Source: Methanobacteriota archaeon
Lineage (GTDB): Archaea; Thermoplasmatota; Poseidoniia; MGIII; CG-Epi1
DNA length: 64,000 nucleotides
Direction: 5' to 3'
Assembly: GCA_002687355.1 (NCBI GenBank)
Contig: NYZZ01000041.1
Location: 38,156 to 102,155, forward strand
Shown: piece by piece, positions 1 to 64,000 of the stretch
Layout of the letters: each line of letters opens with the position of its first letter
Numbering within the stretch: position 1 is the stretch's first letter
The notes under the pieces: generated by a model
The model's input: only the letters and a program-made list of their open reading frames with translations
What the model was told of the DNA's origin: nothing
Databases searched by the model: none
Program-made: the position numbers and the translations under genes

Positions 1-270
1 CAGGTCAACCGAGACTTGCTTCCCTTTCTTTGTCGCGCTGCCGTTGGCCACCCAGCGATCGAGAGATTCTTCTAGTAGTTTCAGGTTTAGAATTGTACTG
101 GCAGAGACGACAGCTGGTGGCCGTGTAAAACCAGAACGGCCCCACACGCGACCCACCCGCTCGTACATCACTCGCTTAGTTTTGTGTGAGCCAGCATTGC
201 CACGCCCGCCGCGCAATCCCGCCCCGCGCCCTTTCTTGTGGCCACGGCCCCGTGTGCGGCCGCTACGCAT
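1..270 (-). CDS. rpl15: 50S ribosomal protein uL15 (3'-truncated by window edge; N-terminal 90 aa present)
   Basis: Manual minus-strand translation from ATG at 270: MRSGRTRGRGHKKGRGAGLRGGRGNAGSHKTKRVMYERVG..., a Gly/Arg-rich uL15 N-terminus. It sits directly downstream of uL30, as in archaeal spc operons. Confidence 0.8.
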   Translation of the reverse strand, partial: MRSGRTRGRGHKKGRGAGLRGGRGNAGSHKTKRVMYERVGRVWGRSGFTRPPAVVSASTILNLKLLEESLDRWVANGSATKKGKQVSVDL

Positions 271-274
271 TGAC

Positions 275-748
275 TTACGCGTCGCCACGTGTCATCCTCC
301 TCAATAGTGTGTTGATGGCATCGCCACGGTAGCCTAGGGCACCGCCTTTGCTAAAAGCACGCTTAACGCCCTCCCAGCCTTTGCGGGGTGGATGCAACCG
401 CAACACCGGTTTCAGGCGAGGGACGTCCCGGAGTCGGGCCTTGCCGGCAGTCACTTTCTTCGCGAATGCCTTTACCGTTGTAAAACCGCCTTCCTTGAGT
501 GCAGTTTTGTCGAGTGGCTTGCGCCCGGCCAGCATTCCAGCATCGTCTAGGAGCAGCTCGGTCGTCTCGGCGTCCGCCTCGCCCCAAGTAACATAATCCT
601 TCACTTGTCGCAGCATCCCGAGATGGGTGGCGTCCTCCGGGACCATCACGCAGTGGTTGACTCGATTGAGTCGCAGCAGTCGCATCGTCTCGCGAATCTT
701 AGGCTTGACATTCACCTCGCCGCGTACGCGGATAACTGCCCAGGTCAT
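275..748 (-). CDS. rpl30: 50S ribosomal protein uL30
   Basis: 157-aa ORF with length and sequence typical of archaeal L30; it occupies the S5/L15 junction of the conserved cluster. Confidence 0.85.
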   Translation of the reverse strand: MTWAVIRVRGEVNVKPKIRETMRLLRLNRVNHCVMVPEDATHLGMLRQVKDYVTWGEADAETTELLLDDAGMLAGRKPLDKTALKEGGFTTVKAFAKKVTAGKARLRDVPRLKPVLRLHPPRKGWEGVKRAFSKGGALGYRGDAINTLLRRMTRGDA

Positions 749-1521
749 TCGGTCGCAGCCCCCAGTAGCATGTTATGTGTCTCTTCCTGACCCGGCAGAA
801 GCTTAGTAGAAGCAGTTAGTTCCAATGCCTTGAACATCGCGCTGGCATAGTTGTAGATAGTCTGTGTTTGCCCCTTGCTGAACGACCAAATGTCTTGGAC
901 GCCTGCCAGTCTGAGCATAATTCTGCCAACGTCGTTAGTTACCAGACCCACGCCGGGCGGCGCCGGTTTGAGCGTTACGCGCGTTGACCCCGTTCGTCCT
1001 GAGACGGCGAATGGCAGTGAGTTTGGCGTCATGGTCGAGCATTCCCAGGAGCCGCTGCCACGTCGGATTTCAATTAGGTTCTGCTTGGCGCGGTCGAGCG
1101 ATTTTTGGATAGTCGGTCGCACTAATTTGCCGGAGACGCGCCCCAAGCCTATGCAACCATTACCGTTGCCGACCATGGTAGTCACGGCGAAGCGCACCCT
1201 GCGTCCAGAATCAGACATGCGCTGCACCATGTGGATATCAATAACTTCTTCTTTAAGGTCGGGCAGTAATATGTCGACGATTTCGGGCTCACGCAGTGGC
1301 AGCCCCGTCGTGAGAGCTTCATGAACAGTAGTAATATCGCCTGCTACAACCCTGCGCCCCAGCTCCGTTTTCGGGCTCCAGACGTCTGCGCGCTCGGAAG
1401 CGGCCTTGCGGCGTTGCTGCGCTGGCGTCAGCCGTGGTCCGCGGTCGCGCGGCGGTCCGCCTCGTTTGGGACCTCCACGCGGTGGAGGCCCCCCCCTCTT
1501 CCTTTCGGGCGGGGGGCTCAT
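745..1521 (-). CDS. rps5: 30S ribosomal protein uS5 with Pro/Gly/Arg-rich N-terminal extension
   Basis: Conserved S5 core (GNGNGCIGLG...). The N-terminus PRGGPKRGGPPRDRGP is low complexity. 4-bp overlaps with flanking genes. Confidence 0.9.
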   Translation of the reverse strand: MSPPPERKRGGPPPRGGPKRGGPPRDRGPRLTPAQQRRKAASERADVWSPKTELGRRVVAGDITTVHEALTTGLPLREPEIVDILLPDLKEEVIDIHMVQRMSDSGRRVRFAVTTMVGNGNGCIGLGRVSGKLVRPTIQKSLDRAKQNLIEIRRGSGSWECSTMTPNSLPFAVSGRTGSTRVTLKPAPPGVGLVTNDVGRIMLRLAGVQDIWSFSKGQTQTIYNYASAMFKALELTASTKLLPGQEETHNMLLGAATE

Positions 1522-2003
1522 GCCTTTACCTCCTGGATAGTAGCCGACAACTTCTCCACTTGCTTGACCGTAGCCTTTGAGATGTGTTCGCCGCGGATAC
1601 GCTCCTCGCCTGGATAAAGAGAATCGGAGTGCGGTACTTCCATACCACCGTCGACCAGTCCTTTCAGGACTGCAAATACACGACCGCCAGGAGTCGGCGT
1701 TACGCGTCCGATGTCAAGGACGGCGTGCGCCTCGCCAGCCGCCTGTGCTTTACGTGCCGCGAGCAGCCCGGTCAGGTAGGCAGCGGGAACGCTTGTGCCC
1801 GAGCCTTTCCATCCCAGACCGGCTAGCTGCTGCGAACTGACCGCGGCGACGACTTGGTCGCCCTCCATCGTGAAACGAGTCAGTTGGATAAGTACCTGTC
1901 GATTGGTAACGCGCACGACCGCGCGCGGCAGCCCCGATTTGAGAAGCGCCAGTCGCTTACGATAATCCGTTGCGCCTTCACGTCGGCGGCGGAACTGCCT
2001 CAC
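1518..2003 (-). CDS. rpl18: 50S ribosomal protein uL18
   Basis: Position between L19e and S5, and L18-like sequence (RRRREGATDYRKRLALLKSG). Confidence 0.85.
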   Translation of the reverse strand: MRQFRRRREGATDYRKRLALLKSGLPRAVVRVTNRQVLIQLTRFTMEGDQVVAAVSSQQLAGLGWKGSGTSVPAAYLTGLLAARKAQAAGEAHAVLDIGRVTPTPGGRVFAVLKGLVDGGMEVPHSDSLYPGEERIRGEHISKATVKQVEKLSATIQEVKA

Positions 2004-2458
2004 TGTTCCACCTCGATACCGTCGGTCTGTATATGGGCGCGCAGATGCGCCCTCGAGTTATACATGCCACCCTTGGCGCGGCGGTAGTAATGGCGATACT
2101 GTGATGCAGTGAGGATACCAGTTCCGCGCAGCTGGCGCAGCTCGTCGCGCAGTGCACGAATGCGCGTCATCCATGCCTCTTTCTTTGGCGTGCGTGCTTT
2201 GCCGTGGCCGCGGCGCGAGCCGTGACCACGCTGCCTTCCCTTGGCGCGCTGCGCGTCACGGTGGCGCGCTCGTCCACGGGAGATGCCCTGTTTTTGGTGC
2301 TTGCGGATGAATTTCTGGACAATCAGCTGGCGCACGTCGTCGCGCGTGACTGCCTCGTCAATGCGCTCCTGATATTCGGGCCGGTCATCGACCCAGACTC
2401 GGTCCAGCCCACACTTGAGCAGCCGCGCCGCGACACGGCGCTGGTAGGCCAGATTCAT
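2000..2458 (-). CDS. rpl19e: 50S ribosomal protein eL19
   Basis: Basic 152-aa protein in the conserved L32e-L19e-L18 order. Confidence 0.85.
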   Translation of the reverse strand: MNLAYQRRVAARLLKCGLDRVWVDDRPEYQERIDEAVTRDDVRQLIVQKFIRKHQKQGISRGRARHRDAQRAKGRQRGHGSRRGHGKARTPKKEAWMTRIRALRDELRQLRGTGILTASQYRHYYRRAKGGMYNSRAHLRAHIQTDGIEVEQ

Positions 2459-2901
2459 TCTTCCTCCTCCTTCTCTGAATCGTCTTCGTAGACGCGGCTG
2501 TTCAGCACGCGGATTTTCAGTTCCGCTGCGCGCGTCTCAATGACCTCACGCTTGCGGTCGCCGACGGTAGCGGCAATTCGTGCCGCCTCGCGCAGAGGAT
2601 CCATTACTTCCAGATCTGCGGGTCGATGCACGACTACATCGGCGAAGCCGGACGGGTGCAGTCCTCGTGCAGCAGCAGGACCGCGGTAGCTGGTCGACGC
2701 CATAGGCGGGCGATATTTGCGGCGAGTGCGCATCTTGCTGTGCATCCCGCGCGGTTTGCGCCATTTTTGGCCGAGCCGCTTGTAGCGGAACCAGTTTTGC
2801 CGCTTGAAGGCCGGGCGTTTGCGGTTGGCAGCGTTGCGCTTTGACAGAGCCTTTTGCATATCATCATCGAGTTGTGGTTTTGCCTTTGGCTTATGCATCA
2901 T
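2455..2901 (-). CDS. rpl32e: 50S ribosomal protein eL32
   Basis: Basic N-terminus, acidic C-terminal tail (EEEE), between L6 and L19e. Confidence 0.8.
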   Translation of the reverse strand: MMHKPKAKPQLDDDMQKALSKRNAANRKRPAFKRQNWFRYKRLGQKWRKPRGMHSKMRTRRKYRPPMASTSYRGPAAARGLHPSGFADVVVHRPADLEVMDPLREAARIAATVGDRKREVIETRAAELKIRVLNSRVYEDDSEKEEEE

Positions 2902-3439
2902 GCATCACTTCCTTCGAGACGAGATAGATGCCGTCCTGGAAGACGCGGATGTCGCGTCCTTTAACGATAGTAGCGCGCTCCAGATTGGCTGCAGTCTGGC
3001 CAACTCCTTCGCGGTCGTTGCCTTCAATGGTAACAGAGCTGCCCTTAGCGATTACTTTGGTGTCACCAACGACGGTAGCGTGACGACTCGCCTTCTCCCC
3101 TAGAAAATTATCAATAACGACGTAGTCATTTTTGACGGAAATTTTCATTGGGAAGTGCGCGAAGACCACCTTCATTTGATAGCGGAAACCAAACGCAACG
3201 CCGTTGACCATGTTAGCCAGATGCGCGCGCCACGTTCCGAGCAATGCCTTCTGCCGCTTCCGCAGCTTCTTCCCCGAAACGATTATTGCACTATCACCCG
3301 ACTGGACTCCAAGTTGCGGATGGCTGAAGCTGCGTTCCAGTTGTCCGCGTGGTCCCTCGACCACTAGCGTCTCCCCATCGTAGCTGGCGCTGACGCCCTC
3401 TGGCAGCGGGATAGTATGCGTCAGCTCTTCAATAAGCAT
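2891..3439 (-). CDS. rpl6: 50S ribosomal protein uL6
   Basis: 182 aa, L6-like sequence, in the conserved S8-L6-L32e order. Confidence 0.85.
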   Translation of the reverse strand: MLIEELTHTIPLPEGVSASYDGETLVVEGPRGQLERSFSHPQLGVQSGDSAIIVSGKKLRKRQKALLGTWRAHLANMVNGVAFGFRYQMKVVFAHFPMKISVKNDYVVIDNFLGEKASRHATVVGDTKVIAKGSSVTIEGNDREGVGQTAANLERATIVKGRDIRVFQDGIYLVSKEVMHDA

Positions 3440-3815
3440 ATGCGAGTAGCCTCCCTCCGGTGTGGCCAGCCTTAGCTTGGTCGTTGTTGATGATGCCCTG
3501 TGGTGTTGTGAGAATCAGGATGCCGAAATCTTTGGCCGGCAGGTAGCGCGCCTCGTGGCGGTCCATCTCGCTCACTTTGACCGAGAATCGGGGTCGGATT
3601 GCCCCGCAGCCGTTGATGCGGCCGTTAAGCTGCACACGAAACTCTCCGCCGCGACCGTTTTCCTGCCGTTCGAAACCGTTGATATATCCTCTCTCCTGTA
3701 ATAGCTGTAGCACTTCGCCAATCAGGCGTGACGCTGGAACGCGCGCGCCAACCTTGCCGATACGGTCGGCGTTCTTGATTGTCACTAGAGCATCGGACAA
3801 CGGATCGTGTCTCAT
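3429..3815 (-). CDS. rps8: 30S ribosomal protein uS8
   Basis: S8-like sequence. Start set at the internal Met ([16 protein letters not shown]) that abuts the S14 stop; the ORF is open to 3860. Confidence 0.8.
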
Positions 3816-3967
3816 GAGTATTTCTTGAACCCCAGAATAGTTGCTTTGTCTCGGAAGCATTGGCGGCAGATATGCAGTTTGTAGCGCCGCACGATGCCGC
3901 GCTTGCGTCCGCAGCGGCGGCAGCCTTCAATGCGCCCGCGGAACACCTTGCGCTCCTTGGTCTTCAT
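3812..3967 (-). CDS. rps14: 30S ribosomal protein uS14 (type Z, zinc-binding)
   Basis: CRRCGRK...CRQC zinc-ribbon S14 signature. Start set at MKTKERKVF, abutting the L5 stop; the ORF is open to 4012. Confidence 0.8.
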
Positions 3968-4473
3968 GCGACAACCTCTAGTTTGAAGTTCTGGCGCATG
4001 TATTCTTGACATTCCTCACGGGTGAGTCGATGGCGCGCGCCAACCTTGCGGCTGGCCACTTTGCGCCGCGCGACGCGGTAGCCGCGGCGCTCGAAAGCCA
4101 CAGCAACGTCCAACCCGAAGATGCCAATATCAGGATCATATTTTTCATCGGCAAAGCCGGTATAATCAGGAATGCCAAAGTTCAGTCCACCAGTGGCGGA
4201 GAAGCAGTAGGCGGGGAGCCGGCTCTCACGCACCCAGAGAGCATTCTTCAGGACGCGGCGCGCATTCTCACCGCGCAACGTCACTTTGCAGCCGATAGGC
4301 ATTCCCTTGCGCAGCCCCAGATCACGATTGGTCGTACGAGAGAGCGTGCGCACTGGCTGGCAGCCGGTCAGCTTTTGCAGCACCGTTTCCGCATTAGAGA
4401 GCCGGTCGCCCGCCTCGCCAACACCAATGTTCAGGACGACCTTGGCAATCCGTAGCTCGCGCATCGTGTTCAT
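3964..4473 (-). CDS. rpl5: 50S ribosomal protein uL5
   Basis: 169 aa, L5-like, in the conserved S4e-L5-S14 order. Confidence 0.9.
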
Positions 4474-5165
4474 ACCGCCACCTCTTCTACCAGCGCTTTT
4501 TTAGCACCAACGACGAACGCGTACTGTTTCAGCGTCTCAAACTCCGCGAAGCGAACGACGTTGGGTCGCGGGCTCCGCGTCTCCACCGCCTCTTCCAGCA
4601 ACGCAATTGTGCCGACGTGCGCCCCACCAGTCACCAGCGCCGGAGCACCTTTGCTGAACTTGAGTATTTTCTTCACATTGAGTCCCGGCAATGCCAGCTG
4701 TAGCACGTCGCCCGTGTTCACTTCCTTGTCAGAGAGCAGGTTGCTGCCGTCATGCAGGTTGAGTTGCGTCTTCCCACCACGCAGTGTTGTCTTGCCTTCG
4801 ATGCGCAGTAATTTCCATTTCGCCGCGACACCCTTGATTTCAGAGAAGTGCAGCCGGCCGTGATGATCGAGTAGACAACGGAAATTGGCCTTGATAGCAG
4901 GAAGTGAGATTACATCCATTAGCCCTATCCCTCGTTTTGGGTCGCGCACGACGCGCTGGTCGAGTAGTACGTCGCCGTTACCTAGAATGCGGCGTGCTTC
5001 TCGCGCAGTATCACAGACATGCAGGTAGTCGCGTAGCACCATCGCCAGTGGGACGCTGCCCTCGAGTGAGTGCGGTCCTGGCTTCGGCTTAGTAGCCCAG
5101 AAATGTGCCTTGCGACCGACGTTCCACGAACGCGGGACAGTGATGCGTTTTAGGTGATCGCTCAC
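4470..5165 (-). CDS. rps4e: 30S ribosomal protein eS4
   Basis: 231 aa, S4e-like (KRITVPRSW...), conserved position. Confidence 0.9.
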   Translation of the reverse strand: MSDHLKRITVPRSWNVGRKAHFWATKPKPGPHSLEGSVPLAMVLRDYLHVCDTAREARRILGNGDVLLDQRVVRDPKRGIGLMDVISLPAIKANFRCLLDHHGRLHFSEIKGVAAKWKLLRIEGKTTLRGGKTQLNLHDGSNLLSDKEVNTGDVLQLALPGLNVKKILKFSKGAPALVTGGAHVGTIALLEEAVETRSPRPNVVRFAEFETLKQYAFVVGAKKALVEEVAV

Positions 5166-5788
5166 TCGCTTTCCTCCAGCCGCGCTACCAACTCTGCTTT
5201 TTTGCCCGAAATCGGCAGGCCGCGCTCCTTCAATTCCCCCTTCAGCTCGGAGACGGTGAGTGCACTCCAGTCGCGCACATCATCCTTGCCAGAATCGCCC
5301 TCCGTGTCGGCTTCTGCATCAACTTCGCGTGGGTCGACGCCGGTAACTTCGGCTTCGTACTCATCTTCGGCAGCTTCCAATTCGGCCACAGTTTCATCAG
5401 TCCACTCGACTCCTTCGTTTGCACGGTCTAGAATGCGCCTGCGGCGTACGTCAGACCAGTCAGGGTTGATGACTACTAGGTTGGACGGATCAATCGGCCG
5501 TTGTAGTTCAGTCCCATCAGACTTGTGATAGGTAAAGCCGTCGACGTAAATCTTGCGCGCACGACGATCTACCTGCGAGATGCGGTGCCCCTCACTACCA
5601 CGCCCCTCGCCGCGCACAATAAGCACACGATCGCCGGTCCGCACCGGAATCGAACGGGGATAGATGTAGCCGCGCTCTTCCTGCCGGCGGCGCAGCCCCC
5701 GGTCTAGCGGGGCCGCCATTTCGCGGTGCCGCCGGTGGAGCGGCGCCGTGTGGCGGGCGAGTCTCTGTTTGCGCGGTTGTTTACTCAT
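5162..5788 (-). CDS. rpl24: 50S ribosomal protein uL24 fused to a C-terminal acidic linker and a SAP motif
   Basis: Canonical L24 start [20 protein letters not shown] and a KOW region. This is followed by an acidic ~70-aa linker and a terminal [30 protein letters not shown], which is a perfect SAP consensus. Start chosen at the Met abutting the L14 stop. Confidence 0.85.
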
Positions 5789-6183
5789 ACTATTGTGGAT
5801 GCCGTAGCGGCAATGCGCGGCCATCTCTCGGCCGCCTCGCGGGCGACGGGTCCCTTGATTCCGGAGCCCCGTGTCTCGCCTAACTCGTTGGTCAGCACGA
5901 CGGCGTTATCTTCGAATTTCACCATAGTCCCGTCAGCGCGACGGTGTGGTCGCCGACTACGCACAATGACTGCGCGTACCAGCTGTCGCCGCATTTCGGG
6001 CGTGCCCTTCTTGACCGATGCGATGACCATATCTCCGACGCCAGCAGCAGGTGACCGGCGGTGAACGCCCTTGTAGTTCAGGACCGTCACAATTTCGACC
6101 ACCTTGGCGCCGCTATTGTCGACGCATTCAATCCGCGCTCCCTGCGGAAGTCCGCGCATCTGCCGACCGGCGACAGCCCTCAT
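5785..6183 (-). CDS. rpl14: 50S ribosomal protein uL14
   Basis: L14 core ([10 protein letters not shown]...). Start set at MRAVAG, abutting the S17 stop; the ORF is open to 6237. Confidence 0.85.
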
Positions 6184-6521
6184 GCCCCCCTCCGTTCGAT
6201 AATTACGAATGACTTGGTTTTTGAGAGTGGGCGACACTCCATGATTGTAACGTTGTCGCCCTCCCGCGCGCCGACGCTTGCCGGCGAATGCGCCTGGATA
6301 CGCGACGAACGGCGCTGATAGCGCTCGTATTTTGAATCATATTTCATGCGTTCAATTTTGACCACTGCAGTGCGTTGCGCCCGGGCACGGACGACAATAC
6401 CCTGTAACAGCTGCCCTCGCACGGGGAGCGAACCATAGAACGGGTCGTGGGGGTCACCGTCCCATTTGTGTGCGGGTGGCTGCACCTCAACACCAATATC
6501 CCGAGGTTTTGTCACGCGCAC
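6180..6521 (-). CDS. rps17: 30S ribosomal protein uS17
   Basis: 113 aa, S17-like, in the conserved position. Confidence 0.85.
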
Positions 6522-6754
6522 CTCCGGGTGCGGTCCTGTGCCCGGAATGCAATCCGGTCGCCCACAACGTTTTTGCCGTCAAAGCTGAAGTTGCCGTTGC
6601 GCTTAGTGACGCGCTTCCGGCCGCTTTCAGTCTCAATAAAAAGTGTCTCACGCGTCTCATCGACAATTTTTCCCGCAATGCCACGCAGAGACGGGTCGCT
6701 GTGCTCTGCAACGATAACACGCTGACCAATGAATTCCTGTTGCGCTAGGCTCAT
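6512..6754 (-). CDS. rnp1: RNase P protein component 1 (Rpp29/Pop4 homologue)
   Basis: FIGQRVIVAEHSDPSLRGIAGKIVDETRETLFIETESGRK matches the archaeal Rnp1 core. Canonical location between SUI1 and S17. Confidence 0.8.
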   Translation of the reverse strand: MSLAQQEFIGQRVIVAEHSDPSLRGIAGKIVDETRETLFIETESGRKRVTKRNGNFSFDGKNVVGDRIAFRAQDRTRRCA

Positions 6755-7047
6755 GCATCACCTACTGGGAAGCCCATATCCCCCAGAATAATCTTCACCT
6801 TACGGGTGTGGTTTCCCTGTAGTTCGATGGCGCCATCTTTGTAAGTGCCGCCGGTGGCGCATTTTGTCTTGAGCGCCTTGAGCAGGTCGGGAATGTCTAT
6901 ATCACTGTCAAGTCCCTCGAGTACGGTCATTAGCTTGCCGTAGCGCCGCTTCTCTATGCGCACACGGATTTCTTGTTGTTCGCGCGCGATGTCCTCGCAG
7001 ACGCAGATTTCGATCGGCAGTGCGCAGGTGGAGCAGATGTCAGCCAT
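6751..7047 (-). CDS. translation initiation factor SUI1/eIF1 family protein
   Basis: 98 aa with an N-terminal CxxC...CxC and a SUI1 core (KLMTVLEGL...GGTYKDGAIELQG). Confidence 0.85.
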   Translation of the reverse strand: MADICSTCALPIEICVCEDIAREQQEIRVRIEKRRYGKLMTVLEGLDSDIDIPDLLKALKTKCATGGTYKDGAIELQGNHTRKVKIILGDMGFPVGDA

Positions 7048-7246
7048 ACTGTTCTCCTAGTTCGCGCATAATCGTCTGTAGTCGCGCTACCTGCCTGCGT
7101 AGCGAGCGCATCTTGCCCGGCGACGCTGGCTGACCCCCCATCGATGCGATGCCCCGCTCGTGCATCAACTCACTGCGCAGCTCACCCAGACGGGCAATCC
7201 GTTCTTCCGGTGCCAGCTCGCGCAGGGCATTTGCCTTAGGGCTCAT
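7040..7246 (-). CDS. rpl29: 50S ribosomal protein uL29
   Basis: 68 aa helical protein at the S3/SUI1 junction. Confidence 0.8.
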   Translation of the reverse strand: MSPKANALRELAPEERIARLGELRSELMHERGIASMGGQPASPGKMRSLRRQVARLQTIMRELGEQYG

Positions 7247-8079
7247 TTAGAATCCTCCACCTTAGCTTCGGGCTGGGTCACTTCTTTGGGCGCTTCAGCC
7301 GCGTCCACCGTTTTGCCCTTAGCCGATGTTTTTGCAGCCCCTTCACTCGCATCAGCATCCGGCTTCACCTCTTCCTCAGGAATGGATTTTGCCACGCTCG
7401 CCTGCTTATCATTAGCGGGAGCAGTTTCCTCCTCCTCCGTGACAGCATCTCCTTCTTCATTTGCGGATGGCTGCTCCACGACGGCCGGCGCGACGTCGAT
7501 TTCGTCGGGCAGTTTGGCGTCGGGCGGCATGATGACAACCTTGACGCCGATAGTACCTGGCTTCAGCTTGGCTTGCGAGTATCCGACCTGCATTAGCTGC
7601 AGCGCGGGCTCGCCGCAATGCTTGATGTGACCCTCGATGAACTTCTCAGTGCGGTGGCGCAACCCAGTTAGCTTGCCTGCAATCGTAATTTGGCAGCCTC
7701 GCGCACCGGCCCCCATGATGCGCTGTAGCATTGAGTTGCCAGCGCGGCGGTAGTTCCAGCCCCGCTCCAGTGCATTAGTGACCTTGGACGCCATTACATC
7801 GGGATTAAGCGCCCAGTTTTCGACGTCGCCCGCCTCGACTTGCAGGTTCTCGTAGCCGAAAGTGCGTTCCAGTTCTTCAGTCAGGCGATTGATGTCGGCG
7901 CCCTTGCGGCCGATGACGATGCCGGGCCGCTCGGCCAAGATGCGCACGTGCGTCCCAAGCGGGGTGCGCTGGATACTCAGTCCGCCGAAGCCAGCGCGGT
8001 CGACCTCCTTGCGGACGAACTCGTGGACTAGCATACGACGTACGCGTTCCTCAACCATCTCGCGCGCTATGGTCGTCAC
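7243..8079 (-). CDS. rps3: 30S ribosomal protein uS3 with acidic low-complexity C-terminal tail
   Basis: KH/S3 core, followed by an ~80-aa Glu/Ala/Lys-rich tail. Confidence 0.9.
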   Translation of the reverse strand: MTTIAREMVEERVRRMLVHEFVRKEVDRAGFGGLSIQRTPLGTHVRILAERPGIVIGRKGADINRLTEELERTFGYENLQVEAGDVENWALNPDVMASKVTNALERGWNYRRAGNSMLQRIMGAGARGCQITIAGKLTGLRHRTEKFIEGHIKHCGEPALQLMQVGYSQAKLKPGTIGVKVVIMPPDAKLPDEIDVAPAVVEQPSANEEGDAVTEEEETAPANDKQASVAKSIPEEEVKPDADASEGAAKTSAKGKTVDAAEAPKEVTQPEAKVEDSK

Positions 8080-8528
8080 TCGATGCCCTCCAGCACTACT
8101 TCAACGTTGGAAGTCTCACGCATCTTGGGCGTAGCGCGGCCGCGAGCGCGAGGGAAACGGGCTTCGAAAGCCGGTCCACGCGAAGTGGCGACATGCACGA
8201 TGCGCCACTCATCAATGTCAAGGTGCATTGTCTCACCGTTGCTCTGCGCCGACTCGATGACTTTTAGGATGGCGGCGGCCGCCTTACGCGGGTAGCGCCC
8301 TGCAGCGCGGCCCTTGCCTTTGCGGTGCCCCACCTTACCGGCGTGTCGCGTGAACGGCACTGGTTCTCGCATCTCGATTACGCGTCCCAAATAGCCCCGG
8401 GCGCGTTCAAGCTCCATCCCGCGAATAGCACGACAGATTTCGCGCGCGTGTCGGGGGGAGATTGACATATCCTTCCCGCGCGCGGCGGCGTGGATTTCTG
8501 GATCGTAGGGGAACGAGTAGCCTTTCAT
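8076..8528 (-). CDS. rpl22: 50S ribosomal protein uL22
   Basis: 150 aa, L22-like, in the conserved order. Confidence 0.9.
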   Translation of the reverse strand: MKGYSFPYDPEIHAAARGKDMSISPRHAREICRAIRGMELERARGYLGRVIEMREPVPFTRHAGKVGHRKGKGRAAGRYPRKAAAAILKVIESAQSNGETMHLDIDEWRIVHVATSRGPAFEARFPRARGRATPKMRETSNVEVVLEGIE

Positions 8529-8989
8529 TTGAGCGGCATGAACTTGGATGAACGGGTCGCCCCAACGCCGGGTCCCGTATGTGTCGGTGGCTTGCGCGTC
8601 TGCGCAAACTCGCCGAAGTAGTGGCCTACCATTTCCGGTTGCACTTCCACCTCAATGAATGCGTGTCCGTCGTAGATAGCAAACTTGCGGCCGATGAACT
8701 GGGGAATTACAATCATTTCGCGACGATGGGTTCGGATTATAGAATCGGGATTTGCCTTGGCATCTTGAATTATCTTCGCCTGTTCATGCGTCAATCCACG
8801 GCGAAATGTGCGGCGCTGGCGCGATGGCACCAAATCCAGGAACTCCTCCAGCGAGAGTGCTTTGAGCTCGTCAACGGTCAGCCCTCGGTAGGTAAATTCC
8901 TTCTTGCGACGTACCTGTACGCCTGCGCGCCGCTTGCGCTCGCGCCTCCGCGCGGCCTTTGGTGTTGCCGATTTGCGCTGGCGGGCCAT
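8525..8989 (-). CDS. rps19: 30S ribosomal protein uS19
   Basis: S19 core (GRKFAIYDGHAFIEVEV..GHYFGEFA) with a basic N-terminal extension. Confidence 0.9.
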   Translation of the reverse strand: MARQRKSATPKAARRRERKRRAGVQVRRKKEFTYRGLTVDELKALSLEEFLDLVPSRQRRTFRRGLTHEQAKIIQDAKANPDSIIRTHRREMIVIPQFIGRKFAIYDGHAFIEVEVQPEMVGHYFGEFAQTRKPPTHTGPGVGATRSSKFMPLK

Positions 8990-9687
8990 TAGCGCTTCGC
9001 CCCCGTACGCTTGGGTGCGATGTGACCAACCTTTCGTCCGGGCGGCGTGTTGCGCGAGACCGAAGACGGGATGCCGATGGTCTGCTTGCGGCCAGAGCCG
9101 TGCGGGTGGTCAACCGCGTTCATCGCCACACCGCGGACCTTGGGCCAGATGCGGGCGCGCGAGCGGTTGCGGTGGAAATTTTTACCAGCCTTGCCAATCG
9201 GCTTCTCGCCGCGGCCCGAGCCGGCGACCGCACCAATCGTGGCACGACACATGTTATCGAGCGTTTTGTGCTTGCGCGACGGGAGTCGCACAGTCGTCTG
9301 CTTGCCGTGCGAGACGACAATTGCGCGCTGGCCCGCAGCGCGCGCCAGTCGCCCGCCGTCGCCCGGCTGTAGCTCGACGTTGTAGACGCGTGTCCCTTCG
9401 GGGATTGAGCCAATATAGACGGTGTTACCATGCGCGACTTCAGCGCCGTGACCTGCCGTTACAGACTGCCCCACGCGCATGCCATCATGCGCTAACATCA
9501 CGTATTCACCATCACTATCGCGCACCTGTGCTATGGGGGCAGAGCGCCCCGGGTCGTGCAGCAGTTTCTCGACCACACCGCTCGATTCCTTCGAGCGCGG
9601 GTGGCGTACCTTGCCCTTGAAGCGGTGGTCAGCCGCACGATAGCGGTAACCTCGCCCGCGTCGTCGGTTCATGACGCGTTTGCCCAT
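8989..9687 (-). CDS. rpl2: 50S ribosomal protein uL2
   Basis: 232 aa, L2 signature (GSIPEGTRVYNVELQPGDGG). Confidence 0.9.
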   Translation of the reverse strand: MGKRVMNRRRGRGYRYRAADHRFKGKVRHPRSKESSGVVEKLLHDPGRSAPIAQVRDSDGEYVMLAHDGMRVGQSVTAGHGAEVAHGNTVYIGSIPEGTRVYNVELQPGDGGRLARAAGQRAIVVSHGKQTTVRLPSRKHKTLDNMCRATIGAVAGSGRGEKPIGKAGKNFHRNRSRARIWPKVRGVAMNAVDHPHGSGRKQTIGIPSSVSRNTPPGRKVGHIAPKRTGAKR

Positions 9688-9941
9688 CAGAGAATCCCCA
9701 GTCTATTGCTCAGGTCTTCCGCTGAATGGTCGGCCGTCAGCGTGACGATGGCGAGTTTACCTTCCTTCGTGATGCGGGTGTTAACCCGCTGTGCCTCGAC
9801 CTGAAACAGATCCTGCACCGCGGCGCGGATGTCTGGCTTGCTCGAAGTGCGAGAAACGTAGAACTCGAGCTTGTTATCATCAAGCATGTAGAGCGCACGC
9901 TCCTTCGAACGGGGGCTCAGGATAACGCGGTGTGAACTCAC
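9687..9941 (-). CDS. rpl23: 50S ribosomal protein uL23
   Basis: 84 aa, in the conserved L4-L23-L2 order. Confidence 0.85.
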   Translation of the reverse strand: MSSHRVILSPRSKERALYMLDDNKLEFYVSRTSSKPDIRAAVQDLFQVEAQRVNTRITKEGKLAIVTLTADHSAEDLSNRLGIL

Positions 9942-10720
9942 AGTCGCGCCTCCAGCGCTTTGAGGGCAGGCTGCGAAATCACCATCAGCCGCCCCAGGTC
10001 GCCACCCGGTGCGAGCATCTCGGTGTTGAGCTGCGCCGCTGTGGTTACGTCAACTCCGCCCAGATTGCGGAACGCGCGTTCGGTGCCGTTGAATTCGGAG
10101 AGCACAACCAGCGCGCTCTTCGGTCGGCGATAGCGACGTCCACGCCGCTTGCCTTTACCGGCGCGCACCTTACGCGTCGCGCCCCGTTCGAGTTCGGCGT
10201 CCAATCCGAGCGATACGAACAGCTTCTGTGCACGGCGCGTCAGCGATTCGCCTTCGTGCTTTGCTGCAAGAGATTCAATATCCTTGCTGACGACGAAAGG
10301 CGTTGTTGCTTTTTCCGATAGCTGGTGACCGCGTCCCGCGACGAGCGTCGCGTCAGCGGTGGCCGCCAGCGCCGAACAGAATGCAACGCGGCGTTCACGT
10401 GCGTTGATTTTCTGCGGCCACTGCTTTGATGTTTTGGGCGGATGCGCCCTGCGTCCCCCGACAGTATTGGGCGCCTCTGCTCCACGCCCGTTACCCTGGA
10501 TTCGCGGCGTGCGCGCCATCCCGCGACCCTTGCCGGGCCACTCGGCCGAGTGCTGCATCCCGGCGTGGCGCGAAGGCCCGTAGGGCTGCCGCCGGTTCGC
10601 CTGTGCGGCCCGCACGGCGCGACGCACTAGGTCCTTACGTACCGGGCTGTCGAAGGCGGCCGGCAGCGCAGTCTTTGATTTCCCGACCTTGCCACTGATG
10701 CTGTAGACCGGGACTTTCAT
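9938..10720 (-). CDS. rpl4: 50S ribosomal protein uL4
   Basis: 260 aa, L4-like, conserved position. Confidence 0.9.
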   Translation of the reverse strand: MKVPVYSISGKVGKSKTALPAAFDSPVRKDLVRRAVRAAQANRRQPYGPSRHAGMQHSAEWPGKGRGMARTPRIQGNGRGAEAPNTVGGRRAHPPKTSKQWPQKINARERRVAFCSALAATADATLVAGRGHQLSEKATTPFVVSKDIESLAAKHEGESLTRRAQKLFVSLGLDAELERGATRKVRAGKGKRRGRRYRRPKSALVVLSEFNGTERAFRNLGGVDVTTAAQLNTEMLAPGGDLGRLMVISQPALKALEARL

Positions 10721-10721
10721 T

Positions 10722-11732
10722 TCAGGCCCCCTGCGCAGATTCCTGCGAAAGCATCGTGATTTCCGGGGCGACCTTCGTATCGGCCGCCGTACCGTGGAAG
10801 CGAATGGCCTTGCGGAAGCGAATCAGTCGCTTGCTCGGCCCCGGCAGCGAGCCGTGGAAAAGGGCGTAAGGCCCTCGCACCAGCCCGTAGTGCAGGAAAC
10901 CCCCTTTGGGGTTGATATCGTCAGGATTGTCACCGACTCGCAGTAGCCGCTTGTTGAACTCGGTGCGCTGGTGGTAGCCGGTCTGCCCCGCCTGCGGCAC
11001 AGTTGGCTTGACATACCCAGGTTTGAACGGCCCCAGATTCCCAATCATGCGGCGATGCTTGGAATTTTTATGCGTCAGTAATTTGACTCCCCAGCGCTTG
11101 ACGTGACCCTGGAACCCCTTACCGGTCGTAATCGCAATCGCGTCCAGTATCTCTCCATCCTCGGCGAAGTCCCCCATCACTACTTCCTTACCGAGCATTT
11201 CCTTCGCGAAGGCGAGCTGCGCCGGCAAATCGCCGCCATTTATGGCGACCTCCATAACTTCTGGCTTCTTCTTCGGCACGCCTGTAATGAGTTTGGGCTG
11301 TGTCTGTACCAGTACCCGTATCTCATCTAGTTCAGCCTCTTCAAGCTGCTTCCAGCGCGCCTTGCGGTCCTGCCCCGCGGGAAGCGGCAGCCGCCGTGCG
11401 AGCACCTCGTCCAGCTCCTCGGCCCAGACCTCGCTGAAGGTTCGCAGGCCATAAGTGTCCTGAACATAGCCTCGCACGCCGACGGCGAACATTGGCGGCA
11501 CCTCAACCACAGTCACTGGCATTCGCACTTCCTGCCCTGCGGTCGTCGAAGAACGGCGGTAGTCTATCGCCATGATGTGGGTCATTCCGACCTTGTAGCC
11601 CGCGAATCCCTGCAGTCGTGGCTCGCTGTTGCTGCCAACCGGCCAGCTGGAGACGTGCGGCGTTTCCGAACGCGCACGCTTGCGTGGGCTGTAGGCGCGA
11701 GAGCCTCGTCTGGGTTTGTGGGTCTTCGGCAT
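10722..11732 (-). CDS. rpl3: 50S ribosomal protein uL3
   Basis: 336 aa, L3-like. It is the first gene of the cluster, with a 188-bp upstream leader. Confidence 0.9.
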   Translation of the reverse strand: MPKTHKPRRGSRAYSPRKRARSETPHVSSWPVGSNSEPRLQGFAGYKVGMTHIMAIDYRRSSTTAGQEVRMPVTVVEVPPMFAVGVRGYVQDTYGLRTFSEVWAEELDEVLARRLPLPAGQDRKARWKQLEEAELDEIRVLVQTQPKLITGVPKKKPEVMEVAINGGDLPAQLAFAKEMLGKEVVMGDFAEDGEILDAIAITTGKGFQGHVKRWGVKLLTHKNSKHRRMIGNLGPFKPGYVKPTVPQAGQTGYHQRTEFNKRLLRVGDNPDDINPKGGFLHYGLVRGPYALFHGSLPGPSKRLIRFRKAIRFHGTAADTKVAPEITMLSQESAQGA

Positions 11733-11920
11733 ATGCTGGCTTGCGCTCTCCCGTAGTAGGGACAGGCGCAGAACCGCGCTCTCCCGGGCAAACCGTGACG
11801 TCGTTTCCCGACGAGCAGGAATTAGCTCGCGGGGTGCAGGGATGATTACCCCAAACGTCTGGTTCAGCCAGGCGCGGCTCGCGTCGAAAAACGGACCCTA
11901 TATAAGCGCTGCCTTCGTTT

Positions 11921-13096
11921 TCACGACGATAACTCTACTTCAATCGCTGTCGCCATGCCTCCCCCCAAGCATGCAGTCGCGAAACCACGCTGGCCGCCAG
12001 TGCGACGCAGCGCGCTGACGAGCGTGATGACGATGCGCGCGCCGGAGCAGCCGATGGGGTGGCCCAGCGCGACCGCGCCGCCGCATGGGTTCAGCTTCGC
12101 GTGCTGCAGACCGAGTCCACGCATCACTGCCACCGACGCGGAAGCGAACGCCTCGTTGTGTTCGTAAAGGTCGTAATCTACCTCGGAACGGCCGCGTTGA
12201 GCCCAGAGCAGTTGTACTGTGGGGACCGGCGCCCACATAACATCCATGGGCGCAAGCCCAGTTGCTGCCTGCGCCGTGATGGTCGCCAGTGGCGCGATAT
12301 CGTGCTCCGCGGCAGTCTCGCGCGCCATCACTACCAGTGCCGCTCCCCCATCGGAAATCTGTGACGCGTTGCCGGCAGTCACGACACCACGATCGCCAAA
12401 GACCGGTTTCAGTACGGCCAAGGTTTCTGCCGACGCGTCGGGTCGGACGCCCTCGTCGCGTGTCACGTCACCTTGCGGCGTGGCTACAGGGGTGATTTCG
12501 TCCGTATACCAGCCTGCGTCAGTAGCGTGCGTGGCGCGGTGGTGTGACTCGAGCGCGAAGGCGTCGCTGTCGGCTCGACTGACGTCGTGCTCCGCGGCGA
12601 TGTGGTCACCAGTACACCCCATTGCAATGTCGTGGTAAGGGTCGCAGAGTCCGTCGTGGAACAGGTGGTCGATCGGCTCTGTCGAAGAGTCAGGCTTCCA
12701 CTTCTGACGACCAATGAGAAATGGCGTGCGCGACATAGACTCCATCCCACCCGCGACGACGACGTCACGCTCGCCAGCGCGGATGCTGTTGGCGGCGTTC
12801 ATCAATGCTTTCATCCCTGAGCCGCACATTTTGTTGATATTGTACGCCGGGACTGCGTCAGGAATCCCACCGCTGAGCGCCGCTTGGCGGGCAGGGTGTT
12901 GCCCTAGCCCAGCCGAAAGCACAATCCCCATCACTACCTCTTCGACCATTTCCGGTGCGATGCTGGCACGGGCGATTGCGGCCCGAATGGCGATTGCACC
13001 GAGTTCGGGTGCATCGACCTCGGCCAGCGCGCCGCCGAACTTGCCCTGCGGTGTGCGCGCGAAGCTGACGATAACTGGGTCTCGCTTACCGGGCAT
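11921..13096 (-). CDS. acetyl-CoA C-acetyltransferase (thiolase)
   Basis: Thiolase N-terminus VIVSFARTPQGKFGG and a conserved C-terminal Cys/His/Gly region. Start set at ATG 13096 (MPGKRDP); the ORF is open to 13333 and an alternative ATG lies at 13141. Confidence 0.8.
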   Translation of the reverse strand: MPGKRDPVIVSFARTPQGKFGGALAEVDAPELGAIAIRAAIARASIAPEMVEEVVMGIVLSAGLGQHPARQAALSGGIPDAVPAYNINKMCGSGMKALMNAANSIRAGERDVVVAGGMESMSRTPFLIGRQKWKPDSSTEPIDHLFHDGLCDPYHDIAMGCTGDHIAAEHDVSRADSDAFALESHHRATHATDAGWYTDEITPVATPQGDVTRDEGVRPDASAETLAVLKPVFGDRGVVTAGNASQISDGGAALVVMARETAAEHDIAPLATITAQAATGLAPMDVMWAPVPTVQLLWAQRGRSEVDYDLYEHNEAFASASVAVMRGLGLQHAKLNPCGGAVALGHPIGCSGARIVITLVSALRRTGGQRGFATACLGGGMATAIEVELSS

Positions 13097-13170
13097 GGGA
13101 CTTCCACCGTCAAGTTCGTAAAAGCACTTGGGGGAAGCCATTAAACCAAGAGCAGGGTCCGCAGCGCGCG

Positions 13171-15663
13171 ATGCCGGAATTCCGGATTTCCGAGAAACGC
13201 TGGTCAGTTGACCTAGAGCAGCGAATCCAGAAGGAGCACTACGCCGATGACGAGGTGTACCAGCGCCGCTATGGCTTCGACCCCGCTTCAGGGCGCGAGC
13301 TGTTCGTAATTGACACGCCGCCACCCTACCCATCGGGAACTTGGCACATCGGTGCTGTCGCGCACTACTCGATGATTGACGTTATCGCGCGCACCCAGCG
13401 CCTGCTTGGCAAGGATGTAAAATTCCCATGGGGCGTTGACCGCAACGGCATCAATGTCGAGTTTACTGTCGAGAAGAAGCACGGCCGCAAGATGCGTAGC
13501 TGGGAGCGTGGTGAATTCCTGGATTTGTGCCGCGAAACCATTGAATCTTACACTCGCGAAATGCGACATATCGCGCGCCGCGTTGGCCTCTCGTGTGATT
13601 TTGCTAATGAATACCAGACCGACGCCGCAGATTATCGCTCGGTAACGCAGTCCATCTTCGTTGATCTGTTTCGCCGCGGTGAGATAGTCGAGGCGTTGCG
13701 ACCGAACCTCTACGACCCGGTCGAGGGCACCACTATCGCCGAGGCAGAGGTGATGCGGTTGCAGCGTCAGGCCAAATTGTTAGACGTGCGTTGGTCGCCC
13801 ACCGACGGCGGTGATGACGTAATCATCTCGACTACGCGCCCTGAACTTATCTGCGCCTGTGGTGTCGTCATCGTCCATCCCGATGACGAACGCTATGCAC
13901 ATCTTGTCGGCAGCAAGCTGCAGCTACCGCTGCCAGTGGGTGATCGTCTCGCTGAGGTGGAAGTGCGCACTCGCTCTAGTGTTGACATGGAATTCGGTAG
14001 TGGAGTGCTGATGGTGTGCAGTTTCGGTGATCAGAACGACGTTGCCGTCTTTCGCGAAATGCGGCTGGAACCATTCCCTGCCATTAGTCTTGACGGTTGC
14101 ATGACTGAAGTTGCTGGCCCGCTCGCCGGTCTGCCGGTGGCGGAGGCGCGAAAGCGCGCGATTGAGCTTCTCGAAACGGATGAACGCATCGCCGCCAGTG
14201 TCGAGCGCAATCAGGAGATCCCAGTCTCAGAGCGCGGTAAGAATCCAATCGAGATTATCCTGCTCAAGGAGTGGTATGTGCGGCAGACGCACATCTTGGA
14301 GCGGATGCGCGAGTTGGCTGACGAAATCAATTTCGTCCCACTACGCAACAAGCAGTTCCTGCTTGACTGGATGGACGGCATCACCATCGACTGGCCGGTT
14401 TCACGCCGCCGTTGGTACCACACCGAAATCCCAGTATGGTATTCCGCTGACCGCACGCGCGTCATCGTGCCACCCGCCGGTAGCTACGTCCAGCCCTGGC
14501 GCGAGGCACCTCCTGCCGGTTCAACGGTCTTGGACCGTGAAAGCCGCGTAGAGTTGGGAAGCTATGAAACGCTCGCGAAGGAGCTAGGGGAGCTTGAGGG
14601 CGAAGAGAAGGTATTCGACACTTGGATGGACTCGTCGAATTCGAACCTGTTCGTCAGCGGGTACCTTCGTGATGACGAACTCTTCGCTCACTCGTTCCCG
14701 ACTACGCTACGCCCGCAGGGAAAGGAAATAGTTCGCACTTGGCTCTACTACACACTACTCAAGAGCGCGCTATTACTCGATAAGCCGGGCTTTGCCAACG
14801 TCTGGATTGACGGGTTGGGGATGGACCCGTGGGGGCGCAAAATGTCCAAGTCGCTCGGCAATGGTATTGACGCAGAGTCGGTGCTCGAGTGCGGTGCTGC
14901 TGGTCGCACCGGCGCATGGAAAATTCGTGGCCCGGGCGGCAAGCAGGTGACGCTGCGCGCCAACAAGGTGGGCTCTGAGTGTTTCCGGCTCTGGAAGGCG
15001 TGCGACGCGCAAGTGGGCGACGACTTTCAGATTAACCCGGAGGAAATTGAGGCGAAATATTTTGGGGTGCTCACGAAGATTTTCAATGTCGCGCGCTTCG
15101 CATCGCAGTTCCCTGTTCCGGTAATGGAGCAGCATCCCGAACTGGCACCGGAGGACCGCTGGCTGCTGGCCGAGTTCAGTGCAGTGCTCGAGACGGTCCA
15201 GCATGGCTACTCTGCTATCGACATCTTCCGCAGCGGACAAGCGCTGAAGCAGTTCGGCACCGGCCTCTTCCCAGGCCACTGGCTCGAGATGGCCAAGCAA
15301 CGGCTCTACTCTGGCAACGCCTCAGCAACCTGGACGCTGCACCGGACGCTGCACGATCTGTTGGTAATGCTCTCGCCCATTTGCCCATTCTTCTGCCATT
15401 TCCTGTCGGAAACACTCTACGGCCATAGCGCCGTCGAGAAGCGCGAGTTTCCCATGCCGCCGCTGACCGAGTTAGCCGTAAATGCCTCGGAAGGCGACCG
15501 ACTACGTGGCCTGACTACTGCACTGGTCGAGTTTAATTCGGCAACTTGGAAGTCGAAGAAGGACGCCGGGCTCTCGCTCGCGGCCGAAATTACCGGAATC
15601 ACCGTACCGGACGTGCTCGAGGAGTTCAATGACGCCTTACAGGCGATGCATAAGTTGGCTTGA
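13171..15663 (+). CDS. valS: class I aminoacyl-tRNA synthetase, most likely valine--tRNA ligase
   Basis: PPPYPSG..H.G..H region, a CP1 editing-domain motif TTRPE...VIVHPDDERY (VHPEDERY is ValRS-like), and an intact KMSKS (GRKMSKSLGNGID). 830 aa. Confidence 0.7.
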   Translation: MPEFRISEKRWSVDLEQRIQKEHYADDEVYQRRYGFDPASGRELFVIDTPPPYPSGTWHIGAVAHYSMIDVIARTQRLLGKDVKFPWGVDRNGINVEFTVEKKHGRKMRSWERGEFLDLCRETIESYTREMRHIARRVGLSCDFANEYQTDAADYRSVTQSIFVDLFRRGEIVEALRPNLYDPVEGTTIAEAEVMRLQRQAKLLDVRWSPTDGGDDVIISTTRPELICACGVVIVHPDDERYAHLVGSKLQLPLPVGDRLAEVEVRTRSSVDMEFGSGVLMVCSFGDQNDVAVFREMRLEPFPAISLDGCMTEVAGPLAGLPVAEARKRAIELLETDERIAASVERNQEIPVSERGKNPIEIILLKEWYVRQTHILERMRELADEINFVPLRNKQFLLDWMDGITIDWPVSRRRWYHTEIPVWYSADRTRVIVPPAGSYVQPWREAPPAGSTVLDRESRVELGSYETLAKELGELEGEEKVFDTWMDSSNSNLFVSGYLRDDELFAHSFPTTLRPQGKEIVRTWLYYTLLKSALLLDKPGFANVWIDGLGMDPWGRKMSKSLGNGIDAESVLECGAAGRTGAWKIRGPGGKQVTLRANKVGSECFRLWKACDAQVGDDFQINPEEIEAKYFGVLTKIFNVARFASQFPVPVMEQHPELAPEDRWLLAEFSAVLETVQHGYSAIDIFRSGQALKQFGTGLFPGHWLEMAKQRLYSGNASATWTLHRTLHDLLVMLSPICPFFCHFLSETLYGHSAVEKREFPMPPLTELAVNASEGDRLRGLTTALVEFNSATWKSKKDAGLSLAAEITGITVPDVLEEFNDALQAMHKLA

Positions 15664-15678
15664 TTTTCCTGACGACTA

Positions 15679-16500
15679 CTATTTAAATTTACGCAGCGCA
15701 TTTATGACATCAATCGCCTGCCGCGTTGCTGCGACATCATGTACGCGTACGATGTCGGCGCCCGCCAGCGCAGCGGTGACCGCAGCGGCGAGTGAGCCAG
15801 GCAGCCGCTGCTCAGGTCCAGCACCTACTAGCATCTCCAGCCATGACTTGCGGCTGGCACCGAGAAGCATACCACCAGCAATATCCTTGAACTCGTCCAA
15901 CCGCGCCATCAGCGCTAAATTGTGCTCTAATGTTTTTCCAAAACCGATACCGGGATCGATGATGAGCTGGTCACGCATGATGCCTGCTTCCTCTGCGGCA
16001 GCGACCCGTTTTGCCAGCCACAACTTTACGTCAGCGACAATCTCGTTGTAATCGGGGTTGCGCTGCATTGTCTCTGGTGTACCCTGCATGTGCATTACCA
16101 CCACTGGAACGCCCAGCTTCGCCACTGCGGCAACCATTTCCGGATCACGCAGACCGCCGACGTCGTTAATCAGCACAGCACCAGCTTCCACGGCATCGCA
16201 CGCGATTGCCGGCTTGCGCGAGTCAATTGAAATCGGGATTTTCAGCTCTGCAGCGAGCGCAGCGATGACTGGCACGACTCGCTCTCGCTCCTCTGCTTCC
16301 GGAATTGGAGGTGCACCGGGGCGAGTGGACTCTCCGCCGACATCGATGATTTCAGCGCCATCTTCGACCATCTCACGTCCACGCGCGATTGCTGTTACAG
16401 TTGTACTATAGCGCCCCCGGTCGTAGAATGAGTCTGGCGTGACGTTCAGGACACCCATTACGCGACAGCGACCGTCCAGCTCTAGGCTACCGATGTGCAT
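15679..16500 (-). CDS. folP: dihydropteroate synthase
   Basis: Pterin-binding fold motifs (VMGVLNVTPDSFYDRG...IIDVGGESTRPGA...). Its start codon directly abuts the stop of the upstream giant gene. Confidence 0.85.
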   Translation of the reverse strand: MHIGSLELDGRCRVMGVLNVTPDSFYDRGRYSTTVTAIARGREMVEDGAEIIDVGGESTRPGAPPIPEAEERERVVPVIAALAAELKIPISIDSRKPAIACDAVEAGAVLINDVGGLRDPEMVAAVAKLGVPVVVMHMQGTPETMQRNPDYNEIVADVKLWLAKRVAAAEEAGIMRDQLIIDPGIGFGKTLEHNLALMARLDEFKDIAGGMLLGASRKSWLEMLVGAGPEQRLPGSLAAAVTAALAGADIVRVHDVAATRQAIDVINALRKFK

Positions 16501-19500
16501 CTATTCGCGTAGGACGAATTGCGACTGGCAATGAGGGCAGCCAACTTGGATGGGGCGCTGCGGTGTGTGGACTGCAAGAGTGCTGTTACATGATGGGCAC
16601 GCCAGCTCGAGCGGACCGTCCACAGTGTCGTCAAACTCTGCTTCGCCACCGTCGCCGCGCAACCACCCTATCCCCATCGCACCACCTGCCAGCAGTACCG
16701 TTCCGAGCAGTACCAATCCTAGCAGTTTCATCAAGTCCAATCCTCCCTCGTCGCCGTCGTCAGTAGTAGTTACGGCCGCCTTGACCGTCACCTGCACCTC
16801 ATTGCTCCCGGTTCTTTCGCCGCGCTCATCTTCGACCCACACCGCTGCGGTGTAGGTGCCGGGGGTGTTGAACACCTTGCTGAAGCTGCTCTTGTCATAG
16901 TCGTTAAGCAGGTTTACCTCACGACCCATTGGATCTGTCACGGTCCAGTCAAAGCTCAGCGCCGTATTGTCTCCGTCCGGGTCACTTGACTCAGCCGCCG
17001 AGAAAGTGACCGCCTCGCCGGTCTGCACCTCAATCCCGGTATCTGATGTTATAGGATTCCCCTGAACGAAGACCGTCACTCTCGCCATTGCTAGTGGTGG
17101 TTGGTTAGTGGCTCGCGTGACCGTTACGTAGAATGGGTCTGATGGTGCGCTAGTGAGCAGGTCGTCATCACCCAGCCCCGATGATAATTCACGCACGATA
17201 AGTTTTGCTTGATAGGTAATCTGATTGTTACCGGCTGGCAGGGTGTAGTTGTAGCCGTTACCAGTCAGGCCGGAGTTATCAACCTCCAGGAACTGCCCGT
17301 TGACCAGCTTGAAGACCCAGTCACCGCTACCGACGGACTTGCGAACTAAATCTCCGCTATCTAAATCACCGTCTGGGTTGAAGATTGGGTTGCGGTAGAG
17401 CAGTGTTACTCCCCCATCCTCCAGCCAGTCACTATAGATCCCATCGCCCAAAATGAGTCGGTACTCCAAATCAGCCCGGTCGTCCGGGTCGTACGAGGTG
17501 GAGAAGTCAAAGGTAACATACTCGCCCAGTGCGACAGACGTAGTGTTGCCGTTCAGCATCGCTATCGGTTGGCTGTTGGCCTTTACTGTCAGCGAGAGTA
17601 CGACTTCTTCTGACGGCAGATTCCTGCTATCGCGTACCTGAACCCGTATTAGGTATTCACCTGGATTGGTGAATTCAATATCTTCATCCCAGTCATTGCG
17701 CCAGGAGGTCCACCCCCCCGCGTAGAAGCGGTACTGCAGGTTAGGCACTTCGTCATCGGCATCCGCCATACCGTCGGTGGTTTCGTTGTCCCACGAGCCT
17801 CTGGCATCAACCCTCACCTTCTCATTGACCCACACCGTCGCGGTATCGAGTGTGGCGACCGCGTGCGGTGCATCGTTGGGCACTCCGTCCACATTTAAGG
17901 TAGTGAAGTCGGCGTTGTTGCTCTTGCGCGTCTCCTGACTAGAAAGGTCAATAACCTCAGCATACACTTCGTGGTAGCCTGGATCCAGATCCAGGTAGCC
18001 CCAGCCCAGTTCTAGGCTCAGCTCGGCCCCTGACGCGAGTGCCTGGCAGCCGTCTGGTTGGTTTGGCTCACTAACGCGACACGTGAACTCGCGCACCTCA
18101 TTCGACGAGCGTGGTTCCCCATCATAGATAGTAAGTCGCCATTCCGAAGTCGCGGCACCGCCCACGTTGCGGAAGGTGACGTTCACTTGCAAGTCATTGT
18201 CTTCGTTGGGCTGGTCGCTCTCGGCTGGTGCCGGCTCTTCACCGCCGACTCCGCTCCAGCTAATGGCGATATCGTCGCCCACCACCACCAAATCGGGGGT
18301 ACTGGTCTGTCCCACAGAGGTCATGACCCACAGGTAGACATTGCTTCCTGTGATGATTTCAGGGACTCCATCATTTTGTAGGTCAGCTATCTCCAATCCC
18401 CCATAGTGGGCGGTCATCCCGGAGAGTGAGCTAGTATGGGCTTCGTAATCCCGGGTCTCGCCATCGTAAACCCAGAGTTGGCCGCCATTGGTGCCCCACG
18501 CAATCTCGGAATGAGTATCATTGTCGAAGTCCCCACCGGCAATACCCCAGACGGAACCATAGTCAACTTCGCGGCTCCACTCCAGTGCGCGGCTCTCGCC
18601 GTTGTAAATGATAACGCGTGCCTTTTCGTCACCTTTCTTAGCGGTGCCAACTAGGATTTCGTTGCCTCCATCGTCATCCACATCAGTCAGGGCCAATCCA
18701 TACGCCTCACTCCGGTCAGTATCGATGATGTCCCCGTCGAGTTCATAGCTGCCGCCACTGGCGTGGTAGACTCGCACACTCCCCGACGCGGTGCCCGCTA
18801 CCAGTTCGTTCTGCGCGTCGTCATCGGCATTGCCGGTCGCCAGCCCCACTACGACTTCTTCTAGGTCGCCGCTGCCCCACTCCTCGCCGTAGCTGCTGCC
18901 GTCATAGCCGAATACCCGCACTTCACCATGTGGGTATGGAGTCACGGTGCTTCCTGACAGGACATACTCAATGTAGCCGGTGGCAACGCCGATTTCAGGG
19001 TAAGTAGAGCCGTCCAACTCCGTCACTGACAACCCCAGTGCCGAGTCGATGTTGTCGCTCTGGTAGCTCTGGGTAAAGCTATTGCCAGAGCGGTCGAAGA
19101 TGTAGAGATAACCTTCGCTTCCCTCACCATCCACGCGTCCTTCGTCAGGGGCACCGGTGCTGATTACAATTTCCACATCATTATCGTTGTCCACGTCCGC
19201 CACCACGATACCAACAGGCAGCTTCTCCATTACAGGGCTGACCCAGTCCACGACGTGCGTTTCACCGTCAAAGGCAACAACCTGTCCTGAGCCGCAGCCG
19301 ACCAGTACTTCCAGTGCCGGGTCATCATCAATATCGCCAGCAGCGACCCCCCAGGTCTGTCCGCCTCGCAAGCTGTAGACCGGGCTCCACTCACCCTGCT
19401 GGGGCTCGGTGCTCCAGACTAGTTGCGGGTCGTTGTTACCATCAATTTCCCACGCCTTCAGGACGCCATCATCACCACCGTGGATGACCCACGGTTTGGT

Positions 19501-20649
19501 ATGCATTAGGGAGACCGTAACGCCAGCTCCATTGCTCATCGATTCGCCGCTGTCCCACTCCAGTCGGGTCAGCAGCGAGGAGCCGCTAAGTTCTAGCACA
19601 TACAAGTCACCGTTTCCGACGGCGACCACTAACTCCGGGTTGTCGTTGCTGAAGCCGAGGTCAACTGCTTCTAGCCCGTACGCCGCCTTCAGATCGGTTC
19701 GCTGTACCTCTGGATGGCCGTCTAATAATTCCCCATCACGAAACACAGCTAACTTGTCAGCGCATCCAACGACTAGCTCGTCAATGCCACTGCCGTCTAG
19801 ATCGGCCGCCAGCAGGCCGTAGCAGTAACCGTCTAACGACTCGCCACCGAATTTGTAGCGCCATTGCCGGTCACCAGTTTGCCCATCGAAGACGCCGACC
19901 CAGCCCTGCTTGGTGCCAACCGCGATTTCTAGCGCGGGATCGCTGTCGAGCTGCCCCATCGTGATGCCCCAGACGTTCTCAATCTGCTGGTTATTGAAGT
20001 CCTCTTGCAGGTCTCGGTTCCACTCTGCTTCATCTGGGAAGACTTCTTTGTCCTCGTAAATCTCGGGAGTTACCGCGTCAACGACCCACAGACGCCCCAA
20101 ATCGGCCCCCACAGCCAGCTCAGGGCGACCATCACCATCCAGGTCGCCTGCTGCCAGCCCGAACGGTTCCATCTCCGCGTCGGTGGGGTTGTAGCCGTTG
20201 GACCAAGCGATACCACCAGATGTCCAGTTCTCCTCCGACCGCAGTAGTACTCCGTCCAGAATGCCAACCTTGCCACCAGCCGACCACCTGTAGCCGTATG
20301 CAATCTCTAATGGATCATCATCATCCAGCTGGTCGACGATTAGTCCCCTGACGCTGCTTCCTAGGTCGACCGAGTGCAGCTGACTGCTGTATTTGCTATG
20401 AGTTGCGTTCCAGTCGAGCACGTGCAGATATCCCTGTGCGTTGCCGGCCACTAGCTCGTCGTCACCATCACCATCAATGTCGGCTGCCACGATGGAGTCC
20501 AGTGCCCCCAGCGCGGTGCCCAGCCCGGCACTCCACTGCTCGCTCAGATAGCCGCGATTGGTGTCCGAACGTGCGTCATTCCCCGCCTCGGCGGGCGGAA
20601 ACGTCGGAAGCAGTGTTAGGACAAGCAGAATCGCCAGCAGGCGTCGCAT
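16501..20649 (-). CDS. giant integrin-like surface protein: signal peptide, ~14 FG-GAP repeats, Ig/PKD-like domains, one TM helix, cytoplasmic zinc-ribbon tail
   Basis: N-terminal signal peptide (MRRLLAILLVLTLLPTFPPAEAG). Recurring DxDGDG..ELxVG motifs, e.g. DIDGDGDDELVAG, DLDGDGRPELAVG, DLDGSGIDELVVG. A C-terminal hydrophobic helix LLGLVLLGTVLLAGGAMGIGWL, then CPSC...CPHC. Confidence 0.8.
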   Translation of the reverse strand: MRRLLAILLVLTLLPTFPPAEAGNDARSDTNRGYLSEQWSAGLGTALGALDSIVAADIDGDGDDELVAGNAQGYLHVLDWNATHSKYSSQLHSVDLGSSVRGLIVDQLDDDDPLEIAYGYRWSAGGKVGILDGVLLRSEENWTSGGIAWSNGYNPTDAEMEPFGLAAGDLDGDGRPELAVGADLGRLWVVDAVTPEIYEDKEVFPDEAEWNRDLQEDFNNQQIENVWGITMGQLDSDPALEIAVGTKQGWVGVFDGQTGDRQWRYKFGGESLDGYCYGLLAADLDGSGIDELVVGCADKLAVFRDGELLDGHPEVQRTDLKAAYGLEAVDLGFSNDNPELVVAVGNGDLYVLELSGSSLLTRLEWDSGESMSNGAGVTVSLMHTKPWVIHGGDDGVLKAWEIDGNNDPQLVWSTEPQQGEWSPVYSLRGGQTWGVAAGDIDDDPALEVLVGCGSGQVVAFDGETHVVDWVSPVMEKLPVGIVVADVDNDNDVEIVISTGAPDEGRVDGEGSEGYLYIFDRSGNSFTQSYQSDNIDSALGLSVTELDGSTYPEIGVATGYIEYVLSGSTVTPYPHGEVRVFGYDGSSYGEEWGSGDLEEVVVGLATGNADDDAQNELVAGTASGSVRVYHASGGSYELDGDIIDTDRSEAYGLALTDVDDDGGNEILVGTAKKGDEKARVIIYNGESRALEWSREVDYGSVWGIAGGDFDNDTHSEIAWGTNGGQLWVYDGETRDYEAHTSSLSGMTAHYGGLEIADLQNDGVPEIITGSNVYLWVMTSVGQTSTPDLVVVGDDIAISWSGVGGEEPAPAESDQPNEDNDLQVNVTFRNVGGAATSEWRLTIYDGEPRSSNEVREFTCRVSEPNQPDGCQALASGAELSLELGWGYLDLDPGYHEVYAEVIDLSSQETRKSNNADFTTLNVDGVPNDAPHAVATLDTATVWVNEKVRVDARGSWDNETTDGMADADDEVPNLQYRFYAGGWTSWRNDWDEDIEFTNPGEYLIRVQVRDSRNLPSEEVVLSLTVKANSQPIAMLNGNTTSVALGEYVTFDFSTSYDPDDRADLEYRLILGDGIYSDWLEDGGVTLLYRNPIFNPDGDLDSGDLVRKSVGSGDWVFKLVNGQFLEVDNSGLTGNGYNYTLPAGNNQITYQAKLIVRELSSGLGDDDLLTSAPSDPFYVTVTRATNQPPLAMARVTVFVQGNPITSDTGIEVQTGEAVTFSAAESSDPDGDNTALSFDWTVTDPMGREVNLLNDYDKSSFSKVFNTPGTYTAAVWVEDERGERTGSNEVQVTVKAAVTTTDDGDEGGLDLMKLLGLVLLGTVLLAGGAMGIGWLRGDGGEAEFDDTVDGPLELACPSCNSTLAVHTPQRPIQVGCPHCQSQFVLRE

Positions 20650-20709
20650 GCATTGCCCGCACCGTTCCGGATATTTGTAGTTTACCGCTCTATTTCCGTC
20701 GGTAATGGT

Positions 20710-20979
20710 TCACTCCTTGGACAATCTAGTTTGCAATGCGGTGCGCAATTCGATTTCGCCTAACCCGTCCGTATTGAGGCCCAGCCGCTCCGCCGCGGCG
20801 CGTAATTGCTCTTCCTCGCTGCGCTTTCCCACAGTGCCAAGCGGAAATGCGCGGTAACCCCGGAACTCCCGCCAAGCGACACCCAGTGAACGTGCGGCGT
20901 CAGCCATTCTCTGAGGGCCAAGCAGAACCCACGCCAGCAGGCCGATGACCAGCAGCTCTAACAGGCCGGGTCCGTTCAC
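20710..20979 (-). CDS. tatA: twin-arginine translocase TatA/TatE family protein
   Basis: An N-terminal TM helix followed by an amphipathic helix (LLELLVIGLLAWVLLGPQRMADAARSLGVAWREFR), matching the TatA pattern. Confidence 0.65.
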   Translation of the reverse strand: MNGPGLLELLVIGLLAWVLLGPQRMADAARSLGVAWREFRGYRAFPLGTVGKRSEEEQLRAAAERLGLNTDGLGEIELRTALQTRLSKE

Positions 20980-21317
20980 GAGGCGCCAAGCGCTTGCTCC
21001 AGAAAAGCGCGCCGTTCCGCCTGCGTTGTGGCGCTGATGCCAAAATACTCGTCGAATGCTTCCGTTACGGAGAGTGCGAAGCTGCGGCCGGCGCGCTCCC
21101 GTTCAAGCATCCCTAGCTCGAGTAGCTCGCCGACATGTTCGTAGACTCGGTCGCCCAGCCGACGTTTGAGCTCCGACTGCAGCATTGGTTGTTCATGCGC
21201 CACGAGCGCCAGCGTCCGGAGCAGGTGTCCCGGGATTTCCTGCGGCGCCAGTCGGCGACCATACGTAATCGTTTCACGTCGCAGCTGCAGTGCATACTTT
21301 CCGCCCAGTCGCACCAC
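20976..21317 (-). CDS. small winged-helix protein, possible single-domain ScpB-like SMC partner
   Basis: 113 aa with a G-R-S-F-A-L-S-V-T-E-A-F-D-E-Y-F-G segment resembling the ScpB wH 'GY.L.T.pef.ey' motif. Lies 150 bp downstream of scpA. Confidence 0.4.
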   Translation of the reverse strand: MVRLGGKYALQLRRETITYGRRLAPQEIPGHLLRTLALVAHEQPMLQSELKRRLGDRVYEHVGELLELGMLERERAGRSFALSVTEAFDEYFGISATTQAERRAFLEQALGAS

Positions 21318-21469
21318 TTCCAGTGCACTTTCACGGCCTTGGCAGGCGGCAATCAGCTCCTGCAGGGCCGCGTCCGCCGCCTTGAGAGAGAGTCCCGTAG
21401 CTTCAGCGACCTCCTGCGGCGTCAGCGGCCGGCCAGCAGAGAAGAGTGCAGCCTCAACTGCCTTGACAC

Positions 21470-21988
21470 TCAGCCTGCAGCCTCCCGATTTCGCACGTAA
21501 ATCGAGTGACTGCGCAAGTCCTTCTGCTGGATATCTATGCGGCCTTCCCGCGCCAGGAAAAGCGATCCAACGAAGGTGCGCACGAGGCTGGCGCGCTCGG
21601 GCACATCAACCAGGTCACCAAGCGGAATCGGTTTGCCATTCAGGGTGTTGATTTTCTGCCACACTTGCTCTTTGTAGAGCGTTGGATCGTCGTTATGGAT
21701 TTTATCTGCGAGGTGGCTAGCGCGGTCGTCCAGTACGGTTTGACGTGCCTCGCGCAGTTGCTTTCGTCGCTCTAGTCGCGCGCGGCGCGCCAGTTCCACC
21801 TGCCGTGCATCCTCGAGCGCGCCAACTAGCTCCATCAGCGTCACTCGCCGTTCACCGCGGAACCGCACCGTCTCCTCCAACGGCGGCTCGGCCGCCATAT
21901 CGAGTTGCTCAGCATAGGTAGGTTCCCATCCGAAGTCGAACGGAGCCCACTCCGCCTCTGGCTCTGGAAGCGGCTCGCTCGCCTCGAC
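21470..21988 (-). CDS. scpA: segregation and condensation protein A (kleisin) homologue
   Basis: The HELDPWQLDL segment matches ScpA motif wording and sits at residues 59-68 of the ORF-track protein 21470..22312, not at its N-terminus. The provided DNA has a TAA stop at plus 21989-21991 (minus-strand frame) that contradicts the track's continuous 280-aa ORF, so the 5' boundary is set at ATG 21988 as the longest stop-free reading. The 4-bp ATGA overlap with the smc stop refers to the track start 22312, not this boundary. Confidence 0.5.
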   Translation of the reverse strand, partial: VEASEPLPEPEAEWAPFDFGWEPTYAEQLDMAAEPPLEETVRFRGERRVTLMELVGALEDARQVELARRARLERRKQLREARQTVLDDRASHLADKIHNDDPTLYKEQVWQKINTLNGKPIPLGDLVDVPERASLVRTFVGSLFLAREGRIDIQQKDLRSHSIYVRNREAAG

Positions 21989-22308
21989 CGCGCCCGCCGA
22001 GCGCAGTCGTAGCACGTCCCAAGCCCATCCTAGGATAGCGCCTGCGAGTGGCAAGTCCAGCGCGCCTGCTCTGAGCGCGTGGTTCTGATATTCCTGCAGC
22101 ACTAGACCGAGGTCGAGCTGCCATGGGTCCAGCTCATGCTCGCGCACTAGCTGGAACAGCACTGCGATGCTCCTGGCAAGTGGATCCTCAATGGCCGTGA
22201 TTTCCGCCCCCGCCTCTGAAGCCTGCGCCAACTCCAGGTAGCCGTCAACCCGCTCCGTGTCGCCGCCAACGATGGCCTTGTGAAACAGCAGATGGTTCTC
22301 GACCAAGC

Positions 22309-25300
22309 TCACGCCGCTACATCCCCGACGGGCAGCGAAGCGATGAAGCTGTCAACGTCATGAATTTGATGCATGTGTGAGATTCCATCATCGGCCATGA
22401 AGACACCCAGCACGTGCGCCGCCTCGCGCAGTGCGGCATGGTGCAGGCTCACGACCAGGAACTGTGCAACCGTTGATTGCAATGCAATCGCGCGACCGAT
22501 GTGTTCGGTGTTAACTCCGTCTAGATTTTGATCAGGTTCATCGAGGAGGTAGAAGGGGCTCGGGTCGTAGCGTTGGATGGCGAAGATGAACGCCATGCTA
22601 ACGAGGGATTTTTCACCCCCAGAAAGTAATTCAATTGGGAAGAGCCGCTTGCGCGGCATGCGCGCCTTGATTGAAACGCCCCCCTCGAAAACTGAATCTG
22701 GCTTCTCCAGTTCCAGCCATGCCTTACCACCTCCAGCTAGCTCGGTAAAGGTGGCTTGGAAGTTCTCATCGATGTGTTTATAAACTTCAGTAAACCGCTC
22801 CAGTTTGCGCGCCGATATCTTGGCTTCGAGCGACTCGAGCCTTCGCACTTCCTTGCGCAACTGCTTGCGGTCTTCACGGATGCGTACCAGCCGCTCTTCC
22901 TCCTGCCTGTAGTGCTCGAGTGAGAGCATGTTAACGTTACCCAGCCGGGTGCGCTGCCCTTCGAGCGACTCCCGCTGCACTTCCAGTTGTTCCGCTCCAC
23001 CCACTTGCGAGGGTTGCTCTGCATTCTTAGGCAGCCGCTGCCGCGCTTCCACCAGCTTTGGCTCACGCACCTGGATTTCCAGTTGCAGTTCATCTATAGC
23101 TGTATGCCGACCACGGCCGAATTCTTCGCGTTGTGCCAGTGTAGTTCGTTGGTCGCCGAGCTGGTCGCGTAGGCCGTCACGTCGCTGTCGCAATCCCTCC
23201 AGCTCCTCGAATTTTTCATGTTCCTCTTGCTCTAGTGAGGTAACTTGCTGCGCCAGTTTGCGCGCTAGCTTACGTTCAGTGGCATGCTGCTGCTGGGTCT
23301 CGCGTTGGCCAGTGTTGTTTTGCTCCAGCGCGGCGGCAAGTCGCTGCACTTCCACTGTTGCTGGCACCTCTCCCGCCTCCAACCGCGCCACCTCAGCGCG
23401 TGTCTCAGCCAGTTCGTCACGTAGTGCGGTGAGCGTTTCTTGCAGCTGCGCCAGCGCCTTCGCCTCGGTACCACCGGTAAGCAGCAGTAGATGTTCGGCG
23501 GCTTGCGCAACGCTCTCGTGCTGTGCCACGATCTTGCCCTGCAGCTTTGCCAGTGCTTTCTCGCGCTGCGCCAGCTCGGTTTCCAGCGTCGCCACAGCAC
23601 CTTGGCGTGCCGCGAGTGCATCAGCTACCAGCTGCAGCTGTTCGGCGCTACGTGACACAGTTGAGTCGTAATCGGTGACGCGCGTCTGTATAGTCGCGCA
23701 CTCACTCTCCAGGGCAGCCTTTGCCTGTACTACCACTGTGAGCTCCTCGCGCAGTGTGCTGGCAGTCGCTCCTAGCTCTAGGTTGCGCGCCTGCGCTACC
23801 TTTACGCCTGTGGCCAGTTCATCGAGCGTAGCACGGTCACCGGTCGCAAAGTGTACCCGCGCCCGCGGTGACGATCCACCAGTCATTGCGCCGCCTGGCT
23901 CGAGCAGTTCACCCTCAAGTGTGACCATGCGTCCTTTGCCTAGGAGGGTGCGGGCTTCACGCAGTGAGCGCATGATGACTGTGTCACCAAAAACATTTCC
24001 AAAGGCGTCCGCGTAGCGGGAGTCAAACTGCACCAGTTCCTGCGCAAAGCCAATCGCGCCGGGTTGCTTGAGCAGCAGTAATGCGTTGGCGCGGGGGCGG
24101 TAGCGTCGTAGTTTGTTGAGTGGCAGGAATCGCACCCGCCCCAGCCGGCGTTGTTTCAGGAATTCGATGGCTGTCTCGGCCGCCGCGTCGTCCTCGACCA
24201 CTACCGACTGCATGCGACCGCCCGCTGCGACTTCTAGCGCCAGAGCGTGCTCTTCATCAACTCGCCCTAGCTCGGCAATCGTGCCTACGATGCCAGGCAA
24301 GCCGCCCGCGTCGCGCGCCGCCAGTACTCCCTGCACTGCGCGCGCGTAGCCACCCAGTTCATCTTGCGTGCGCTGCGCAGCCTGTTCAGCAGCCAGTGCA
24401 ACGCTCGCTTCGTGTAGCTCGCGTTCCGCCCCCTCGAGCGCTTCACTAATCTGTGCCAGTTCCCCGTTTAGCTTGTCGTACTTGCGCGTTACCTTGCGCA
24501 GGTTATCTGCTGCGGACTTGCGCCCTAATTGTAGATCTTGCAGATGAAAGTCGATGTCATCAACGTCAGCCTGCGCCGCCACGAGCAACTGTTCGTTACC
24601 CGTCGCCTGCTCACGCGCCTGCGTTAGCTGTAGTTCAAGTTGCTCACGCTCGCCTTCCAACCGGTGGCGCTGCATTTCCAGCGCGCCTGCAGCCTGCCGT
24701 AGCTCGTCCAGTGTAACGCGCTGGGCCTCGATTTCCTGCGATCCACTCGCAGCCGCTCCCTCCCGTTTCGCGAGCTCCGTCTCATTCTCTGCCGCTTGCT
24801 CCACGAGCGTTTCAGTCTCGCTACGAGCTGTATCGAGCGATTTGCGCAGCACCTTTAGTTCAGCAGCAGCAGCGTGATGCTCAGTACGAAGTGTCTTGCG
24901 CATTGTTTCCAGCTCCGTCAGCTGCTTTTGCGCTTGTTCTGAATTGCTTTGGGCCAGTGCCTGTGCGACGCGGGCCTCATCCAGTTGCTGCTGCAATTCG
25001 CGAGCACGGTCGCCGCCGGCGGCGGAGATATCCTCTTCTACATTTTTATATTCGTTTTCGAGAGTTCCAATAGTTGTTTGCCGCTCTTTCAGCTCCCTTT
25101 CCAGCTCTTCCAGCTCTTCTCGGTAGCGAATAACAACCTCGCGACGCGATTCTAGGGAAGCTTCTAGGTCAAGCACCTGCCGCCAGTGACGCAGCAGTTC
25201 GTTTTCTTGCAATTGCAGTAATATGGCTTCAAGCCGTTCGGCATCCCGCTTCTCGCGCTCGAGCTGCCGCAGCAGGCGCTGGACCTCCCGCATTCTCTCT

Positions 25301-25893
25301 TCCAGCAGAGCTAGATCTGCGCCCACATGTTCGCGAGCGGCACGGGTCTTTCGCAATCGCTGGTCGTAGGCAGTTATACCAGCAACATCCTCCAGTTTGC
25401 GCCGTCGCTCGGTTCCTGACATCAGCGAAGTCTGCGTGACGTCCCCTTGTTGGATAATGTTGTAGCCGGTAGCATAAAGTCCGGCACGCGAGAACAGTGC
25501 TTCAAACTCGCTTGCCGAAGAGGGCTCGTTGTTGAGTCGATAGTGGGTAACGGGCTTGCCGCCGCGTAGCTTGACGCTCTTGGTGAACTTGACAACGTCG
25601 CTCTCGATTGATAGATAGCGATCAGAGTTATCGAATAACATGCTCACTCGGCAATGCTTAGCTGCAGATTTGCGTCGCTTTCCTTCTTGGTAGCCGTAAA
25701 TCAACTGACTCAGCCGTCGTGCGCGCAGCAGTTTGGTCGAGCGCGAGCCGAGGATGAAGAGGATGGCATCGGTGATGTTGCTTTTGCCTGAGCCGTTAGG
25801 ACCAGTGATGCAAGTGAAACCGGCTCCGAGGGGAACGGTGACGTGGCCTTTGAAGGATTTAAAGTTCTCGAACTCAAGTTCGAGAAGTCGCAA
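22309..25893 (-). CDS. smc: chromosome segregation ATPase SMC
   Basis: 1194 aa. Walker A GPNGSGKSN; long coiled coils; hinge GIVGTIAELGRVDEEHALALEVAAGG; signature and Walker B LSGGEKSLVSMAFIFAIQ...LLDEPD. Confidence 0.9.
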   Translation of the reverse strand: MRLLELEFENFKSFKGHVTVPLGAGFTCITGPNGSGKSNITDAILFILGSRSTKLLRARRLSQLIYGYQEGKRRKSAAKHCRVSMLFDNSDRYLSIESDVVKFTKSVKLRGGKPVTHYRLNNEPSSASEFEALFSRAGLYATGYNIIQQGDVTQTSLMSGTERRRKLEDVAGITAYDQRLRKTRAAREHVGADLALLEERMREVQRLLRQLEREKRDAERLEAILLQLQENELLRHWRQVLDLEASLESRREVVIRYREELEELERELKERQTTIGTLENEYKNVEEDISAAGGDRARELQQQLDEARVAQALAQSNSEQAQKQLTELETMRKTLRTEHHAAAAELKVLRKSLDTARSETETLVEQAAENETELAKREGAAASGSQEIEAQRVTLDELRQAAGALEMQRHRLEGEREQLELQLTQAREQATGNEQLLVAAQADVDDIDFHLQDLQLGRKSAADNLRKVTRKYDKLNGELAQISEALEGAERELHEASVALAAEQAAQRTQDELGGYARAVQGVLAARDAGGLPGIVGTIAELGRVDEEHALALEVAAGGRMQSVVVEDDAAAETAIEFLKQRRLGRVRFLPLNKLRRYRPRANALLLLKQPGAIGFAQELVQFDSRYADAFGNVFGDTVIMRSLREARTLLGKGRMVTLEGELLEPGGAMTGGSSPRARVHFATGDRATLDELATGVKVAQARNLELGATASTLREELTVVVQAKAALESECATIQTRVTDYDSTVSRSAEQLQLVADALAARQGAVATLETELAQREKALAKLQGKIVAQHESVAQAAEHLLLLTGGTEAKALAQLQETLTALRDELAETRAEVARLEAGEVPATVEVQRLAAALEQNNTGQRETQQQHATERKLARKLAQQVTSLEQEEHEKFEELEGLRQRRDGLRDQLGDQRTTLAQREEFGRGRHTAIDELQLEIQVREPKLVEARQRLPKNAEQPSQVGGAEQLEVQRESLEGQRTRLGNVNMLSLEHYRQEEERLVRIREDRKQLRKEVRRLESLEAKISARKLERFTEVYKHIDENFQATFTELAGGGKAWLELEKPDSVFEGGVSIKARMPRKRLFPIELLSGGEKSLVSMAFIFAIQRYDPSPFYLLDEPDQNLDGVNTEHIGRAIALQSTVAQFLVVSLHHAALREAAHVLGVFMADDGISHMHQIHDVDSFIASLPVGDVAA

Positions 25894-26889
25894 TCAGAAG
25901 GCCTCCAAGTGCGCCTGCCTAGGTTCGGCCGGCAGCACATCAAGATTGCCCCTGACTCCAGCATAGTGCTGCTGTCGGTACATCTTCCAGAAGCCAGAAA
26001 TAAGTCGGCCACGATCGCCGCGGTCGCCTGCGACCAGTGCCGAGAGGTAGCTGCTGCGGTCCTCACGTTGCCAGAGTGGAGTCGGCAGTCCCGCACGGGC
26101 GTACATTCCCTCAAGCAGCAGTCGCGCCACGAGTCCGTTACCCGCTGTGAAAGGTCGCAGCTGTAGCAGGCGGTGGTGGAATAGCGCTGCTCGTTCGAAC
26201 GGGTGCAGCGGCGAAGGTTCGTGCCACCACTCGAGCAACGCTTCTAGTTCATCTTCAACTAGTACCGGAGGTGGGGGAACGAACGCTGAACCAGGTAGGC
26301 TGGCACTCTCCTGCCGCAGTAGGCCGCCGTCGCCTTGCCCTTCGCGCAGTTCCTGATGCATTTTTAGGATGGTGCGTCGGTCGAGCCGTGCAACACGTTC
26401 GCCCGCTTCGCGGTGCAGCCTCCGCAGAGCAAGAAGTTCCAGCACGCGTGTCAGCGGAACACCTGCAGGCGCGCGATCATGCAGCAGAATAGCCTCGGTT
26501 TGTTCACGTGCCAGTGGCTCGGAGGTGAGTAGTAGGTTGCCATGTACTGCCTGTAGCTCGAGACGCTGTGATTCACGCGCTAGAGCTGCAGGAGGCTGTA
26601 GCCGATTCATCGCACGACGCAGGAACTTGAGACGTTGCAGTCCCTTCAGCGCTTTCAAATCAAGGTACGGAGTGCGGAACATGTCGGCCGATGCCTTCAC
26701 CATGCGCTCCACTGCAGCCAGCTCCAATTCAGGTCCGTGGACTGCCTTGAGACGCTCCTGTTCATTGTCATCCGGCTCTTCAGGACCGATATAGTGCTGC
26801 ACTTTCTCGACACGTCCATTGAACTTGAACGATTTGACGAGGTACCAGTACTGTTGCCCGCGTGTGGTCTTGCATGTAAGGTAAACCAT
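25894..26889 (-). CDS. Fic/Doc-fold protein with degenerate active-site motif (LRPFTAGNGLVAR instead of HPFx[DE]GNGRxxR)
   Basis: ALFHHRLLQLRPFTAGNGLVARLLL aligns to the Fic core. The catalytic His, the acidic residue and the first Arg are all substituted. Its stop directly abuts the smc start. Start set at MVYLTCK (ATG 26889) to leave a divergent promoter with arsC; the ORF is open to 27048. Confidence 0.55.
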   Translation of the reverse strand: MVYLTCKTTRGQQYWYLVKSFKFNGRVEKVQHYIGPEEPDDNEQERLKAVHGPELELAAVERMVKASADMFRTPYLDLKALKGLQRLKFLRRAMNRLQPPAALARESQRLELQAVHGNLLLTSEPLAREQTEAILLHDRAPAGVPLTRVLELLALRRLHREAGERVARLDRRTILKMHQELREGQGDGGLLRQESASLPGSAFVPPPPVLVEDELEALLEWWHEPSPLHPFERAALFHHRLLQLRPFTAGNGLVARLLLEGMYARAGLPTPLWQREDRSSYLSALVAGDRGDRGRLISGFWKMYRQQHYAGVRGNLDVLPAEPRQAHLEAF

Positions 26890-27053
26890 AAGCTTGGGGT
26901 TATTGGTTCCACCTTTTAAAGTTTTTGGATTAAGGTTTCCAGTGAGAATATGGGCGTTGCACCACCTTTCCATAGGGAATAGAGCGTAGTGGGGGGAACT
27001 ATAGGCGTCGAACAGGAGATAGGTTTTTGGCACACTGCAGAGTTCCACCCACT

Positions 27054-27458
27054 ATGCACTTGCTCTTCGTCTGCACGGGAAACGCAGCTCGCTCGCAGAT
27101 GGCCGAAGGATGGGCGCGTCACTTGGCACCAGCAGCCCTCATTGAAAGCGGTGGCACCCATCCTGCCGGTCTCTCGAGTCGTGCCGTGGCAGTAATGGCT
27201 GAGGTCGGCATAGATATTTCTGCACAGAGCTCGAAGTCGCTCGAAGAAACGGCATGGCGCAATGCAGATATTGTAATCACGCTCTGCGGCTCTGCCCGTG
27301 AGAATTGTGTGGCGCTGCTTTGGTCATCTCATACACGGCGCAAGCACTGGCGCATAACCGATCCGGTCTCTGGCATGGCCAACGATAATCCACTGATACC
27401 TTTTCGTATGGCGCGCGACGACATTCATGCGAGACTGGAAGAATTTCTCAAAGCCTAG
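27054..27458 (+). CDS. arsC: arsenate reductase / LMW protein-tyrosine-phosphatase family (thioredoxin-coupled ArsC type)
   Basis: P-loop LLFVCTGNAARSQMAEGW (the C-X5-R phosphate-binding loop) and downstream TLCGSARENC cysteines, as in pI258-type ArsC. Start set at MHLLFV. Confidence 0.7.
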   Translation: MHLLFVCTGNAARSQMAEGWARHLAPAALIESGGTHPAGLSSRAVAVMAEVGIDISAQSSKSLEETAWRNADIVITLCGSARENCVALLWSSHTRRKHWRITDPVSGMANDNPLIPFRMARDDIHARLEEFLKA

Positions 27459-28117
27459 TGACTTGCTAACGGCAACAACGAGTTGGCTGCGCGTTCGGTT
27501 GCGTTAGCTACATCATCTAGCCGTTGTGCGACACGATACATATGTGCCGCTGCAAGTGGTGCTTCGTCACCGTGTGAGAAGACATAGGCGGCTGTCGCCG
27601 CTTCCTTCTCGTCAGCCTTGTGCTCGAGGAGGTTAACGCTGGCAATCAGTTGGTGCAATTCTTCCTTCACCTTGGTGGCAAAGCCAGACTCCATCAGTTC
27701 CTGAAGCTTTTCGACCGCCTTTGCATACTCATTCACCGTTGTCTGCACTGCCTGTGCTTGCGTCATCAGCAACTTGCGTGCTTTCGTATCTTCGAACAGC
27801 GGCCGGAAGGAGATTATTTCAGCGACATTCTCGGCATAGTCTGCGATACGGTCCTGTTGCGAGATCATGTCCAAGAAGATTTCCTTGGAGATTGCGAGTC
27901 TCACGCTGCCACGCATCACCTCACGCAGTTCATTCTTGAGATCATCAGCCTCCAACTCGGTCTTTGAGGTGGCCCCAATTGCCTCACTCGCATCACCATC
28001 TTCGCAGGCCACCGCGACGCAGCGCTCCATATGTTCGACTGTCTCGAGCGCCTTGGCAGCGTGACGGTAGTAAGTCTCGAAAACGCTGGGTCCGACGCGA
28101 CTCTCGAAAAACTTCAT
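27455..28117 (-). CDS. DUF47/TIGR00153 PhoU-like phosphate-transport accessory protein
   Basis: 220-aa all-helical protein immediately upstream of, and overlapping, a PiT transporter. This is the classic pit-associated partner. Confidence 0.65.
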   Translation of the reverse strand: MKFFESRVGPSVFETYYRHAAKALETVEHMERCVAVACEDGDASEAIGATSKTELEADDLKNELREVMRGSVRLAISKEIFLDMISQQDRIADYAENVAEIISFRPLFEDTKARKLLMTQAQAVQTTVNEYAKAVEKLQELMESGFATKVKEELHQLIASVNLLEHKADEKEAATAAYVFSHGDEAPLAAAHMYRVAQRLDDVANATERAANSLLPLASH

Positions 28118-29517
28118 TGCGCACCTCCAATTTCAATTTTAGGTCCCGACCTGATTGATTGATAAAGGATCCACATGATGACGCTCAGTATCAGGCTGAC
28201 CGAGACGACGAACCGCGTTTCATCCAGCCCGAAAATCAGGTAAAGCAGGATCGCCCCGATACCGGCTGCCGGGATGCTGGCGACCCAGCTAGCAGCAATC
28301 TTTCCAAAAACGCTGAAATCCACTGATGAGGTTCCTCTTGCCAGCCCGACTCCCACCACAGAGCCCACAAGGGTATGTGTAGTGGAGATGGGCACAGCCA
28401 AGAATGGCATGGAGAATAAGAGAACGGTGGTCGCGGCGGCGAACTGAGCTGCAAACCCGCGAGTTGGAGTAATGTGAGTTATTTTCTCACCAATGGTCTT
28501 CATAACGCGATGGCCCCAGGTAGCTATACCGATGACGATGCCAACACTTCCCAGCAGTACCAACCATAGAGGGACCTCGGCTTCCGGACTTAGTACGCCA
28601 GCTTGGTAAACTTGCCATACTGCCGCCATTGGACCAATGGCGTTGCTACGGTCATTCGCCCCGTGTGCAAAGGCGACATAGCATGCGGTGATTATCTGGA
28701 GCCAGACAAATATGTGTTCGACTCCCGCATAACCTTTCTCCTTGAATTCATGCTTGCGTAGTAGTAAGTAGAGAGCCAGATTAGCTAGTGTTGCCAATAA
28801 CAGTGCTATCTGCAGGCTCTGTATAGGTAGGCATTCTACGACAGCATCCGTGAAACTAAGATTTGCGGCACAATTTTTGGCAGGTAGCCAGGCGGACGGC
28901 AGCAGGAATTTGAGGGCTTTATACTGGAGCGCCAGTCCAAGTACAAAGAATGTCGGGAAAGCCAGGATTGGTGCCATCCAGCGCGATCGTTGGATGGGGT
29001 CCTCAGCTTCCATAATTGTCATGCGTATAACCATGAAAGTCACGTAGGCCAACACTCCACCCAGTAATGGAGAAATAACCCAACTCAAGGCTATCTGGCC
29101 AACTTTCTGAAAATCCACCAACCCTGGGTCGATAAAGAGGCCGAAACCGATTATGCCACCCACAATGCTATGAGTTGTAGAGACAGGCAATCCGTAGCGG
29201 GTGGCAACAGTAATCCAAAGCGCGGCCGCTAGCATGGCAGCGATGAAGCCATATTGTAGCTCGCGAGAAAGACTAGCCATCTCCTCCTCGGAAATAACAA
29301 GCACCCCCTTGCGTACCGTGTCAGTTACGGCATCTCCAGCGAAGAAGGCACCGCAAAATTCGAAAACCGCAGCAATGATTATGGCGTTGCGCAGAGTCAG
29401 CGCACCGCTCCCAACGCTGGTGCCCATAGCGTTGGCGACGTCGTTGGCGCCGATGTTCCACGCCATGTACGCTGCTACCGCAATGGCTAGTAGTATCATC
29501 AATTCGAGTCCGAACAC
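28114..29517 (-). CDS. pit: inorganic phosphate transporter, PiT family
   Basis: 467-aa polytopic membrane protein with two GANDVANAMGTSVGSG / GANDRSNAIGPMA PiT signature repeats. Confidence 0.85.
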   Translation of the reverse strand: MFGLELMILLAIAVAAYMAWNIGANDVANAMGTSVGSGALTLRNAIIIAAVFEFCGAFFAGDAVTDTVRKGVLVISEEEMASLSRELQYGFIAAMLAAALWITVATRYGLPVSTTHSIVGGIIGFGLFIDPGLVDFQKVGQIALSWVISPLLGGVLAYVTFMVIRMTIMEAEDPIQRSRWMAPILAFPTFFVLGLALQYKALKFLLPSAWLPAKNCAANLSFTDAVVECLPIQSLQIALLLATLANLALYLLLRKHEFKEKGYAGVEHIFVWLQIITACYVAFAHGANDRSNAIGPMAAVWQVYQAGVLSPEAEVPLWLVLLGSVGIVIGIATWGHRVMKTIGEKITHITPTRGFAAQFAAATTVLLFSMPFLAVPISTTHTLVGSVVGVGLARGTSSVDFSVFGKIAASWVASIPAAGIGAILLYLIFGLDETRFVVSVSLILSVIMWILYQSIRSGPKIEIGGAQ

Positions 29518-29520
29518 TAA

Positions 29521-29607
29521 CTGGCGCTTACATGGGGGTTAAATAAATATTTTCTATATAAAATATATAATCTATATATTTAATATACCGACCTGTCTGC
29601 TGGGTAG
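29521..29607. promoter_or_regulatory. AT-rich divergent promoter region between pit and phoU-like gene (multiple TATA-like elements)
   Basis: ...aaataaatattttctatataaaatatataatctatatatttaatata... is an extreme AT spike in a ~62% GC background, sited between divergently transcribed genes. Confidence 0.6.
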
Positions 29608-29610
29608 GTG

Positions 29611-30588
29611 ATGGAAAGACGGAAGCTACAGCTGACTGGCGGCTCGACGATTACGGTATCGCTGCCTCGGAAATGGATTGATGAATCCAGGGTTGGGCGG
29701 GGAAACGAGGTGTCACTCATTCCTCAGGCCAATGGCACTTTGGTAATCGACCCACGCGACGAACATTATACGCACAAGAAGCGCCGCAAGCTCGAGGTAG
29801 CTGACGAAGTAGACCAGCAACTGTTCCGCAGGCTCATAGGTATCTACCTGACTGGTACAACTGAACTTTCTGTGGTGTCATCCAATCGCTTCACTGTCCG
29901 CCAGCGACAAACCGTCCGTGATTTCTCAGCTAGCGTTATCGGGATGGAGATAGTAGAGGAGGAGGCAAACCGTATCCTGCTCTATGATGTTACCAGCTCT
30001 GGCGCGTTACCGTTCGACCGGGCAGTTAAGCGACTCTACAAGATAGTGCGAGCGATGTATGATGACGCAGTCTCTATCTTACAGGGCTCTGATATCTTGG
30101 CAGATGAGGTTATCGACCGCGACCGCGAGGCTGACAAGCTCTACTGGTTTATTGACCGGCAGTTCAACATGACTCTAGAGACTCTACAGTTGGCTGATAA
30201 GGTTGCAGGTGGATTGCCTCACGGGCAATTTTTTACACACACCGCTCGCGCACTTGAACGGATTGGTGACCATGCTTGCCGACTTGCCGAAGCGGCGGAG
30301 GAAATGGAGACAGCCGATAGTCGACTGCTTAAACTAGCCGTGGAGGCAGGTGGAATCATGGAGGATGCCATGGCTAGCTTTTCAGCCATCAGGGCGAAGG
30401 CAGCCGTCGACATAGTGGATCGTGGGAAGGCGTACCGGAACCGCTGTCAACATTACTTACAGCAGTATGCCGCCAGAACTCCTGATGAGCCCCTATCGCT
30501 TTTCATGGCACTCGAGTCGATAATCCGTACTGCTATGTACTCGACCGATATCGCTGAGGCAACCATCAATTTTGCGTCGCAGGACTGA
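29611..30588 (+). CDS. phoU: phosphate uptake regulator: AbrB/SpoVT-like swapped-hairpin N-domain + PhoU domains
   Basis: N-terminal MERRKLQLTGGSTITVSLPRKWIDE (AbrB/MazE-like), then two PhoU-like helical repeats. Divergent from pit. The ATG at 29611 is preferred over the upstream GTG. Confidence 0.7.
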   Translation: MERRKLQLTGGSTITVSLPRKWIDESRVGRGNEVSLIPQANGTLVIDPRDEHYTHKKRRKLEVADEVDQQLFRRLIGIYLTGTTELSVVSSNRFTVRQRQTVRDFSASVIGMEIVEEEANRILLYDVTSSGALPFDRAVKRLYKIVRAMYDDAVSILQGSDILADEVIDRDREADKLYWFIDRQFNMTLETLQLADKVAGGLPHGQFFTHTARALERIGDHACRLAEAAEEMETADSRLLKLAVEAGGIMEDAMASFSAIRAKAAVDIVDRGKAYRNRCQHYLQQYAARTPDEPLSLFMALESIIRTAMYSTDIAEATINFASQD

Positions 30589-30612
30589 TTAACCGTCTGC
30601 CTCTGCCAGACT

Positions 30613-31302
30613 GTGAAGCTAGACGCACCTTTCTATGCACAGACAATGGATTTCAGTTGCGGCCCTGCGTGCGTAGTGATGGCGCTGGGTTACTTCAACC
30701 TCGCTAGCCCTCTGGACCGTGACCTGGAGGTCGAGATATGGCGCGAGACCAACGCGGTGGAGACTGGTGGCTGCGGGCGCTATGGTGCAGCAGCGCCACT
30801 GGCACTGCGCGGACTGCGACCGCATATAATCTGTAGCGCTGCTGGACTCGGCCTCATGGACAGCGTCCATGAGCGTGTAGCTGGTATAGATCCCGGCACA
30901 CTGGAGTTTTTTCATGTTATGCAGCAGCGACTCTGTGCGCGTAATGGAGTTACGGAAGAGCAACGACAGCCAGCTCTGGCCGATATTCGCGTCGCTTTGA
31001 GCGCTGAGCGTCTGGTACTAGCGTTGGTCTCGACAGCACTTTTTCCAGAAGAAGAAGACGAACTCCCACACTGGGTGCTGGTGACTGGTATGCGTGACAA
31101 CGAACTACTGGTGCACAATCCGCTTGACGGAGCGGAAAAGGCACATCGTCCAGTTGCCGCACAAGCGCTGCTGGCTAGTGCGGCACGGTTCCGCGAGCAA
31201 TCGCTGTTATCTGTCGACAGTCGCGAATGGTCTGGTGGAGAGCCGGTGGTAGAGCCACCGTTACCAGAGGATTTCCTCGATTATAGTTACGAGCCAGCCT
31301 AG
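30613..31302 (+). CDS. peptidase C39-like (papain-fold cysteine peptidase-like) domain protein, cytoplasmic
   Basis: An N-terminal Q...C motif (YAQTMDFSCGPACVVMAL), typical of C39/C39-like domains. No signal peptide and no adjacent ABC transporter. Confidence 0.5.
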   Translation: MKLDAPFYAQTMDFSCGPACVVMALGYFNLASPLDRDLEVEIWRETNAVETGGCGRYGAAAPLALRGLRPHIICSAAGLGLMDSVHERVAGIDPGTLEFFHVMQQRLCARNGVTEEQRQPALADIRVALSAERLVLALVSTALFPEEEDELPHWVLVTGMRDNELLVHNPLDGAEKAHRPVAAQALLASAARFREQSLLSVDSREWSGGEPVVEPPLPEDFLDYSYEPA

Positions 31303-31332
31303 AAGGGGGGAACAGAGTTATCCGCCAACAAT

Positions 31333-32724
31333 CTAGAATACGGTTGTCGAAAGGAAATAATAGATTAGGTATAGTCCGACAATAACCATGACTACACCTC
31401 CCCCTATCTCAATCTGGCGAGTAGAAGCTTTCAATTTATCAACAATCGTGGATTCAGATGCAGCGACTACCGTTGTGAATGCAACCATAAGGGCCCCAGC
31501 CGTAGCCGAGAATATCAAGAAAACAGACAGTCCCGTAAGGATTCCTCTCCCGATGCTCGCAGTTAACAGCCCTACAATGACTGGAGCCACACAGCCTGTC
31601 GCAGCAGAGCCATAGGCAACACCATACCAGAAAAGTCCAGTTCTAGTTCCGTCTGCGTTATCGGAGAAACTAAATTCTTTCCCCGTGGTCATCCTGATAA
31701 CGCTTTCGACACCATTCTTGACCATAATCATTGGTTGTGAACTAGATACGGCCGACATCAGGTCTCTGAATGGTCCGACTATCATGTTGGAGTCATATTC
31801 TATTACCATTACGGTACCCATGGATAGAATCAGGATGCCTACAACCAGTTCGAGTACAGGAATAAACCCTCCGATTATACTAACAAATGGAACTAGTAAA
31901 ATTCCAATTAGTAACAGAATCCCCATTAATCCAGCAGCGGCGGCTAAGCCATCTGGTAAAGCTTCTTTTGCGGTTTGTTCATTAAATTTACCGGTGCGAC
32001 TCTTCTTGCTAGACAGGTAGAAGGACATGTAGCCAGGTAACATGGGAAATGAACATGGTGAAAAGAAAACCATAACACCCGCTCCGACGGCAAACAAGTA
32101 TATCGAGGATTCCTTTACCTTAACGAGTGTACCTTGCCCTGTCAGGGCTTTATTAACTTCTAATTCCAGTTCATTTGAACTCTTGGGAACAGACTTCCCT
32201 GTCGTACCGCCTGCTTCGTAGGTAATTTGTCCATTCTTGTCAATAATGAATAGTTTAGGAGTTCCAGTGACGCCATATGCAAGTTCGATATCGCCGTTAG
32301 AATCGCCCATTGCATGTATCCATCCAAAATCCTCCGCATAATTTCGCAGCTCCGATTCATCATCTTCACCGAAGACACTTACTGAGATGATAACTACGTC
32401 GCCGTTGTCCATATTCTTAGAATATGGTTCAAGCGCATCATCCACAAATTTTTCACACGGCACACATGTAGTGAACATAAAATCCAGAACGACTACTTTT
32501 TCACCTTCGTAATCCGAGAGTGAGAATGTATTTCCTCCAGTATCTTTTAGTGTGAAATCCGGGGCATCAGACTCTCCTCCAATCATTCCATACAGGACAA
32601 CAGCCAGAATCAAAATCATGGCTGTTCCTATGCCAAATAGTACCTTGTTCTCGAGGATGGTATTGTATGCCTTGCTCCGACTTACGTCCTCAACCAGAAC
32701 ATCCCAATTCGTCTTTTGAGTCAT
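31333..32724 (-). CDS. TlpA/ResA-like thioredoxin domain fused to CcdA/DsbD-type transmembrane electron-transfer domain
   Basis: An N-terminal TM anchor, then the thioredoxin fold with CVPC active site (DFMFTTCVPCEK). This is followed by a polytopic domain starting FFSPCSFPMLPGY (CcdA TM1 Cys motif). Lower GC than its surroundings. Confidence 0.75.
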   Translation of the reverse strand: MTQKTNWDVLVEDVSRSKAYNTILENKVLFGIGTAMILILAVVLYGMIGGESDAPDFTLKDTGGNTFSLSDYEGEKVVVLDFMFTTCVPCEKFVDDALEPYSKNMDNGDVVIISVSVFGEDDESELRNYAEDFGWIHAMGDSNGDIELAYGVTGTPKLFIIDKNGQITYEAGGTTGKSVPKSSNELELEVNKALTGQGTLVKVKESSIYLFAVGAGVMVFFSPCSFPMLPGYMSFYLSSKKSRTGKFNEQTAKEALPDGLAAAAGLMGILLLIGILLVPFVSIIGGFIPVLELVVGILILSMGTVMVIEYDSNMIVGPFRDLMSAVSSSQPMIMVKNGVESVIRMTTGKEFSFSDNADGTRTGLFWYGVAYGSAATGCVAPVIVGLLTASIGRGILTGLSVFLIFSATAGALMVAFTTVVAASESTIVDKLKASTRQIEIGGGVVMVIVGLYLIYYFLSTTVF

Positions 32725-32783
32725 GCCTACGATAGGGCGTACTACAGTTTGTATTTATCTATTTGTTATCTGCCCTGCTTCTA

Positions 32784-34244
32784 CTAATCTGTAGCTACAG
32801 AAGGCTTTCTAGCCCAGAAAATAAATCCGGATACGCACGCTATCAATATAACTCCACCAATGATTAACAACACAGGCAGACCTTTCTTTTCTTCGGGCGT
32901 CATAGCCGAGACAGTAGCCACGTCGGTACTTCCCTTCGTCCAGTTACCATCGTACGCTACGATGCTATACTCAACCTCTGTAGAATCATCTACATTGAGA
33001 ACAGCAAAAGATTCTCCGCTCCCGATTGTACATATATCTCCATCACACACCTCTCCATTTATGGTCATAGGCTTGTAGGACCAATTATAGGATATATTTG
33101 AGATATGGGAAGCTTCGCGATAGATGACCAGAGCTGCAGTCAGTTCACCACCATCATCCTCGATAACAGCATTAATCTTCACTTTTCCATTTTCAGAAGT
33201 TGGTTTCTCTAGCTCAATCGACGGTGGGCTTGCTTCTTCATCGTAAGCAGTACCTTCGGGCGTCGCCGAATTCAGTGCTCTGGGGGACCCGTCATTTCCG
33301 TCTCCTCCATCTTCATTACCACTTCCATCCCCCCTACTAGAACTAGTGTCATCCATGTCATAAACAACAGCAACCGGGTACACGTTCCGGGGGTTAATAG
33401 GAACTCGAATAGGTTCCTCTATTCCATCTCTAACGATAGTGCTAGGGACCAACCAGTCAGCATAGATTTCATTCAGAGATTCACCTGGCTGAAGTTCAAA
33501 ATCTTTCCCCTCAAGAGCATATTCCCTGAACACATTGTGCATGGTTACGTCAGCATCATTGACGGTACTCCAAGCTGTAACATGATCCTCTACCATGAAA
33601 ATGTGAAGCCGTCCGTTGAGAGTATCATCTGGCAATTCCATGCTCATTGGATCGAAATTTTCGTTGTTCTCAATGTATTCTATATCTACCCTGACTGAAA
33701 AGCGCTGCCCGTCATAAATGGAGGCGACCTTAAGATTCACCATCTTAATCTGGTCCCTTTCTCCAGAATCTTGGAGTGCGCTTTTCATTTCCTCATAATT
33801 TGCACTCGGAGCATTCGCGCTATGTGAGCCTCCCATCTCTACATATCCACCATCAGCGTCTAGAGATGGAGTACCAGAGACTCCAGGCTGGTAATATTTC
33901 ATCCGATCCCGCGACTCATCAGTCATAAGATCATCCTCACCGCCTCCGTTTAGTTCATGGAATTCTATGTAGTTCCAAGGGTTCCCCTCTGTGTATCCTT
34001 CTTCCTCCCAGAGTCGCGTTGCGTCGGGATGCGCCACACTCATGCAAGGAGGACAGGAAAGCCCAGTGAAGTGCTCAAGTATAGGCCGATGGGTCCATTG
34101 ATATGGGTGTTCAGAATTCTCGGTTTCAACACCCTGAATCTCAGCCGCCAAGCTGGAAGTAAATGATGTGCAGAACGAAAGTGCAATCGCTATTGCTACG
34201 GCAACCTTAACCGACTCGAACACATTTCTGTACCCAGCAGGCAA
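32784..34244 (-). CDS. secreted/membrane-anchored protein with CPPC thioredoxin-like motif, acidic linker, Ig-like region and C-terminal TM anchor
   Basis: A signal peptide, then HFTGLSCPPCMSVAHPD, a Gly/Asp linker DGSGNEDGGDGNDGS, and a C-terminal helix LPVLLIIGGVILIACVSGFIFW. Low-GC island. Confidence 0.5.
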   Translation of the reverse strand: MPAGYRNVFESVKVAVAIAIALSFCTSFTSSLAAEIQGVETENSEHPYQWTHRPILEHFTGLSCPPCMSVAHPDATRLWEEEGYTEGNPWNYIEFHELNGGGEDDLMTDESRDRMKYYQPGVSGTPSLDADGGYVEMGGSHSANAPSANYEEMKSALQDSGERDQIKMVNLKVASIYDGQRFSVRVDIEYIENNENFDPMSMELPDDTLNGRLHIFMVEDHVTAWSTVNDADVTMHNVFREYALEGKDFELQPGESLNEIYADWLVPSTIVRDGIEEPIRVPINPRNVYPVAVVYDMDDTSSSRGDGSGNEDGGDGNDGSPRALNSATPEGTAYDEEASPPSIELEKPTSENGKVKINAVIEDDGGELTAALVIYREASHISNISYNWSYKPMTINGEVCDGDICTIGSGESFAVLNVDDSTEVEYSIVAYDGNWTKGSTDVATVSAMTPEEKKGLPVLLIIGGVILIACVSGFIFWARKPSVATD

Positions 34245-34263
34245 TATATGACACTATCTGTGT

Positions 34264-36162
34264 TCAAAGTGTTAGCATTGCACGAACCTTCGCCTCAATA
34301 TCTGCCGGCGCGAGTCCCTGATGCGGAATTTGCTCTGCTTGTCCGCAATTGCCCGGCCGCGTAGTACCGATATGGGCATACCGGGGGGTCAGTCCACGCT
34401 CTAGCAGCCAGGTACCGTAGCGAATGCCGAGGCCGGTGCGCTGGTTGAGACTCTCGACAACTAGTATAAAAGGAGAAGTACCGAGTTGTACAATCACATC
34501 ATCATCCACTGTATTTAGAGTTGGCTTGTTCACCAAGCCTACCGAGATTCCCTCAGTGCGCAATTTTTCCACCACGTGTAGGCAGCGATGTAGCATATCG
34601 CCAAAGCTCACAATCCAGCCGGTATCACCTTCACGTACTATCTCATCGCACCCTGGCTTGAATTGGTAGTCGCCAGCATGGAGCGGTTCGCCTCCTTCAG
34701 TGAGGATTTCTGGCAATTTAGAGCGGTTTGAGAACACGAATCGCATACCTCCTTTGGTGAAAATGTGCTTGATGACGGCGTCCATTTGGTGCACATCAGC
34801 GGGGAAGTAAAGTCCGGTCTGTGCGCCCTCGGATACGTAGTTGTCAGCGAAGAAGTTGTTGAGTCCGAAGTGACATGTGTTGTCGGACATCGCGTCAACC
34901 CCAGCATGCGAGAAGTGGCAGAGCAGATCGCACTCGTTGAGCCGTGACATGGTGATTTCGGAAATTACCATTTCTAGGAAGGCGGAGAAGGTGGCGAAAA
35001 TGCCTTGATGCCCCGACTGCGAGCCGAATCCCGCCGCTGCGAGGAAGTTGCCGCGCTCTTGCACTCCCCCACTGGTGAAACACTCTGGAAATTGTTCACG
35101 AATCGCTGTGAGGCCCACCGACCCTTCTAGGTCCGAATCGAAGGCGCGAACGCGTTGCCGGTCTGTAGGTGACAGGTCTTTTAGGATGGCAGAGAGCGAC
35201 AGTCCGAATTGCTTGCGACATGCGCTGGACGCACCGCTGCCAAGCAGCTCGGTTGAGCCCCCCGTCGCCTCTTCCGCCTCGATTTTATCAAGAAGCATCA
35301 GCGCTGTGTCGTAGTTGCGCGCAGTGAGGTACTCGCGCGCCGCAGCGAGTGTGATGACATCGTGCAGTTGCGGTGTCCCCTCAAGCTGTGGGATGCCTGG
35401 CCCCATGCTACGGCGGCAGAGCACTGCCACCGGACCGTCCTGCTGTAGCGCACTGACGATAGCAGCTAGCAAGGCACTTGAATCCTCGCCGTCGGCCGTA
35501 AAGATTGCGAAGCCATGGCCTCCAAGGGTGCGCTCTAGGTCGAACCCCGGAAGGTAACGATCGGGGTAGCCAGCTATGGTGACGTTATTGTCATCGATAA
35601 TCCATTTGACGTTGAGGTTATTGGCGACTGCCAGTCGCGCCGCCTCACCGTTGTTGCCCTCCATTTGTGATCCGTCGGAGCCGAACATCACTACCGCACT
35701 TCCAGGATTCGCAAATGCGACGCCGTTGGCGTGTCCTGCAGCGTGGCCGAGCCGCCCACTTGAGAAATCAATGCATTCCAGTAGTTCCTTCTCCGGGTGG
35801 CCAGCTAGTCCCGAGCCATACTCGCGGTAGTGCAGTAGTTGCTCCGGCGGTAGTTGGCCTCGCAGCGCAGCGCGCGCATATTGGAGAGCTGCGCGGTGGC
35901 CTGCTTCGTCGAAGAACTCAGGATGGATGGCCGCTCCTCCGTCGCGTAGGGCGTCGACAATCAGCACCTCCGGCACGATGTCGTACGGTCCACCGGTGTG
36001 GCCGCCGAGGCCACGTGCGCGGGCGACTGCGGTTAGTGTAATGATAGCGTCGCGCAGCAGAGTGATGTTACGCTCTAGCTGCGCCAGCACCGGCTCGCTA
36101 ATCTCAGGTTCAAGAGGTAATTTTAGCCGCGAAAAGCCACTTATGTTGAGGGGAAAATCCAT
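34264..36162 (-). CDS. tkt: transketolase (single-chain)
   Basis: 632 aa. A TPP-binding N-terminus (GHTGGPYDIV...GSDGSQMEGNNGEAARLAV) and a pyrimidine-binding/C-terminal domain. Confidence 0.8.
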   Translation of the reverse strand: MDFPLNISGFSRLKLPLEPEISEPVLAQLERNITLLRDAIITLTAVARARGLGGHTGGPYDIVPEVLIVDALRDGGAAIHPEFFDEAGHRAALQYARAALRGQLPPEQLLHYREYGSGLAGHPEKELLECIDFSSGRLGHAAGHANGVAFANPGSAVVMFGSDGSQMEGNNGEAARLAVANNLNVKWIIDDNNVTIAGYPDRYLPGFDLERTLGGHGFAIFTADGEDSSALLAAIVSALQQDGPVAVLCRRSMGPGIPQLEGTPQLHDVITLAAAREYLTARNYDTALMLLDKIEAEEATGGSTELLGSGASSACRKQFGLSLSAILKDLSPTDRQRVRAFDSDLEGSVGLTAIREQFPECFTSGGVQERGNFLAAAGFGSQSGHQGIFATFSAFLEMVISEITMSRLNECDLLCHFSHAGVDAMSDNTCHFGLNNFFADNYVSEGAQTGLYFPADVHQMDAVIKHIFTKGGMRFVFSNRSKLPEILTEGGEPLHAGDYQFKPGCDEIVREGDTGWIVSFGDMLHRCLHVVEKLRTEGISVGLVNKPTLNTVDDDVIVQLGTSPFILVVESLNQRTGLGIRYGTWLLERGLTPRYAHIGTTRPGNCGQAEQIPHQGLAPADIEAKVRAMLTL

Positions 36163-36202
36163 GCCTGCCGGGGCAGCCTGAGTCCCGGCTTAAACGTAAC
36201 CG

Positions 36203-36496
36203 TCAAAGTGTTGCGCACAGCCCCAGAATTTCGGAGTTGCCACCGTCCAAGATGGTCACGGCTGAAATTCCAAATGGTTTGCCGCATGCTATACCTAAGT
36301 CGGCATTAGTACCATCGAAATGGTATACAGGCACCTCGCCCCGTTCGATATCCTCGACAGCTGCTGCAGGGCAGTTGCGAGCCAGTAGCACAAGCTTCGC
36401 CTTACCTGCAGCAACAGCTTCACGACATTGGCTAGTGCCGAGTTGCACGTTGCCAGTGCCGATAGCACTGCGCAGCTCGCGGTTAATGTCCATCAA
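36203..36496 (-). CDS. rpl30e: 50S ribosomal protein eL30
   Basis: [13 protein letters not shown]...[30 protein letters not shown] is the L30e signature. Canonical position downstream of rpoA2. Confidence 0.8.
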
Positions 36497-38763
36497 GTCT
36501 CACTGGAAGGATTGTAGATAACGCTCACGGCACCGGTACCTAGATGCACTGGCTGGCCAACAATAATATTCTCAGCGACGCCGGTTAGCACATCCTCTTC
36601 ACCAGTCAGCCCGGCCAGCAGCAGGTGAGTGGAGGTAATCTCGAACGCTGCTCGCGCCAGGACAGAGGTTTTCGCCCCTGAAATGCCGTGGCGACCGATA
36701 GCGCGTATGTTGCCGTTGTTGGTCATTACGTCAGCCACCAGCAGATTGTGGCGCATATCGACTACAAGCCCCTGCTCTTCCAGCGTTTCGTTCAGTTCGT
36801 AGGCAATTGCGGTCCGCGTCGCCTCGACGCCAAGCACCGCGCGTATTTCATGCAGTGAGTTGGTGGAGGTTCGGGCTAGGTCGACTCGCTCCATTTCCAG
36901 TATTTCCTTCAAGTTGGACCCTTCGGTGAAGATAATGTACTCGTCCTTTTCCTTGCGCACAATGGCGCGGGCGATAGAGGTGATACCGTCTACTTTCGCC
37001 CGCCGCACCTTTTCCTCCAAGACGTAGAGTTTCTTGAACGACGGCTCAGGTTCCGACATAACAATAGAGTCGCCTTCGATGGTGATATCGCACCGCAGGC
37101 GGGCAGATTTGCGGATGCGCGCCCCGAAGTCGGTGAGCGTGATACCACGCTTCTTCAGCTCCTTCATGTTTGGTTCAACCACCAGTCTCAGGTTGGTCAT
37201 GTCGGTACGGATGTCAGCTAGGCTACCCGCCGAGCGCGACTCGATGCGTGACGCTAAGTCGAGCGCCGCTTCACGGTCAGTTGCGTGCTGCGGTTCGAGG
37301 AAAACTTCCATAATTGGAGTTTTTGGCTCTCGTCTTGCATCGACAATCTCGATTAGCCTCGGCAGCCCTAGCGTCACGTTCATCTCTGCCACGCCAGCAT
37401 AGTGGAAGGTGCGCATGGTCATCTGCGTCCCCGGCTCGCCGATAGACTGCGCGGCAATGATGCCGACCGCCTCTGTAGCATCGACACTTGATAGAGTGCA
37501 CTGCTCAACCGCTCGCTGAGTGATTTCGCTGAATTGCTTCGCCGAGAGTTTGCGTCCGACACTTCGCTTCGCTAGTTGGCGCACAATACCATGCGGCAGC
37601 GTGGCGCCTTGCTTTTCTAGAGCTTTCTGCAGCTTTGTTTCAGTTGCGACCAGTTCTTCGTAATAGGCTACCAGTTCTCCGATCGCTTTTTGCTTGAGCC
37701 TTTCGCGCTCAGTTTTCATCACAATTTCCTTGCGGTAGTGCTCCGGCAGTTTTCCCGTCAGTTTTAGTGCCCGGGTACGGAAGGGGTTGAGCTTTCGTTT
37801 AACAACATCATCGGCCAGCGTCTCGACTAATTTCGTTTTATCAATGGGAGAGGGCTGCACCAGTTCCTGCGCGGCAGCCGCCTCGGCCACCCTGCGGAAC
37901 TCTTCCAGACGAGTCTGTGGAACCTCGGCTGCTTTCAACTCTATGTCAGTTGCGGCGGCAGCCTGACTCGCGAGATGCAAGCCGGCACCGAATAGCCCCG
38001 CAGCGGTTTTCTCGGAGAAGCCTAGCTCGGTGTAGAGGTTGCGTGATGCGATACGCTCCTGCTCGAATCGCAGTCGATCGCGCTCCAAGTCGAAAGTGTC
38101 CTCAATCTGGGTGTAGTTGCGCGCCGATCGTACTGGCTTACCATCCATCTTCTGGAATTCATTCAATCGCAGCGTACGCGGCAGCTCGACCAGCCGTGCA
38201 ACGCGTAAGAAAGTGACGTAAGGCTCCTGCATATGCTGCGGTAGCAACGCTTTTGCCTCATCTGGAATATTAGGTCGGTCGAACGAAACCACCTCCGAGA
38301 TAACAGATAGAAAGCGGATACCGTGCGCTTCCTTTAGATAGATATAGCCGCTAAAGGGTGGTCGGAATTGTTTGGCATTGACTGGGAATGCGACTCCCAC
38401 CAGAGTCTCACCGCGCCGACCCATATGCTCGCGAATCTCATCAATAGTATATCCTTCTGGCAGTGACCAGATTACACCCAGCTTCTTTTCGACCCTCCGC
38501 AGCGCGGCTTCGGCTGAGACTACCCCTTCGCCAGTAGCCTCTTCTTCCTGTGCGCCAGCGATGACCGCCTCGCGATCAACTTGCCGGTTGCCCACAGATT
38601 CGACTAGTTCTAGGATTTCGCGGAAATGGAATTGCTTGCACAAATCTTCCAAGCTCGCTTTCTTGAGCGACCCGAGCTGATATCCGGCGTCGACTGCCTT
38701 CTCGGCTAGCGCCAGCGTCATACCGCGCCGCTCGAGCGCCCGAATGGTGTCGAAACGGGCCAT
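36493..38763 (-). CDS. rpoA2: DNA-directed RNA polymerase subunit A'' with ~340-aa N-terminal extension
   Basis: Canonical A'' begins around residue 340 (…[27 protein letters not shown]…) and runs to the end. The N-terminal 340 aa are extra, with HhH-like segments ([27 protein letters not shown]; [21 protein letters not shown]). ATGA overlap with the rpoA1 stop. Confidence 0.85.
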
Positions 38764-41438
38764 TAGGTGTTGCCTCCCGCGACCGCACTAACAATACCCT
38801 CGACGTCAACTCCTTTCCCATCCTTGCTGCGCGTCGGGTCAATACCGTCCCCGCCGTAGCGGAATTGCACCACCGTGTTAGCAGTGTTGCGCACGGTACC
38901 GTCGTACTTGACGCGCAAATCCTCGAGGGCGTTTACCAGCCGTCGCTGCATATAGCCTGAGCGACTAGTGCGTACGGCAGTGTCGACTAGCCCTTCGCGA
39001 CCTCCCATGGAGTGGAAGAAGTACTCAGTTGGATTCAAGCCCTGTTTGTAACTGGAGCGAACAAACCCTTTAGCCTCGGCCCCAAGGTCGTTCTTGTTGA
39101 AATGCGAGAGCGTGCGTTTGTTGTAGCCGCGTGAGACACGCTCACCTCGTATAGCCTGCTGACCAATGCTGCCTGCCATTTGTGACAGGTTTAGCATGCT
39201 GCCGCGCGCTCCAGAGCGCGCCATGATAACCGCGAAATTGTCCATGCCAAGGTGCCAGCCAGCGATTTCGCCGGCGCGATCACGTGCCTCTCCCAATTTT
39301 TTCATCACCTCGACCTCTAGCGTTTCCTCTAGGCTGCGGCCGGGTCGCCGCTCGAGTTTGCCTTTGTTGTAGGCTGCAGCTAGCTTGTCGACGCCAGTCA
39401 TCGCTTCCTCCATTGCATCGCTGATTTGCAGTGACGCCTCGGCCGGGATGTCCTCATCATCGATGCCAGTGGTGCACCCCGTCTCCATCAGTGCGCCGAC
39501 GGCGAGGCGGGTGACGCGATCAATGAACTTGCGTGCCTCAGTCGGTCCCTTGAGGCGTGAAATTTCCTCGAGGATAATTCCCTTAAAGGCAGAGATGGAG
39601 CGGCCGTCGACTGGTCCTCGCAGCATCTCACCATTCTTAATTTCGACAATCGTATCCAGCTCGGCATTCTCTTTTTCGCTGCGGTCAGCAAAAAAGACCG
39701 AGGCGTTGAACTTCAGGTTCATGTCATCTGGTAGTAGGGCTGAAAAAATCTGCCGTCCCGACCAGCGGGGACCGTCAGCAGTCTTGGGCCAGGCTGGCTT
39801 TGGCAATGTACCTTGGAAGTCGATGCGCGACAGGATGCGCACCGTCTGGTCGTGGTCGTAGTTGGCGTCACCGTGGGTTAACAGGAACATACCGGTGATG
39901 TGGTCATGGATAGCGCCAATCACAGCGCCGCCGAAGCGAGGTGAGCGAATGTGCTCCTGCACCCGCATTAGGATGCGCGCTTCTGCTCGTGCCTCTTCGG
40001 ACTGAACGACGTGCAGGTTCATCTCGTCCCCGTCGAAGTCGGCGTTGTAGGGGGGGCAAACGCAGAGGTTGATACGGAAAGTTTTACCCTTCATAATCCG
40101 CACCTCGTGCGCCATCATCGACATGCGATGTAGCGACGGCTGCCTGTTGAACAACACTATGTCGCCGTCCATCAGGTGGCGCTCGACAATATAGCCAGGC
40201 TCAAGCCGCTCTTGGTTGAACTCCCAATTTTCTTCGCTTAGCTTGACGCGTCGCCCATCGGGACGCACCATGTAGTTGATTCCAGGGATGTAACGCTCTG
40301 CGTCGGTAGGTTCGAAATTCTCCTTCATCAGCCATTTCATGAACTGTAGATTATGGATGTTCACTCGCACTGGAATAGTCAGCTCACGCGCTGCCATCTC
40401 AGGGACGCCAACCTGGTTGATACTCAGGTAAGGGTCGGGCGTAATCACGGTGCGGGCCGAGAAATTGACGCGTTTGCCACTCAAGTTGGAGCGGAACCTA
40501 CCTTCCTTACCTTTGAGCCGCTGGATGATGGTTTTCAGCGGCCGCCCGCTGCGGTGGCGCGCGGTGGGGATACCAGCGGTTTGATTGTCAAAATAGGTCG
40601 TAATGTGGTACTGCAGTAGCTCCCACAGGTCGTCAATAATCAGTTGCGGGGCGCCGGCGTCGCGGTTTTCGCGCAGTCGCTGGTTGATGCGTAGCACATC
40701 GACTAGCTTATGGGTCAGGTCGTCCTCTGACCGCTCGCCACTTTCGAGCGTGATAGTGGGGCGCACCGAGACAGGTGGCACAGGGAGTACGGTGAGCACC
40801 ATGTATTCAGGGCGCGTGGTTTCAGGATTGAATCCGAGCGGCCACAGGTCACCGTCTGGAATCTTCTCCAGCCGGCTGCGGACGTCGCGCGGAGTGAGCT
40901 TGTGCCCTCCCTCGCGGAAAGTGGTTGGCTTGTCGAGCGTTAGCTTAATTTTCCTCTCGTTGCAATGGGGGCAGGTCTTCTGCTTGACGGTTTCGCGGAT
41001 TGCGCGTCGGATGAATTCCTGCATTGTGACCGTGGTCCCCGCCTCCGATTCTTGGATGGCGCGTATTTGGGAGGTATAGGTATCGATGCGCTCCTGTGGT
41101 AGTAGCATCCGTCCGCATGCTGGCGCTGCGCAGGTAGAAGCGAGAACGTCCTTGATGTTCTTGTTGTAGCCAGCGTGGATAACCGGCAGCGCGAAATCGA
41201 TATGGCCGAAGTGACCGGGGCACTCATCCAGTTTCTGGCTACAGGTCTTGCAGCGCAGGCCGGGTTCGATAACGCCTAGATGCATGTCCATCAGCCCCAG
41301 CGGGATTGGAAACCCGTCATTGTCGTAGGTGTCGGCGGTGATGATCTTAGTTCCACCAGAGAGTTTGCGGATATCGTCTGGTGACATCAGCCCGAAGTCA
41401 ATGCTGCTAATACGCTTGGGAATCATGTGCCGAATCAC
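38763..41438 (-). CDS. rpoA1: DNA-directed RNA polymerase subunit A'
   Basis: 891 aa. N-terminal zinc-binding clamp (C..C..H...C), NADFDGD active site ([14 protein letters not shown]). Confidence 0.9.
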
Positions 41439-44400
41439 GAGCGATCCTCCAGCCTCAGTTTGGCAGCGATTCCGAGTGCTTTCAATTCTTCTAGTAGCAG
41501 TTTGAAGGCATACGACATGTCGACCGGATAGATGGCAGTGTTGTCTCCCATCGGCGAACTGAGCACCCCACGTCGGTCCTTGTAAGCCAGATGGCCCGAG
41601 CGCCCATCGACGAATTGGGTAGTTTTATCACTCTCATCAAGTAATCGATCTTTGATAACCATCGAGACGCCATGGCCGATGAGGCAGTCGCGCTCCATTT
41701 CGCCGAATCGCAGGCCACCCATGCGGGCACGCCCTTCAGTCGGCTGGCGTGTCAGCAGCTGCATTGGCCCGCGGCTGCGCGCGTGCAGCTTGCCGCTGAC
41801 CATGTGGTGCAGTTTCTGGTAGTAGATGACACCAATAAAAATATCAGCGTCGATACGACGGCCGGTTTGCCCGTCATAGAGTGACTCACGGCCGGAGTGT
41901 TTGAAGCCGTGGTCGGCCAGCTCACCACGCAAGTAATCTTCCTTCTCGCCAGAGAAGGCGCTACCGTCGATGAATCGCCCAGCCATGGCACCCACCTTGC
42001 CGCCCACCATCTCCAACACATGTGCGATAGTCATGCGGCTCGGAATGGCGTGTGGATTGATAATCAGGTCCGGGACGATGCCAGTGGCGGTGAAGGGCAT
42101 CCCCTCCGAAGAGACGATGTGACCGATAACCCCTTTCTGGCCGTGTCGGCTAGCGAATTTATCTCCTAATTCGGGGATGCGCTGATCGCGAACACGGATG
42201 CGCGCGATGCGCGATCCGTTTTCAGTCTCGGAAAGCATTACCGAGTCGACAGTACCTTTCTCCCCATGACGCACTGTTAGCGACGACTCGCGCACGCGTG
42301 CTGGCGTCATGAAATCCGTCGGCTCGGCAAGGAAACGGGGCGGACTGGTCTTGCCGATAAGCACTTCGCGACCACGTAGTTCCACTTCAGGGTAAATCAG
42401 CCCATCTTCCTCCAGATTGAAGTATGCATCTTCGGAGCGCGCACCGCGCACTTCCGGGTCGGGGATGAGAAAACGGTCCTCCTGTCCGCCAGGGTAGCGC
42501 CGTTCCTCCGAAATGTAGGAGCGCATGAAGCTGGAACGACCGATGCCGCGATCAATCGAGCCGCGGTTGAAGATGAGCGCGTCCTCCATGTTGTAGCCAT
42601 GGTAGCTCATTACTGCTACGACCATGTTCTGACCTGCTGGACGCGTGAGCAAGGTGTTATGCTTCATCGCCTCGGTCTGTACCATCGGTTTCTGGGCGTA
42701 GTGCAGCAGATGGCCACGCGTGTCGGGCCGCAACCGATAGTTGGACTGCCCCATGCCAAGAGATTGCTTCGACATGCCGGCCCCCATTGTGCAACGCGGT
42801 GAGGAGTTGTACTCCGGGAAGGGAACGTTAGATGTTGCGACGCCTAGGATGACCATTGGATCAACTTCCATGTGTGTGTAGGCGTGCGTTTTTCGGTTGC
42901 GTTTCAGATCTTCCTCATTAAGTGCAATGAGGCAGTCTTCCTCCTCTTCGGCGTCAATGTACTCGACAAGCCCCATGTCAAGTAGGTCTTCCCAGACTAG
43001 CTTTCCAGCCTCGAGGCGGTCAATGTGCTTCTTCCCGAGCGCCAGCTTGTTGTTACGGTGGATTAGCAGCAGCGGCCGTCGGATTCGTCCCGGGTCGCTA
43101 TTGACCAGCACGTCATTTAGATGATCTTCATGACGTACGTTGACTGTATGACTCAGGCGTGCCTGTCTCCGCAATCCCCTCAGCCTTTCAACCAAGTTAC
43201 GGGGTTCCGGTGTGCAGCCTGCCAAGTCGCCGTTGAAGTAGACCTTACCCCACTTCTCTTGCAGGTTCTCGAGCGGCTGCATGTCCAACTCACGCAGCGT
43301 TTCGAGCACCTCGTCAGGAGGCAGGTTTTCCGCAACATCAACCATCAGTGCCAAATTCTTCACTAGTCCGCAGTTCTGCCCTTCCGGCGTCTCGTTAGGG
43401 CAGAGCCGTCCGAACTGGGTTGAGTGTAGGTCACGTGCTTGGAAGTGAGGTTGGCTACGTGTCAGAGGCGAAATAACTCGCCGCAGGTGGCTCAGCGTTG
43501 CCATGTTGCAGGTACGGTCGAGCAACTGTGACACACCAGCTCGGCCACCAATCCAGTTTCCCGTCGCCATGGCGTGCATTATTTTGTTGGTCAGAACGTC
43601 GCGTCGGATAGCGTTTTTGACCCGCTTTTCCTTGCGCTTGGTGTAGGAACGCTCCATCTGGTATTTCATGTCGTTGAGCAGCGCCTGCAGACCAGCGCGG
43701 AACAATTCCTCCATCAGGTTGCCCGCAAGCTTGAGCCGTTTGTTGGCGTAGTGGTCCTTGTCATCCGGTTCTCGCGTTCCGGTCGCTAGCTCCAGTACCT
43801 CACGCGCCATGCGCCCTAGGAAAAGCGCTTTCTTGTACCGCACCTCTAGACTAGTTGAGAGGTGCGGCAGCAGAGTGTTGTCGAGAATATAGTTGATGCG
43901 CTTGCGCCGGTATTCTTTAGATTGCCCGGCTGCAAAGCGTCGTTCCAGATACTCCAGTGCCTCCTCAGTAGTATAGACCTGCTCTTCGCGGTGGATGCCC
44001 TCGATGTTGGCCAGAACAAGGTTCCGCGTTGCATCGTCATTGGTGATAGCTTCCATGATGTCGTCAGCAGATTCCATCCCCAGTGCCATCATCAGTACCA
44101 CTAGCGGAACCCCTCCTGAGGCAACAGGGATAGAAACATGCAGGATGCCATCCTTTTTCTTCTCAACCATGGTCAGTGCACGGAATCCTTCACGCTGCGA
44201 GAATACCTTGGCGAATTCAGTCTGTCGCTGGTATCGAGCCTCGCGCTCCACCATCACTCGGTTGGGTGCTAGGTCTTCAAGGCATACGAGCACCCGCTCG
44301 GTGCCATTGATAATGAAGTAGCCACCCGGATCTTCCGGATCCTCCTGCTCCAGTTGCAGGATAGTGGCGTATTCGTTGTCTGTAAAGCCTCCATCAGATC

Positions 44401-44908
44401 CCAGCCGCTTTTCGTACTTGGTGCGGAGGTATTCGCTCTCCCGGTGCAGGTTGCAGCGTGTTGACTTTACCATTACTGGCATCATCCCGATTTCCTCCTC
44501 TCCTGCCTCGATTTCGAGTTCTTCTTCGATAACGGTGAATTCTAGGAAGACGGGCGCAGCGTATGTGAGGTTGCGCAGTCGCGCCATCATTGGCGTCGCC
44601 ATCGACTGCGAGCCGTTTGCTTCGACCACCATCGGCTGCCCCATCCGCGCCTTGCCAAGCTTTACAACAACATCCAGATCGCCTAGTTCGAGCCGGACTG
44701 AACCTCGCATGCTCTCGTCTGTGCCAACAGCAATATTGTTGACAACGCGTTGCATCCAGGGTGCAGAATTGCCTTTGTGTGGCAGGAAATCGTTGTATGA
44801 ACCCAGCTGATGGTTCACCAGTGCCGCACTCGTACCTGCCGCATTCTTGCTCTGGAAGAAAGCCCTGATAAGCGGATGGTCCTCATTATGCCGCCGCATC
44901 TGTGTCAT
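41435..44908 (-). CDS. rpoB: DNA-directed RNA polymerase subunit B (unsplit B''+B')
   Basis: 1157-aa single ORF covering both halves of the beta-like subunit. C-terminal zinc site and the GDKFASRHGQKGV motif are present. Confidence 0.9.
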   Translation of the reverse strand: MTQMRRHNEDHPLIRAFFQSKNAAGTSAALVNHQLGSYNDFLPHKGNSAPWMQRVVNNIAVGTDESMRGSVRLELGDLDVVVKLGKARMGQPMVVEANGSQSMATPMMARLRNLTYAAPVFLEFTVIEEELEIEAGEEEIGMMPVMVKSTRCNLHRESEYLRTKYEKRLGSDGGFTDNEYATILQLEQEDPEDPGGYFIINGTERVLVCLEDLAPNRVMVEREARYQRQTEFAKVFSQREGFRALTMVEKKKDGILHVSIPVASGGVPLVVLMMALGMESADDIMEAITNDDATRNLVLANIEGIHREEQVYTTEEALEYLERRFAAGQSKEYRRKRINYILDNTLLPHLSTSLEVRYKKALFLGRMAREVLELATGTREPDDKDHYANKRLKLAGNLMEELFRAGLQALLNDMKYQMERSYTKRKEKRVKNAIRRDVLTNKIMHAMATGNWIGGRAGVSQLLDRTCNMATLSHLRRVISPLTRSQPHFQARDLHSTQFGRLCPNETPEGQNCGLVKNLALMVDVAENLPPDEVLETLRELDMQPLENLQEKWGKVYFNGDLAGCTPEPRNLVERLRGLRRQARLSHTVNVRHEDHLNDVLVNSDPGRIRRPLLLIHRNNKLALGKKHIDRLEAGKLVWEDLLDMGLVEYIDAEEEEDCLIALNEEDLKRNRKTHAYTHMEVDPMVILGVATSNVPFPEYNSSPRCTMGAGMSKQSLGMGQSNYRLRPDTRGHLLHYAQKPMVQTEAMKHNTLLTRPAGQNMVVAVMSYHGYNMEDALIFNRGSIDRGIGRSSFMRSYISEERRYPGGQEDRFLIPDPEVRGARSEDAYFNLEEDGLIYPEVELRGREVLIGKTSPPRFLAEPTDFMTPARVRESSLTVRHGEKGTVDSVMLSETENGSRIARIRVRDQRIPELGDKFASRHGQKGVIGHIVSSEGMPFTATGIVPDLIINPHAIPSRMTIAHVLEMVGGKVGAMAGRFIDGSAFSGEKEDYLRGELADHGFKHSGRESLYDGQTGRRIDADIFIGVIYYQKLHHMVSGKLHARSRGPMQLLTRQPTEGRARMGGLRFGEMERDCLIGHGVSMVIKDRLLDESDKTTQFVDGRSGHLAYKDRRGVLSSPMGDNTAIYPVDMSYAFKLLLEELKALGIAAKLRLEDRS

Positions 44909-45114
44909 TCTACCACCTGGCGATACGCTAGGTTAATCCCGGCTCGCTCATCGACTCGTTCGATTTCAATAACATCACCCGTGGCAATATCATCACCCAG
45001 CGCCTGCACTGCTGGGTCTGTTTTCAGAATTCTGGGCAGCTGCTCAACACTGACGTTCAATATTGCCAGCTTTTCAGTAGCTTGTTTCGGCTCTAGCCGT
45101 CGATGCCTAGGCAC
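44905..45114 (-). CDS. rpoH: DNA-directed RNA polymerase subunit H (Rpb5 homologue)
   Basis: 69 aa, PRILKTDPAVQALG...GDVIEIER. First gene of the rpoH-B-A1-A2 operon. Confidence 0.85.
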   Translation of the reverse strand: MPRHRRLEPKQATEKLAILNVSVEQLPRILKTDPAVQALGDDIATGDVIEIERVDERAGINLAYRQVVE

Positions 45115-45189
45115 AAGCTTATGGTGCCACAGAAATTCGTCTTCCAGACTACTTCACCTTCCTTGTCGCACTTACTCTCCTGCTATCGG

Positions 45190-45263
45190 CGGGCCTGAAG
45201 GGATTCGAACCCTTGACCGTCCGGTTAAAAGCCGGACGCTCTACCTGGCTAAGCTACAGGCCC
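45190..45263 (-). tRNA. tRNA-Lys (anticodon UUU)
   Basis: Minus-strand sequence GGGCCTGTAGCTTAGCCAGGTAGAGCGTCCGGCTTTTAACCGGACGGTCAAGGGTTCGAATCCCTTCAGGCCCG. 7-bp acceptor stem. Anticodon stem CCGGC/GCCGG with loop CTTTTAA. T-loop GGTTCGAATCC. CCA not encoded. Confidence 0.8.
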
Positions 45264-45414
45264 TTCTACGCACCGCCGACACCCTGGGAGCGGGTCGCCA
45301 AACAAGCGCGCTATTTAAGAATTACTATTTTTAATAGTTTTGACGAACTTTTCCACGATGATAGTAGCCCATTTTCACTTCTAGAGCGACACCCGTGTGG
45401 ACTTTGCAGCCACC

Positions 45415-45422
45415 ATTATAAA
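45415..45422 (+). promoter_or_regulatory. TATA box (ttataaaa) ~25 bp upstream of glpX GTG start, implying a leaderless transcript
   Basis: caccattataaaaccgcgcg is located 22-29 bp before GTG 45444. Confidence 0.5.
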
Positions 45423-45443
45423 ACCGCGCGCAATCACGGACGC

Positions 45444-46397
45444 GTGGGACCTGTAGCTGAGCTGGCGCTGGAGTTTCTGCGCGCTACCGAGGCAGCCGCT
45501 ATCGCCGCTGGGCGCATGCGCGGTTGCGGTGACAACAAGGCAGCTGATGCCGCTGCGGTGACTGCAATGCGCGCCATCTTTGATACAATTGCTTTCGATG
45601 GCCGCGTCGCTATCGGTGAGGGCGAGCGTGACGATGCTCCAATGCTTTGGATTGGCGAGCCGCTTGGTTCATGCCAAGGGGACTTTGGAGCGGTGGCGGT
45701 AGATATTGCCGTAGATCCACTCGAGTGCACCAACAACTGTGCTCGCAACGAGCCCGACGCACTAGCGGTAATGGCAGCGGCGCCGCGGGGCTCACTATTA
45801 CACGCACCTGATTGCTACATGAACAAGATTGCAGGCCCACCAGAGTTGGCCGGGCATGTCAGTCTCGATGCGTCTGTCGCTGACAACTTGGCAGCAGCGG
45901 CGAATGTGTTGGGGAAGCCAGTATCTGAGGTTCGGGTCATTGTTCTGAAGCGGTCGCGCCACAAGCGTTTGATTGCTGAAATTCACGCGGCCGGTGCGAG
46001 ACTGCAGTTGATTGGCGACGGCGACATCGCGGGTGCGCTGCGCGCTGCGACTGGCGAAGTCGATCTGTTGCTGGGTATCGGTGCCGCGCCCGAGGGAGTA
46101 ATCGCTGCTACTGCGTTGCGCGGAATCGGTGGTGTTTTCGAAGGACGGCTTCATTTCCACGAGCCGGAGTTCCGGTCACGCGCGGTCGAGATGCTAGGTG
46201 AAGACGTCGACCGACTTTGGCAACGCGACGAGCTTTGCACATCTGACGACGCAGTTTTCGTCGCGACTGGCGTCTGCGACGGCTGGCTTCCCGGGCCCAA
46301 AGCCGGAGAAGGCGGGACAGTGACGACTAGCCGCATCATCACGGTAGCTGATGGTCGTGACGAAATAATCCGACACGAGCACGCGCCAGCCTCTTAA
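45444..46397 (+). CDS. glpX: class II fructose-1,6-bisphosphatase / sedoheptulose-bisphosphatase (GlpX type)
   Basis: LALEFLRATEAAAIAAGRMRGCGDNKAADAAAVTAMR...DPLECTNN is GlpX-like. There is no in-frame ATG; GTG 45444 gives a 317-aa product of normal GlpX length. The ORF track opens at 45213, overlapping the tRNA. Confidence 0.7.
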   Translation: MGPVAELALEFLRATEAAAIAAGRMRGCGDNKAADAAAVTAMRAIFDTIAFDGRVAIGEGERDDAPMLWIGEPLGSCQGDFGAVAVDIAVDPLECTNNCARNEPDALAVMAAAPRGSLLHAPDCYMNKIAGPPELAGHVSLDASVADNLAAAANVLGKPVSEVRVIVLKRSRHKRLIAEIHAAGARLQLIGDGDIAGALRAATGEVDLLLGIGAAPEGVIAATALRGIGGVFEGRLHFHEPEFRSRAVEMLGEDVDRLWQRDELCTSDDAVFVATGVCDGWLPGPKAGEGGTVTTSRIITVADGRDEIIRHEHAPAS

Positions 46398-46418
46398 GCT
46401 GCGCGAGCCTCGGGACAC

Positions 46419-47438
46419 ATGGACAGAGCAGCCCTCGAAGCAACGGCTCACGCACTGGCGGCGCCAGGCAAGGGAATCTTGGCGGCTGATGAGTCGAACC
46501 CCACAATGGGCAAGCGCCTGTCGCAGATTGGGATGCCGAACGAGGAGCGGCTACGACGTGAATTCCGCGAGACGTTATTCACCACGTCAGAAATGGAGAA
46601 TTATATTTCCGGTGTTATCCTGTTCGACGAAACGCTACGGCAGTCGGCCAGCAACAACCGCAGTATGGTTGAAATCCTGCAGTCGAAAGGAGTCATCCCT
46701 GGCATCAAGGTTGATGGCGGTGCGCACTCTATGGATAGCGCACCGGACGAGAAGCTGACCACCGGTCTTGATGGGCTAGCAGAGCGATGCACTGAGTACT
46801 ATACGCTGGGCGCTCGCTTCGACAAGTGGCGCGCCGTGATTACTATAAGTGACAATCTCCCTAGCGCGGCGTGTGTGCAGGCTAATGCAGACGCGCTGGC
46901 TGACTATGCCCGTATTTCGCAGGGCGCCGGTCTCGTGCCGATTATCGAGCCAGAGGTACTGATGGACGGTACTCATTCCATCGCGCGCTGCTACGAAGTC
47001 AGTGAGTGGACGCTCAACACAGTTTATGCGGCTCTCGCGGACCGCGGGGTGCACTTGCCAGGTACACTACTCAAGCCTAGTATGGTCAACTCTGCCAGTG
47101 ACGCCGACAACCGCGCCGACGTAGAGAAAGTTGCCAGTGAGACACTGCGCTGCCTCAAGGCAACGGCCCCGGCCGAGGTGCCGGGCATCATGTTCCTCTC
47201 CGGCGGCCAGTCCGAGACGGAGGCGACAGCGCACCTCAGCGCGATGAATGCGATGGGTGGTGGGCCGTGGGAACTTTCCTTCTCCTACGGGCGTGCGCTA
47301 CAGCAGTCAGCACTCTATGCGTGGGGCGGTGATTCGGCCAACTGCACTACAGCACAGGCAGCGTTTCTGCATCGAGCACAGCTAAACGGCGCTGCGCGCT
47401 ATGGGTCTTACACGGCAGCGATGGAAGCTGAAGCTTAA
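46419..47438 (+). CDS. fba: fructose-bisphosphate aldolase, class I (eukaryotic/bacterial type, not archaeal DhnA type)
   Basis: GKGILAADESNPTMGKRL...GIKVDGG... with the Schiff-base lysine region. 339 aa. Confidence 0.8.
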   Translation: MDRAALEATAHALAAPGKGILAADESNPTMGKRLSQIGMPNEERLRREFRETLFTTSEMENYISGVILFDETLRQSASNNRSMVEILQSKGVIPGIKVDGGAHSMDSAPDEKLTTGLDGLAERCTEYYTLGARFDKWRAVITISDNLPSAACVQANADALADYARISQGAGLVPIIEPEVLMDGTHSIARCYEVSEWTLNTVYAALADRGVHLPGTLLKPSMVNSASDADNRADVEKVASETLRCLKATAPAEVPGIMFLSGGQSETEATAHLSAMNAMGGGPWELSFSYGRALQQSALYAWGGDSANCTTAQAAFLHRAQLNGAARYGSYTAAMEAEA

Positions 47439-47446
47439 CAAAATCT

Positions 47447-48232
47447 TCAATGTTCCAGACCGAGTAGTTCCCGACTGGAATCGCGAATCAATCCGAGCGC
47501 CCAGCGCGCAATCACAACTCCACCAATGATGCCGACCAGCGGGTCAAGGAATACCAGGGCACTGCCGGGGAACACCATCCCTAGTAACAGTGCTAGGATA
47601 ACGAAGACTGAAACGAGTGCGTCAGCGAGCACATGCAGGTAGGCACCGCGTAGATTCAGGTCTGCGATGTCTTGTGAACTGGCAAAGAGGTGCTCAATGC
47701 GGGAGAGGATGAACTCGAAGTCTTCAGCGTAGGATTGCACCAGCCGGTTCCACTGGCCATAATCACGTGGCGCGTGCGCGTGCGAGTGTGTGTGGCCATG
47801 CTCGCCGTGACCGTGTCCCAGGATCCAGGCGCACCATCCGTTGACTAACAGTCCTATGACTGCCACCGGCAACGCTTGTCCATAGTTTATTTCTGGCCGA
47901 TCAACAAAGTGGAGGAAGGCCTCGTATCCAATGTATAGCGCTACTATGCCAAGGACGATAGCGCTCGCAAAGCCACCCAGCGCATTAGCGCGGCTCGCCT
48001 GTACGCTACCTTCCTCAATGTCGGGGTGTACACGCGTAAAATGGTAGGCGTAAAGTGTGATTCCCAGCGCAGCTGCGTGGGTTCCCATGTGCCAGCCATC
48101 GGCGAGCAGAGCGATCGAGTTTGTGAATAGGCCGGTGGCGATTTCAACGACCATCATCACCAGTGTAATGGCTACGACGACTTGCGTCCGTCGCTCGCCA
48201 TCCTCAGCTATGGCTTGCGGGTCACCGTGCAT
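47447..48232 (-). CDS. cation diffusion facilitator (CDF) family metal efflux transporter, short form
   Basis: TM helices with LLADGWHMGTHA and HVLADALVS metal-site motifs, plus a His-rich loop (HGHGEHGHTHSHAH). Only 261 aa, so the usual cytoplasmic C-terminal domain is short or absent. Confidence 0.65.
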   Translation of the reverse strand: MHGDPQAIAEDGERRTQVVVAITLVMMVVEIATGLFTNSIALLADGWHMGTHAAALGITLYAYHFTRVHPDIEEGSVQASRANALGGFASAIVLGIVALYIGYEAFLHFVDRPEINYGQALPVAVIGLLVNGWCAWILGHGHGEHGHTHSHAHAPRDYGQWNRLVQSYAEDFEFILSRIEHLFASSQDIADLNLRGAYLHVLADALVSVFVILALLLGMVFPGSALVFLDPLVGIIGGVVIARWALGLIRDSSRELLGLEH

Positions 48233-48277
48233 TGTGGGGCGGCAGTCCGCGTTGGCTATAACAATGGCGCCAAGCGA

Positions 48278-48592
48278 TTACTGGCCCGTGAGGAAATCTC
48301 GAATGCGTCCCTCCAATTCAGGCTGCGTGACGGGTGGTGCAATTCCGACGCGTCGTAGCCGCCCTGCCATGCTTGCGCTGGCAATGGAATAGATAACTCG
48401 CCGCCCGTCGCGCCGCCGTTGGAGAATACCTGCTTCGACCAGCAGCTGTAGATGGCGCGACACTGTCGTACGATCGCGACCCGCCGCGACTGCCAACCAT
48501 CCAGCCTCTTGTTCACCTTCGAGCAGAGCACTTACGATACGTAATCTTCTCTCGTCGCTTAGTGCCTTAAAGAATCGAGCCAGCCCAACCAT
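48278..48592 (-). CDS. ArsR/SmtB family metal-responsive transcriptional regulator
   Basis: FKALSDERRLRIVSALLEGEQEAGWLA...TVSRHLQLLVEAGIL is an ArsR-type HTH. Directly upstream of the CDF transporter. Confidence 0.75.
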   Translation of the reverse strand: MVGLARFFKALSDERRLRIVSALLEGEQEAGWLAVAAGRDRTTVSRHLQLLVEAGILQRRRDGRRVIYSIASASMAGRLRRVGIAPPVTQPELEGRIRDFLTGQ

Positions 48593-48684
48593 ATATATGT
48601 ATAAATGTACAAATATAAAAGTGTTGGGTTGATTTGATGGCTATTCAGGTCTCTTAATCTAGCGAAACTAGCCTGCGTTGTCAC

Positions 48685-50397
48685 CTAATCCAGATACGTG
48701 TTAAGCACGGGCTTCTCGTCGAGGTGGAAGAACATGTAGAGCGCCCACCAAGTGATGATGTCCAGCGAATTGACCATGTTCTCTTCTCCCGTAGCGTTGT
48801 TGCCGTAAGGACGGGCGGGGGCGGAATTGTCCATCCACTCAGTCATCTCCTCGAGCGTGTCGCAGGTCTGATGGTAGCACCAGTAGCCGTCAACCAGCCC
48901 CCCGTAGCCGAGGGTGATGGTGCCCAGGTTGTCTTGGAAGCTAGCGTGGTCGCTGCGCGCTGTCGTATCTTCGTAGACGATGACTTCGGGGCGCTCCTGC
49001 CGCAGCCAGACATCATATTTCCAAGTCGCGGCATCGTCGCTCTCGTTGCCGACCAGCACGTCCATCTGCGCCGAGACGTTGATGGCGTCAGCGCCGACCC
49101 AGCGCGTCAGATGCACCATTCCGGGCTGGTTGACTGCGTTGTGGTCTAGCGACGGACCGATGTAGAGTCTCAATGGCCACACCTCCGAATCTTTGGGATA
49201 GCCGCTCTCTGCCGGTTGTGGATCAGGGTCACCGTGCGGGGCACCGCCTCCGCCAGGCCAGTTGACTCCCGCCATGTCCAAGTTAACGTAGTTGGTAACG
49301 GTGACCTCGGGATGGTCGCCCTTGACGTAGTATTCGGTCCAGTAGTCGCTGCCGCGCTTGCCTCCCTCCTCGCCCGACCAGAGACAGAAAACCATCGTGC
49401 GGCGACTGGCGAAATCGCTCATTGCTTCGGCGACGTTCAGCACCATACTTGTGCCGGCAGTGTTGTCGTAAGCGCCGACGCGGGTGCCGTAGCTGCGGCT
49501 GCCAGTAACGTGCGGATCGAGAAGACCCGCGTTGGTCGGCGGGGCGACGTCGAAATGCGCGCCGAAGACCAACCACTCGTTAGGATAGAGTGTCCCATAG
49601 CGGTAGCCGCAGATGTTGTATGCCTCCGGGTTTTGCATGCCTAAGATATCGGTGAATTGGAAGCGGTGCGCCTGAACATCCAGCCCGTACGATTCCAGCT
49701 CGCCAATCAGGAACTGCGCTGCGTCCTCGTAGGCAGAGTTGCCCTGCCCCGCCCAACGGTCGAGGTATCCTTCAGCAAGGTCTGGTGGGAGCCCTGGAGT
49801 ATCATCAGTGAGCATGTGAATGGTGTTAAACACTGAACGCCCATCAATGACGCCCGTCGCGTAGCGACTGCCTTCATCCAAAGTATACGCGGGAGATTGT
49901 AGCCGCATGACCGGCACGCGTAATGGGATGACGCGGCCGCCGTCCTCGCTTGAGGCATTGATGGCGTCAAACCCTGTTTCTTGCGGGACACGCTCGACCA
50001 TTGTCACGGCAGGCATTCCCCGTACAACCCACATCTCCCAACTTTCACCTGGGTCGCGTGCCGGCCAGTGCTGCCGGCCGCTCTCGCTGATGAACAGGTA
50101 GACTGAATCAATGCGGGGCGGCGCAAGCATTTGCAACTGCACAGTCTCGCCCAGCGCTAGGTCGATAACGGTCGAATTCTGAATGTAACCGGTCGCCGGG
50201 TTTAGCAGCAGGTACGGCACGTAGACTGCCATCGGCTGTCCCGCAGTCAGCACTAGTGGCTGAAACTCGCCTCCCGTCAATACTTGCGGCGCGACCGTCA
50301 GATCCCCGGCTGAGAGAGGCTGTATTTCCTCGCTATCAAGGCAGCCCGCCAGCGCAGGAAGCAGGAACAGGAATGCAGCTGCGCAAGGCTTCAGCAT
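48685..50397 (-). CDS. secreted M28-family metallopeptidase (aminopeptidase-like), probable lipoprotein
   Basis: Signal peptide ending in a lipobox (LLPALAGC). M28 zinc-ligand blocks FGAHFD..., GAYDNTAGTSMVLNVAE, WSGEEGG. Start set at MLKPCAAAF; the ORF is open to 50457. Confidence 0.65.
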   Translation of the reverse strand: MLKPCAAAFLFLLPALAGCLDSEEIQPLSAGDLTVAPQVLTGGEFQPLVLTAGQPMAVYVPYLLLNPATGYIQNSTVIDLALGETVQLQMLAPPRIDSVYLFISESGRQHWPARDPGESWEMWVVRGMPAVTMVERVPQETGFDAINASSEDGGRVIPLRVPVMRLQSPAYTLDEGSRYATGVIDGRSVFNTIHMLTDDTPGLPPDLAEGYLDRWAGQGNSAYEDAAQFLIGELESYGLDVQAHRFQFTDILGMQNPEAYNICGYRYGTLYPNEWLVFGAHFDVAPPTNAGLLDPHVTGSRSYGTRVGAYDNTAGTSMVLNVAEAMSDFASRRTMVFCLWSGEEGGKRGSDYWTEYYVKGDHPEVTVTNYVNLDMAGVNWPGGGGAPHGDPDPQPAESGYPKDSEVWPLRLYIGPSLDHNAVNQPGMVHLTRWVGADAINVSAQMDVLVGNESDDAATWKYDVWLRQERPEVIVYEDTTARSDHASFQDNLGTITLGYGGLVDGYWCYHQTCDTLEEMTEWMDNSAPARPYGNNATGEENMVNSLDIITWWALYMFFHLDEKPVLNTYLD

Positions 50398-50426
50398 TGC
50401 CCCGCTAGCCTTCTGGAGGATAAAGC

Positions 50427-52271
50427 TCACTCCGCCACACACGCCGGATGGCGGCACTGTGGCGGCAGGAAGTAATGCTCCGTGTCCGGGTCAACGATGT
50501 CGACACGCAGGACGCTGCTGGCGCCGGGTTCGATTTCAACCGGGGCGGAGGTTGAGGCAGGCAGGTAGTCATCTCCAGTCGAGCGCAGGCTCAATCTTAG
50601 CGTGTGACCTTCTGGGATAACAACGTCCATTGCCAAAAATTCCATTTTCGCGTTGATGGTGACACCAGGCGCTACGACTTGATAGTCAGTGCCACCAGCA
50701 TGATAGCGCAGATCCATGATGGCGTGGCCAACATGAATGCACCCTTCACTGTCGCAGTCCTGCAACAGCGCGTAGAGCTGACCACCTGAACCCTGAGGCG
50801 TGACATCAACATGTAGCTGAGGCAGTCCGCCAAAACGGAATTCTGTCGCAAATGCTTCAGTCTCGAAAACTACGTCTTGACTACCAGGGTAGACTAGTAG
50901 GCTACCTCCTGGGTGCACTAGTTCCTCACCAAGTGCGAACTCGCGCTTCTCGGCGCCTGCCTGTGGGTAGCGGTCGGTGACGCGCCACTGTCCGTGGTTG
51001 TCTTGGATTTCTGTCCACATATTCGGCTTGGGACCCTCCTCACGCAGGTACCAGGTAAACCACTCCAACAAGTCCTGCATCCAGTCGTAGCGCACCATCT
51101 GCGGGAACGCCTCCGAGCCACGCCCCGGGTCACTGCGGTCCCTCAGGTAAGTCGGCCGGTCAGGATAATCGTGGTCCCACTGCCCCATCAATAGCTTCGC
51201 TTCGATGCCGTAATCCTTGAGTATATTCAACGTCGGGATTGCCATATGCGGGTCAACGTTCCAGTCGTGGAAACCATGTACTATGTAGACGCTTCCTTCG
51301 TAATTTTCGAGCACTTCCGGCAGGAAGTAGCGCTCCTCCCAGTAGCCCTCAACCAACGTATTTTGGAACTCATTCCCGCCGAAGACATAGCCATTAGCAC
51401 CGTGGATTGGTCCAGCAATATAGTCCGGACACGCATTCTGCAAATCCTCGTCATCGCCATCGGTGCCAAATCCACCGTAAACAACATTATGCATGAATGG
51501 CGCCCGTGCTTCGGAGGAGCCATTGCGCCACATGAGTTCACGCACGCCAATTAAACCTGAGATGGGGACGATAGTTTTGAGGTGCGGGTTACCGAACTGC
51601 GCCGATTGCCACTGAGTCGACCCATCGTATGACTTGCCGATGATGCCAACATTACCGTTGCTCCATTCCTGGGTGCCGAGCCAAGTTACCGCTGCGTCGA
51701 CCCCTAGCTGCTCGGCGTATCCCATCAGGTCCATGCAGTGGTTGCTTGCACCGGTTCCAAAAACCGAGACCTGTGCAAAGGCGAAACCGTGCGGCAGGAT
51801 GTTGTTAATAATATTCGCGCCGAGCCAGCTCCCAGGCACGGTGATGTCAGGGGTGCTGACTACCTGCTCGCCAAAGTAGGGGCCGATTTCGACGATGACT
51901 GGCACCTGTTCTCCCGTAGGAACTGCAGGTCTCCAGTAGGCGAGTGAGACGCGTGGGCACTTGTCTGGATCAAGACCGCTGACGCAGAGAGGGTCGGTTG
52001 CCGCGCCCAGTTCGGAGGCAGGCAGGTCGACTGAGATGAACTCATGGACTGAGCCCCATTCATTCTCTGTCGCGAGCAGGCCATACTGCCCTGGTTCTAG
52101 CACATGCCCCCAGTCGCCTGTAGTGTTGTAATCCTCATAGATGCGGCTCCAAACCGGGACGTAGTCAACTGGCAGTCCGCGCTCTTCCTCTTGCAGCGCT
52201 AGCCAAGCTAGACTCGAGAGCATGAGCAACGCGGTGAGCAGAGCGAAGCCCCGCTCGGAGGTCGGCGTCAT
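50427..52271 (-). CDS. secreted CocE/NonD-family (Xaa-Pro dipeptidyl-peptidase S15-like) alpha/beta hydrolase
   Basis: Signal peptide, a nucleophile elbow GKSYDG, a catalytic region VYIVHGFHDWNV, and a C-terminal beta-sandwich domain. Confidence 0.65.
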   Translation of the reverse strand: MTPTSERGFALLTALLMLSSLAWLALQEEERGLPVDYVPVWSRIYEDYNTTGDWGHVLEPGQYGLLATENEWGSVHEFISVDLPASELGAATDPLCVSGLDPDKCPRVSLAYWRPAVPTGEQVPVIVEIGPYFGEQVVSTPDITVPGSWLGANIINNILPHGFAFAQVSVFGTGASNHCMDLMGYAEQLGVDAAVTWLGTQEWSNGNVGIIGKSYDGSTQWQSAQFGNPHLKTIVPISGLIGVRELMWRNGSSEARAPFMHNVVYGGFGTDGDDEDLQNACPDYIAGPIHGANGYVFGGNEFQNTLVEGYWEERYFLPEVLENYEGSVYIVHGFHDWNVDPHMAIPTLNILKDYGIEAKLLMGQWDHDYPDRPTYLRDRSDPGRGSEAFPQMVRYDWMQDLLEWFTWYLREEGPKPNMWTEIQDNHGQWRVTDRYPQAGAEKREFALGEELVHPGGSLLVYPGSQDVVFETEAFATEFRFGGLPQLHVDVTPQGSGGQLYALLQDCDSEGCIHVGHAIMDLRYHAGGTDYQVVAPGVTINAKMEFLAMDVVIPEGHTLRLSLRSTGDDYLPASTSAPVEIEPGASSVLRVDIVDPDTEHYFLPPQCRHPACVAE

Positions 52272-52317
52272 CTGTTGGGCCCATTCTGGCAGGATAAAGA
52301 AGTTCGCCTCTCACTAC

Positions 52318-53007
52318 TCATGGAAGCAGCTCCCCTGCCAAAATTGCGTTGGCTAGCAGTAGCATTCCCACAATTATTGGCTGATGCAGCAGGTAGATGG
52401 GCAACGTGTGCCGACCTAACCAGAGCAGTCCGTCCGGCCATTCGTATGGAAGCCGCGGTCGACTTTCGGCGTAGGTGTAGCTGCCAGCAAAATACGCAAG
52501 CAGGAACACTCCTAGCCACGGCTTCAGTGGAAAGTAGTCGACTGTCACATAGTCGTAGCCGCGCAGTCCAAGCCACTCGCCTTCTGGCAGTGTTAGCCAC
52601 GGCAGCAGCAAGCAAACTGTCCCGACGGGGAGCGCCAACCACGTGCGTCCCCGCATCAATAGCGCAAACAGTCCGGCCAGCGCTAGCAGGTGCAGCACAC
52701 CGAAGCGGACAAACGCCTGTGGGATAGCAATCCATGTAACGAGTGTAATTGCGTAGGCGCAGCCGGCAAGCCGCAATGAGCGGTACAGTACCTGGTGTGT
52801 GTTTCCTTTGCGGTTGGCTAGGAACGCTGCCACACCGGCGACTGCAACGAATAGCCCAGCTGTCAGGCGCGAAAACCACCACCAGCCACTGCCTTCGGCA
52901 ACATCCATGATGTCAAAGAAGTTCAGGTCGCTAACAAAGTTCGAGATTAGCATCATGCTCAGCGCAATCCCGCGCAGAGCGTCCAGTTCGTCGAGACGAC
53001 TAGTCAT
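52318..53007 (-). CDS. DUF1624/heparan-alpha-glucosaminide N-acetyltransferase-like integral membrane protein
   Basis: The N-terminal LDALRGIALSMMLISN motif and a polytopic hydrophobic profile typical of this acyltransferase-like family. Confidence 0.5.
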   Translation of the reverse strand: MTSRLDELDALRGIALSMMLISNFVSDLNFFDIMDVAEGSGWWWFSRLTAGLFVAVAGVAAFLANRKGNTHQVLYRSLRLAGCAYAITLVTWIAIPQAFVRFGVLHLLALAGLFALLMRGRTWLALPVGTVCLLLPWLTLPEGEWLGLRGYDYVTVDYFPLKPWLGVFLLAYFAGSYTYAESRPRLPYEWPDGLLWLGRHTLPIYLLHQPIIVGMLLLANAILAGELLP

Positions 53008-54389
53008 GTCTCGAATTCACGCCGCCCCAGCAGGTGCCTCAGAGCGTCCTCCAGATTCGGTAGTCGAAAGCGGTAGCCGCTTGCGATTAGCCGTTCCGAC
53101 GAAACGCGAGCGCTACTGAGCAGTAAGAGTCTCCCCATCTCACCCATTGCCCCGCTGACGGCGAATCGCGGTAGTGGAATTACAGCAGGTCGCCGCAGTA
53201 CACGACCAACGGTGGCGGCAAAGTCACGTTGCCTCACCGACCCGGTAACGACGTTGTGTGGCCCGCGCATCCTCTGGTCGCAGAGTGCATGGTGGATTGC
53301 ACCAATGGCGTCATCCATCGCAATCCACGACCACCACTGCTGTCCACCACCGATGGAGCCGGCACTCAGCGGTGCAAATAACGGGGGCAGCATCCGCGGC
53401 AACGCACCGCCTTGCGGGGAGAGCACAATTCCAAAACGTAAGTTGACGACACGTATCCCGGCTGCCACCGCAGGTTCGCAAGCAGCCTCCCAGTCACGCA
53501 CCACTTCAGCGAAGAAATCATCACCCGCCGGTTCATCTTCATCGAGCACATCATCGCCACGGTCACCATACCAGCCGACGGCCGACGCGCAGATGAGTGT
53601 GCGCGGCGGAACAATCATTGCAGCCAAGTGCTCGGCAAGTAGGCGTGTCCCGGCGATACGACTCTCGTGGATGCGCCGACGCTTGGCGGCCGACCAGCGC
53701 AGAAGCGCGCCGACGTTTTCGCCCGCTAGATGCACAATGGCATCATGCCCCTCCAATGGGCCGACATAATGCTGCGTCGGAGACCACTCGATCTCACCTT
53801 TACGCGGTTCACGGCGAACCATATTGGTCACAGCGTGGCCGCCCGAGGTCAGGAATGGCGTGAGTGCCGAACCGATAAGTCCACTGGCGCCGGTAATCGC
53901 GACACGCAGTTTTCCTGGCAAGCGATAGTGCCCCTCAACATCGTGACGCGTGACGTGATGCCTGTAGGCGAAGAGCTGGTGCACACGATAATCAACACCA
54001 CCAACGGCACGACCGAGCGCTCCGAATGGAGCTTCATATTCGACACAGTCATGTAGTAGCGATCGCCCATGACGTAGAGGTTCGAAGAGATGAGTGTGCT
54101 CCCAGTGGCGAAACGGTCCTCGTTCCATTGTGTCGACGAATTTCCTCTGGCGAACGTAGCTGTGGTGGCGCGCGACCCAGCGCCGGCGGAAAGGTGCGCG
54201 CACCTTCAGCTCAACTCTCCCGGACTGCAGGTCGCCTTCACGGCGCAGCAGCGTTACAGGGTCGAAAGGCGGTACCAGCCGATCGAAGGCACCGGGCCGT
54301 TCGTGCCACGCAAACAATTCTTCGACTGGCGCAGCAACCTCTGTTTCCCGCTCGAACAGTTCCACGCGCTCTAAATGGCACCACACCAT
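53004..54389 (-). CDS. SRPBCC (START/polyketide-cyclase-like) domain fused to TIGR01777/YfcH NAD-dependent epimerase-like domain
   Basis: A C-terminal Rossmann motif ITGASGLIGSAL and a DUF1731-like end, after a ~150-aa SRPBCC-like N-domain. Start set at ATG 54389 (MVWCHLERV); the ORF is open to 54455. Confidence 0.65.
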   Translation of the reverse strand: MVWCHLERVELFERETEVAAPVEELFAWHERPGAFDRLVPPFDPVTLLRREGDLQSGRVELKVRAPFRRRWVARHHSYVRQRKFVDTMERGPFRHWEHTHLFEPLRHGRSLLHDCVEYEAPFGALGRAVGGVDYRVHQLFAYRHHVTRHDVEGHYRLPGKLRVAITGASGLIGSALTPFLTSGGHAVTNMVRREPRKGEIEWSPTQHYVGPLEGHDAIVHLAGENVGALLRWSAAKRRRIHESRIAGTRLLAEHLAAMIVPPRTLICASAVGWYGDRGDDVLDEDEPAGDDFFAEVVRDWEAACEPAVAAGIRVVNLRFGIVLSPQGGALPRMLPPLFAPLSAGSIGGGQQWWSWIAMDDAIGAIHHALCDQRMRGPHNVVTGSVRQRDFAATVGRVLRRPAVIPLPRFAVSGAMGEMGRLLLLSSARVSSERLIASGYRFRLPNLEDALRHLLGRREFET

Positions 54390-54425
54390 AAGTAGCGTGG
54401 CCGGCGACCTTAAGCCACACGAGTC

Positions 54426-55853
54426 TTGCCGCGCGTGGCACGTCATCACGAACACATGCCGTCCGCCTACCGCACGCTGATACGGCGTTCGCGACAGGGA
54501 GCGCCAATGGAAGGGCTAGTTGAGCAGGCGCACGCGCTTGAACCCTACTATCGAGCTCAGGCACTGCTCGAGCTGTCAAGTCGCAACGACGTCACGCAGC
54601 GACAGGCACAATCGCTGGTTCGCGAAGCGCTCAGCACCGCCGAGCGTGTGGAACAAGAGTGGCGCCATGCCGAGTTGGTAGGTGAGCTGGCGAAGGGTCT
54701 CACCGATTGGCGCTCTGCGAGAGACCGCCCGCCAGCTATGCGTGCTTTGATGGTCCACCTGCGAACGCTGCACGGTGAAGCCCTAGTGACTGTGCTCAAG
54801 GAAGCTGCTTCGCGACTGCCAGCGAAACTACAGCACGATTTGCTTGAGCTGGCACTCGCCAATACAGGACAGGAAGTGGCGTCCGCCAAACCAGTACTGC
54901 GCGCTTGGGTGGGTGACTTGCAGCCAGTAGCAGTAATGGCGAACCTCTCCCAGCTGCCACGCCAGCAAGCGGTGCGGCTACTGGGCTACCTGCACCTGCA
55001 ATTACGGCGAAAAAAGCGCACAGTATCGCCGACACCGTTGGAACAGGCACTCACGCTCGGTCCGGGTGCAGAGGGGCTGCGCTACCTGGCTTCGGTCGCC
55101 GAACAGGATGAGCTGAATCTACTGACTGATGCATCCCGAGAGCGCCCACCAGATGAGGCTGCACGGTTGCTTGGCACCCTCGCCGGCACAGTACACCGAC
55201 TGGGCAATCGCACACTAGCGCAGGAGTGGCTGGCTGAGGGGAGTAAACTGGCTGGAGAAATCAATGATGATACTACACGCCAAAAAGTGCTTGAGACTCT
55301 TGCACGCGGTCAGGAACGACTGAGCAGCAAGGCTGCAAAAACTACGCCCGCAGTTGTCGCTGAACTGCCAACCCCGGCGGGAAAGCATGCACTTGGCCTT
55401 TGGAATGGCTACCGTGGAGGGTTGAAGGGACCGCACTTGCGGACGCTGGCACGTGCTGGAGCCCTCTGCGCCGGATTCGGGTTCGAGCTGGCGCTGGTCG
55501 ATTTTCCCGAAATGGATTTGCCCATACTGGCACGCAGGGTTGCGCAGGAATCACACGCTGATGGCGGTAGCTGGTTTGCCGCGCTTGTTGCGGAGAAACG
55601 GGTACGGCAGTTCAGCGGTGTTCCAGGGAAATGGGTTGGCACGTTGGTCGCAACGACTCCGCAACCGACCAAGCCAGAACCGCCTGATTCGTTCGAAGGA
55701 CGGCTCTGCCTACTGATGGGGGTCGGCCCGCAAGGATTACCGGGAAAGCTGCTCAAGGCATCTAAATTCCACCTCGAGCTGACCGGCCACAGCGTTGAAT
55801 TGGAGACCGCAACTGCGATGGGTGTGATTGCTGAACGGCTATCTCGCCTCTAA
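54426..55853 (+). CDS. fusion protein: N-terminal alpha-helical repeat domain + C-terminal Trm56-like SPOUT (tRNA ribose 2'-O-methyltransferase-like) domain
   Basis: The C-terminal ~170 aa align to aTrm56 blocks: GYRGGLKGPHLRTLARAGALCAGFG ~ [23 protein letters not shown], and GHSVELETATAMGVIAERL ~ NQPHSEVAALAVFLDRL. The N-terminal ~300 aa are helical repeats. The start is uncertain; alternative Mets lie at 54456 and 54507. Confidence 0.5.
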   Translation: MPRVARHHEHMPSAYRTLIRRSRQGAPMEGLVEQAHALEPYYRAQALLELSSRNDVTQRQAQSLVREALSTAERVEQEWRHAELVGELAKGLTDWRSARDRPPAMRALMVHLRTLHGEALVTVLKEAASRLPAKLQHDLLELALANTGQEVASAKPVLRAWVGDLQPVAVMANLSQLPRQQAVRLLGYLHLQLRRKKRTVSPTPLEQALTLGPGAEGLRYLASVAEQDELNLLTDASRERPPDEAARLLGTLAGTVHRLGNRTLAQEWLAEGSKLAGEINDDTTRQKVLETLARGQERLSSKAAKTTPAVVAELPTPAGKHALGLWNGYRGGLKGPHLRTLARAGALCAGFGFELALVDFPEMDLPILARRVAQESHADGGSWFAALVAEKRVRQFSGVPGKWVGTLVATTPQPTKPEPPDSFEGRLCLLMGVGPQGLPGKLLKASKFHLELTGHSVELETATAMGVIAERLSRL

Positions 55854-57580
55854 AATCCTGTTCGCTTGAATTTGCGATCGAGTTCCGCTGGTGTGATAGT
55901 CATCACCGTCGGACGTCCATGGACGCAAGCATAGGGGTTGGGAATGGATGCCATCTCACGAATTACGAACTCCATTTGCGCTAGTGTCAGCTTGTCGCCA
56001 GCACGCAGCGCTGAGTGGCACGCAATCGAGTAGAGCAGTCGTTCATGCCGTTCTTGCGCCGACTTCATGCTGCCCGATTCAATGATTTCCTGTAGCGCCT
56101 CACGCACGCGTCGTGGACCACCACCAGCGAGCAGTGCCGGGACCGAGCGCACGATGAAGCTGCTGGCGCCGAAGCGTTCGATAGCGAATCCAAGTTCGCC
56201 CAGTTCCGGTAGCACCTGTTCCAGCGCTGAGCTTTCGGCGCGCGACAGCTCTAGACTGAGCGGTTCGAGTAGTTCTTGCGTACCTACTCGCTGATATTGC
56301 GACTGGAGTCGCAATCGCTCGTACATCACTCGCTCGTGCGCGGCGTGGAAGTCAATAATATAGACGCCATCCGAGCCTTTTGCTATTATATATCGGTCGT
56401 CGAGAAGTTCTAGTGGCCTCATTCCCGGCAGATTGCTTGTCGACAGTGGTTGGTCAGTCTGCTCTACCGCCAGTTGTGCCTGTACTCCAGCCGTGGTAGT
56501 CATTGCTACGTCACCGGCAGTGGCTGCTGCTCCTGCAGTCGCAGTATGCGACAGTGCGGGGACAGGTTCGCCCAGCTCTAAATGTGGTACCAGCGCCTGT
56601 TCCCGCAGCACCTCCTCAACCACCTGACGCAGTGCTGAACAGACTGCGTCTTCGCGCGCAAGCCGCACCATTTGTTTGGCGGGATGGACGTTAGCGTCTA
56701 CATCCTCGGACGGCAGTGTCAGGAAGAGAGTGCCGACGGGAAAATGCCCTTCGTGCAGCAGGTTTCCGTAGGCGGCGCGAATTGCGTAAGCTAGCGGACG
56801 TGCCTGCACCGGGCGGGCATTGATGTGCAGGAAAAGCTTCTGCGGTGACCGCAGGGTGATGGCAGGCTTAGCGAGCATTCCTGCAATGGAGAGTGTCGAT
56901 GATTCGAAATTGAGTTCGACCAGTTCGCGTGCAGTCTCACGCCCCAATAGCACCCCAATACGCTCGCGCATATCGCCTGGCGGAGCGTCGATGAGCGTGC
57001 GTTCACCATGTACCAGCTCGAAACCGACGTCAGGATTGGCGATGGCGAGCACCGTTACAGCGCGCATGATGTGTCGCAGTTCGGTTGCCGGTCGCTTCAG
57101 GTGTTTGGCGCGTGCCGGCAGCGCGTGGAACAGCTCAGCCACCTCAACCGTGGTGCCAGCTGGTGCAGCAATGTCCTCAACAGCTTCAACGCGGTTGTCC
57201 TCAACTAGCACGCGCGTTCCGTTCTTGGCATCAGGTTCGCAGGTAGTAAGCCGTACCCGCGCTACGGCGGCGATTGACGCCAGCGCTTCGCCGCGGAAGC
57301 CAGCGGTCGGCGCTGCAAGAAGATCGTCAAAATCACGGATTTTGGAAGTGGCGTGCTTCTGGAATGCGAGAAGCGCGTCTTCGCGCTCCATACCGTACCC
57401 GTCATCGCGCACGCTTACCAGCGCAATACCTCCCTCCTCGACTCGCACTGCGATGCGGCTGGCTCCGGCGTCGAGCGCATTCTCGACCAGTTCCTTGACC
57501 ACTGACGCTGGCCTTTCGATGACCTCGCCGGCGGCGATACGGTTTACGGTATGTTCATCCAGCAGCCGGATACGCCCCAT
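55850..57580 (-). CDS. mutL: DNA mismatch repair protein MutL
   Basis: GHKL ATPase N-terminus (VNRIAAGEVIERPASVVKELVENALDAGA), a C-terminal dimerisation domain. 576 aa. Confidence 0.9.
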   Translation of the reverse strand: MGRIRLLDEHTVNRIAAGEVIERPASVVKELVENALDAGASRIAVRVEEGGIALVSVRDDGYGMEREDALLAFQKHATSKIRDFDDLLAAPTAGFRGEALASIAAVARVRLTTCEPDAKNGTRVLVEDNRVEAVEDIAAPAGTTVEVAELFHALPARAKHLKRPATELRHIMRAVTVLAIANPDVGFELVHGERTLIDAPPGDMRERIGVLLGRETARELVELNFESSTLSIAGMLAKPAITLRSPQKLFLHINARPVQARPLAYAIRAAYGNLLHEGHFPVGTLFLTLPSEDVDANVHPAKQMVRLAREDAVCSALRQVVEEVLREQALVPHLELGEPVPALSHTATAGAAATAGDVAMTTTAGVQAQLAVEQTDQPLSTSNLPGMRPLELLDDRYIIAKGSDGVYIIDFHAAHERVMYERLRLQSQYQRVGTQELLEPLSLELSRAESSALEQVLPELGELGFAIERFGASSFIVRSVPALLAGGGPRRVREALQEIIESGSMKSAQERHERLLYSIACHSALRAGDKLTLAQMEFVIREMASIPNPYACVHGRPTVMTITPAELDRKFKRTGF

Positions 57581-57623
57581 TGGAACCGGGGCATTCGCAA
57601 GCAGTTAATCAGCCTGATGCAGG

Positions 57624-58400
57624 TCAGGTATCGTATCTCTTTGGCAAACCAAGCAGGTCCCCTATTCCTTTGAACGTTCCTGTTACAGATTCTATCAAAG
57701 AAACGCCATATTTTTCCGAAACAAAATGGGCTATGACCAAGTATACCGACGCCCCGATCACTTGTAGTGGAAAACTTTCTGGTATCCCCATAAATCCAAT
57801 CTCACCAAACTCATGTATAGATTTCATCACAAGATAAGCTGCAAATCCAATTAGTAATGAGGTAGACAGATTGAACATGAATCTGATATCAAGATTCTTA
57901 GTGGAAGCAAAGAGTGCATATCCAATTATTACGGCCAACACAATCCCAATGAATAGACCCGTAATGGCATCACCACTTTCCGTTCCTGCACCTATGAAAA
58001 TGACGGTTTCAACACCTTCTCTCCAAACTGAAATGAAGGCTAGTAGGCCAATTCCAAATGCCTCACGCGTTTCAATCGCCTTTTCTGCTTTATTTTCTAG
58101 AACTTCTCTAGTCGCGTGTCCTATAACGTGCAGAATGACAGTGGTAATCAGTACTGCGGCAATTAGATACAGCACACCTTCAAAAAGCTCCTCATTCGTC
58201 TTTGAGAACTCACCAACAATGACCTCGAAGGCTTGCCAAGTTAACACGCTAGCTACAAGCGCGAGTAAGACTCCACCCCAGACCCATTTGGCCATAAATT
58301 TTCTATCAGTTCTATACAGTAGACTAACCAATACACCTATTATAAGTGCAGCTTCGAGAGCTTCTCGAAATCCAATCAGAAAGCCCGCTTCCATGTCCAT
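57624..58400 (-). CDS. FTR1/EfeU-family high-affinity iron permease
   Basis: Two RExxE motifs in TM helices (FREALEAAL, WREGVETVIF). 258 aa. Markedly lower GC than flanking genes. Confidence 0.7.
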   Translation of the reverse strand: MDMEAGFLIGFREALEAALIIGVLVSLLYRTDRKFMAKWVWGGVLLALVASVLTWQAFEVIVGEFSKTNEELFEGVLYLIAAVLITTVILHVIGHATREVLENKAEKAIETREAFGIGLLAFISVWREGVETVIFIGAGTESGDAITGLFIGIVLAVIIGYALFASTKNLDIRFMFNLSTSLLIGFAAYLVMKSIHEFGEIGFMGIPESFPLQVIGASVYLVIAHFVSEKYGVSLIESVTGTFKGIGDLLGLPKRYDT

Positions 58401-58432
58401 TTTTCACATCTCTATTACTTAGGGCAGTCCAA

Positions 58433-58448
58433 TTTAGGTCAACCTAAA
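58433..58448. promoter_or_regulatory. operator-like palindrome 1, TTTAGG-tcaa-CCTAAA
   Basis: A perfect 6-bp inverted repeat with 4-bp spacer in the ftr1/dtxR divergent intergenic region. It resembles DtxR/IdeR box half-sites (TTAGG...CCTAA). Confidence 0.55.
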
Positions 58449-58466
58449 AACCATCTCTATATAAAA

Positions 58467-58482
58467 TTTAGGCCACCCTAAA
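58467..58482. promoter_or_regulatory. operator-like palindrome 2, TTTAGG-ccac-CCTAAA (adjacent TATA-like tatataaaat)
   Basis: A second identical-arm palindrome 34 bp from the first, immediately flanked by an AT-rich TATA-like element. Confidence 0.55.
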
Positions 58483-58513
58483 TCATATTGTATATAATAC
58501 GATAAATGAGTTA

Positions 58514-58529
58514 TTTAGGGTTTCCTAAA
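58514..58529. promoter_or_regulatory. operator-like palindrome 3, TTTAGG-gttt-CCTAAA
   Basis: A third copy 47 bp from the second and ~30 bp upstream of the dtxR ATG. The position is consistent with autoregulation. Confidence 0.55.
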
Positions 58530-58559
58530 TTTTTTATACGACTCCATCTGTAATCTGCC

Positions 58560-59219
58560 ATGGCAGTTATGGATGCTCTATCCGAAAGCGCTGAGATGAT
58601 GATTAAGAATATCCATGATTTATCCTTGGATGGAAAGCGTGTTAGAACCTCCGATTTGGCGCAGAAAACTGATTTGAAGCCAGCATCTGTAACTGAGATG
58701 ATTCAACGTTTAGGCGAGATAGGGCTTGTTGATTATCAGGCCTACCACGGCGTTTTTCTTACTAAACAGGGGCAACATGTAGCGGATGTAATAGGATATA
58801 GATTCAACATACTTCAACGATTTCTAACTGAAATATTGGGTGTGGAAAAAGAAGAAGCCGCCGAGGTTGCTTGTAGAATGGAACACATTCTAACCCGAGA
58901 TGTCGAGACTCGTTTGAGTAATTTCTTAGGTGTTGATTCAGATAACGCTTCAGAGATTATCAATAAGAAAATAAGCGTTGATTCCGAACCCGAACCTGAT
59001 TTCCTTCCATTAACTAATTTTAGAGAAGGCAAAACAGGCAAGGTACGCATAATTCTAGAAAAGAGCGAGCTGACAGAAACTTTGGAACAGGCCGGTCTGT
59101 CTCCAGGTCGTACGATTATAGTCAAGAAGGTTAACGACAAATGCTATGATGTCGAAACGGAGAATGCCTCATTATCTTTGGACAGAGATCTAGCAGCCAA
59201 GATAATAGTCCAGAATTAA
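58560..59219 (+). CDS. DtxR/MntR-family metal-dependent transcriptional repressor with C-terminal FeoA (SH3-like) domain
   Basis: An HTH plus the metal/dimerisation region (…FNILQRFLTEILGVEKEEAAEVACRMEHILTRD…), and a C-terminal FeoA-like GKTGKVRIILEKSE...GRTIIVKK. Divergent from ftr1. Low GC. Confidence 0.8.
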   Translation: MAVMDALSESAEMMIKNIHDLSLDGKRVRTSDLAQKTDLKPASVTEMIQRLGEIGLVDYQAYHGVFLTKQGQHVADVIGYRFNILQRFLTEILGVEKEEAAEVACRMEHILTRDVETRLSNFLGVDSDNASEIINKKISVDSEPEPDFLPLTNFREGKTGKVRIILEKSELTETLEQAGLSPGRTIIVKKVNDKCYDVETENASLSLDRDLAAKIIVQN

Positions 59220-59557
59220 TGGCTTCCAAAGGCGTTCTCTATCTGTTGCTAAGCGGGCCTGCCAACACAGCACACGCGCTGGAATTGCTACGCCTGGCTG
59301 AGTCTCAGGCCGGCTTGGGCGACCACGGTGTTGCGGTGCTGCTGCAGGGTGACGGTGTCGAGTGGCTGGCTGAAGGAGCGAGCAGCGAGGCGCAGGCCGC
59401 ACTACAGGTAGTCTCAGAGCTGGGTGGCGGTGTGTTCGCTTGCTCCCACTCGCTTGCCGAGCGAGGCGTTGTGCCGGCACTGCAGGTACGCGAGGCGCAC
59501 GCGCCACAGCGGATTTCGCAAGCAGTCGCGCACGGCTGGCAGGTTATCTCTGGCTAG
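59219..59557 (+). CDS. DsrE/DsrF/TusD-like (YchN fold) small protein
   Basis: 112 aa with MASKGVLYLLLSGPANTAHALE...VFACSHSLAERG, the pattern and conserved Cys of DsrE-like sulfur-relay proteins. Its start overlaps the dtxR stop (TAATG). Confidence 0.5.
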   Translation: MASKGVLYLLLSGPANTAHALELLRLAESQAGLGDHGVAVLLQGDGVEWLAEGASSEAQAALQVVSELGGGVFACSHSLAERGVVPALQVREAHAPQRISQAVAHGWQVISG

Positions 59558-59636
59558 CCGGCGCAAAAGCGTTTAACTACCTCCTAAGTGGCGCGCCCAC
59601 CGCGGTCCAGAGGGGCCCGATAATGGAGTGAATCAT

Positions 59637-59957
59637 ATGGGCAATGCAATTGAGGTAACAGACGACACATTCGCGTCAACCATCGCAGATAACCAGCTAG
59701 TGCTGGTGGACTTCTGGGCACCGTGGTGCGGCCCCTGCCGCATGGTTGCACCAGTGCTGGAAGAAATCGCCGATGAGCACGGTGACAAGGTGACTGTCGC
59801 CAAGGTGAACACCGATGAAAATCAGGGAGTTGCGTCGCAGCACGGTATCATGTCCATCCCGACAATGATGCTTTTCAAGGATGGCGAGAAAGTCGACCAG
59901 ATGGTCGGTGCACTACCCAAGCCGCAGATAATGGCAACATTAGAGAAGCATTTCTGA
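59637..59957 (+). CDS. trxA: thioredoxin
   Basis: [18 protein letters not shown] is the canonical WCGPC active site. The ATG at 59637 is preferred over the upstream GTG 59628. Confidence 0.85.
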
Positions 59958-59964
59958 ATAAGGT

Positions 59965-60558
59965 TCAACCGCTGACAACACGTACTTCGTCGCGCTCCAG
60001 CTCACTCCGTAGCTCCGCTGCATCCTCGACCGAGAGCTGGCACCGCAGCGTGAATCCCTCATACATTCCTTCGATACCACACGCCTCAACTGCAATTGGG
60101 CCTTCCGCACCACCCGCCGGCGCTAGCGTGACGTTGACCAGCCCGTCGACCGGGATACCGCCGGTGGTCGCCCGTCCTGCGAATCGGTCCAGCAGCTCCC
60201 CCGCGGTCGGCGTGCCACCGTCTAGTACCAGCACGTCGCCATAGAGCATCAGCCATCGCCCCGGATGGTCAACAGCTGGCCAGGCACGCGAAGCAGGCAG
60301 TGGCGGTCGTTTGTCTTCTGACATGCCCGCCCAGCGTCCACGTTCGCCGCTCCAGCCTTCGTCACTAGCCCCGCCATCACTGGAAAACACGTCGGCGGGC
60401 ACAGCCAGTAGGGCAACAGCTGGCACCCAGCGTTTTCCGTCCCAGATCAGTGCCGAGTGCGACAGCTTGCCGCTGTCCAGGTCGGCGCGCAGCCTAGAGG
60501 CGGGAATCGGCCCGTAGGTTTCGTCGCCGACTTTGACAGGGTATTCGGGCTCGCTCAC
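59965..60558 (-). CDS. hypothetical protein with N-terminal DUF4339-like (GYF-like) domain
   Basis: YGPIPASRLRADLDSGKLSHSALIWDGKRWVPA matches the DUF4339 pattern (G-P-x...G-x-L...W.x.G..W.P). The rest is Gly/Ala-rich with no recognisable motif. Confidence 0.45.
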   Translation of the reverse strand: MSEPEYPVKVGDETYGPIPASRLRADLDSGKLSHSALIWDGKRWVPAVALLAVPADVFSSDGGASDEGWSGERGRWAGMSEDKRPPLPASRAWPAVDHPGRWLMLYGDVLVLDGGTPTAGELLDRFAGRATTGGIPVDGLVNVTLAPAGGAEGPIAVEACGIEGMYEGFTLRCQLSVEDAAELRSELERDEVRVVSG

Positions 60559-62837
60559 GCCTGGTTCGAGTCGTAGCGGTCGCCGTCGGTCCAGATAGTC
60601 TGGTGCCAGTAGGTACTGGTGAAGGTAGCGTCGGTGACGGTGGCGCCATTGAAATTGGCGAACTTGAGGTCCGCACTATACAGGTAGGCATCCGTGAGAT
60701 CCGCCTGATACAGGCTGACATCCGTGAGGTCCGCACTAAACAGGCTGGCATCCGTCAGGGTCGCATAAGCCAGGTAGGCATTCGTGAGGTCTGCATAATC
60801 TAGGTTGGCATCCGTCAGGTTCGCATACTGCAGGTAGGCATCCGTCAGGTCCGCATTCTTCAGGTAGGCATCCGTTAGCTTTGCATTCCTCAGGTCGGCA
60901 TCCGTGAGATCCGCATAGGCCAGATAGGCATCCGTCAGGTCCGCATACCCTAGGTAGGCATCCGTCAGGTCCGCATACTGCAGGTTGGCGCTCGCCAGGT
61001 TCGCATCATCAAGGTCGGCATCCGTCAGGTCCGCACCGTACAGGTTGGCCTCCGTCAGGTTTGCATACTTCAGGTGGGCACCTGTCAGGTGGGCACCCTC
61101 CAGGTCGGCCTCCGCCAAGTTCGCATGCTCCAGGTTGGCCTCCCTCAGGTCCGCATACTTCAGCCAGGCATCCGTCAGGTCCGCATCCTCTAGGTGGGCA
61201 TTTGACAAATCTGCACCCCCCAGGTCGGCCCCTGTCAGGTTGGCTGCCGTTAGGTCAGCTCCCACCAAGTAGGCCTCCGTCAGGTCCGCACCCACCAAGT
61301 AGGCCTCCGTCAGGTCCGCATACTGTATGTCGGCGCCCGTCAGGTTCGCATCCTCCAGGTAGGCATTCTCCAGGTTCGCATACTGCAGCTTCGCATACCT
61401 CAGTTTGGCCTCCGTCAGGTTCGCATCATTCAGGGTGGCGCCCGTCAGGTCCGCATACGCCAGGTAGGCACTCGTCAGGTCCGCATACCATAGGTTGGCA
61501 TTCGTCAGGTCCGCATCCTCCAGGTTGGCGCTCGTCAGGTTCGCCTGATACAGAGTGGCATCCGTCAGGTCCGCATCCACCAGGTAGGTGTTCGTCAACT
61601 TCGCATCCCCCAGCATAGCATTCGTCAGGTCCGCATCCTCCAGGTAGGCATTCGTCAGGTCGGCATTCATCAGCCAGGCCTCCGTCAGGTCCGTATACTG
61701 TAGGTTGGCACCATGCAGGTCCGCCCGATACAGGTCCGTATCCGTGAGGTCCGCATGCTTCAGGTTGGCACCTGTGAGGTCCGCATACTGCATGTCGGCG
61801 CCCGCCAGGTTGGCGGATATCAAGTAAGCTCCTGCCAGGTCCGCCTCATACAGGTTGGCATCCGTCAGGTCCGCACCCGCCAGGTACGCACCCGCCAGAT
61901 CCGCATCCTCCAGGTTGGCATCCGTCAGGTCCGCACAATACAGGATGGCTTCCGTCAGGTCCGCCTCATACAGGGCGGCTCCCGTCAGGTCTGCATACGC
62001 CAAGACGGCTTCCGTCAGGTTCGCCTCATACAGGTTCGCAAACCTCAGTTTAGCATCTATCAGGTCAGTCCACTTCAGGTCCGCACCCGTCAGGTACGCA
62101 CCTGACAGGTCCGCACCATACAGGTTGGCATCCGTCAGGTTCGCGCCACTCAGGTTGGCGTTGCGCAGGTCAATCCACCTCAGGTCCTTCCCACTCAAGT
62201 TCATTCCTCCCATCTCGGCATCCTCGCACTTGCCGTACGGCACCAGATAGCAGGAGTTGACGTTAGCGAGGTCCTCCTCCAGCGCTTGGATATCGGCTGC
62301 GTGCTCCGCTTCGAGCAGCGCGATTTGCGTGGTGTGCTGGTCGAGCATCTGGTTGATATTCGTGATCGCAGTCTCGAGTGTCGTGACCCTCGCATCAAGA
62401 GCTGCGAGCTGTGTCTCGACTGCATTCAGGTCGGCTGTGACCGTGCTGATGTTTGTTGCGGCTGCGTTAAGGTCGTCTGCGCCCGCGCTCAGGTTTGCCT
62501 CCAGTGCCTCTATCAGCAGCAGGTCGGCATCGAGGATATCGATGATGGTATCGAGTTCCTCCTGTAGCTCGGCAATCTGCGCGTTGGTTGTGTTGTCCTC
62601 GCTCTCGTTCACGAGCGCGTCCATACGCGTGTCAAGAGCCTCGATGAGTGCAAGGTCGGTATCAAGGATGTCGGAGATTGCCTTGAGATCCTCGTTCAGC
62701 GTGGCGATGTCCGCGCTGTTCTGGCTGGTACCTTCTTCCAGCTTACTGGTGTCAACCGGTTCAGCTCCGTCCAGACAGCCGATTAGTGCCGTGGTCAGCA
62801 GCATTAGTGCTAACGGCAGGGTTGCGATGCGGGTCAT
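60555..62837 (-). CDS. secreted pentapeptide-repeat lipoprotein: lipobox signal peptide, ~180-aa coiled-coil with internal repeats, ~105 consecutive A(D/N)LT(D/E/G)A(N/Y)L pentapeptide repeats
   Basis: MTRIATLPLALMLLTTALIGC lipobox. Triplicated DL.AI.DILD.DL.LIEAL coiled-coil units. Then ~520 aa of uninterrupted pentapeptide repeats (…ANLTDANLYGADLSGAYLTGADLKW…). The ORF is open to 62891. Confidence 0.8.
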   Translation of the reverse strand: MTRIATLPLALMLLTTALIGCLDGAEPVDTSKLEEGTSQNSADIATLNEDLKAISDILDTDLALIEALDTRMDALVNESEDNTTNAQIAELQEELDTIIDILDADLLLIEALEANLSAGADDLNAAATNISTVTADLNAVETQLAALDARVTTLETAITNINQMLDQHTTQIALLEAEHAADIQALEEDLANVNSCYLVPYGKCEDAEMGGMNLSGKDLRWIDLRNANLSGANLTDANLYGADLSGAYLTGADLKWTDLIDAKLRFANLYEANLTEAVLAYADLTGAALYEADLTEAILYCADLTDANLEDADLAGAYLAGADLTDANLYEADLAGAYLISANLAGADMQYADLTGANLKHADLTDTDLYRADLHGANLQYTDLTEAWLMNADLTNAYLEDADLTNAMLGDAKLTNTYLVDADLTDATLYQANLTSANLEDADLTNANLWYADLTSAYLAYADLTGATLNDANLTEAKLRYAKLQYANLENAYLEDANLTGADIQYADLTEAYLVGADLTEAYLVGADLTAANLTGADLGGADLSNAHLEDADLTDAWLKYADLREANLEHANLAEADLEGAHLTGAHLKYANLTEANLYGADLTDADLDDANLASANLQYADLTDAYLGYADLTDAYLAYADLTDADLRNAKLTDAYLKNADLTDAYLQYANLTDANLDYADLTNAYLAYATLTDASLFSADLTDVSLYQADLTDAYLYSADLKFANFNGATVTDATFTSTYWHQTIWTDGDRYDSNQA
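60630..62190. repeat. intragenic tandem DNA repeats (15-nt unit with 30/60-nt higher-order periodicity) encoding the pentapeptide array
   Basis: Recurring ggcatccgtcaggtccgcata(c/t)... units are visible every 15-60 nt on the plus strand from ~60.65 to 62.2 kb. Confidence 0.8.
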
Positions 62838-62954
62838 ACGTGGGCATTTACGCTGGTCTAAATTAGTATAATCTATAGGGACGACCACCACGCCGGGTTG
62901 GAGTTGTAGCGCTCGCTGTTGTTCCAGACGCTGGGAGCTAGTATGTGCTGAGTT

Positions 62955-64000
62955 TCAGCTGCCGAAAATACGTTCGCGGTAGATGTAGCCCAGTGCCCCA
63001 AAGGTCGACGCCACTACTGCCACAATAAGTGCGATTGACACCCAGTCGCGTCCATCGTCACTCACGGCCACGGTCAGTGGTTTGACTTGCTGGCTCTCTT
63101 CCTTCTCCTCTACAACTACATTTCCAGAATCAGCGACTACGATAACAGTATGCTGTCCCGACGGGAGGTTGCTCCAGGTCGCCTCAACTACGTGTGTGTT
63201 CTCGATGCCAGCCACTAACGTAGAGCCGTCAACAGTAACGTTGGCAATCAGGTGCGCTGTGTCAGCCAAGTCGTAGTAAAATGCTACACTGAAGTTCTGA
63301 GTGATGTTCTCGTTGAACAGCTTCAGTTCAGCACTGATTAGTATGCTATCACCTTCAGTCGGCGCATCGTTCGAGAAATTGATTTGGGCGATTCCCAAAT
63401 TAGGCCGCAGCTGTTTGCCTACCATCACGGTGCGCACCGCCACATCTGAGTTGCCGGCGCGGTCAGTGACTGTTAGCAGCACGCTGTAGCCCTCATCGCG
63501 TGCAGCATCGTAAATATGGTCTGGCTGCATTCCACTGCCATTGACACCGTCACCAAAATCCCAATGGAACGTTAGCTGTTCGTGCGTGTCATAGTTGTCT
63601 AGAGTTAGGTTGGCGTTGAAAGTAGTAACTATATTCTCAACAGCAGACTCATTGAAGCTTTCACTTCCGGCCTCGTAGTAGGTGAAGGCAGGCGCGGGGC
63701 GAGTAATGTCGTTGACGTGGACAGTCTGCACGACGCTAGCAGAGTTTCCAGCTGCGTCGGTGGTGCTCAGCGAGACCTGATAGTCACCCGGGTCGAGATA
63801 CTGCTTGTTGACCACTTCGCCACTATTGGTGGTGTTGTCGCCAAAATCCCACTCCCAACTGCTGATGTACGATTGACCATCGCTTGATCCAGAGCCGTTA
63901 AACACCAGCGTCGAGCCGGTCGCTTCGTCGTCGGAGAACAACTCATCGACATTGGTGCCGTTGTATGGCTCGCCCGGATCGGTCGAGGCGATAGTGCCCT
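62955..64000 (-). CDS. PKD-domain surface protein with C-terminal TM anchor (5'-truncated by window edge)
   Basis: WDFGDNTT... and WDFGDGVNG PKD signatures. A C-terminal helix WVSIALIVAVVASTFGALGYIY. The reading frame stays open upstream of the TTG at 63941 to the window end (manual translation …GTIASTDPGEPYNGTNVDELFSDDEATG…). Confidence 0.7.
   Translation of the reverse strand, partial: GTIASTDPGEPYNGTNVDELFSDDEATGSTLVFNGSGSSDGQSYISSWEWDFGDNTTNSGEVVNKQYLDPGDYQVSLSTTDAAGNSASVVQTVHVNDITRPAPAFTYYEAGSESFNESAVENIVTTFNANLTLDNYDTHEQLTFHWDFGDGVNGSGMQPDHIYDAARDEGYSVLLTVTDRAGNSDVAVRTVMVGKQLRPNLGIAQINFSNDAPTEGDSILISAELKLFNENITQNFSVAFYYDLADTAHLIANVTVDGSTLVAGIENTHVVEATWSNLPSGQHTVIVVADSGNVVVEEKEESQQVKPLTVAVSDDGRDWVSIALIVAVVASTFGALGYIYRERIFGS

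What the first reader, a model, noticed from the sequence alone, without database searches (positions are those of the whole stretch)
5165..5269. Ribosomal protein uL24 fused to a C-terminal SAP DNA/RNA-binding motif
After the conserved L24 KOW core there is an acidic ~70-aa linker and then [30 protein letters not shown]. This matches the SAP consensus (L..L.V.ELR.EL..RGL...G.K..LI.RL) essentially residue for residue. SAP motifs are mainly eukaryotic nuclear-matrix and DNA-binding modules. A SAP-tailed ribosomal protein in an archaeon would be unusual, and it lies at the polypeptide exit-tunnel protein uL24.
Basis: seen in the sequence. Interest (0 to 1): 0.55.

Follow-up and report, generated by a model that had tools for sequence, protein, structure and literature searches.

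The report
Archaeal ribosomal protein uL24 with SAP tail
A marine planktonic archaeon's ribosomal protein uL24, which sits beside the ribosome's peptide exit tunnel, really does carry a conserved acidic arm ending in a SAP nucleic-acid-binding domain; the whole lineage keeps this tail under selection, and its function has not been tested.

Summary
Window 5162..5788 (-) is the uL24 gene of the spc ribosomal operon. It overlaps uL14 (ATGA) and eS4 (GTGA). The organism is a Candidatus Poseidoniia archaeon, most likely Marine Group III.

The 208-aa protein has four parts:
- a KOW/uL24 core (aa 1-123; TIGR01080, 100.6 bits);
- a conserved acidic helix (aa 124-150);
- a variable acidic spacer (aa 151-173);
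- a SAP domain (aa 174-206; Pfam PF02037, 55.2 bits against a cutoff of 23.9, E 4.7e-15).

It is not an artefact. All 120 listed homologues and all 34 matching GTDB species genomes (GC 37-66%) carry the tail in frame. dN/dS is 0.14-0.18 for SAP, 0.06-0.09 for the acidic helix and 0.39-0.60 for the spacer. Some lineages duplicated the spacer+SAP unit, giving 2-3 copies.

Among the 98 closest uL24 representatives in 1.84 billion proteins, only this clade has SAP. Solved archaeal uL24 chains are 115-121 aa.

Most likely function (inferred): a flexible tether on the tunnel-exit face that binds double-stranded nucleic acid, probably DNA. RNA binding or modulation of translocon docking are live rivals.

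I found no paper describing it. It is a new variant of a known kind, of moderate interest.

The parts
5162..5788 (-). Complete uL24-SAP coding sequence (208 aa plus TGA stop). The start ATG overlaps the uL14 stop (ATGA) and the stop overlaps the eS4 GTG start (GTGA).
   Evidence: junction sequences. P0001 is 100% identical and named '50S ribosomal protein L24 [Candidatus Poseidoniia archaeon]'. The 220-aa ORF (from 5824) starts 12 codons upstream of the start shared by the orthologues.
5420..5788 (-). uL24 core, aa 1-123: basic N-terminal arm, KOW beta-barrel and helix 114-124; net charge +15.
   Evidence: PF16906 at 51.1 bits and TIGR01080 at 100.6 bits. Foldseek top hits are archaeal and eukaryotic uL24 chains in solved ribosomes, E 2e-9. 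dN/dS 0.05-0.065.
5339..5419 (-). Conserved acidic helix, aa 124-150 ([27 protein letters not shown]), net charge -11, with conserved W129, Y144 and an aliphatic or aromatic residue at 137.
   Evidence: Invariant or near-invariant columns N124, E125, W129, T130, D131, E138, A139, E141, D142, E143, Y144, E145, E147. Majority fraction 0.87, equal to the core. dN/dS 0.06-0.09. AF2 places a helix at 131-149. A related motif occurs in the SAP-less sister lineage P0131/P0134.
5270..5338 (-). Variable acidic spacer, aa 151-173, predicted disordered.
   Evidence: pLDDT below 50 for aa 157-171. Majority fraction 0.51. dN/dS 0.39-0.60. Across 116 orthologues the length is 14-79 aa (median 28) and the net charge is -3 to -30.
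5171..5269 (-). SAP domain, aa 174-206 (helix-extended loop-helix).
   Evidence: PF02037 at 55.2 bits, E 4.7e-15. Direct sequence hits to solved SAP domains MKL1 2kvu, hnRNP-UL1 1zrj and Tho1 1h1j/4uzw. AF2 helices 179-189 and 197-207 at pLDDT about 86. dN/dS 0.14-0.18.
5785..6237 (-). Upstream gene uL14 (context; translationally coupled).
   Evidence: ORF; the same order uL14-uL24-eS4 is seen in a related locus with Pfam labels; ATGA overlap.
4470..5165 (-). Downstream gene eS4 (context; its start overlaps the uL24 stop).
   Evidence: ORF; operon order; GTGA overlap.

Best explanation
SHOWN. The gene at 5162..5788 (-) is the single uL24 gene of the spc operon of a Poseidoniia archaeon, most likely of the Marine Group III type. 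It natively encodes a four-part protein:
- an ordinary archaeal uL24 KOW core;
- a strongly conserved acidic helix;
- a fast-evolving acidic disordered spacer;
- a canonical SAP helix-extended-helix domain.

The fusion is fixed across the lineage and held by purifying selection. In some sub-lineages the [spacer+SAP] unit has been tandemly duplicated, giving 2 or 3 SAPs.

INFERRED, about 40% likely. uL24 sits on the rim of the polypeptide exit tunnel, and its C-terminus points to the solvent and translocon side. The tail would therefore act as a flexible arm, up to about 10 nm long, that lets the large subunit bind double-stranded nucleic acid through SAP with low affinity and in a multivalent way. 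The most probable partner is chromosomal DNA, which would keep ribosomes or nascent 50S particles close to the nucleoid and to the transcribing genes. The acidic helix and spacer would keep the SAP away from the ribosome's own rRNA and may mask it intramolecularly, acting as a DNA mimic. Extra SAP copies would raise avidity.
For: Identity and reality of the fusion:
- Pfam SAP at 55.2 bits and TIGR01080 at 100.6 bits.
- Overlapping start and stop codons with uL14 and eS4.
- 120 of 120 homologues and 34 of 34 GTDB species loci carry the tail in frame, across GC 0.37-0.66.

Selection:
- dN/dS is 0.14-0.18 for SAP and 0.06-0.09 for the acidic helix, against 0.39-0.60 for the spacer.

Structure:
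- AF2 gives a KOW barrel, helix 131-149, a disordered 150-172, and SAP helices at pLDDT about 86.

Nucleic-acid lead:
- The tail aligns directly to solved SAP domains, including yeast Tho1 (ADYSSLTVVQLKDLL...).
- The Ku70 C-terminal SAP, on a flexible linker, raises DNA affinity (PMC11936186).
- The basic SAP positions K183, K197 and R203 are invariant, and K187 and K196 nearly so.

Multivalency:
- Independent tandem duplications of spacer+SAP (85 proteins with 1 copy, 34 with 2, 1 with 3) fit avidity-driven binding to a polymer.

Position:
- Eukaryotic uL24/RPL26 lies next to the SEC61 translocon and carries a functional handle at its C-terminus (PMC10937380).
- The Foldseek matches include M. 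jannaschii ribosome-SecYE-beta and translocon-bound 60S structures.
Against: - No binding experiment exists. The function is inferred from the domain family and its position.
- The SAP core is electrically about neutral (median net charge 0, range -1 to +4) and the whole tail is strongly acidic (median -22). That is unfavourable for unassisted DNA binding.
- SAP domains can also contact RNA (3'hExo SAP on the histone mRNA stem-loop appears among the fold hits) and proteins (PIAS1 SAP region, 1v66).
- Fold-level support for the isolated SAP is only qualitative (Foldseek E of 0.24 or higher for a 46-aa query).
- The exact position of the C-terminus on this archaeon's ribosome is extrapolated from other species.
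- I could not establish whether Marine Group II shares the tail.
Confidence: 0.42

Rival explanations
1. The SAP binds RNA rather than DNA. The partner could be a surface helix of the lineage's own 23S rRNA or pre-rRNA, since uL24 is an early assembly protein that binds domain I. It could also be structured mRNA or another RNA near the exit face. The tail would then be an extra RNA clamp or an assembly aid.
For: - uL24 is an rRNA-binding, assembly-initiating protein (established knowledge).
- The fold hits to the SAP-only model include the 3'hExo SAP bound to an RNA stem-loop (1zbh, 4qoz, 4l8r).
- Other archaeal uL24 tails found here are classic RNA/DNA-binding add-ons: Lys-rich tails and C2H2 zinc fingers (3 members).
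Against: - The Tho1 SAP, the closest solved relative by sequence, did not bind dsRNA (PMC4909252).
- A tether of about 50 residues carrying a net charge of -18 would be repelled by the rRNA surface.
- Variable SAP copy number (1-3) and variable spacer length (14-79 aa) are hard to reconcile with one fixed rRNA docking site.
Confidence: 0.2
2. The tail is a protein-interaction or steric-electrostatic module at the universal docking site of the exit tunnel. It would modulate binding of SecYE-beta, SRP, NAC or the membrane, or recruit a lineage-specific partner. It would be a genetically built-in analogue of the UFM1 modification on the C-terminus of eukaryotic uL24.
For: - The eukaryotic uL24 C-terminus (K132/K134) is modified with UFM1 next to SEC61, and that modification releases 60S from the translocon (PMC10937380).
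- The conserved amphipathic acidic helix (W129, Y144; dN/dS 0.06-0.09) looks like a docking element. It predates SAP, because the SAP-less P0131/P0134 lineage keeps a similar motif.
- The overall strongly negative charge suits repulsion from anionic membranes or binding to basic proteins.
- The SAP region of PIAS1 binds p53 (1v66).
Against: - No partner has been identified.
- SAP is overwhelmingly a nucleic-acid-binding module (Pfam family description; PMC4909252).
- Tandem duplication of SAP suggests avidity for a repetitive ligand rather than one specific protein site.
Confidence: 0.18
3. The tail is a neutral, functionless accretion: a domain captured once, possibly from a eukaryote or a virus, and carried along passively.
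For: - Archaeal uL24 C-termini carry many kinds of low-complexity tails in different lineages (acidic, Lys-rich), which suggests a permissive site.
- The spacer evolves fast (dN/dS 0.39-0.60).
- SAP motifs about 50% identical exist in marine viral contigs and in diatom proteins, which are possible donors.
Against: - The SAP and the acidic helix are under strong purifying selection (dN/dS 0.14-0.18 and 0.06-0.09).
- They are retained in all 34 species genomes despite a GC shift from 37% to 66%.
- The unit has been duplicated independently at least twice.
Confidence: 0.05
4. The fusion is an assembly or sequencing artefact: a frameshift or chimera that joins uL24 to a separate SAP ORF.
For: Metagenome assemblies do produce chimeras. 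One relative (P0123, scaffold L041) is indeed chimeric right after the core.
Against: - The same in-frame architecture appears in hundreds of independent assemblies and single-cell genomes.
- Codon-level purifying selection operates in this frame.
- The overlaps with both neighbouring genes are tight.
- No free-standing SAP ORF lies between uL24 and eS4 in the SAP-less relative.
Confidence: 0.01

Closest known systems
Archaeal/eukaryotic ribosomal protein uL24 (L24P/L26; TIGR01080, PF16906), e.g. the P. furiosus, T. kodakarensis and H. marismortui chains
   Same: The N-terminal 123 aa, the KOW fold, the operon position between uL14 and eS4, and 35-42% identity to solved archaeal chains.
   Different: Solved archaeal uL24 chains are 115-121 aa and end where this protein's tail begins. 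None has an acidic helix or a SAP domain.
Ku70 C-terminal SAP (globular core + flexible linker + terminal SAP)
   Same: The same topology: a structured body, a flexible linker and a C-terminal SAP of about 35 aa that adds DNA affinity (PMC11936186). Ku (1jeq) appears among the fold hits.
   Different: The core is unrelated (Ku beta-barrel versus KOW). Ku is a DNA-end binder, whereas here the body is a ribosomal subunit. DNA binding is not demonstrated for this tail.
Tho1 / SARNP (Hcc-1/CIP29) and hnRNP-U / hnRNP-UL1 SAP domains
   Same: These are the best sequence matches among solved structures and include the 'DYSSLTV' lead-in. From my own knowledge, not tested here, hnRNP-U also pairs its SAP with a neighbouring acidic region.
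   Different: They are eukaryotic nuclear mRNP and chromatin proteins with an N-terminal SAP, and they are not ribosomal.
Eukaryotic uL24/RPL26 C-terminal extension and its UFMylation
   Same: An extra module attached at the same point (the uL24 C-terminus) beside the tunnel exit and translocon docking site (PMC10937380).
   Different: The eukaryotic extension is a short basic helix that is modified post-translationally with UFM1. It has no sequence or fold relation to the acidic helix, spacer and SAP tail.
Other lineage-specific archaeal uL24 tails found here
   Same: C-terminal accretions on the same protein: acidic tails (P0131, P0139, P0142, P0145 'Thermoplasmata archaeon', P0175), Lys-rich tails (P0155, P0189, P0200) and C2H2 zinc fingers (P0183, P0187, P0228).
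   Different: None contains SAP. Only P0131/P0134 share the acidic-helix motif.

Membership tests
Ribosomal protein uL24, archaeal/eukaryotic type | Matches the curated equivalog and Pfam models above their cutoffs | tested here: met
   TIGR01080 at 100.6 bits (cutoff 47.65); PF16906 at 51.1 bits (cutoff 28.8).
Ribosomal protein uL24, archaeal/eukaryotic type | Conserved operon position between uL14 and eS4 in the spc cluster | tested here: met
   The ORF order in the window is uS17-uL14-uL24-eS4-uL5-uS14-uS8 with overlapping stop and start codons. The same order carries Pfam labels in relative L035.
Ribosomal protein uL24, archaeal/eukaryotic type | KOW beta-barrel fold superposable on uL24 in solved ribosomes | tested here: met
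   The top 50 Foldseek hits are uL24/L26 chains, with a best E of 2.2e-9 and probability 1.00. The AF2 core has pLDDT of about 70-77.
Ribosomal protein uL24, archaeal/eukaryotic type | Physical incorporation into the 50S subunit next to the exit tunnel | not testable with these tools
   The organism is uncultured and no ribosome structure or proteomics is available here.
SAP domain (PF02037; helix-extended-helix, clan with HeH/LEM/Rho_N) | Profile match above Pfam's gathering score | tested here: met
   55.2 bits against 23.9, E 4.7e-15, profile positions 2-34 of 37. Orthologues score 47.7-56 bits per copy.
SAP domain (PF02037; helix-extended-helix, clan with HeH/LEM/Rho_N) | Conserved motif positions (hydrophobic L..L.V.EL, basic residue after EL, the G.K turn, and LI.RL) | tested here: met
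   Invariant V179, L182, K183, L191, G195, K197, L200, R203 and L204; near-invariant L186, K187, G190, P192, V193, K196 and I201 in 45 orthologues.
SAP domain (PF02037; helix-extended-helix, clan with HeH/LEM/Rho_N) | Two-helix fold joined by an extended loop, similar to solved SAP domains | tested here: inconclusive
   AF2 predicts helices 179-189 and 197-207 at pLDDT about 86. The SAP-only model's top Foldseek hits are SAP domains (1zrj, 4uzw, 1h1j, 2do1, 1v66, 2do5), but E is 0.24 or higher because the query has only 46 residues. Sequence-level hits to the same PDB entries are significant for 2kvu (E 4.8e-4) and 1zrj (E 2.9e-3).
SAP domain (PF02037; helix-extended-helix, clan with HeH/LEM/Rho_N) | Binds double-stranded DNA (S/MAR-type) in vitro | not testable with these tools
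   This needs EMSA, anisotropy or NMR titration with a recombinant tail.
HeH/LEM (PF12949) or Rho_N (PF07498) as alternative assignments | Profile match above the gathering score | tested here: not met
   HeH scores 14.1 bits against a cutoff of 28.9, and Rho_N is not reported even at E<=1. SAP is clearly the best-fitting member of the clan.

The most novel reading that the evidence does not exclude
The SAP arm physically tethers large ribosomal subunits to chromosomal DNA or to the transcribing locus. That would make it a ribosome-borne device for coupling translation (or 50S assembly) to the nucleoid in an archaeal order, built from a domain otherwise typical of eukaryotic chromatin and mRNP proteins, with avidity tuned by copy number (1-3 SAPs). 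A variant reading is that it is a genetically encoded counterpart of UFM1 on uL24 and controls ribosome-translocon docking.
Probability: 0.25. Interest if true: 0.8.

Novelty: new variant of a known kind. Interest (0 to 1): 0.5.

Why it matters
Ribosomal proteins rarely gain folded, named nucleic-acid-binding domains that stay fixed across a whole order-level lineage. In this case a SAP domain hangs on a flexible acidic arm from the protein that lines the exit-tunnel rim. In eukaryotes the C-terminus of that same protein is the regulatory handle for release from the translocon.

If the SAP binds DNA, it would be a direct physical ribosome-to-chromosome link encoded in the ribosome itself. That bears on how transcription, translation and ribosome assembly are organised in space in small planktonic archaea.

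If it binds RNA or a docking partner, it would define a new lineage-specific function at the exit site.

It also adds a case to the question of where 'eukaryotic' chromatin modules occur in archaea and their viruses, and how they move between them. The hypothesis can be tested with a recombinant 85-residue peptide, without culturing the organism.

Tried and rejected
1. A hand-written SAP regex found nothing. I replaced it with an HMM built from the tails and later cross-checked that against Pfam.

2. A broad uL24 alignment (A2) was too diverse for the genome scan. The scan with A1 used the peptide words Y[FH]KSDGTE and EA[AT]ED[ED]YE, so 34 loci is a lower bound, and divergent SAP-uL24 types (P0122, P0321) may have been missed.

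3. I tried to find the Marine Group II orthologue, to decide whether SAP is specific to MGIII:
- P0131 and the P0139/P0142/P0145/P0175 group are both rare lineages, so they are not MGII.
- Three cluster look-ups gave names only from other archaea: Desulfurococcales, Hadesarchaea, Methanobrevibacter, Altiarchaeota, Njordarchaeales, Nanosalinarum.
- The question is unresolved.

4. The multi-SAP proteins that dominated the tail-only hits (P0124 and others) might have been paralogues from the same archaea. I rejected that: one is from the diatom Mayamaea, and the others lie on gene-sparse, eukaryote-like contigs.

5. The 'tail-less' P0123 turned out to be a chimeric scaffold.

6. The Haro-Moreno 2017 MGIII paper (PMC5437922) is not held. 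The link between the two GC classes and epipelagic versus bathypelagic MGIII therefore rests on my memory only.

7. Literature searches combining SAP with ribosomal protein/archaea, Poseidoniales, uL24, or prokaryotes, and a search on archaeal ribosomal-protein C-terminal extensions and the nucleoid, found no description of this fusion.

8. A PHROGs scan of the SAP-carrying viral contigs gave only a weak minor-tail-protein hit.
Full report
**1. What is at the coordinates**

The finding's range (5165-5269) lies at the 3' end of a minus-strand ORF. Orthologue alignments place the true start at the ATG at 5788, giving MSKQPRK... (208 aa). That start overlaps the stop of the upstream uL14 gene (ATGA). 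The TGA stop at 5162-5164 overlaps the GTG start of the downstream eS4 gene (GTGA). The gene sits in a typical archaeal S10/spc ribosomal cluster that fills the first ~11.7 kb of the window: uL3, uL4, uL23 ... uS3, uL29, SUI1, Rpp29, uS17, uL14, uL24, eS4, uL5, uS14, uS8, uL6 ... (Pfam-labelled equivalent).

- Pfam-A reports SAP (PF02037) at aa 174-206 with 55.2 bits (cutoff 23.9), E 4.7e-15. It reports Ribosomal_L26 (PF16906) at aa 2-122.
- NCBIfam gives the archaeal/eukaryotic uL24 equivalog TIGR01080 at 100.6 bits.
- Other members of the helix-extended-helix clan fall below their cutoffs (HeH 14.1 bits).
- A SAP profile scanned over all six frames of the window finds only this site (E 1.2e-19; next best E 1.7).
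- The tail aligns directly with solved SAP domains: MKL1 2kvu, hnRNP-UL1 1zrj, and yeast Tho1 1h1j/4uzw.

The only corrections are that the 'linker' is about 50 aa rather than about 70, and that it is not uniform.

**3. Anatomy**

Alignment of 18 and then 45 orthologues, charge and conservation statistics and an AlphaFold2 model divide the protein into four parts.

- Core (aa 1-123): net charge +15; KOW barrel and helix 114-124.
- Acidic helix (aa 124-150): [27 protein letters not shown], net charge -11. It is as conserved as the core (majority fraction 0.87) and has invariant or near-invariant N124, E125, W129, T130, D131, E138, A139, E141-E145 and E147. AF2 predicts a helix at 131-149.
- Spacer (aa 151-173): acidic, poorly conserved (0.51), pLDDT below 50.
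- SAP (aa 174-206): helices 179-189 and 197-207 at pLDDT about 86. Invariant positions are V179, L182, K183, L191, G195, K197, L200, R203 and L204.

The full-length model matches uL24 chains of solved archaeal and eukaryotic ribosomes (best E 2.2e-9). All solved archaeal chains are 115-121 aa, so they end where this tail begins. The SAP-only model retrieves almost exclusively SAP domains, but with non-significant E-values because the query is only 46 residues.

**4. Not an artefact, and under selection**

- The identical protein (P0001) is in NCBI as '50S ribosomal protein L24 [Candidatus Poseidoniia archaeon]'.
- 794 clusters match. All 120 listed, down to 60% identity, carry both PF16906 and PF02037. 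My own profile finds SAP in every one: 85 with one copy, 34 with two and 1 with three.
- A scan of one genome per GTDB species (185,579 species) returned 34 loci. Every one encodes the tail in frame (32 single, 2 double), although locus GC ranges from 0.37 to 0.66.
- Nei-Gojobori dN/dS within the GC-rich and GC-poor groups is:
  - core: 0.048 and 0.065;
  - acidic helix: 0.062 and 0.090;
  - SAP: 0.183 and 0.137;
  - spacer: 0.394 and 0.599.
- The one apparently tail-less relative (P0123) lies on a 1.7-kb scaffold that switches to unrelated DNA directly after the core, so it is a chimera.
- In the closest SAP-less lineage the operon runs uL14-uL24-eS4, with no free-standing SAP gene that could have been fused by a frameshift.

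**5. How restricted is it?**

An exhaustive HMMER search of 1.84 billion representatives (50%-identity clusters) listed 150 proteins.

- 98 contain a uL24 core. Only P0121, P0122 and two fragments combine it with SAP, both by my profile and by Pfam (4 of 98).
- P0321 is a further divergent uL24-SAP.
- Any protein with both modules would have scored above the list's floor of about 64 bits. Within that limit, the architecture is confined to this clade.
- The next most similar uL24s are ordinary archaeal ones from Desulfurococcales, Hadesarchaea, Methanobrevibacter and Altiarchaeota.
- Other uL24 representatives have different tails: acidic, Lys-rich, or ending in a C2H2 zinc finger (3 members). 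The uL24 C-terminus is evidently a permissive accretion site.
- P0131/P0134 keep an acidic 'DEEYDEWE.EEDEFEA' helix without SAP. This suggests a stepwise history of core, then acidic helix, then SAP.

Ten of the 34 genome titles explicitly name Marine Group III (CG-Epi1, MGIII-CG-Epi1-LRMED, A2.5-MGIII-7/-9, AG-343 single cells). One names Thalassarchaeaceae (MGIIb), and one is a mis-binned 'Neomarinimicrobiota' contig. Only 34 species matched, whereas MGII comprises hundreds of species in GTDB (my own knowledge). I therefore think the clade is MGIII-like. I could not identify the MGII orthologue, so this point remains open.

**6. Copy-number variation**

In the 2- and 3-SAP proteins the repeated unit is [acidic spacer + SAP]. 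In P0008 it is 58 aa and the copies are nearly identical. The P0010/P0013 lineage has a different spacer sequence, which points to independent duplications. Across 116 orthologues:
- the spacer is 14-79 aa (median 28), with net charge -3 to -30;
- the 33-aa SAP core has net charge -1 to +4 (median 0);
- the whole tail has net charge -13 to -40 (median -22).

**7. Where could the SAP have come from?**

- The tail-only hits in the representative search are 180-1614-aa proteins with 3-7 SAP repeats and no other Pfam domain.
- One of them is from the diatom Mayamaea pseudoterrestris. Two others lie on gene-sparse contigs, one next to a lipoyl synthase with the LIAS_N domain, so they look eukaryotic.
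- Eight IMG/VR viral contigs encode small acidic proteins with one central SAP ([28 protein letters not shown]). That search was seeded on exact peptide words, so part of the identity is by construction. One neighbouring ORF weakly matches a minor tail protein.
- The domain is too short for a reliable phylogeny, so the origin is open.

**8. Mechanism**

Shown: a selected, lineage-wide uL24 tail with a conserved acidic helix, a disordered acidic spacer and 1-3 canonical SAP domains.

Established background:
- uL24 lines the rim of the exit tunnel.
- In eukaryotes its C-terminus (K132/K134) lies next to SEC61, and modifying it with UFM1 releases 60S from the translocon (PMC10937380).
- The Tho1 SAP binds dsDNA but not dsRNA, like other SAP domains (PMC4909252).
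- The Ku70 C-terminal SAP, on a flexible linker, increases DNA affinity (PMC11936186).

Inference (about 0.4): the tail is a flexible arm that gives the large subunit low-affinity, avidity-tunable binding to double-stranded nucleic acid, most likely chromosomal DNA. The acidic segments would keep the SAP off the rRNA and might mask it.

Against this:
- the SAP core is about neutral and the tail is very acidic;
- SAP domains can also bind RNA stem-loops (3'hExo) or proteins (PIAS1).

Rivals: RNA/rRNA binding (0.2), a docking or steric modulator at the exit site, analogous to UFM1 (0.18), a neutral accretion (0.05) and an artefact (0.01).

**9. Novelty and verdict**

Public pipelines already tag these proteins with both Pfam domains. 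Full-text searches found no paper that describes or discusses a SAP-tailed ribosomal protein. Both modules are well known; what is new is their combination, its position on the ribosome, its lineage-wide conservation and its copy-number variation. I therefore rate it a new variant of a known kind. Interest is moderate (0.5): the feature is real, unusual and testable with a small recombinant peptide, but its function is unproven and the organisms are uncultured.

Noticed in passing
window 36493..38763 (-), especially 37702..38763: The RNA polymerase subunit A'' ORF is 756 aa. Rpb1 domain 5 (PF04998) matches only aa 355-701. The first 354 aa, which begin directly at the stop of RpoA', have no Pfam hit even at E<=1. 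This looks like a large lineage-specific N-terminal extension at the A'/A'' split site.
   Followed up: partly
window 7243..8079 (-): uS3 is 278 aa. KH_2 (aa 18-81) and S3_C (aa 101-183) are followed by an A/E/K/P-rich C-terminal tail of about 95 aa with no Pfam match. It is the only other long extension among the roughly 25 ribosomal proteins of the cluster.
   Followed up: partly
proteins P0183, P0187, P0228; P0155, P0189, P0200: Other archaeal uL24 representatives carry different C-terminal add-ons: a C2H2 zinc finger (FKCPVC...H....H; Pfam zf-C2H2 in 3 of 98) or long Lys-rich, histone-H1-like tails. The uL24 C-terminus appears to be a recurrent site for gaining nucleic-acid-binding tails.
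   Followed up: partly
L042-L049 (IMG/VR contigs, match at about 3001-3147 in each locus): A family of small (about 130-160 aa) very acidic viral proteins with one central SAP domain, on contigs of 12-105 kb with GC 0.43-0.47. A neighbouring ORF weakly matches a minor tail protein. It is a possible reservoir or vector of SAP modules in marine prokaryotic viruses.
   Followed up: partly
proteins P0124, P0126, P0129, P0130, P0172, P0207 and others: About 50 representatives of 180-1614 aa consist of 3-7 SAP repeats separated by acidic linkers, with no other Pfam domain. One is from the diatom Mayamaea pseudoterrestris, and others lie on gene-sparse, eukaryote-like contigs.
   Followed up: partly
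L035 3713..4960 (+): In the SAP-less sister lineage (P0131), the uL5 gene of the same operon encodes 415 aa, more than twice the size of the window's 169-aa uL5, which suggests another large ribosomal-protein extension.
   Followed up: no
L041 (ENA scaffold BILL18-1_SAMN07136947_METAG-scaffold_20331), around position 1230: A chimeric scaffold. The uL24 gene breaks off after 'RRRK' and continues into unrelated AT-rich DNA followed by an ABC-transporter ATPase gene, producing a spurious 127-aa 'tail-less' uL24 (P0123).
   Followed up: yes
L014 (PCCQ01000053.1) and L003 (CAUZDT010000002.1): A contig carrying the archaeal uL24-SAP operon is deposited under 'Candidatus Neomarinimicrobiota bacterium NP104', which is probably a mis-binned contig. 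Another is labelled Thalassarchaeaceae although its uL24 is 84% identical to the window's, close to the 89% of L006, the locus labelled MGIII. NCBI taxonomy also files MGIII CG-Epi1 under Thermoprofundales.
   Followed up: no
window 16501..20649 (-): A 1382-aa protein with an N-terminal hydrophobic, signal-like segment and FG-GAP and PKD repeats, ending in a CxxC...CxxC zinc-ribbon-like motif.
   Followed up: no

Follow-up and report, generated by a model that had tools for sequence, protein, structure and literature searches.

The gene at 16501..20649 on the minus strand of the window (the whole 64,000-nucleotide stretch of DNA that was analysed) encodes a 1382-residue, predicted type I membrane protein, referred to below as X. 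It is a real cell-surface protein, strongly conserved among the Poseidoniia (MGII/MGIII), marine archaea that are uncultured. The reading frame, from an ATG start to a TAG stop at 16503-16501, is not a chance one, because 166 near-full-length homologues were found; all features described below lie on the same strand. On balance, and with modest confidence, X is taken to be a surface protein that binds in a Ca-dependent manner and, through its cytoplasmic zinc ribbon, docks a shared partner inside the cell. An N-terminal Sec-type signal peptide would direct X to export, and a single C-terminal helix would halt it in the membrane. Outside the cell, two 7-bladed FG-GAP propellers with Ca2+ loops would stand atop four Ig-like domains and an acidic Thr-rich linker, with a particle, a polymer or cell-surface material as the external ligand that the propellers most likely bind. 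On the cytoplasmic side, a short acidic linker would bear a 38-residue Cys4 zinc ribbon acting as the docking module for a conserved cytoplasmic partner.

The propellers were recognised by sequence profiles and by structure prediction. PF13517 matched X in six stretches at 79.1 bits (cut-off 26.9) and PF01839 at 42.5 bits (cut-off 22.1). Propeller 1 (blades 1-7, residues 50-413, 19411..20502), delimited by Pfam, AlphaFold2 strands and blade parsing, matched FG-GAP_3, FG-GAP and BBS2_Mid; propeller 2 (blades 8-14, residues 432-791, 18277..19356), delimited by Pfam, the AlphaFold2 model and fold matches to tandem propellers, matched FG-GAP_3 (best stretch 707-766) and Beta-prop_BBS7 (606-725), every one of these families scoring above its cut-off. 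The AlphaFold2 model of residues 1-800 (pLDDT 74) contains 14 four-stranded blades, modelled as two 7-bladed propellers, and its best PDB fold matches are the tandem 7+7 propellers of SF3B3, DDB1 lacking BPB, and Utp21 (E about 1e-18). These results bear out the earlier note, which had counted about 14 FG-GAP repeats, enough for two such propellers. The loop D-x-D-x-D...E-h-h-h-G, a presumed Ca2+ ligand, is present in 13 of the 14 blades. CRTAC1 ranks first among the PDB sequence matches of X, and propeller 2 weakly resembles in sequence the Ca-binding blades found in integrin alpha4, alpha6 and alphaV (E 3e-5 to 3e-3). FG-GAP repeats alone are insufficient proof of adhesion.

The propellers are followed by a stalk of four beta-sandwich domains, as modelled by AlphaFold2 for residues 786-1382. 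Domain 1 (residues 787-920, 17890..18291) is CARDB-like in the model and has a weak CARDB match at 811-912; its Cys857 and Cys868 are conserved in the homologue alignment. Domain 2 (residues 925-1025, 17575..17877) is an Ig/PKD-like beta-sandwich for which Foldseek, like the model, points to chains of Ig-like domains, and domain 3 (residues 1030-1180, 17110..17562) is modelled as a similar sandwich with an insertion. Domain 4 (residues 1185-1290, 16780..17097) is a PKD domain by Pfam (PKD_4, 55.2 bits against a cut-off of 27, residues 1206-1289; PKD, 36.4 bits) and by PDB sequence matches to the PKD domains of KIAA0319L and ColH. The Ig/PKD-like modules proposed earlier thus correspond to four modelled Ig-like domains, the last of them PKD.

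The topology of X was deduced from hydropathy and charge. Only two hydrophobic segments were found by hydropathy, residues 1-22 and 1304-1330. The former (20584..20649) resembles a signal peptide (MRRLLAILLVLTLLPTFPPAEA, followed by GND), with cleavage predicted after AEA; a motif [VA]-[ED]-[AG] / [AG]-N around the cleavage site, which falls between the two AG positions, is conserved in 117 of 120 homologues. The latter (16660..16740) is the predicted single transmembrane segment: its Kyte-Doolittle hydropathy peaks at 2.23, on the Hessa scale window 1309-1327 is alone in X in having a negative insertion energy (-0.73 kcal/mol), and across 120 homologues the K+R count is 0.2 before the segment and 1.6 after it. 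In the AlphaFold2 model of residues 786-1382 this segment is not helical (pLDDT below 35). It is flanked by a poorly conserved Thr/Asp-rich juxtamembrane linker, evident from the sequence (residues 1291-1303, 16741..16779), and, on the presumed cytoplasmic side, by an acidic linker (residues 1331-1344, 16618..16659) whose F-E/D is nearly invariant in alignments. The signal peptide, the one hydrophobic helix and the Thr/Asp linker had all been read from the sequence before, and each holds.

The protein ends in the Cys4 zinc ribbon (residues 1345-1382, 16504..16617), delimited by invariant columns, model strands and its likeness to Zn_ribbon_4/5, with the consensus GPLELaCPSCxxxxxxxxxQRPIQVGCPxCQSQFVLRE. 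Cysteines 1351, 1354, 1371 and 1374, the putative zinc ligands, form CPSC-x16-CPHC; the Cys4 motif given in the earlier note therefore stands, while its spacing of 17 becomes 16 and its tail of 55 residues becomes 52. The search proposed at that time for homologues retaining the ribbon gave 164 of 166 (120/120 in a first search, 44/46 in further ones), and in all 164 the CxxC pairs are exactly 16 residues apart and 8 residues follow the second pair; the two others are truncated gene calls. The ribbon lies within the top 2.4% most conserved 38-residue windows of X. Mean column conservation is 0.84 in the ribbon, 0.76 in the propellers and 0.57 in the transmembrane segment, and 55% of the ribbon columns are invariant against 34% in the propellers. 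Constraint on the tail exceeds that on the remainder of the protein. In the AlphaFold2 model (786-1382) the ribbon has four short strands (pLDDT 53-62). PF13717 scores 13.2 bits on whole X, below the threshold of 30.3, and 20.9 bits on the isolated 35-residue unit. Domain hits, hydropathy and tail conservation together uphold the layout first suggested for X, an ectodomain, a single membrane span and a structured Cys4 tail.

The tail is not confined to X. An exhaustive profile search with it returned 209 matches, including proteins that combine an S8 peptidase with CARDB and PKD domains (groups P0142 and P0157) and end in ...QRPVQLGCPHCQAQFVLRE. In 57 genome loci, each tail-bearing reading frame is either X or the S8 peptidase, no other, and both occur together in several MAGs. 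The S8 peptidase, the main secreted-type protease of Poseidoniia, has an ectodomain of subtilase and CARDB repeats where X has FG-GAP propellers, but its C-terminal cassette is the same: an NQPP-PKD domain (stalk domain 4 of X, present also in P0142), a Thr/Gly/Asp linker, a Gly-rich transmembrane segment, an R-rich stop, an acidic F-E/D linker and the ribbon, with the shared end ...CPxCxGxISVxTxQRPxQxGCPxCQxQFxxRE. The presence of this cassette on a surface peptidase argues that the tail is a generic docking or anchoring module, which most likely fixes, positions or retains surface proteins at the membrane via a common intracellular partner, and not a ligand-specific signalling tail. Other archaeal type I membrane proteins carry related ribbons, with the motif CPxC-x10-RP-x4-CPxC, in their tails, from 1 to 7 of them per protein, and such ribbons are also present on soluble or cytoplasmic proteins, DnaK (Hsp70) and a receiver-domain protein among them, and on coiled-coil proteins. 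The CxxC pairs are 16 residues apart in 255 of 278 units, and R and P are found at 77% and 74%. Units sit C-terminal after the transmembrane segment in signal-bearing proteins, or N-terminal before transmembrane segments, and are thus always predicted to lie on the cytoplasmic side. Judged by profile matches, Pfam Zn_ribbon_4/5 (PF13717/PF13719) is the family that the archaeal units match most consistently: PF13717 matches 61/61 units and PF13719 52/61 (E<=1), and PF13717 matches 29 of 90 whole proteins (E<=1e-5). In a PDB search with the profile of the units, in which matches were weak and piecewise, the AgmX/GltJ zinc ribbon was the second-best sequence match (E 5.7e-4).

The neighbourhood of X is conserved as well. 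The TAG of X is directly followed by the ATG, at 16500, of folP (dihydropteroate synthase, 15679..16500, Pterin_bind E 1.1e-83), as had been remarked earlier, and the two genes are adjacent or overlap by 4 nt in 31 related loci. Upstream, Pfam matches define a block fic - smc - scpA - scpB - tatA (20710..27048). The order Fic-SMC-ScpA-ScpB-TatA-X-FolP is the same wherever a related locus extends far enough, and every locus examined retains smc-scpA-scpB-(tatA)-X-folP between variable flanks, even where the identity of X falls to 34%. Within its block, X has the lowest or joint-lowest conservation (43-54% identity, with most neighbours at 55-90%). The 60-nt gap between tatA and X contains an A+T-rich, TATA-like element, acaaatat (20671..20678), 22-29 nt upstream of the ATG of X, possibly X's own promoter, giving a leaderless mRNA; X-folP may therefore be a separate transcription unit. 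No conserved small cytoplasmic gene adjoins X or the S8 gene in the loci compared. In one divergent lineage, an archaeosortase-like gene and PssD/PssA-like neighbours lie 3 kb from X.

Other interpretations were weighed against a surface binder with a docking tail. A structural envelope protein might likewise be conserved across Poseidoniia lineages and always lie among housekeeping genes, as X does; X would then be an S-layer-type glycoprotein, as main or anchoring component, and its zinc ribbon a folded cytoplasmic plug securing the anchor. A large protein of strongly acidic composition (pI about 4, D+E = 17%), X resembles the haloarchaeal S-layer glycoprotein (csg) in its signal peptide, its Ig-like chain and its Thr-rich linker next to the C-terminal anchor; the fold matches of the Ig chain include the Haloferax S-layer protein 7ptp, Deinococcus HPI and Bacillus anthracis Sap. 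The S-layer alternative, set aside in the earlier note, thus keeps some probability. Yet csg has a PGF-CTERM/archaeosortase signal and is not known to have a cytoplasmic domain or propellers, X is without the PGF motif, and I know of no case of FG-GAP double propellers serving as S-layer lattice units. Moreover, sequons in X (7) do not exceed the shuffle expectation (8.4 +/- 2.7), and no expression data for X were found in the literature searched. Invariant surface residues, for example QRPIQVGCP and the C-terminal RE, would be superfluous in a plain plug, and such a plug would not be expected on DnaK or coiled-coil proteins. An envelope role is accordingly considered rather unlikely. The chance is slim that the cassette is instead a sorting or processing signal, like PGF-CTERM/archaeosortase or LPXTG/sortase, removed or modified by a dedicated machine on X and the S8 peptidase. 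A C-terminal transmembrane segment and conserved tail common to exactly two surface proteins per genome is a typical sorting-signal pattern, and the archaeosortase-like gene near X in one lineage could be such a machine. However, the tails of known sorting signals are short and basic, unlike a Cys4 domain of 38 residues, nothing resembling a PGF motif precedes the helix in the alignment, and a ribbon that other tails carry in up to 7 copies, and that soluble proteins have too, is ill-suited as a cleavage signal.

Signalling through the tail, outside-in or inside-out as by an integrin, had been suggested by the order of domains: like integrin alpha, X has a propeller with D-x-D-x-D-G Ca2+ loops, Ig-like legs, one transmembrane segment and a short conserved tail, to which the weak similarity to integrin blades can be added. 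In the focal adhesions of bacteria, furthermore, the GltJ zinc ribbon belongs to a molecular switch (PMC11135422). But X, an archaeal protein, has two propellers where the eukaryotic integrin alpha has one, legs of CARDB/PKD type instead of thigh and calf, with no Integrin_alpha2 match in Pfam, and a Cys4 ribbon without GFFKR; no beta-subunit-like gene was found in the conserved block. Membership of X in the integrin family was rejected on these grounds, and "integrin-like" is retained as an analogy only. X has no associated signalling gene, whether for a kinase, a GTPase or another protein, and the occurrence of the tail on a protease speaks against ligand-specific signalling, so that an integrin-like receptor function is very unlikely and the transmembrane signalling proposed in the earlier note finds no indication. 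Of still lower probability is a link, through the tail, between the envelope and chromosome organisation by the SMC-ScpA-ScpB condensin. The constancy of smc-scpA-scpB-(tatA)-X-folP amid varying flanks would agree with it, and a precedent exists in ZitP-PopZ, where a bitopic zinc-ribbon protein is connected to the ParB centromere complex (PMC5182065). The block nevertheless includes the functionally unrelated fic, tatA and folP, and X-folP may be transcribed separately. The gene for the S8 peptidase, whose tail is the same, lies elsewhere, beside peptidase C11, DHODH and GT2 genes, and synteny without functional coupling persists in streamlined marine genomes.

Returning to the surface binder with a docking tail, its two halves have separate counterparts among known proteins. 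Generic prokaryotic FG-GAP/VCBS + PKD surface proteins, CRTAC1/ASPIC and ITFG2/BBS2-type propellers share the repeat family and fold of X, but these proteins are usually secreted, lipid-anchored or sortase-anchored and lack the cytoplasmic domain that X has. To my knowledge, none of them carries a zinc-ribbon tail, and a literature search found no paper describing one that does. The tail finds its counterparts in ZitP of Caulobacter, whose zinc ribbon (PF13719) binds PopZ (PMC5182065), and in GltJ/AgmX of Myxococcus, whose zinc ribbon binds MglB (PMC11135422). In these proteins the ribbon is N-terminal (type II orientation) and the outside domains are DUF3426 and TonB-C, whereas in X it is C-terminal (type I) and the outside is made of propellers and PKD. 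The R-P motif and fixed 16-residue spacing are distinctive of the archaeal units, the similarity of X itself to Zn_ribbon_4/5 is sub-threshold, and the partners PopZ, MglB and the GYF domain are not implied for X. All three nonetheless have a Cys4 two-hairpin ribbon of ~35-40 residues, on the cytoplasmic side of a single-pass protein and joined to the helix by a flexible linker, and this kinship, together with the constraint on the tail, makes the partner anchoring proposed earlier a reasonable role for X.

The reading frame of the FG-GAP protein (hereafter X; window 16501-20649, minus strand) opens with an ATG and encodes 1382 residues. Hydropathy analysis picks out two hydrophobic segments only, residues 1-22, which are signal-peptide-like (MRRLLAILLVLTLLPTFPPAEA|GND), and residues 1304-1330, in agreement with the signal peptide and single hydrophobic helix that an earlier note had read from the sequence. 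The second segment reaches a Kyte-Doolittle peak of 2.23, and on the Hessa biological scale the insertion energy is negative for one 19-residue window only, residues 1309-1327 (-0.73 kcal/mol), the signal peptide coming second at +5.7. Of the 120 homologues listed in a first search with X, 117 have a motif of the signal-peptidase type, [VA]-[ED]-[AG] and then [AG]-N. In the same 120 proteins, the 15 residues that precede the helix contain on average 0.2 K+R, against 1.6 for the 15 that follow, a distribution that agrees with an N-out/C-in topology. Taken together, the signal peptide, the single TM segment and the charge bias would place the zinc ribbon on the cytoplasmic side. The predicted cytoplasmic tail runs GWLRGDGGEAEFDD... 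and then into the ribbon. X has nine cysteines, including C1351, C1354, C1371 and C1374, which form the motif CPSC-x16-CPHC, C1374 lying 8 residues from the C-terminus; the note was thus correct about the CPSC and CPHC pairs, but the spacing is 16 rather than 17 residues and the tail is 52 rather than 55 residues long. An RGD triplet in this region (GWLRGDGG, residues 1333-1335, window 16645-16653) was dismissed as a chance occurrence, as most homologues lack it and its predicted location is cytoplasmic.

X counts as a scored member of two Pfam families, FG-GAP and PKD. FG-GAP_3 (PF13517) scores 79.1 bits against a cut-off of 26.9, over six stretches, and FG-GAP (PF01839) 42.5 bits against 22.1, while residues 1206-1289 match PKD_4 (PF18911, 55.2 bits, cut-off 27) and PKD (PF00801, 36.4, cut-off 23.5); the FG-GAP and PKD scans proposed in the note gave matches above the gathering threshold. 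An NCBIfam scan returned no family match. Pfam matches to BBS2/BBS7 also exceeded threshold, but a relation to the BBSome was set aside; the same regions match FG-GAP_3, and these matches probably reflect general similarity among FG-GAP-like propellers. The AlphaFold2 model of residues 1-800, built from a 10-sequence family alignment (pLDDT 74, pTM 0.61), is all-beta and contains 14 four-stranded blades, 13 of which open with the FG-GAP signature h-G-h-x-x-x-D-h-D-x-D...E-h-h-h-G. Its best PDB folds are the tandem 7+7 propellers of SF3B3, DDB1 lacking BPB, and Utp21 (E ~1e-18, TM ~0.47), which fits a predicted pair of 7-bladed propellers, not integrins in particular. Searched against the PDB, the family profile gave weak matches to CRTAC1, to the Ca-binding blades of integrin alpha6, alpha4 and alphaV, and to ITFG2 (E 1e-5 to 3e-3), apparently a case of ordinary FG-GAP kinship. 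A second AlphaFold2 model, covering residues 786-1382 (pLDDT 73), shows beta-sandwich domains at ~787-920, 925-1025, 1030-1180 and 1185-1290, the last of which matches the PKD domains of KIAA0319L and ColH in a PDB sequence search. The TM region is unmodelled (pLDDT below 35), and four short strands (pLDDT 53-62) flank the two CxxC pairs in the pattern of a zinc ribbon. The Pfam scores and the 14 modelled blades uphold the original description of about 14 FG-GAP repeats in two propellers, the PKD_4 match and the four sandwiches that of Ig/PKD-like modules, and the tail prediction that of a structured zinc ribbon.

Among planktonic archaea, Poseidoniia (Marine Groups II and III) rank with the most abundant, and no member is known in culture. 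The first homologue search gave 227 proteins; the 120 listed are all full length (1374-1435 aa), are 46-100% identical to X and are named, where a name is given, 'PKD domain-containing protein [Candidatus Poseidoniia/Poseidoniales archaeon]' or 'hypothetical protein'. A divergent branch, represented by P0189, is 34% identical to X and colinear over the full length, and a search started from it added 46 proteins. The genome records that hold X are labelled MGIII (CG-Epi1, CG-Bathy1, single cells), 'Poseidoniia', 'Thalassarchaeaceae' or 'Methanobacteriota'; on these labels the window is assigned to the class Poseidoniia, as either MGII or MGIII. Retention of the tail, which the note had singled out as a check, extends to 120 of the 120 listed homologues and 44 of the 46 further ones, with 16 residues between the CxxC pairs and 8 to the end; in the two that deviate, the gene call is truncated or frameshifted. 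Conservation was profiled on six representatives sharing less than 75% mutual identity. Mean column conservation is 0.84 in the zinc ribbon (residues 1345-1382; 55% invariant columns), 0.76 in the propellers (34% invariant), 0.57 in the TM segment and 0.58 in the acidic linker, and the ribbon ranks 32nd of 1345 windows of equal length, matched only by the mature N-terminus and a few blades. Within the block fic-smc-scpA-scpB-tatA-X-folP, no protein is less conserved than X; in an example locus the identities are 53% for X, 82% for Fic, 73% for SMC, 87% for ScpA, 90% for ScpB, 82% for TatA and 79% for FolP. An exposed surface protein with a tail in contact with something conserved would be expected to show this pattern of a fast-changing exterior and a frozen tail.

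What kind of zinc ribbon is this? Sixteen residues separate the CxxC pairs in 255 of 278 extracted units, whose consensus is h-x-C-P-x-C-x3-h-x-[VI]-x4-R-P-h-x-[VI]-x-C-P-x-C-x3-[F/h]-x-[LI]-[KR] (R 77%, P 74%); no Pfam model specific for this RP-type unit was found. Single units match Zn_ribbon_4 (PF13717) in 61 of 61 cases and Zn_ribbon_5 (PF13719) in 52 of 61 at E<=1, each below threshold, and PF13717 is the commonest family when whole proteins are searched (29 of 90 at E<=1e-5, best E 3.1e-17). X scores 13.2 bits against PF13717 as a whole protein and 20.9 bits as an isolated unit, for a cut-off of 30.3, and P0137, a protein from the tail-profile search, passes that cut-off with 46.3 bits. 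Since X falls short where relatives pass, its ribbon is a divergent relative of Zn_ribbon_4/5 and not a scored member; it has the two CxxC knuckles of these families, with invariant Cys, and two predicted beta-hairpins. Against the PDB, the unit profile gave modest, partly piecewise matches to LysW (E 6e-5), to the zinc ribbon of AgmX (= GltJ, 'Adventurous gliding motility protein X'; 7zok_A, E 5.7e-4) and to 2nb9_A, a 49-aa 'uncharacterized protein' (E 0.13) that I take to be the ZitP zinc ribbon. A narrower tail profile found nothing significant among PDB sequences, the best match being ribosomal S27e (E 0.19).

The tail is shared with other proteins. A profile of the last 50 residues of X, searched exhaustively against 1.84 billion representative proteins, gave 209 matches at E<=1e-3; a word-based search with the 52-aa tail alone gave 3 short fragments, and no other tail-bearing gene was found within the 64-kb window. 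One match, P0127 (923 aa, 14 'stretches' in the tail-profile search), was taken as spurious and dropped, being a low-complexity repeat ORF. S8 peptidases with CARDB repeats (P0142 and P0157, ~1090 aa), from Poseidoniia and Marine Group III, carry the cassette of X at their C-terminus, namely an NQPP-PKD domain, a Thr/Gly linker, a Gly-rich helix, an acidic F-E/D linker and then ...QRPVQLGCPHCQAQFVLRE. When one genome per species was scanned with two tail patterns, 57 loci were obtained, and the tail-bearing ORF is X in 31 of them, an S8 peptidase in 26 and nothing else; several MAGs hold both. S08A peptidases are reported to be dominant, highly transcribed extracellular peptidases of MGII/III (PMC4660358; PMC6864105). 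Neighbours of the S8 gene encode a peptidase C11, DHODH, a GT2, a DUF6580 protein and a PRC-barrel protein. The C11 clostripain-type peptidase (~850 aa), which is without the tail, lies directly upstream on the same strand in 15 loci (median gap -39 nt; for example L062:4112-6718), an arrangement that suggests a two-protease surface operon.

Other signal-bearing single-pass proteins have tails with 2-7 tandem copies of the X-type ribbon (P0124, P0135, P0137, P0141, P0162, P0163, P0207, P0237 and others). Those named come from Thalassarchaeaceae and Thermoplasmatales, and the ectodomains of tandem-ribbon proteins are unassigned beta-rich, PKD, FixG_C-like Ig, NosD/beta-helix or BNR. Ribbon proteins without a predicted TM segment are two Hsp70/DnaK proteins, a receiver-domain protein and coiled-coil proteins; a few others have their ribbons N-terminal to the TM segments. 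In every architecture found, the ribbon is on the predicted cytoplasmic side. P0153 (756 aa, metagenomic, JGI) is a complete Hsp70/DnaK (PF00012, E 5e-239) followed by three C-terminal RP-type ribbons, and a second Hsp70 with such ribbons occurs among the tail-profile matches; this fusion may hint at the docking target of the ribbon.

In the window, fic, smc, scpA, scpB, tatA, X and folP follow one another on the minus strand. The five genes upstream of X overlap or abut each other, and the folP ATG comes directly after the TAG of X, as the note had stated; the folP product matches Pterin_bind (E 1e-83). The 60-nt gap between tatA and X holds an A+T-rich acaaatat, 22-29 nt upstream of the X ATG, a possible archaeal TATA box from which X and folP could be transcribed as a leaderless mRNA. 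The block order is kept in every related locus that is long enough (n=31), the genes beyond the block varying, and X and folP abut or overlap by 4 nt as a rule, with a TM2-domain gene between them in one locus. The 34%-identity branch has smc, a small ORF, scpA, scpB, X and folP, in that order. I read the block as a long-lived operon-like unit in streamlined genomes. Export of X by the Tat pathway, prompted by the upstream tatA and an N-terminal MRR (MRRLL), was rejected because the RR is not conserved, orthologues beginning with MKAAK..., MQRF... or MNPVK..., and because tatA is missing from the block in the divergent branch. No conserved small partner gene adjoining X or its S8 paralogue was found in their loci. 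In two MGIII loci (L014:12790-13149 and L039:15322-15744), a 120-141 aa ORF located 2.6-5 kb downstream of X-folP has a weak zinc-ribbon match at its end, ...IECPGCSATMELQKTGEMQDVICDACGLKGELEV (E 1.5e-3 and 1e-2). In a divergent Poseidoniia locus (L063:10570-13762), three genes ~1.4-4.6 kb downstream of X-folP encode a CDP-alcohol phosphatidyltransferase, a phosphatidylserine decarboxylase and a protein of 482 aa that weakly matches Exosortase_EpsH and Peptidase_U4, a trio reminiscent of the haloarchaeal archaeosortase ArtA with PssA and PssD.

Some features of the window stand apart from X. The scpB frame (20976-21473, minus strand) is open for 165 codons, the orthologue length, and its conserved start position overlaps the scpA stop; the codon there is Leu, not ATG, GTG or TTG, and the first canonical start gives only 113 aa, so that either a non-canonical start or a shortened ScpB seems likely. 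The G+C content of 32001-34000 is 0.447, against ~0.58 elsewhere, with a strongly negative GC skew; this dip coincides with an ORF (32784-34244, minus strand) of 486 aa with no Pfam family and may be foreign or fast-evolving DNA. A second low stretch, 58001-60000 (G+C 0.479), lies just upstream of a gene (60555-62891, minus strand) for a 778-aa protein that consists of pentapeptide repeats over almost its whole length (PF00805, 18 stretches, E 1e-152).

The model that I favour, with a confidence a little better than even, is that X is a type-I, Ca2+-dependent binding protein of the cell surface, whose four-domain stalk would keep the double propeller away from the membrane. Its cytoplasmic zinc ribbon would be a docking module common to X and the S8 surface peptidase, and a common intracellular partner would most likely fix or position both. 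X could instead be a structural envelope or S-layer-type protein with the ribbon as a plug, which seems unlikely, if worth keeping in mind. Residues 786-1382 do fold-match generic Ig-like domain chains, some S-layer proteins included. The aligned C-termini of the X family have no PGF-CTERM motif before the helix, and X has no NCBIfam match; in archaeal S-layer glycoproteins with a PGF-CTERM anchor, this motif is processed by archaeosortase. A cleaved sorting signal is another conceivable role for the C-terminal cassette, and one to which I give very little credence. A link between the tail and SMC-ScpAB, whose genes lie in the block, is the least probable of the alternatives.

An integrin-like signalling receptor is a very improbable reading as well, if marginally less so than the sorting signal. 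The note had called the protein integrin-like, and the resemblance of architecture stands: the loops are of the Ca type and the FG-GAP models are passed. However, integrin alpha has one 7-bladed FG-GAP propeller and X has 14 blades in two; Integrin_alpha2 (thigh/calf) has no Pfam match in X at E<=1, the legs matching CARDB and PKD instead; GFFKR is absent from its tail and from every aligned homologue. Integrin alpha must pair with a beta subunit, which has a betaI/VWA-like domain, to form its heterodimer, and no gene for such a subunit was found within the conserved block. For these reasons X does not belong to the integrin alpha family.

A wider reading, for which I would claim a slim chance, is that the RP-type ribbon marks an undescribed, Thermoplasmatota-wide archaeal system that couples surface-protein tails to one intracellular hub, which could be a cytoskeletal, polar or chromosome-organising scaffold. 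Propeller binders, proteases, beta-helix and S-layer-like proteins could be so coupled, DnaK and receiver-domain proteins could use the same hub, and X, which keeps its place beside smc-scpA-scpB throughout Poseidoniia, could be the core link from envelope to interior. Such a system, if real, would correspond in archaea to focal-adhesion or polar-organiser systems. Returning to the favoured docking model, the same cassette on a highly transcribed S8 class (PMC4660358) and ribbons on other archaeal surface proteins would point to a common anchoring principle, and the 38-residue ribbon offers a handle for fishing the intracellular partner; should that partner be absent, X would still be better annotated than as a 'PKD domain-containing protein'. 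Present throughout the class, fast outside and frozen inside, X is a candidate for the chief site at which these cells meet their surroundings, viruses included.

A literature search that included Marine Group II/III proteins found no account of X, its tail, the shared cassette or RP-type archaeal tails. X is already in databases under its PKD name, and the kinds to which it belongs, FG-GAP/PKD surface proteins and bitopic zinc-ribbon adaptors, are known. The N-terminal zinc ribbon of ZitP (PF13719) binds PopZ and serves as a cytoplasmic localisation signal (PMC5182065); in bacterial focal adhesions, that of GltJ (structure code 7Z0K) binds to its own linker and, on release, to MglB (PMC11135422). 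By analogy, these two cytoplasmic zinc ribbons, each with a protein partner, would provide the working precedent for the tail of X.

Follow-up and report, generated by a model that had tools for sequence, protein, structure and literature searches.

A clade-wide N-terminal arm on RNA polymerase subunit A'' of MGIII archaea combines helix-hairpin-helix-like domains with a PUA-like barrel related to restriction-associated modules

The 64-kb window, the whole stretch of archaeal DNA that was analysed, contains an RNA polymerase operon in the order rpoH (44905-45114), rpoB, rpoA' (38763-41438, minus strand; Rpo1N of 891 aa with Pfam Rpb1 domains 1-5), rpoA'' (36493-38763, minus strand) and the ribosomal protein gene eL30 (36203-36496 with the true ATG at 36493, minus strand; Pfam Ribosomal_L7Ae). 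A transketolase-like gene (34264-36162, minus strand; Pfam Transketolase_N/C) follows in the usual position of nusA, where nusA-rps12-rps7 would be expected. The start codon of rpoA'' overlaps the stop codon of rpoA' (TAATG) and its own stop codon overlaps the ATG of eL30 (TGATG), an arrangement indicative of translational coupling on both sides. The rpoA'' gene is a single open reading frame of 756 aa without internal stop, in which the canonical core, matched by NCBIfam TIGR02389 (rpoA2, 367 positions), covers only aa 389-750 (model positions 2-366, 452.9 bits, curated cutoff 420.65); this match above the cutoff and the place in the rpoH-rpoB-rpoA'-rpoA'' operon identify the protein as Rpo1C. 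Pfam Rpb1_5 matches aa 355-701, and aa 1-340 are without a match in the NCBIfam and Pfam libraries. The long N-terminal extension noticed in the first-pass annotation is thus real, while its length, estimated there as approximately 340 aa, amounts to ~388 aa (nt 37600-38763) when counted as the residues left over before the TIGR02389 match. Database entries carry this protein merely as 'subunit A'''. An internal start at M349, which would give a canonical A'', was ruled out since this methionine is not conserved in the alignment of relatives, as was an intein, since the match to NF011491, an A'' model of 860 positions, is limited to the C-terminal core part of the model.

The extension can be subdivided, all parts being encoded on the minus strand, into an N-terminal helical helix-hairpin-helix (HhH)-like domain, HhH1 (aa 1-62, 38578-38763; five short helices in the AF2 model, pLDDT 82-91), with the consensus MA+xDTIRALExRG...A...AG...L+K, an acidic helical connector (aa 63-87, 38503-38577; pI 4.05) with a predicted helix at 64-77 and lower pLDDT at ~80-90, and a β-barrel of the PUA-like (YTH/ASCH/EVE) class (aa 88-228, 38080-38502; AF2 and Foldseek; pI 9.3). 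A long helix with a degenerate (HhH)2-like domain, HhH2, follows (aa 229-302, 37858-38079; AF2 and profile; predicted helices 226-246, 251-259, 265-270, 273-278 and 283-302), and then a variable, disordered linker of ~24 residues (aa 303-326, 37786-37857; pLDDT <50 for aa 303-324), which differs in length and sequence between aligned relatives. A basic helical arm (aa 327-388, 37600-37785; predicted helices 327-335, 341-354 and 358-384, pLDDT ~85; pI 9.7) bridges the module and the N-terminus of the canonical A'' core with trigger loop and jaw (aa 389-756, 36493-37599; TIGR02389, Pfam Rpb1_5). That the helical arm is a duplicated A'' N-terminus was ruled out, as there is no similarity between them. 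The AF2 model of the whole arm has a pLDDT of 79. Both HhH-like segments quoted in the first-pass annotation are present, at aa 15-41 and approximately aa 247-268; the barrel, the most conserved part of the arm, had been overlooked.

A' ends at position 66 of the Rpb1_5 profile and the match of A'' starts, with aa 355, at profile position 51. Read against the domain map of Rpb1, in which we take the A'/A'' junction to be the insertion point of the eukaryotic foot domain, these positions suggest that the arm leaves the enzyme at this junction and thus at the site of the foot.

The barrel modelled alone reaches a pLDDT of 95.2 and a pTM of 0.88, and its conserved motifs read IIWS, G-V-x-F-P-V-N, F-x-x-P-F-x-G-Y-I-Y-L-K and [16 protein letters not shown]. 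Structural matches in the PDB were YTHDC1, YTHDF2, MRB1, AF2351 and ZmASCH (Foldseek probability 0.9-1.0, E 1e-3 to 2e-2, TM 0.4-0.5), and in BFVD ASCH-domain phage proteins (E 1.9e-4, TM 0.55). The Foldseek results for barrel and whole arm taken together also include the THYN1 EVE domain bound to 5mC DNA and a 5hmC-specific restriction endonuclease. As judged from the predicted model, the barrel belongs to the PUA-like fold class, with YTH, AF2351 and ASCH domains as the only top matches, at a moderate TM of 0.4-0.55. Membership in the YTH, EVE or ASCH families was not found at the sequence level in Pfam searches with 41 homologues and a profile search of the PDB: YTH was absent from the Pfam matches of the 41 homologues and from the PDB profile matches, EVE (PF01878) gave nothing above the gathering threshold (two of the 41 at E 0.034, the window copy none) and the barrel profile against PDB sequences returned noise only. 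The PF24405 'Pua-like' model matched 9 of the 41 homologues, all below its gathering threshold of 27 bits (best 25.3 bits, E 1.5e-5), and did not match the window barrel.

An exhaustive HMM search with the barrel recovered 109 relatives. Homologues occur on A'' subunits of 666-912 aa of other Thermoplasmatota in one or two copies, often two, whereby cluster look-ups place nearly all of the two-copy lineages only as 'Thermoplasmatota'. Other homologues are joined to McrB-type AAA_5 domains with a McrB-like DEINRA...FGQ motif (P0075, P0078, P0088) or to PLD nucleases (PLDc_2/RE_NgoFVII; P0062, P0085), are fused with DUF3427 and HTH domains or stand alone. The window barrel shares core motifs with the restriction-associated homologues. 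P0062 matches mREase_IV of PADLOC and the gene after P0078 has a faint PD-(D/E)xK match; PADLOC assigned no names to the genes partnered with these McrB-like proteins. The window A'' itself has no McrB-type GTPase or nuclease partner, its partner being the RNA polymerase. Specificity modules of McrB-type and PLD-nuclease enzymes recognise a DNA target, which is often modified; PUA-like domains can also bind RNA or, as with ASCH, be enzymes. The common W of the 'WG' motif is replaced by V or L in MGIII barrels, so that a pocket may be altered, and the conserved aromatic residues W99, F126, F133, Y140, Y142 and Y217 are mere candidates for an aromatic cage. Several of the homologous barrels are acidic; the window barrel is basic.

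HhH domains typically bind duplex DNA. The N-terminal helical domain is present in most, not all, long A'', and a profile of 15 diverse orthologues gives for it only weak matches to HhH proteins (Topo V, E 0.02; DisA, E 0.045; RadA/Rad51/ligase, E ~0.5, with RadA at 0.45). The second segment lies where an (HhH)2 domain of canonical form is found in orthologues (P0027, P0051, P0054, P0082; E 8.5e-9 to Pfam HHH_5). In the window protein this segment by itself has no Pfam match; the joint profile, on the other hand, retrieves the haloarchaeal eL32 HhH (1.3e-7), the Rad51/RadA N-domain (5.8e-7), UvrC, Pol X and NusA (0.011). HhH2 thus appears homologous to canonical HhH domains and degenerate in MGIII, where the hairpins read G-F-S and not G-V-G. 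Foldseek with the whole arm returned NusA (probability 0.96) and Topo V among its matches, in an output without aligned positions; these matches probably reflect the HhH parts.

The same fused protein is found in ~40 GTDB species of MGIII (Poseidoniia), a set tilted towards MGIII because the genome scan was keyed on the single motif V[KR]SARNYTQ, and in >120 database proteins of 756-763 aa. The extension is lineage-restricted and not peculiar to one genome: MGIII plus some other Thermoplasmatota carry a long A''. A similarly long A'' in all related lineages, which the first-pass annotation had named as a refutation, is found to this extent, and the feature is clade-wide. Substitution rates indicate purifying selection on the arm, with its folded parts held more tightly than the catalytic core: dN/dS is 0.06-0.07 for HhH1, barrel and HhH2, the barrel being the most constrained piece (0.06), versus 0.10-0.13 for the A'' core. 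The linker has a dN/dS of 0.22-0.75 and 21-71% identity to relatives.

A separate upstream gene joined to rpoA'' by frameshift, misassembly or gene miscall could be suspected from one JGI gene call that begins at the internal M349 (P0018) and from some chimeric or frameshifted database fragments (P0007, P0009). Such an artefact is practically excluded by the continuous frame, without frameshift or stop, in ~37 independently assembled GTDB species and the >120 proteins, by the lack of conservation of M349, by purifying selection that spans the junction and by the translational coupling on both sides of the gene. The first-pass annotation had also observed correctly that nusA does not occupy its customary place, the transketolase gene coming after eL30 instead, and had considered that the extension substitutes for NusA. 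The order A''-eL30-transketolase is kept in all MGIII loci, and nusA was found by tblastn neither in the 64-kb window (two archaeal NusA queries) nor, in a search of 49 loci, in the MGIII flanks among them; a database search with the NusA of a sister clade gave three close matches, which say nothing on nusA elsewhere in MGIII. A replacement of NusA by the extension would fit the missing gene and the HhH repeats of bacterial NusA, to which the matches are weak, but is contradicted by relatives in which the same module and nusA occur together, directly as eL30-nusA in L004/L005, L006 and L049 and with nusA ~0.3 kb further downstream of eL30 in the sister-clade locus L044. These adjoining nusA genes are genuine (KH_2). 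Archaeal NusA is a protein of two KH domains without HhH, the C-terminal HhH repeats being a feature of the bacterial protein, and Pfam and NCBIfam detect no KH domain in aa 1-388, so that the two KH domains that define archaeal NusA are lacking. A role as NusA substitute is therefore highly improbable, and the loss of nusA from its slot is a later, MGIII-specific rearrangement.

With about even confidence, we regard the RpoA'' N-terminus as an accessory arm of the polymerase that is under selection throughout the clade, a tethered nucleic-acid-binding and possibly modified-base-reading module. The suggestion of a captured nucleic-acid-binding module is retained as the best reading of the extension, and nucleic acid binding itself is moderately likely. 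It is unlikely that the arm has lost this capacity and is instead a platform for protein-protein docking, which, analogous to the Rpb1 foot, recruits transcription or processing factors. The location at the foot insertion site, the degeneration of HhH1 and HhH2 in MGIII, the loss of the WG-motif tryptophan in MGIII and the acidic character of several homologous barrels would agree with docking; yet the barrel is the most constrained piece of the arm and has core motifs in common with the restriction-associated homologues, orthologues keep canonical HhH hairpins, and both barrel and helical arm are basic. As the ligand we infer DNA rather than RNA. A module that binds RNA, reading or handling the nascent transcript or modified RNA during transcription in the manner of YTH (m6A RNA), PUA and ASCH domains, has the RNA-binding YTH and ASCH domains as best structural matches on its side, and the flexible linker and helical arm could reach far. 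Against this, the proteins on which sequence homologues are found, McrB-type AAA+ proteins and PLD nucleases, have DNA as their substrate, and HhH domains such as those that flank the barrel typically bind duplex DNA. In Pol II the foot lies away from the RNA exit channel, and the corresponding side of this polymerase would presumably face away as well. On balance, RNA binding is decidedly improbable.

As to origin, the barrel shares its family with non-catalytic modules of McrB-type AAA+ proteins and PLD nucleases. If the arm binds nucleic acid, the HhH units would grip the backbone of duplex DNA without sequence specificity while the barrel takes up a flipped-out or modified base. This would keep the polymerase tethered to DNA or let it sense how the DNA is modified, such as whether it is host-marked or foreign, or the downstream DNA during initiation and elongation. 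That the barrel recognises a modified base is possible, though we would sooner expect that it does not. Rather doubtful is the further-reaching proposal of an intrinsic epigenetic reader in the RNA polymerase of MGIII and related Thermoplasmatota, in which the A'' barrel, co-opted from type IV restriction specificity modules, would recognise a specific modified DNA base, so that the template's modification state directly gates initiation or elongation. No DNA methyltransferase was found among the window ORFs scanned.

Cellular RNA polymerases are not known to read DNA modifications other than indirectly, by way of separate factors. Here a catalytic subunit is permanently fused to a YTH/ASCH-class barrel shared with restriction enzymes, and this fusion, of which we found no account in survey papers on EVE/PUA readers, on McrBC systems or on how archaeal RNA polymerases evolved, is conserved in globally abundant marine archaea. 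It might provide a new route by which transcription is linked to the modification of DNA (or RNA) or to anchoring on DNA and, should the barrel be a reader, would place self/non-self discrimination or epigenetic control inside a cellular multisubunit RNA polymerase. The barrel is a concrete, easily expressed domain of 140 residues open to testing.

Among known systems, Rpo13 of the Sulfolobales RNA polymerase is a lineage-restricted small helical DNA-binding add-on with a proposed non-specific contact to downstream DNA (Korkhin et al. 2009, PMC2675907). The MGIII module is likewise a lineage-restricted add-on to an archaeal RNA polymerase, but forms one polypeptide with A'', joined at the presumed foot site, is four times larger and is equipped with a PUA-like barrel. 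McrB-family type IV restriction GTPases possess N-terminal specificity domains such as DUF3578 in E. coli and a YTH-like domain in T. gammatolerans, and PUA/EVE-nuclease fusions such as VcaM4I and TspA15I are known (PMC7897488, PMC6765204). With those domains the barrel has the PUA-like fold class in common, and its homologues hold the same position on AAA_5/McrB-like proteins and PLD nucleases; the A'' barrel differs in having an RNA polymerase catalytic subunit, not a nuclease or motor, as partner and in lacking a Pfam YTH, EVE or DUF3578 match. YTH, EVE (THYN1) and ASCH domains, the best structural matches, are connected with the barrel by a TM of only 0.4-0.55 and 9-16% identity without significant sequence or profile match, PF24405 being, below threshold, the nearest Pfam model to the barrel family. 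YTH, EVE and ASCH domains are either readers of m6A or 5mC or binders of RNA. The N-terminal HhH extension of haloarchaeal eL32 and the N-terminal (HhH)2 of Rad51/RadA, the best profile matches of HhH2, are comparable as HhH modules added to core information-processing proteins, although here the host protein is A'' and the HhH2 hairpins of MGIII are degenerate. The MGIII arm resembles the eukaryotic Rpb1 foot and the lineage-specific insertions of bacterial β' (SI3 and the Thermus β' insertion) in being a large addition, restricted to a lineage, to the largest RNA polymerase subunit at a permissive surface site. The folds, however, are unrelated: the foot serves protein interactions, and SI3, located in the trigger loop, is built of sandwich-barrel hybrid motifs.

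The rpoA'' gene (36493-38763, minus strand) encodes 756 residues in one uninterrupted frame and belongs to an operon of canonical archaeal order, composed of rpoH (44905-45114), an unsplit rpoB (41435-44908), rpoA' (38763-41438), rpoA'' and eL30 (36203-36496), with the coupled overlaps TAATG and TGATG at the rpoA'' junctions. Residues 389-750 score above the cutoff of TIGR02389 (367 positions), the curated model for rpoA2, and residues 1-340 match no family in Pfam or NCBIfam. A'' therefore carries a real N-terminal extension of about 388 residues (nt 37600-38763), somewhat longer than the approximately 340 residues that the first-pass annotation had assigned to it.

AlphaFold2 on an alignment of MGIII sequences (pLDDT 79) models this arm as a helical domain (aa 1-62) followed by an acidic helix and an alpha/beta barrel (aa ~90-225), then a long helix with a further helical domain (aa 229-302), a disordered segment (aa 303-324) and three helices which continue into the canonical A'' N-terminus (aa 327-384). 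By far the best conserved element of the arm in the alignment, the barrel is basic (pI 9.3), as is the 60-residue helical arm (pI 9.7) which together with a flexible 24-residue linker forms the tether. The two helical domains had been proposed to be helix-hairpin-helix (HhH) segments, an idea which the profile scores make reasonable for the second and leave unproven for the first. HhH2 (aa 229-302) aligns with classical HhH segments (GVGPxKA...L...GF; Pfam HHH_5, E 8.5e-9) of the orthologues P0027, P0051, P0054 and P0082, and the joint profile matches the HhH domain that extends haloarchaeal eL32 (1.3e-7), the Rad51/RadA N-domain (5.8e-7) and further UvrC, family X polymerases and NusA (0.011); the MGIII segment alone is degenerate and does not score in Pfam. 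HhH1 (aa 1-62) gives weak HhH matches (Topo V 0.02, DisA 0.045).

Modelled alone with 41 diverse homologues (pLDDT 95, pTM 0.88), the barrel (aa 88-228) retrieves solely PUA-like readers from the PDB by Foldseek (YTHDC1, YTHDF2, MRB1 YTH, AF2351 and ZmASCH; probability 0.9-1.0, E 1e-3 to 2e-2, TM 0.4-0.5), a moderate structural similarity. The whole-arm model additionally matches THYN1-EVE with 5mC DNA and a 5hmC-specific restriction enzyme, and a viral structure library yields ASCH-domain phage proteins for the barrel (E 1.9e-4, TM 0.55). On the sequence level, Pfam PF24405 'Pua-like' is found just under threshold in 9 of the 41 homologues and EVE weakly in two, the window's own barrel matches neither in Pfam, and the barrel profile against PDB sequences returns noise. 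With structural matches of this kind and no match to a sequence family, the barrel is placed in the PUA-like superfamily but outside YTH, EVE and ASCH proper; a caveat for its function is that MGIII barrels no longer carry the tryptophan of the otherwise common WG motif.

HMMER, run exhaustively against 1.84 billion representatives, recovered 109 barrel relatives. In one group are further long A'' subunits of 666-912 aa, encoded in Thermoplasmatota-like MAGs; many have two barrels in tandem, most share the N-terminal helical domain and some have a canonical HhH after the barrel. The other group comprises non-polymerase proteins, among them stand-alone barrels of 140-160 aa. In P0075, P0078-81 and P0088 the barrel precedes an AAA_5 domain bearing DEINRA...FGQ, a motif characteristic of McrB; the gene after P0078 has a faint PD-(D/E)xK match and the neighbours of P0075 are SNF2 helicases. 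In P0062 and P0085 a PLDc_2/RE_NgoFVII nuclease domain lies N-terminal to the barrel, and P0062 matches the PADLOC model for type IV methyl-directed restriction. P0059 (527 aa) combines DUF3427, itself suggested as a modification sensor (PMC6765204), with a winged HTH and the barrel, and domain matches recognise no catalytic domain in it. In McrB-type and nuclease-fused enzymes of this sort, a non-catalytic N-terminal domain, PUA-like or other, senses the often modified DNA target (PMC7897488, PMC6765204, PMC10542128), and thus the barrel, by analogy, is best read as a mobile DNA-targeting module captured by RNA polymerase.

In GTDB, scanned at one genome per species, the MGIII-skewed barrel motif V[KR]SARNYTQ picked out 43 loci, nearly all from MGIII/Poseidoniia MAGs, about 37 of which hold extension and A'' core in one frame, with the trigger-loop motif 437-443 residues past an M-A-[RK]-x-D-T start. 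A search with the full-length protein found over 120 proteins of 756-763 aa with 59-100% identity, one of them an identical NCBI entry carrying the generic name 'DNA-directed RNA polymerase subunit A'' [Candidatus Poseidoniia archaeon]'. In comparisons with two close relatives, all three folded parts of the extension have dN/dS values of 0.06-0.07, whereas the catalytic core has 0.10-0.13 and the short linker 0.2-0.4. The extension is clade-wide in MGIII, an artefact origin being effectively excluded. As the first-pass annotation had observed, nusA is gone from the slot after eL30: a transketolase-like gene (34264-36162, minus strand), a divergent single-chain form that scores weakly in Pfam (E 4e-15, 4e-10), stands in place of nusA-rps12-rps7, and two archaeal NusA proteins used as tblastn queries have no match in the window. 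The order A''-eL30-transketolase is kept in every MGIII locus examined. The accompanying suggestion that the extension substitutes for NusA is, however, effectively excluded, since eL30-nusA comes after long A'' genes that carry this module at the related loci L004/L005 (P0027), L006 (P0041) and L049, and in the sister-clade locus L044 (barrel 49% identical) nusA lies ~0.3 kb past eL30. Archaeal NusA is moreover a KH protein, and Pfam and NCBIfam detect no KH domain in the extension. Judged from these gene orders, the extension is older than the disappearance of nusA from this position and independent of it.

Several side observations were made. In L044 (5740-9570), A'' has 860 aa with a C-terminal tail rich in P/E/A, eL30 (186 aa) ends in an acidic tail of PE repeats and NusA (227 aa) has an N-terminal extension rich in R/D. 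One JGI gene call starts at M349, which was rejected as this residue is not conserved. The MAG contig at locus L016 (2873-6431) joins an A'-like N-terminus, the A'' extension and the core in one open frame of 1186 codons. Its A' part is ~250 residues below the expected length, and the arrangement reflects either a fusion of A' and A'' accompanied by a deletion or an error of co-assembly. Of two public database fragments, P0009 has an unrelated C-terminal sequence joined to the A'' extension after about residue 295 and P0007 a frameshift past about residue 255; both are assembly or sequencing errors and not variants. Within the window, uL24 (5162-5824, minus strand; 220 aa, model covering aa 14-134) has ~85 extra C-terminal residues and uS5 (745-1521, minus strand; 258 aa) ~43 at the N-terminus; the lineage may more generally carry extensions on its core information-processing proteins. 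A segment of lower GC (31333-34244, minus strand; 0.43-0.46 versus ~0.55 nearby) codes for a 486-aa membrane-anchored CPPC protein without a Pfam match, present in the two closest relatives only (L007, L008), and for a more widely shared AhpC/TSA-like protein of 463 aa. A glpX-type FBPase and a class I aldolase are encoded divergently, upstream of rpoH. A bacterial-type MutL homologue (55850-57580, minus strand; MutL_C, DNA_mis_repair, HATPase_c_3) is encoded in this archaeal genome, and in L002 a MutL gene is found close to the RNA polymerase operon; a 778-aa protein (60555-62891, minus strand) consists mostly of pentapeptide repeats, matched in 18 stretches (E 1e-152), and a Fic/DOC-domain gene (25894-27048, minus strand) abuts the SMC gene (22309-25893, minus strand) directly upstream.

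With respect to the position on the enzyme, the end of A' covers the Pfam Rpb1_5 profile up to position 66 and the A'' match starts at position 51 (aa 355), a junction which, on the established domain map, we take to be the insertion point of the foot domain in eukaryotic Rpb1. We thus infer that the arm emerges on the enzyme's shelf side, in the foot region, from where reaching downstream DNA is plausible. The best-supported reading is that of a covalently tethered nucleic-acid-binding module, in which the HhH units would grip the nucleic-acid backbone and the PUA-like barrel would engage a base, possibly modified, by analogy with its restriction-enzyme relatives. That the arm instead serves as a protein docking platform resembling the foot is unlikely, and an RNA-directed reader, for which it speaks that YTH and ASCH are RNA binders, is more doubtful still.

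The function of the arm is testable and potentially important. No account of the A''-barrel fusion was found in the EVE/DCD survey, the McrBC census or the 2026 archaeal RNA polymerase evolution paper, nor by keyword search. The nearest functional precedent is Rpo13, a lineage-specific add-on to archaeal RNA polymerase which contacts DNA. Both RNA polymerase accessory domains and PUA-like reader modules are known kinds, of which the arm is a variant.
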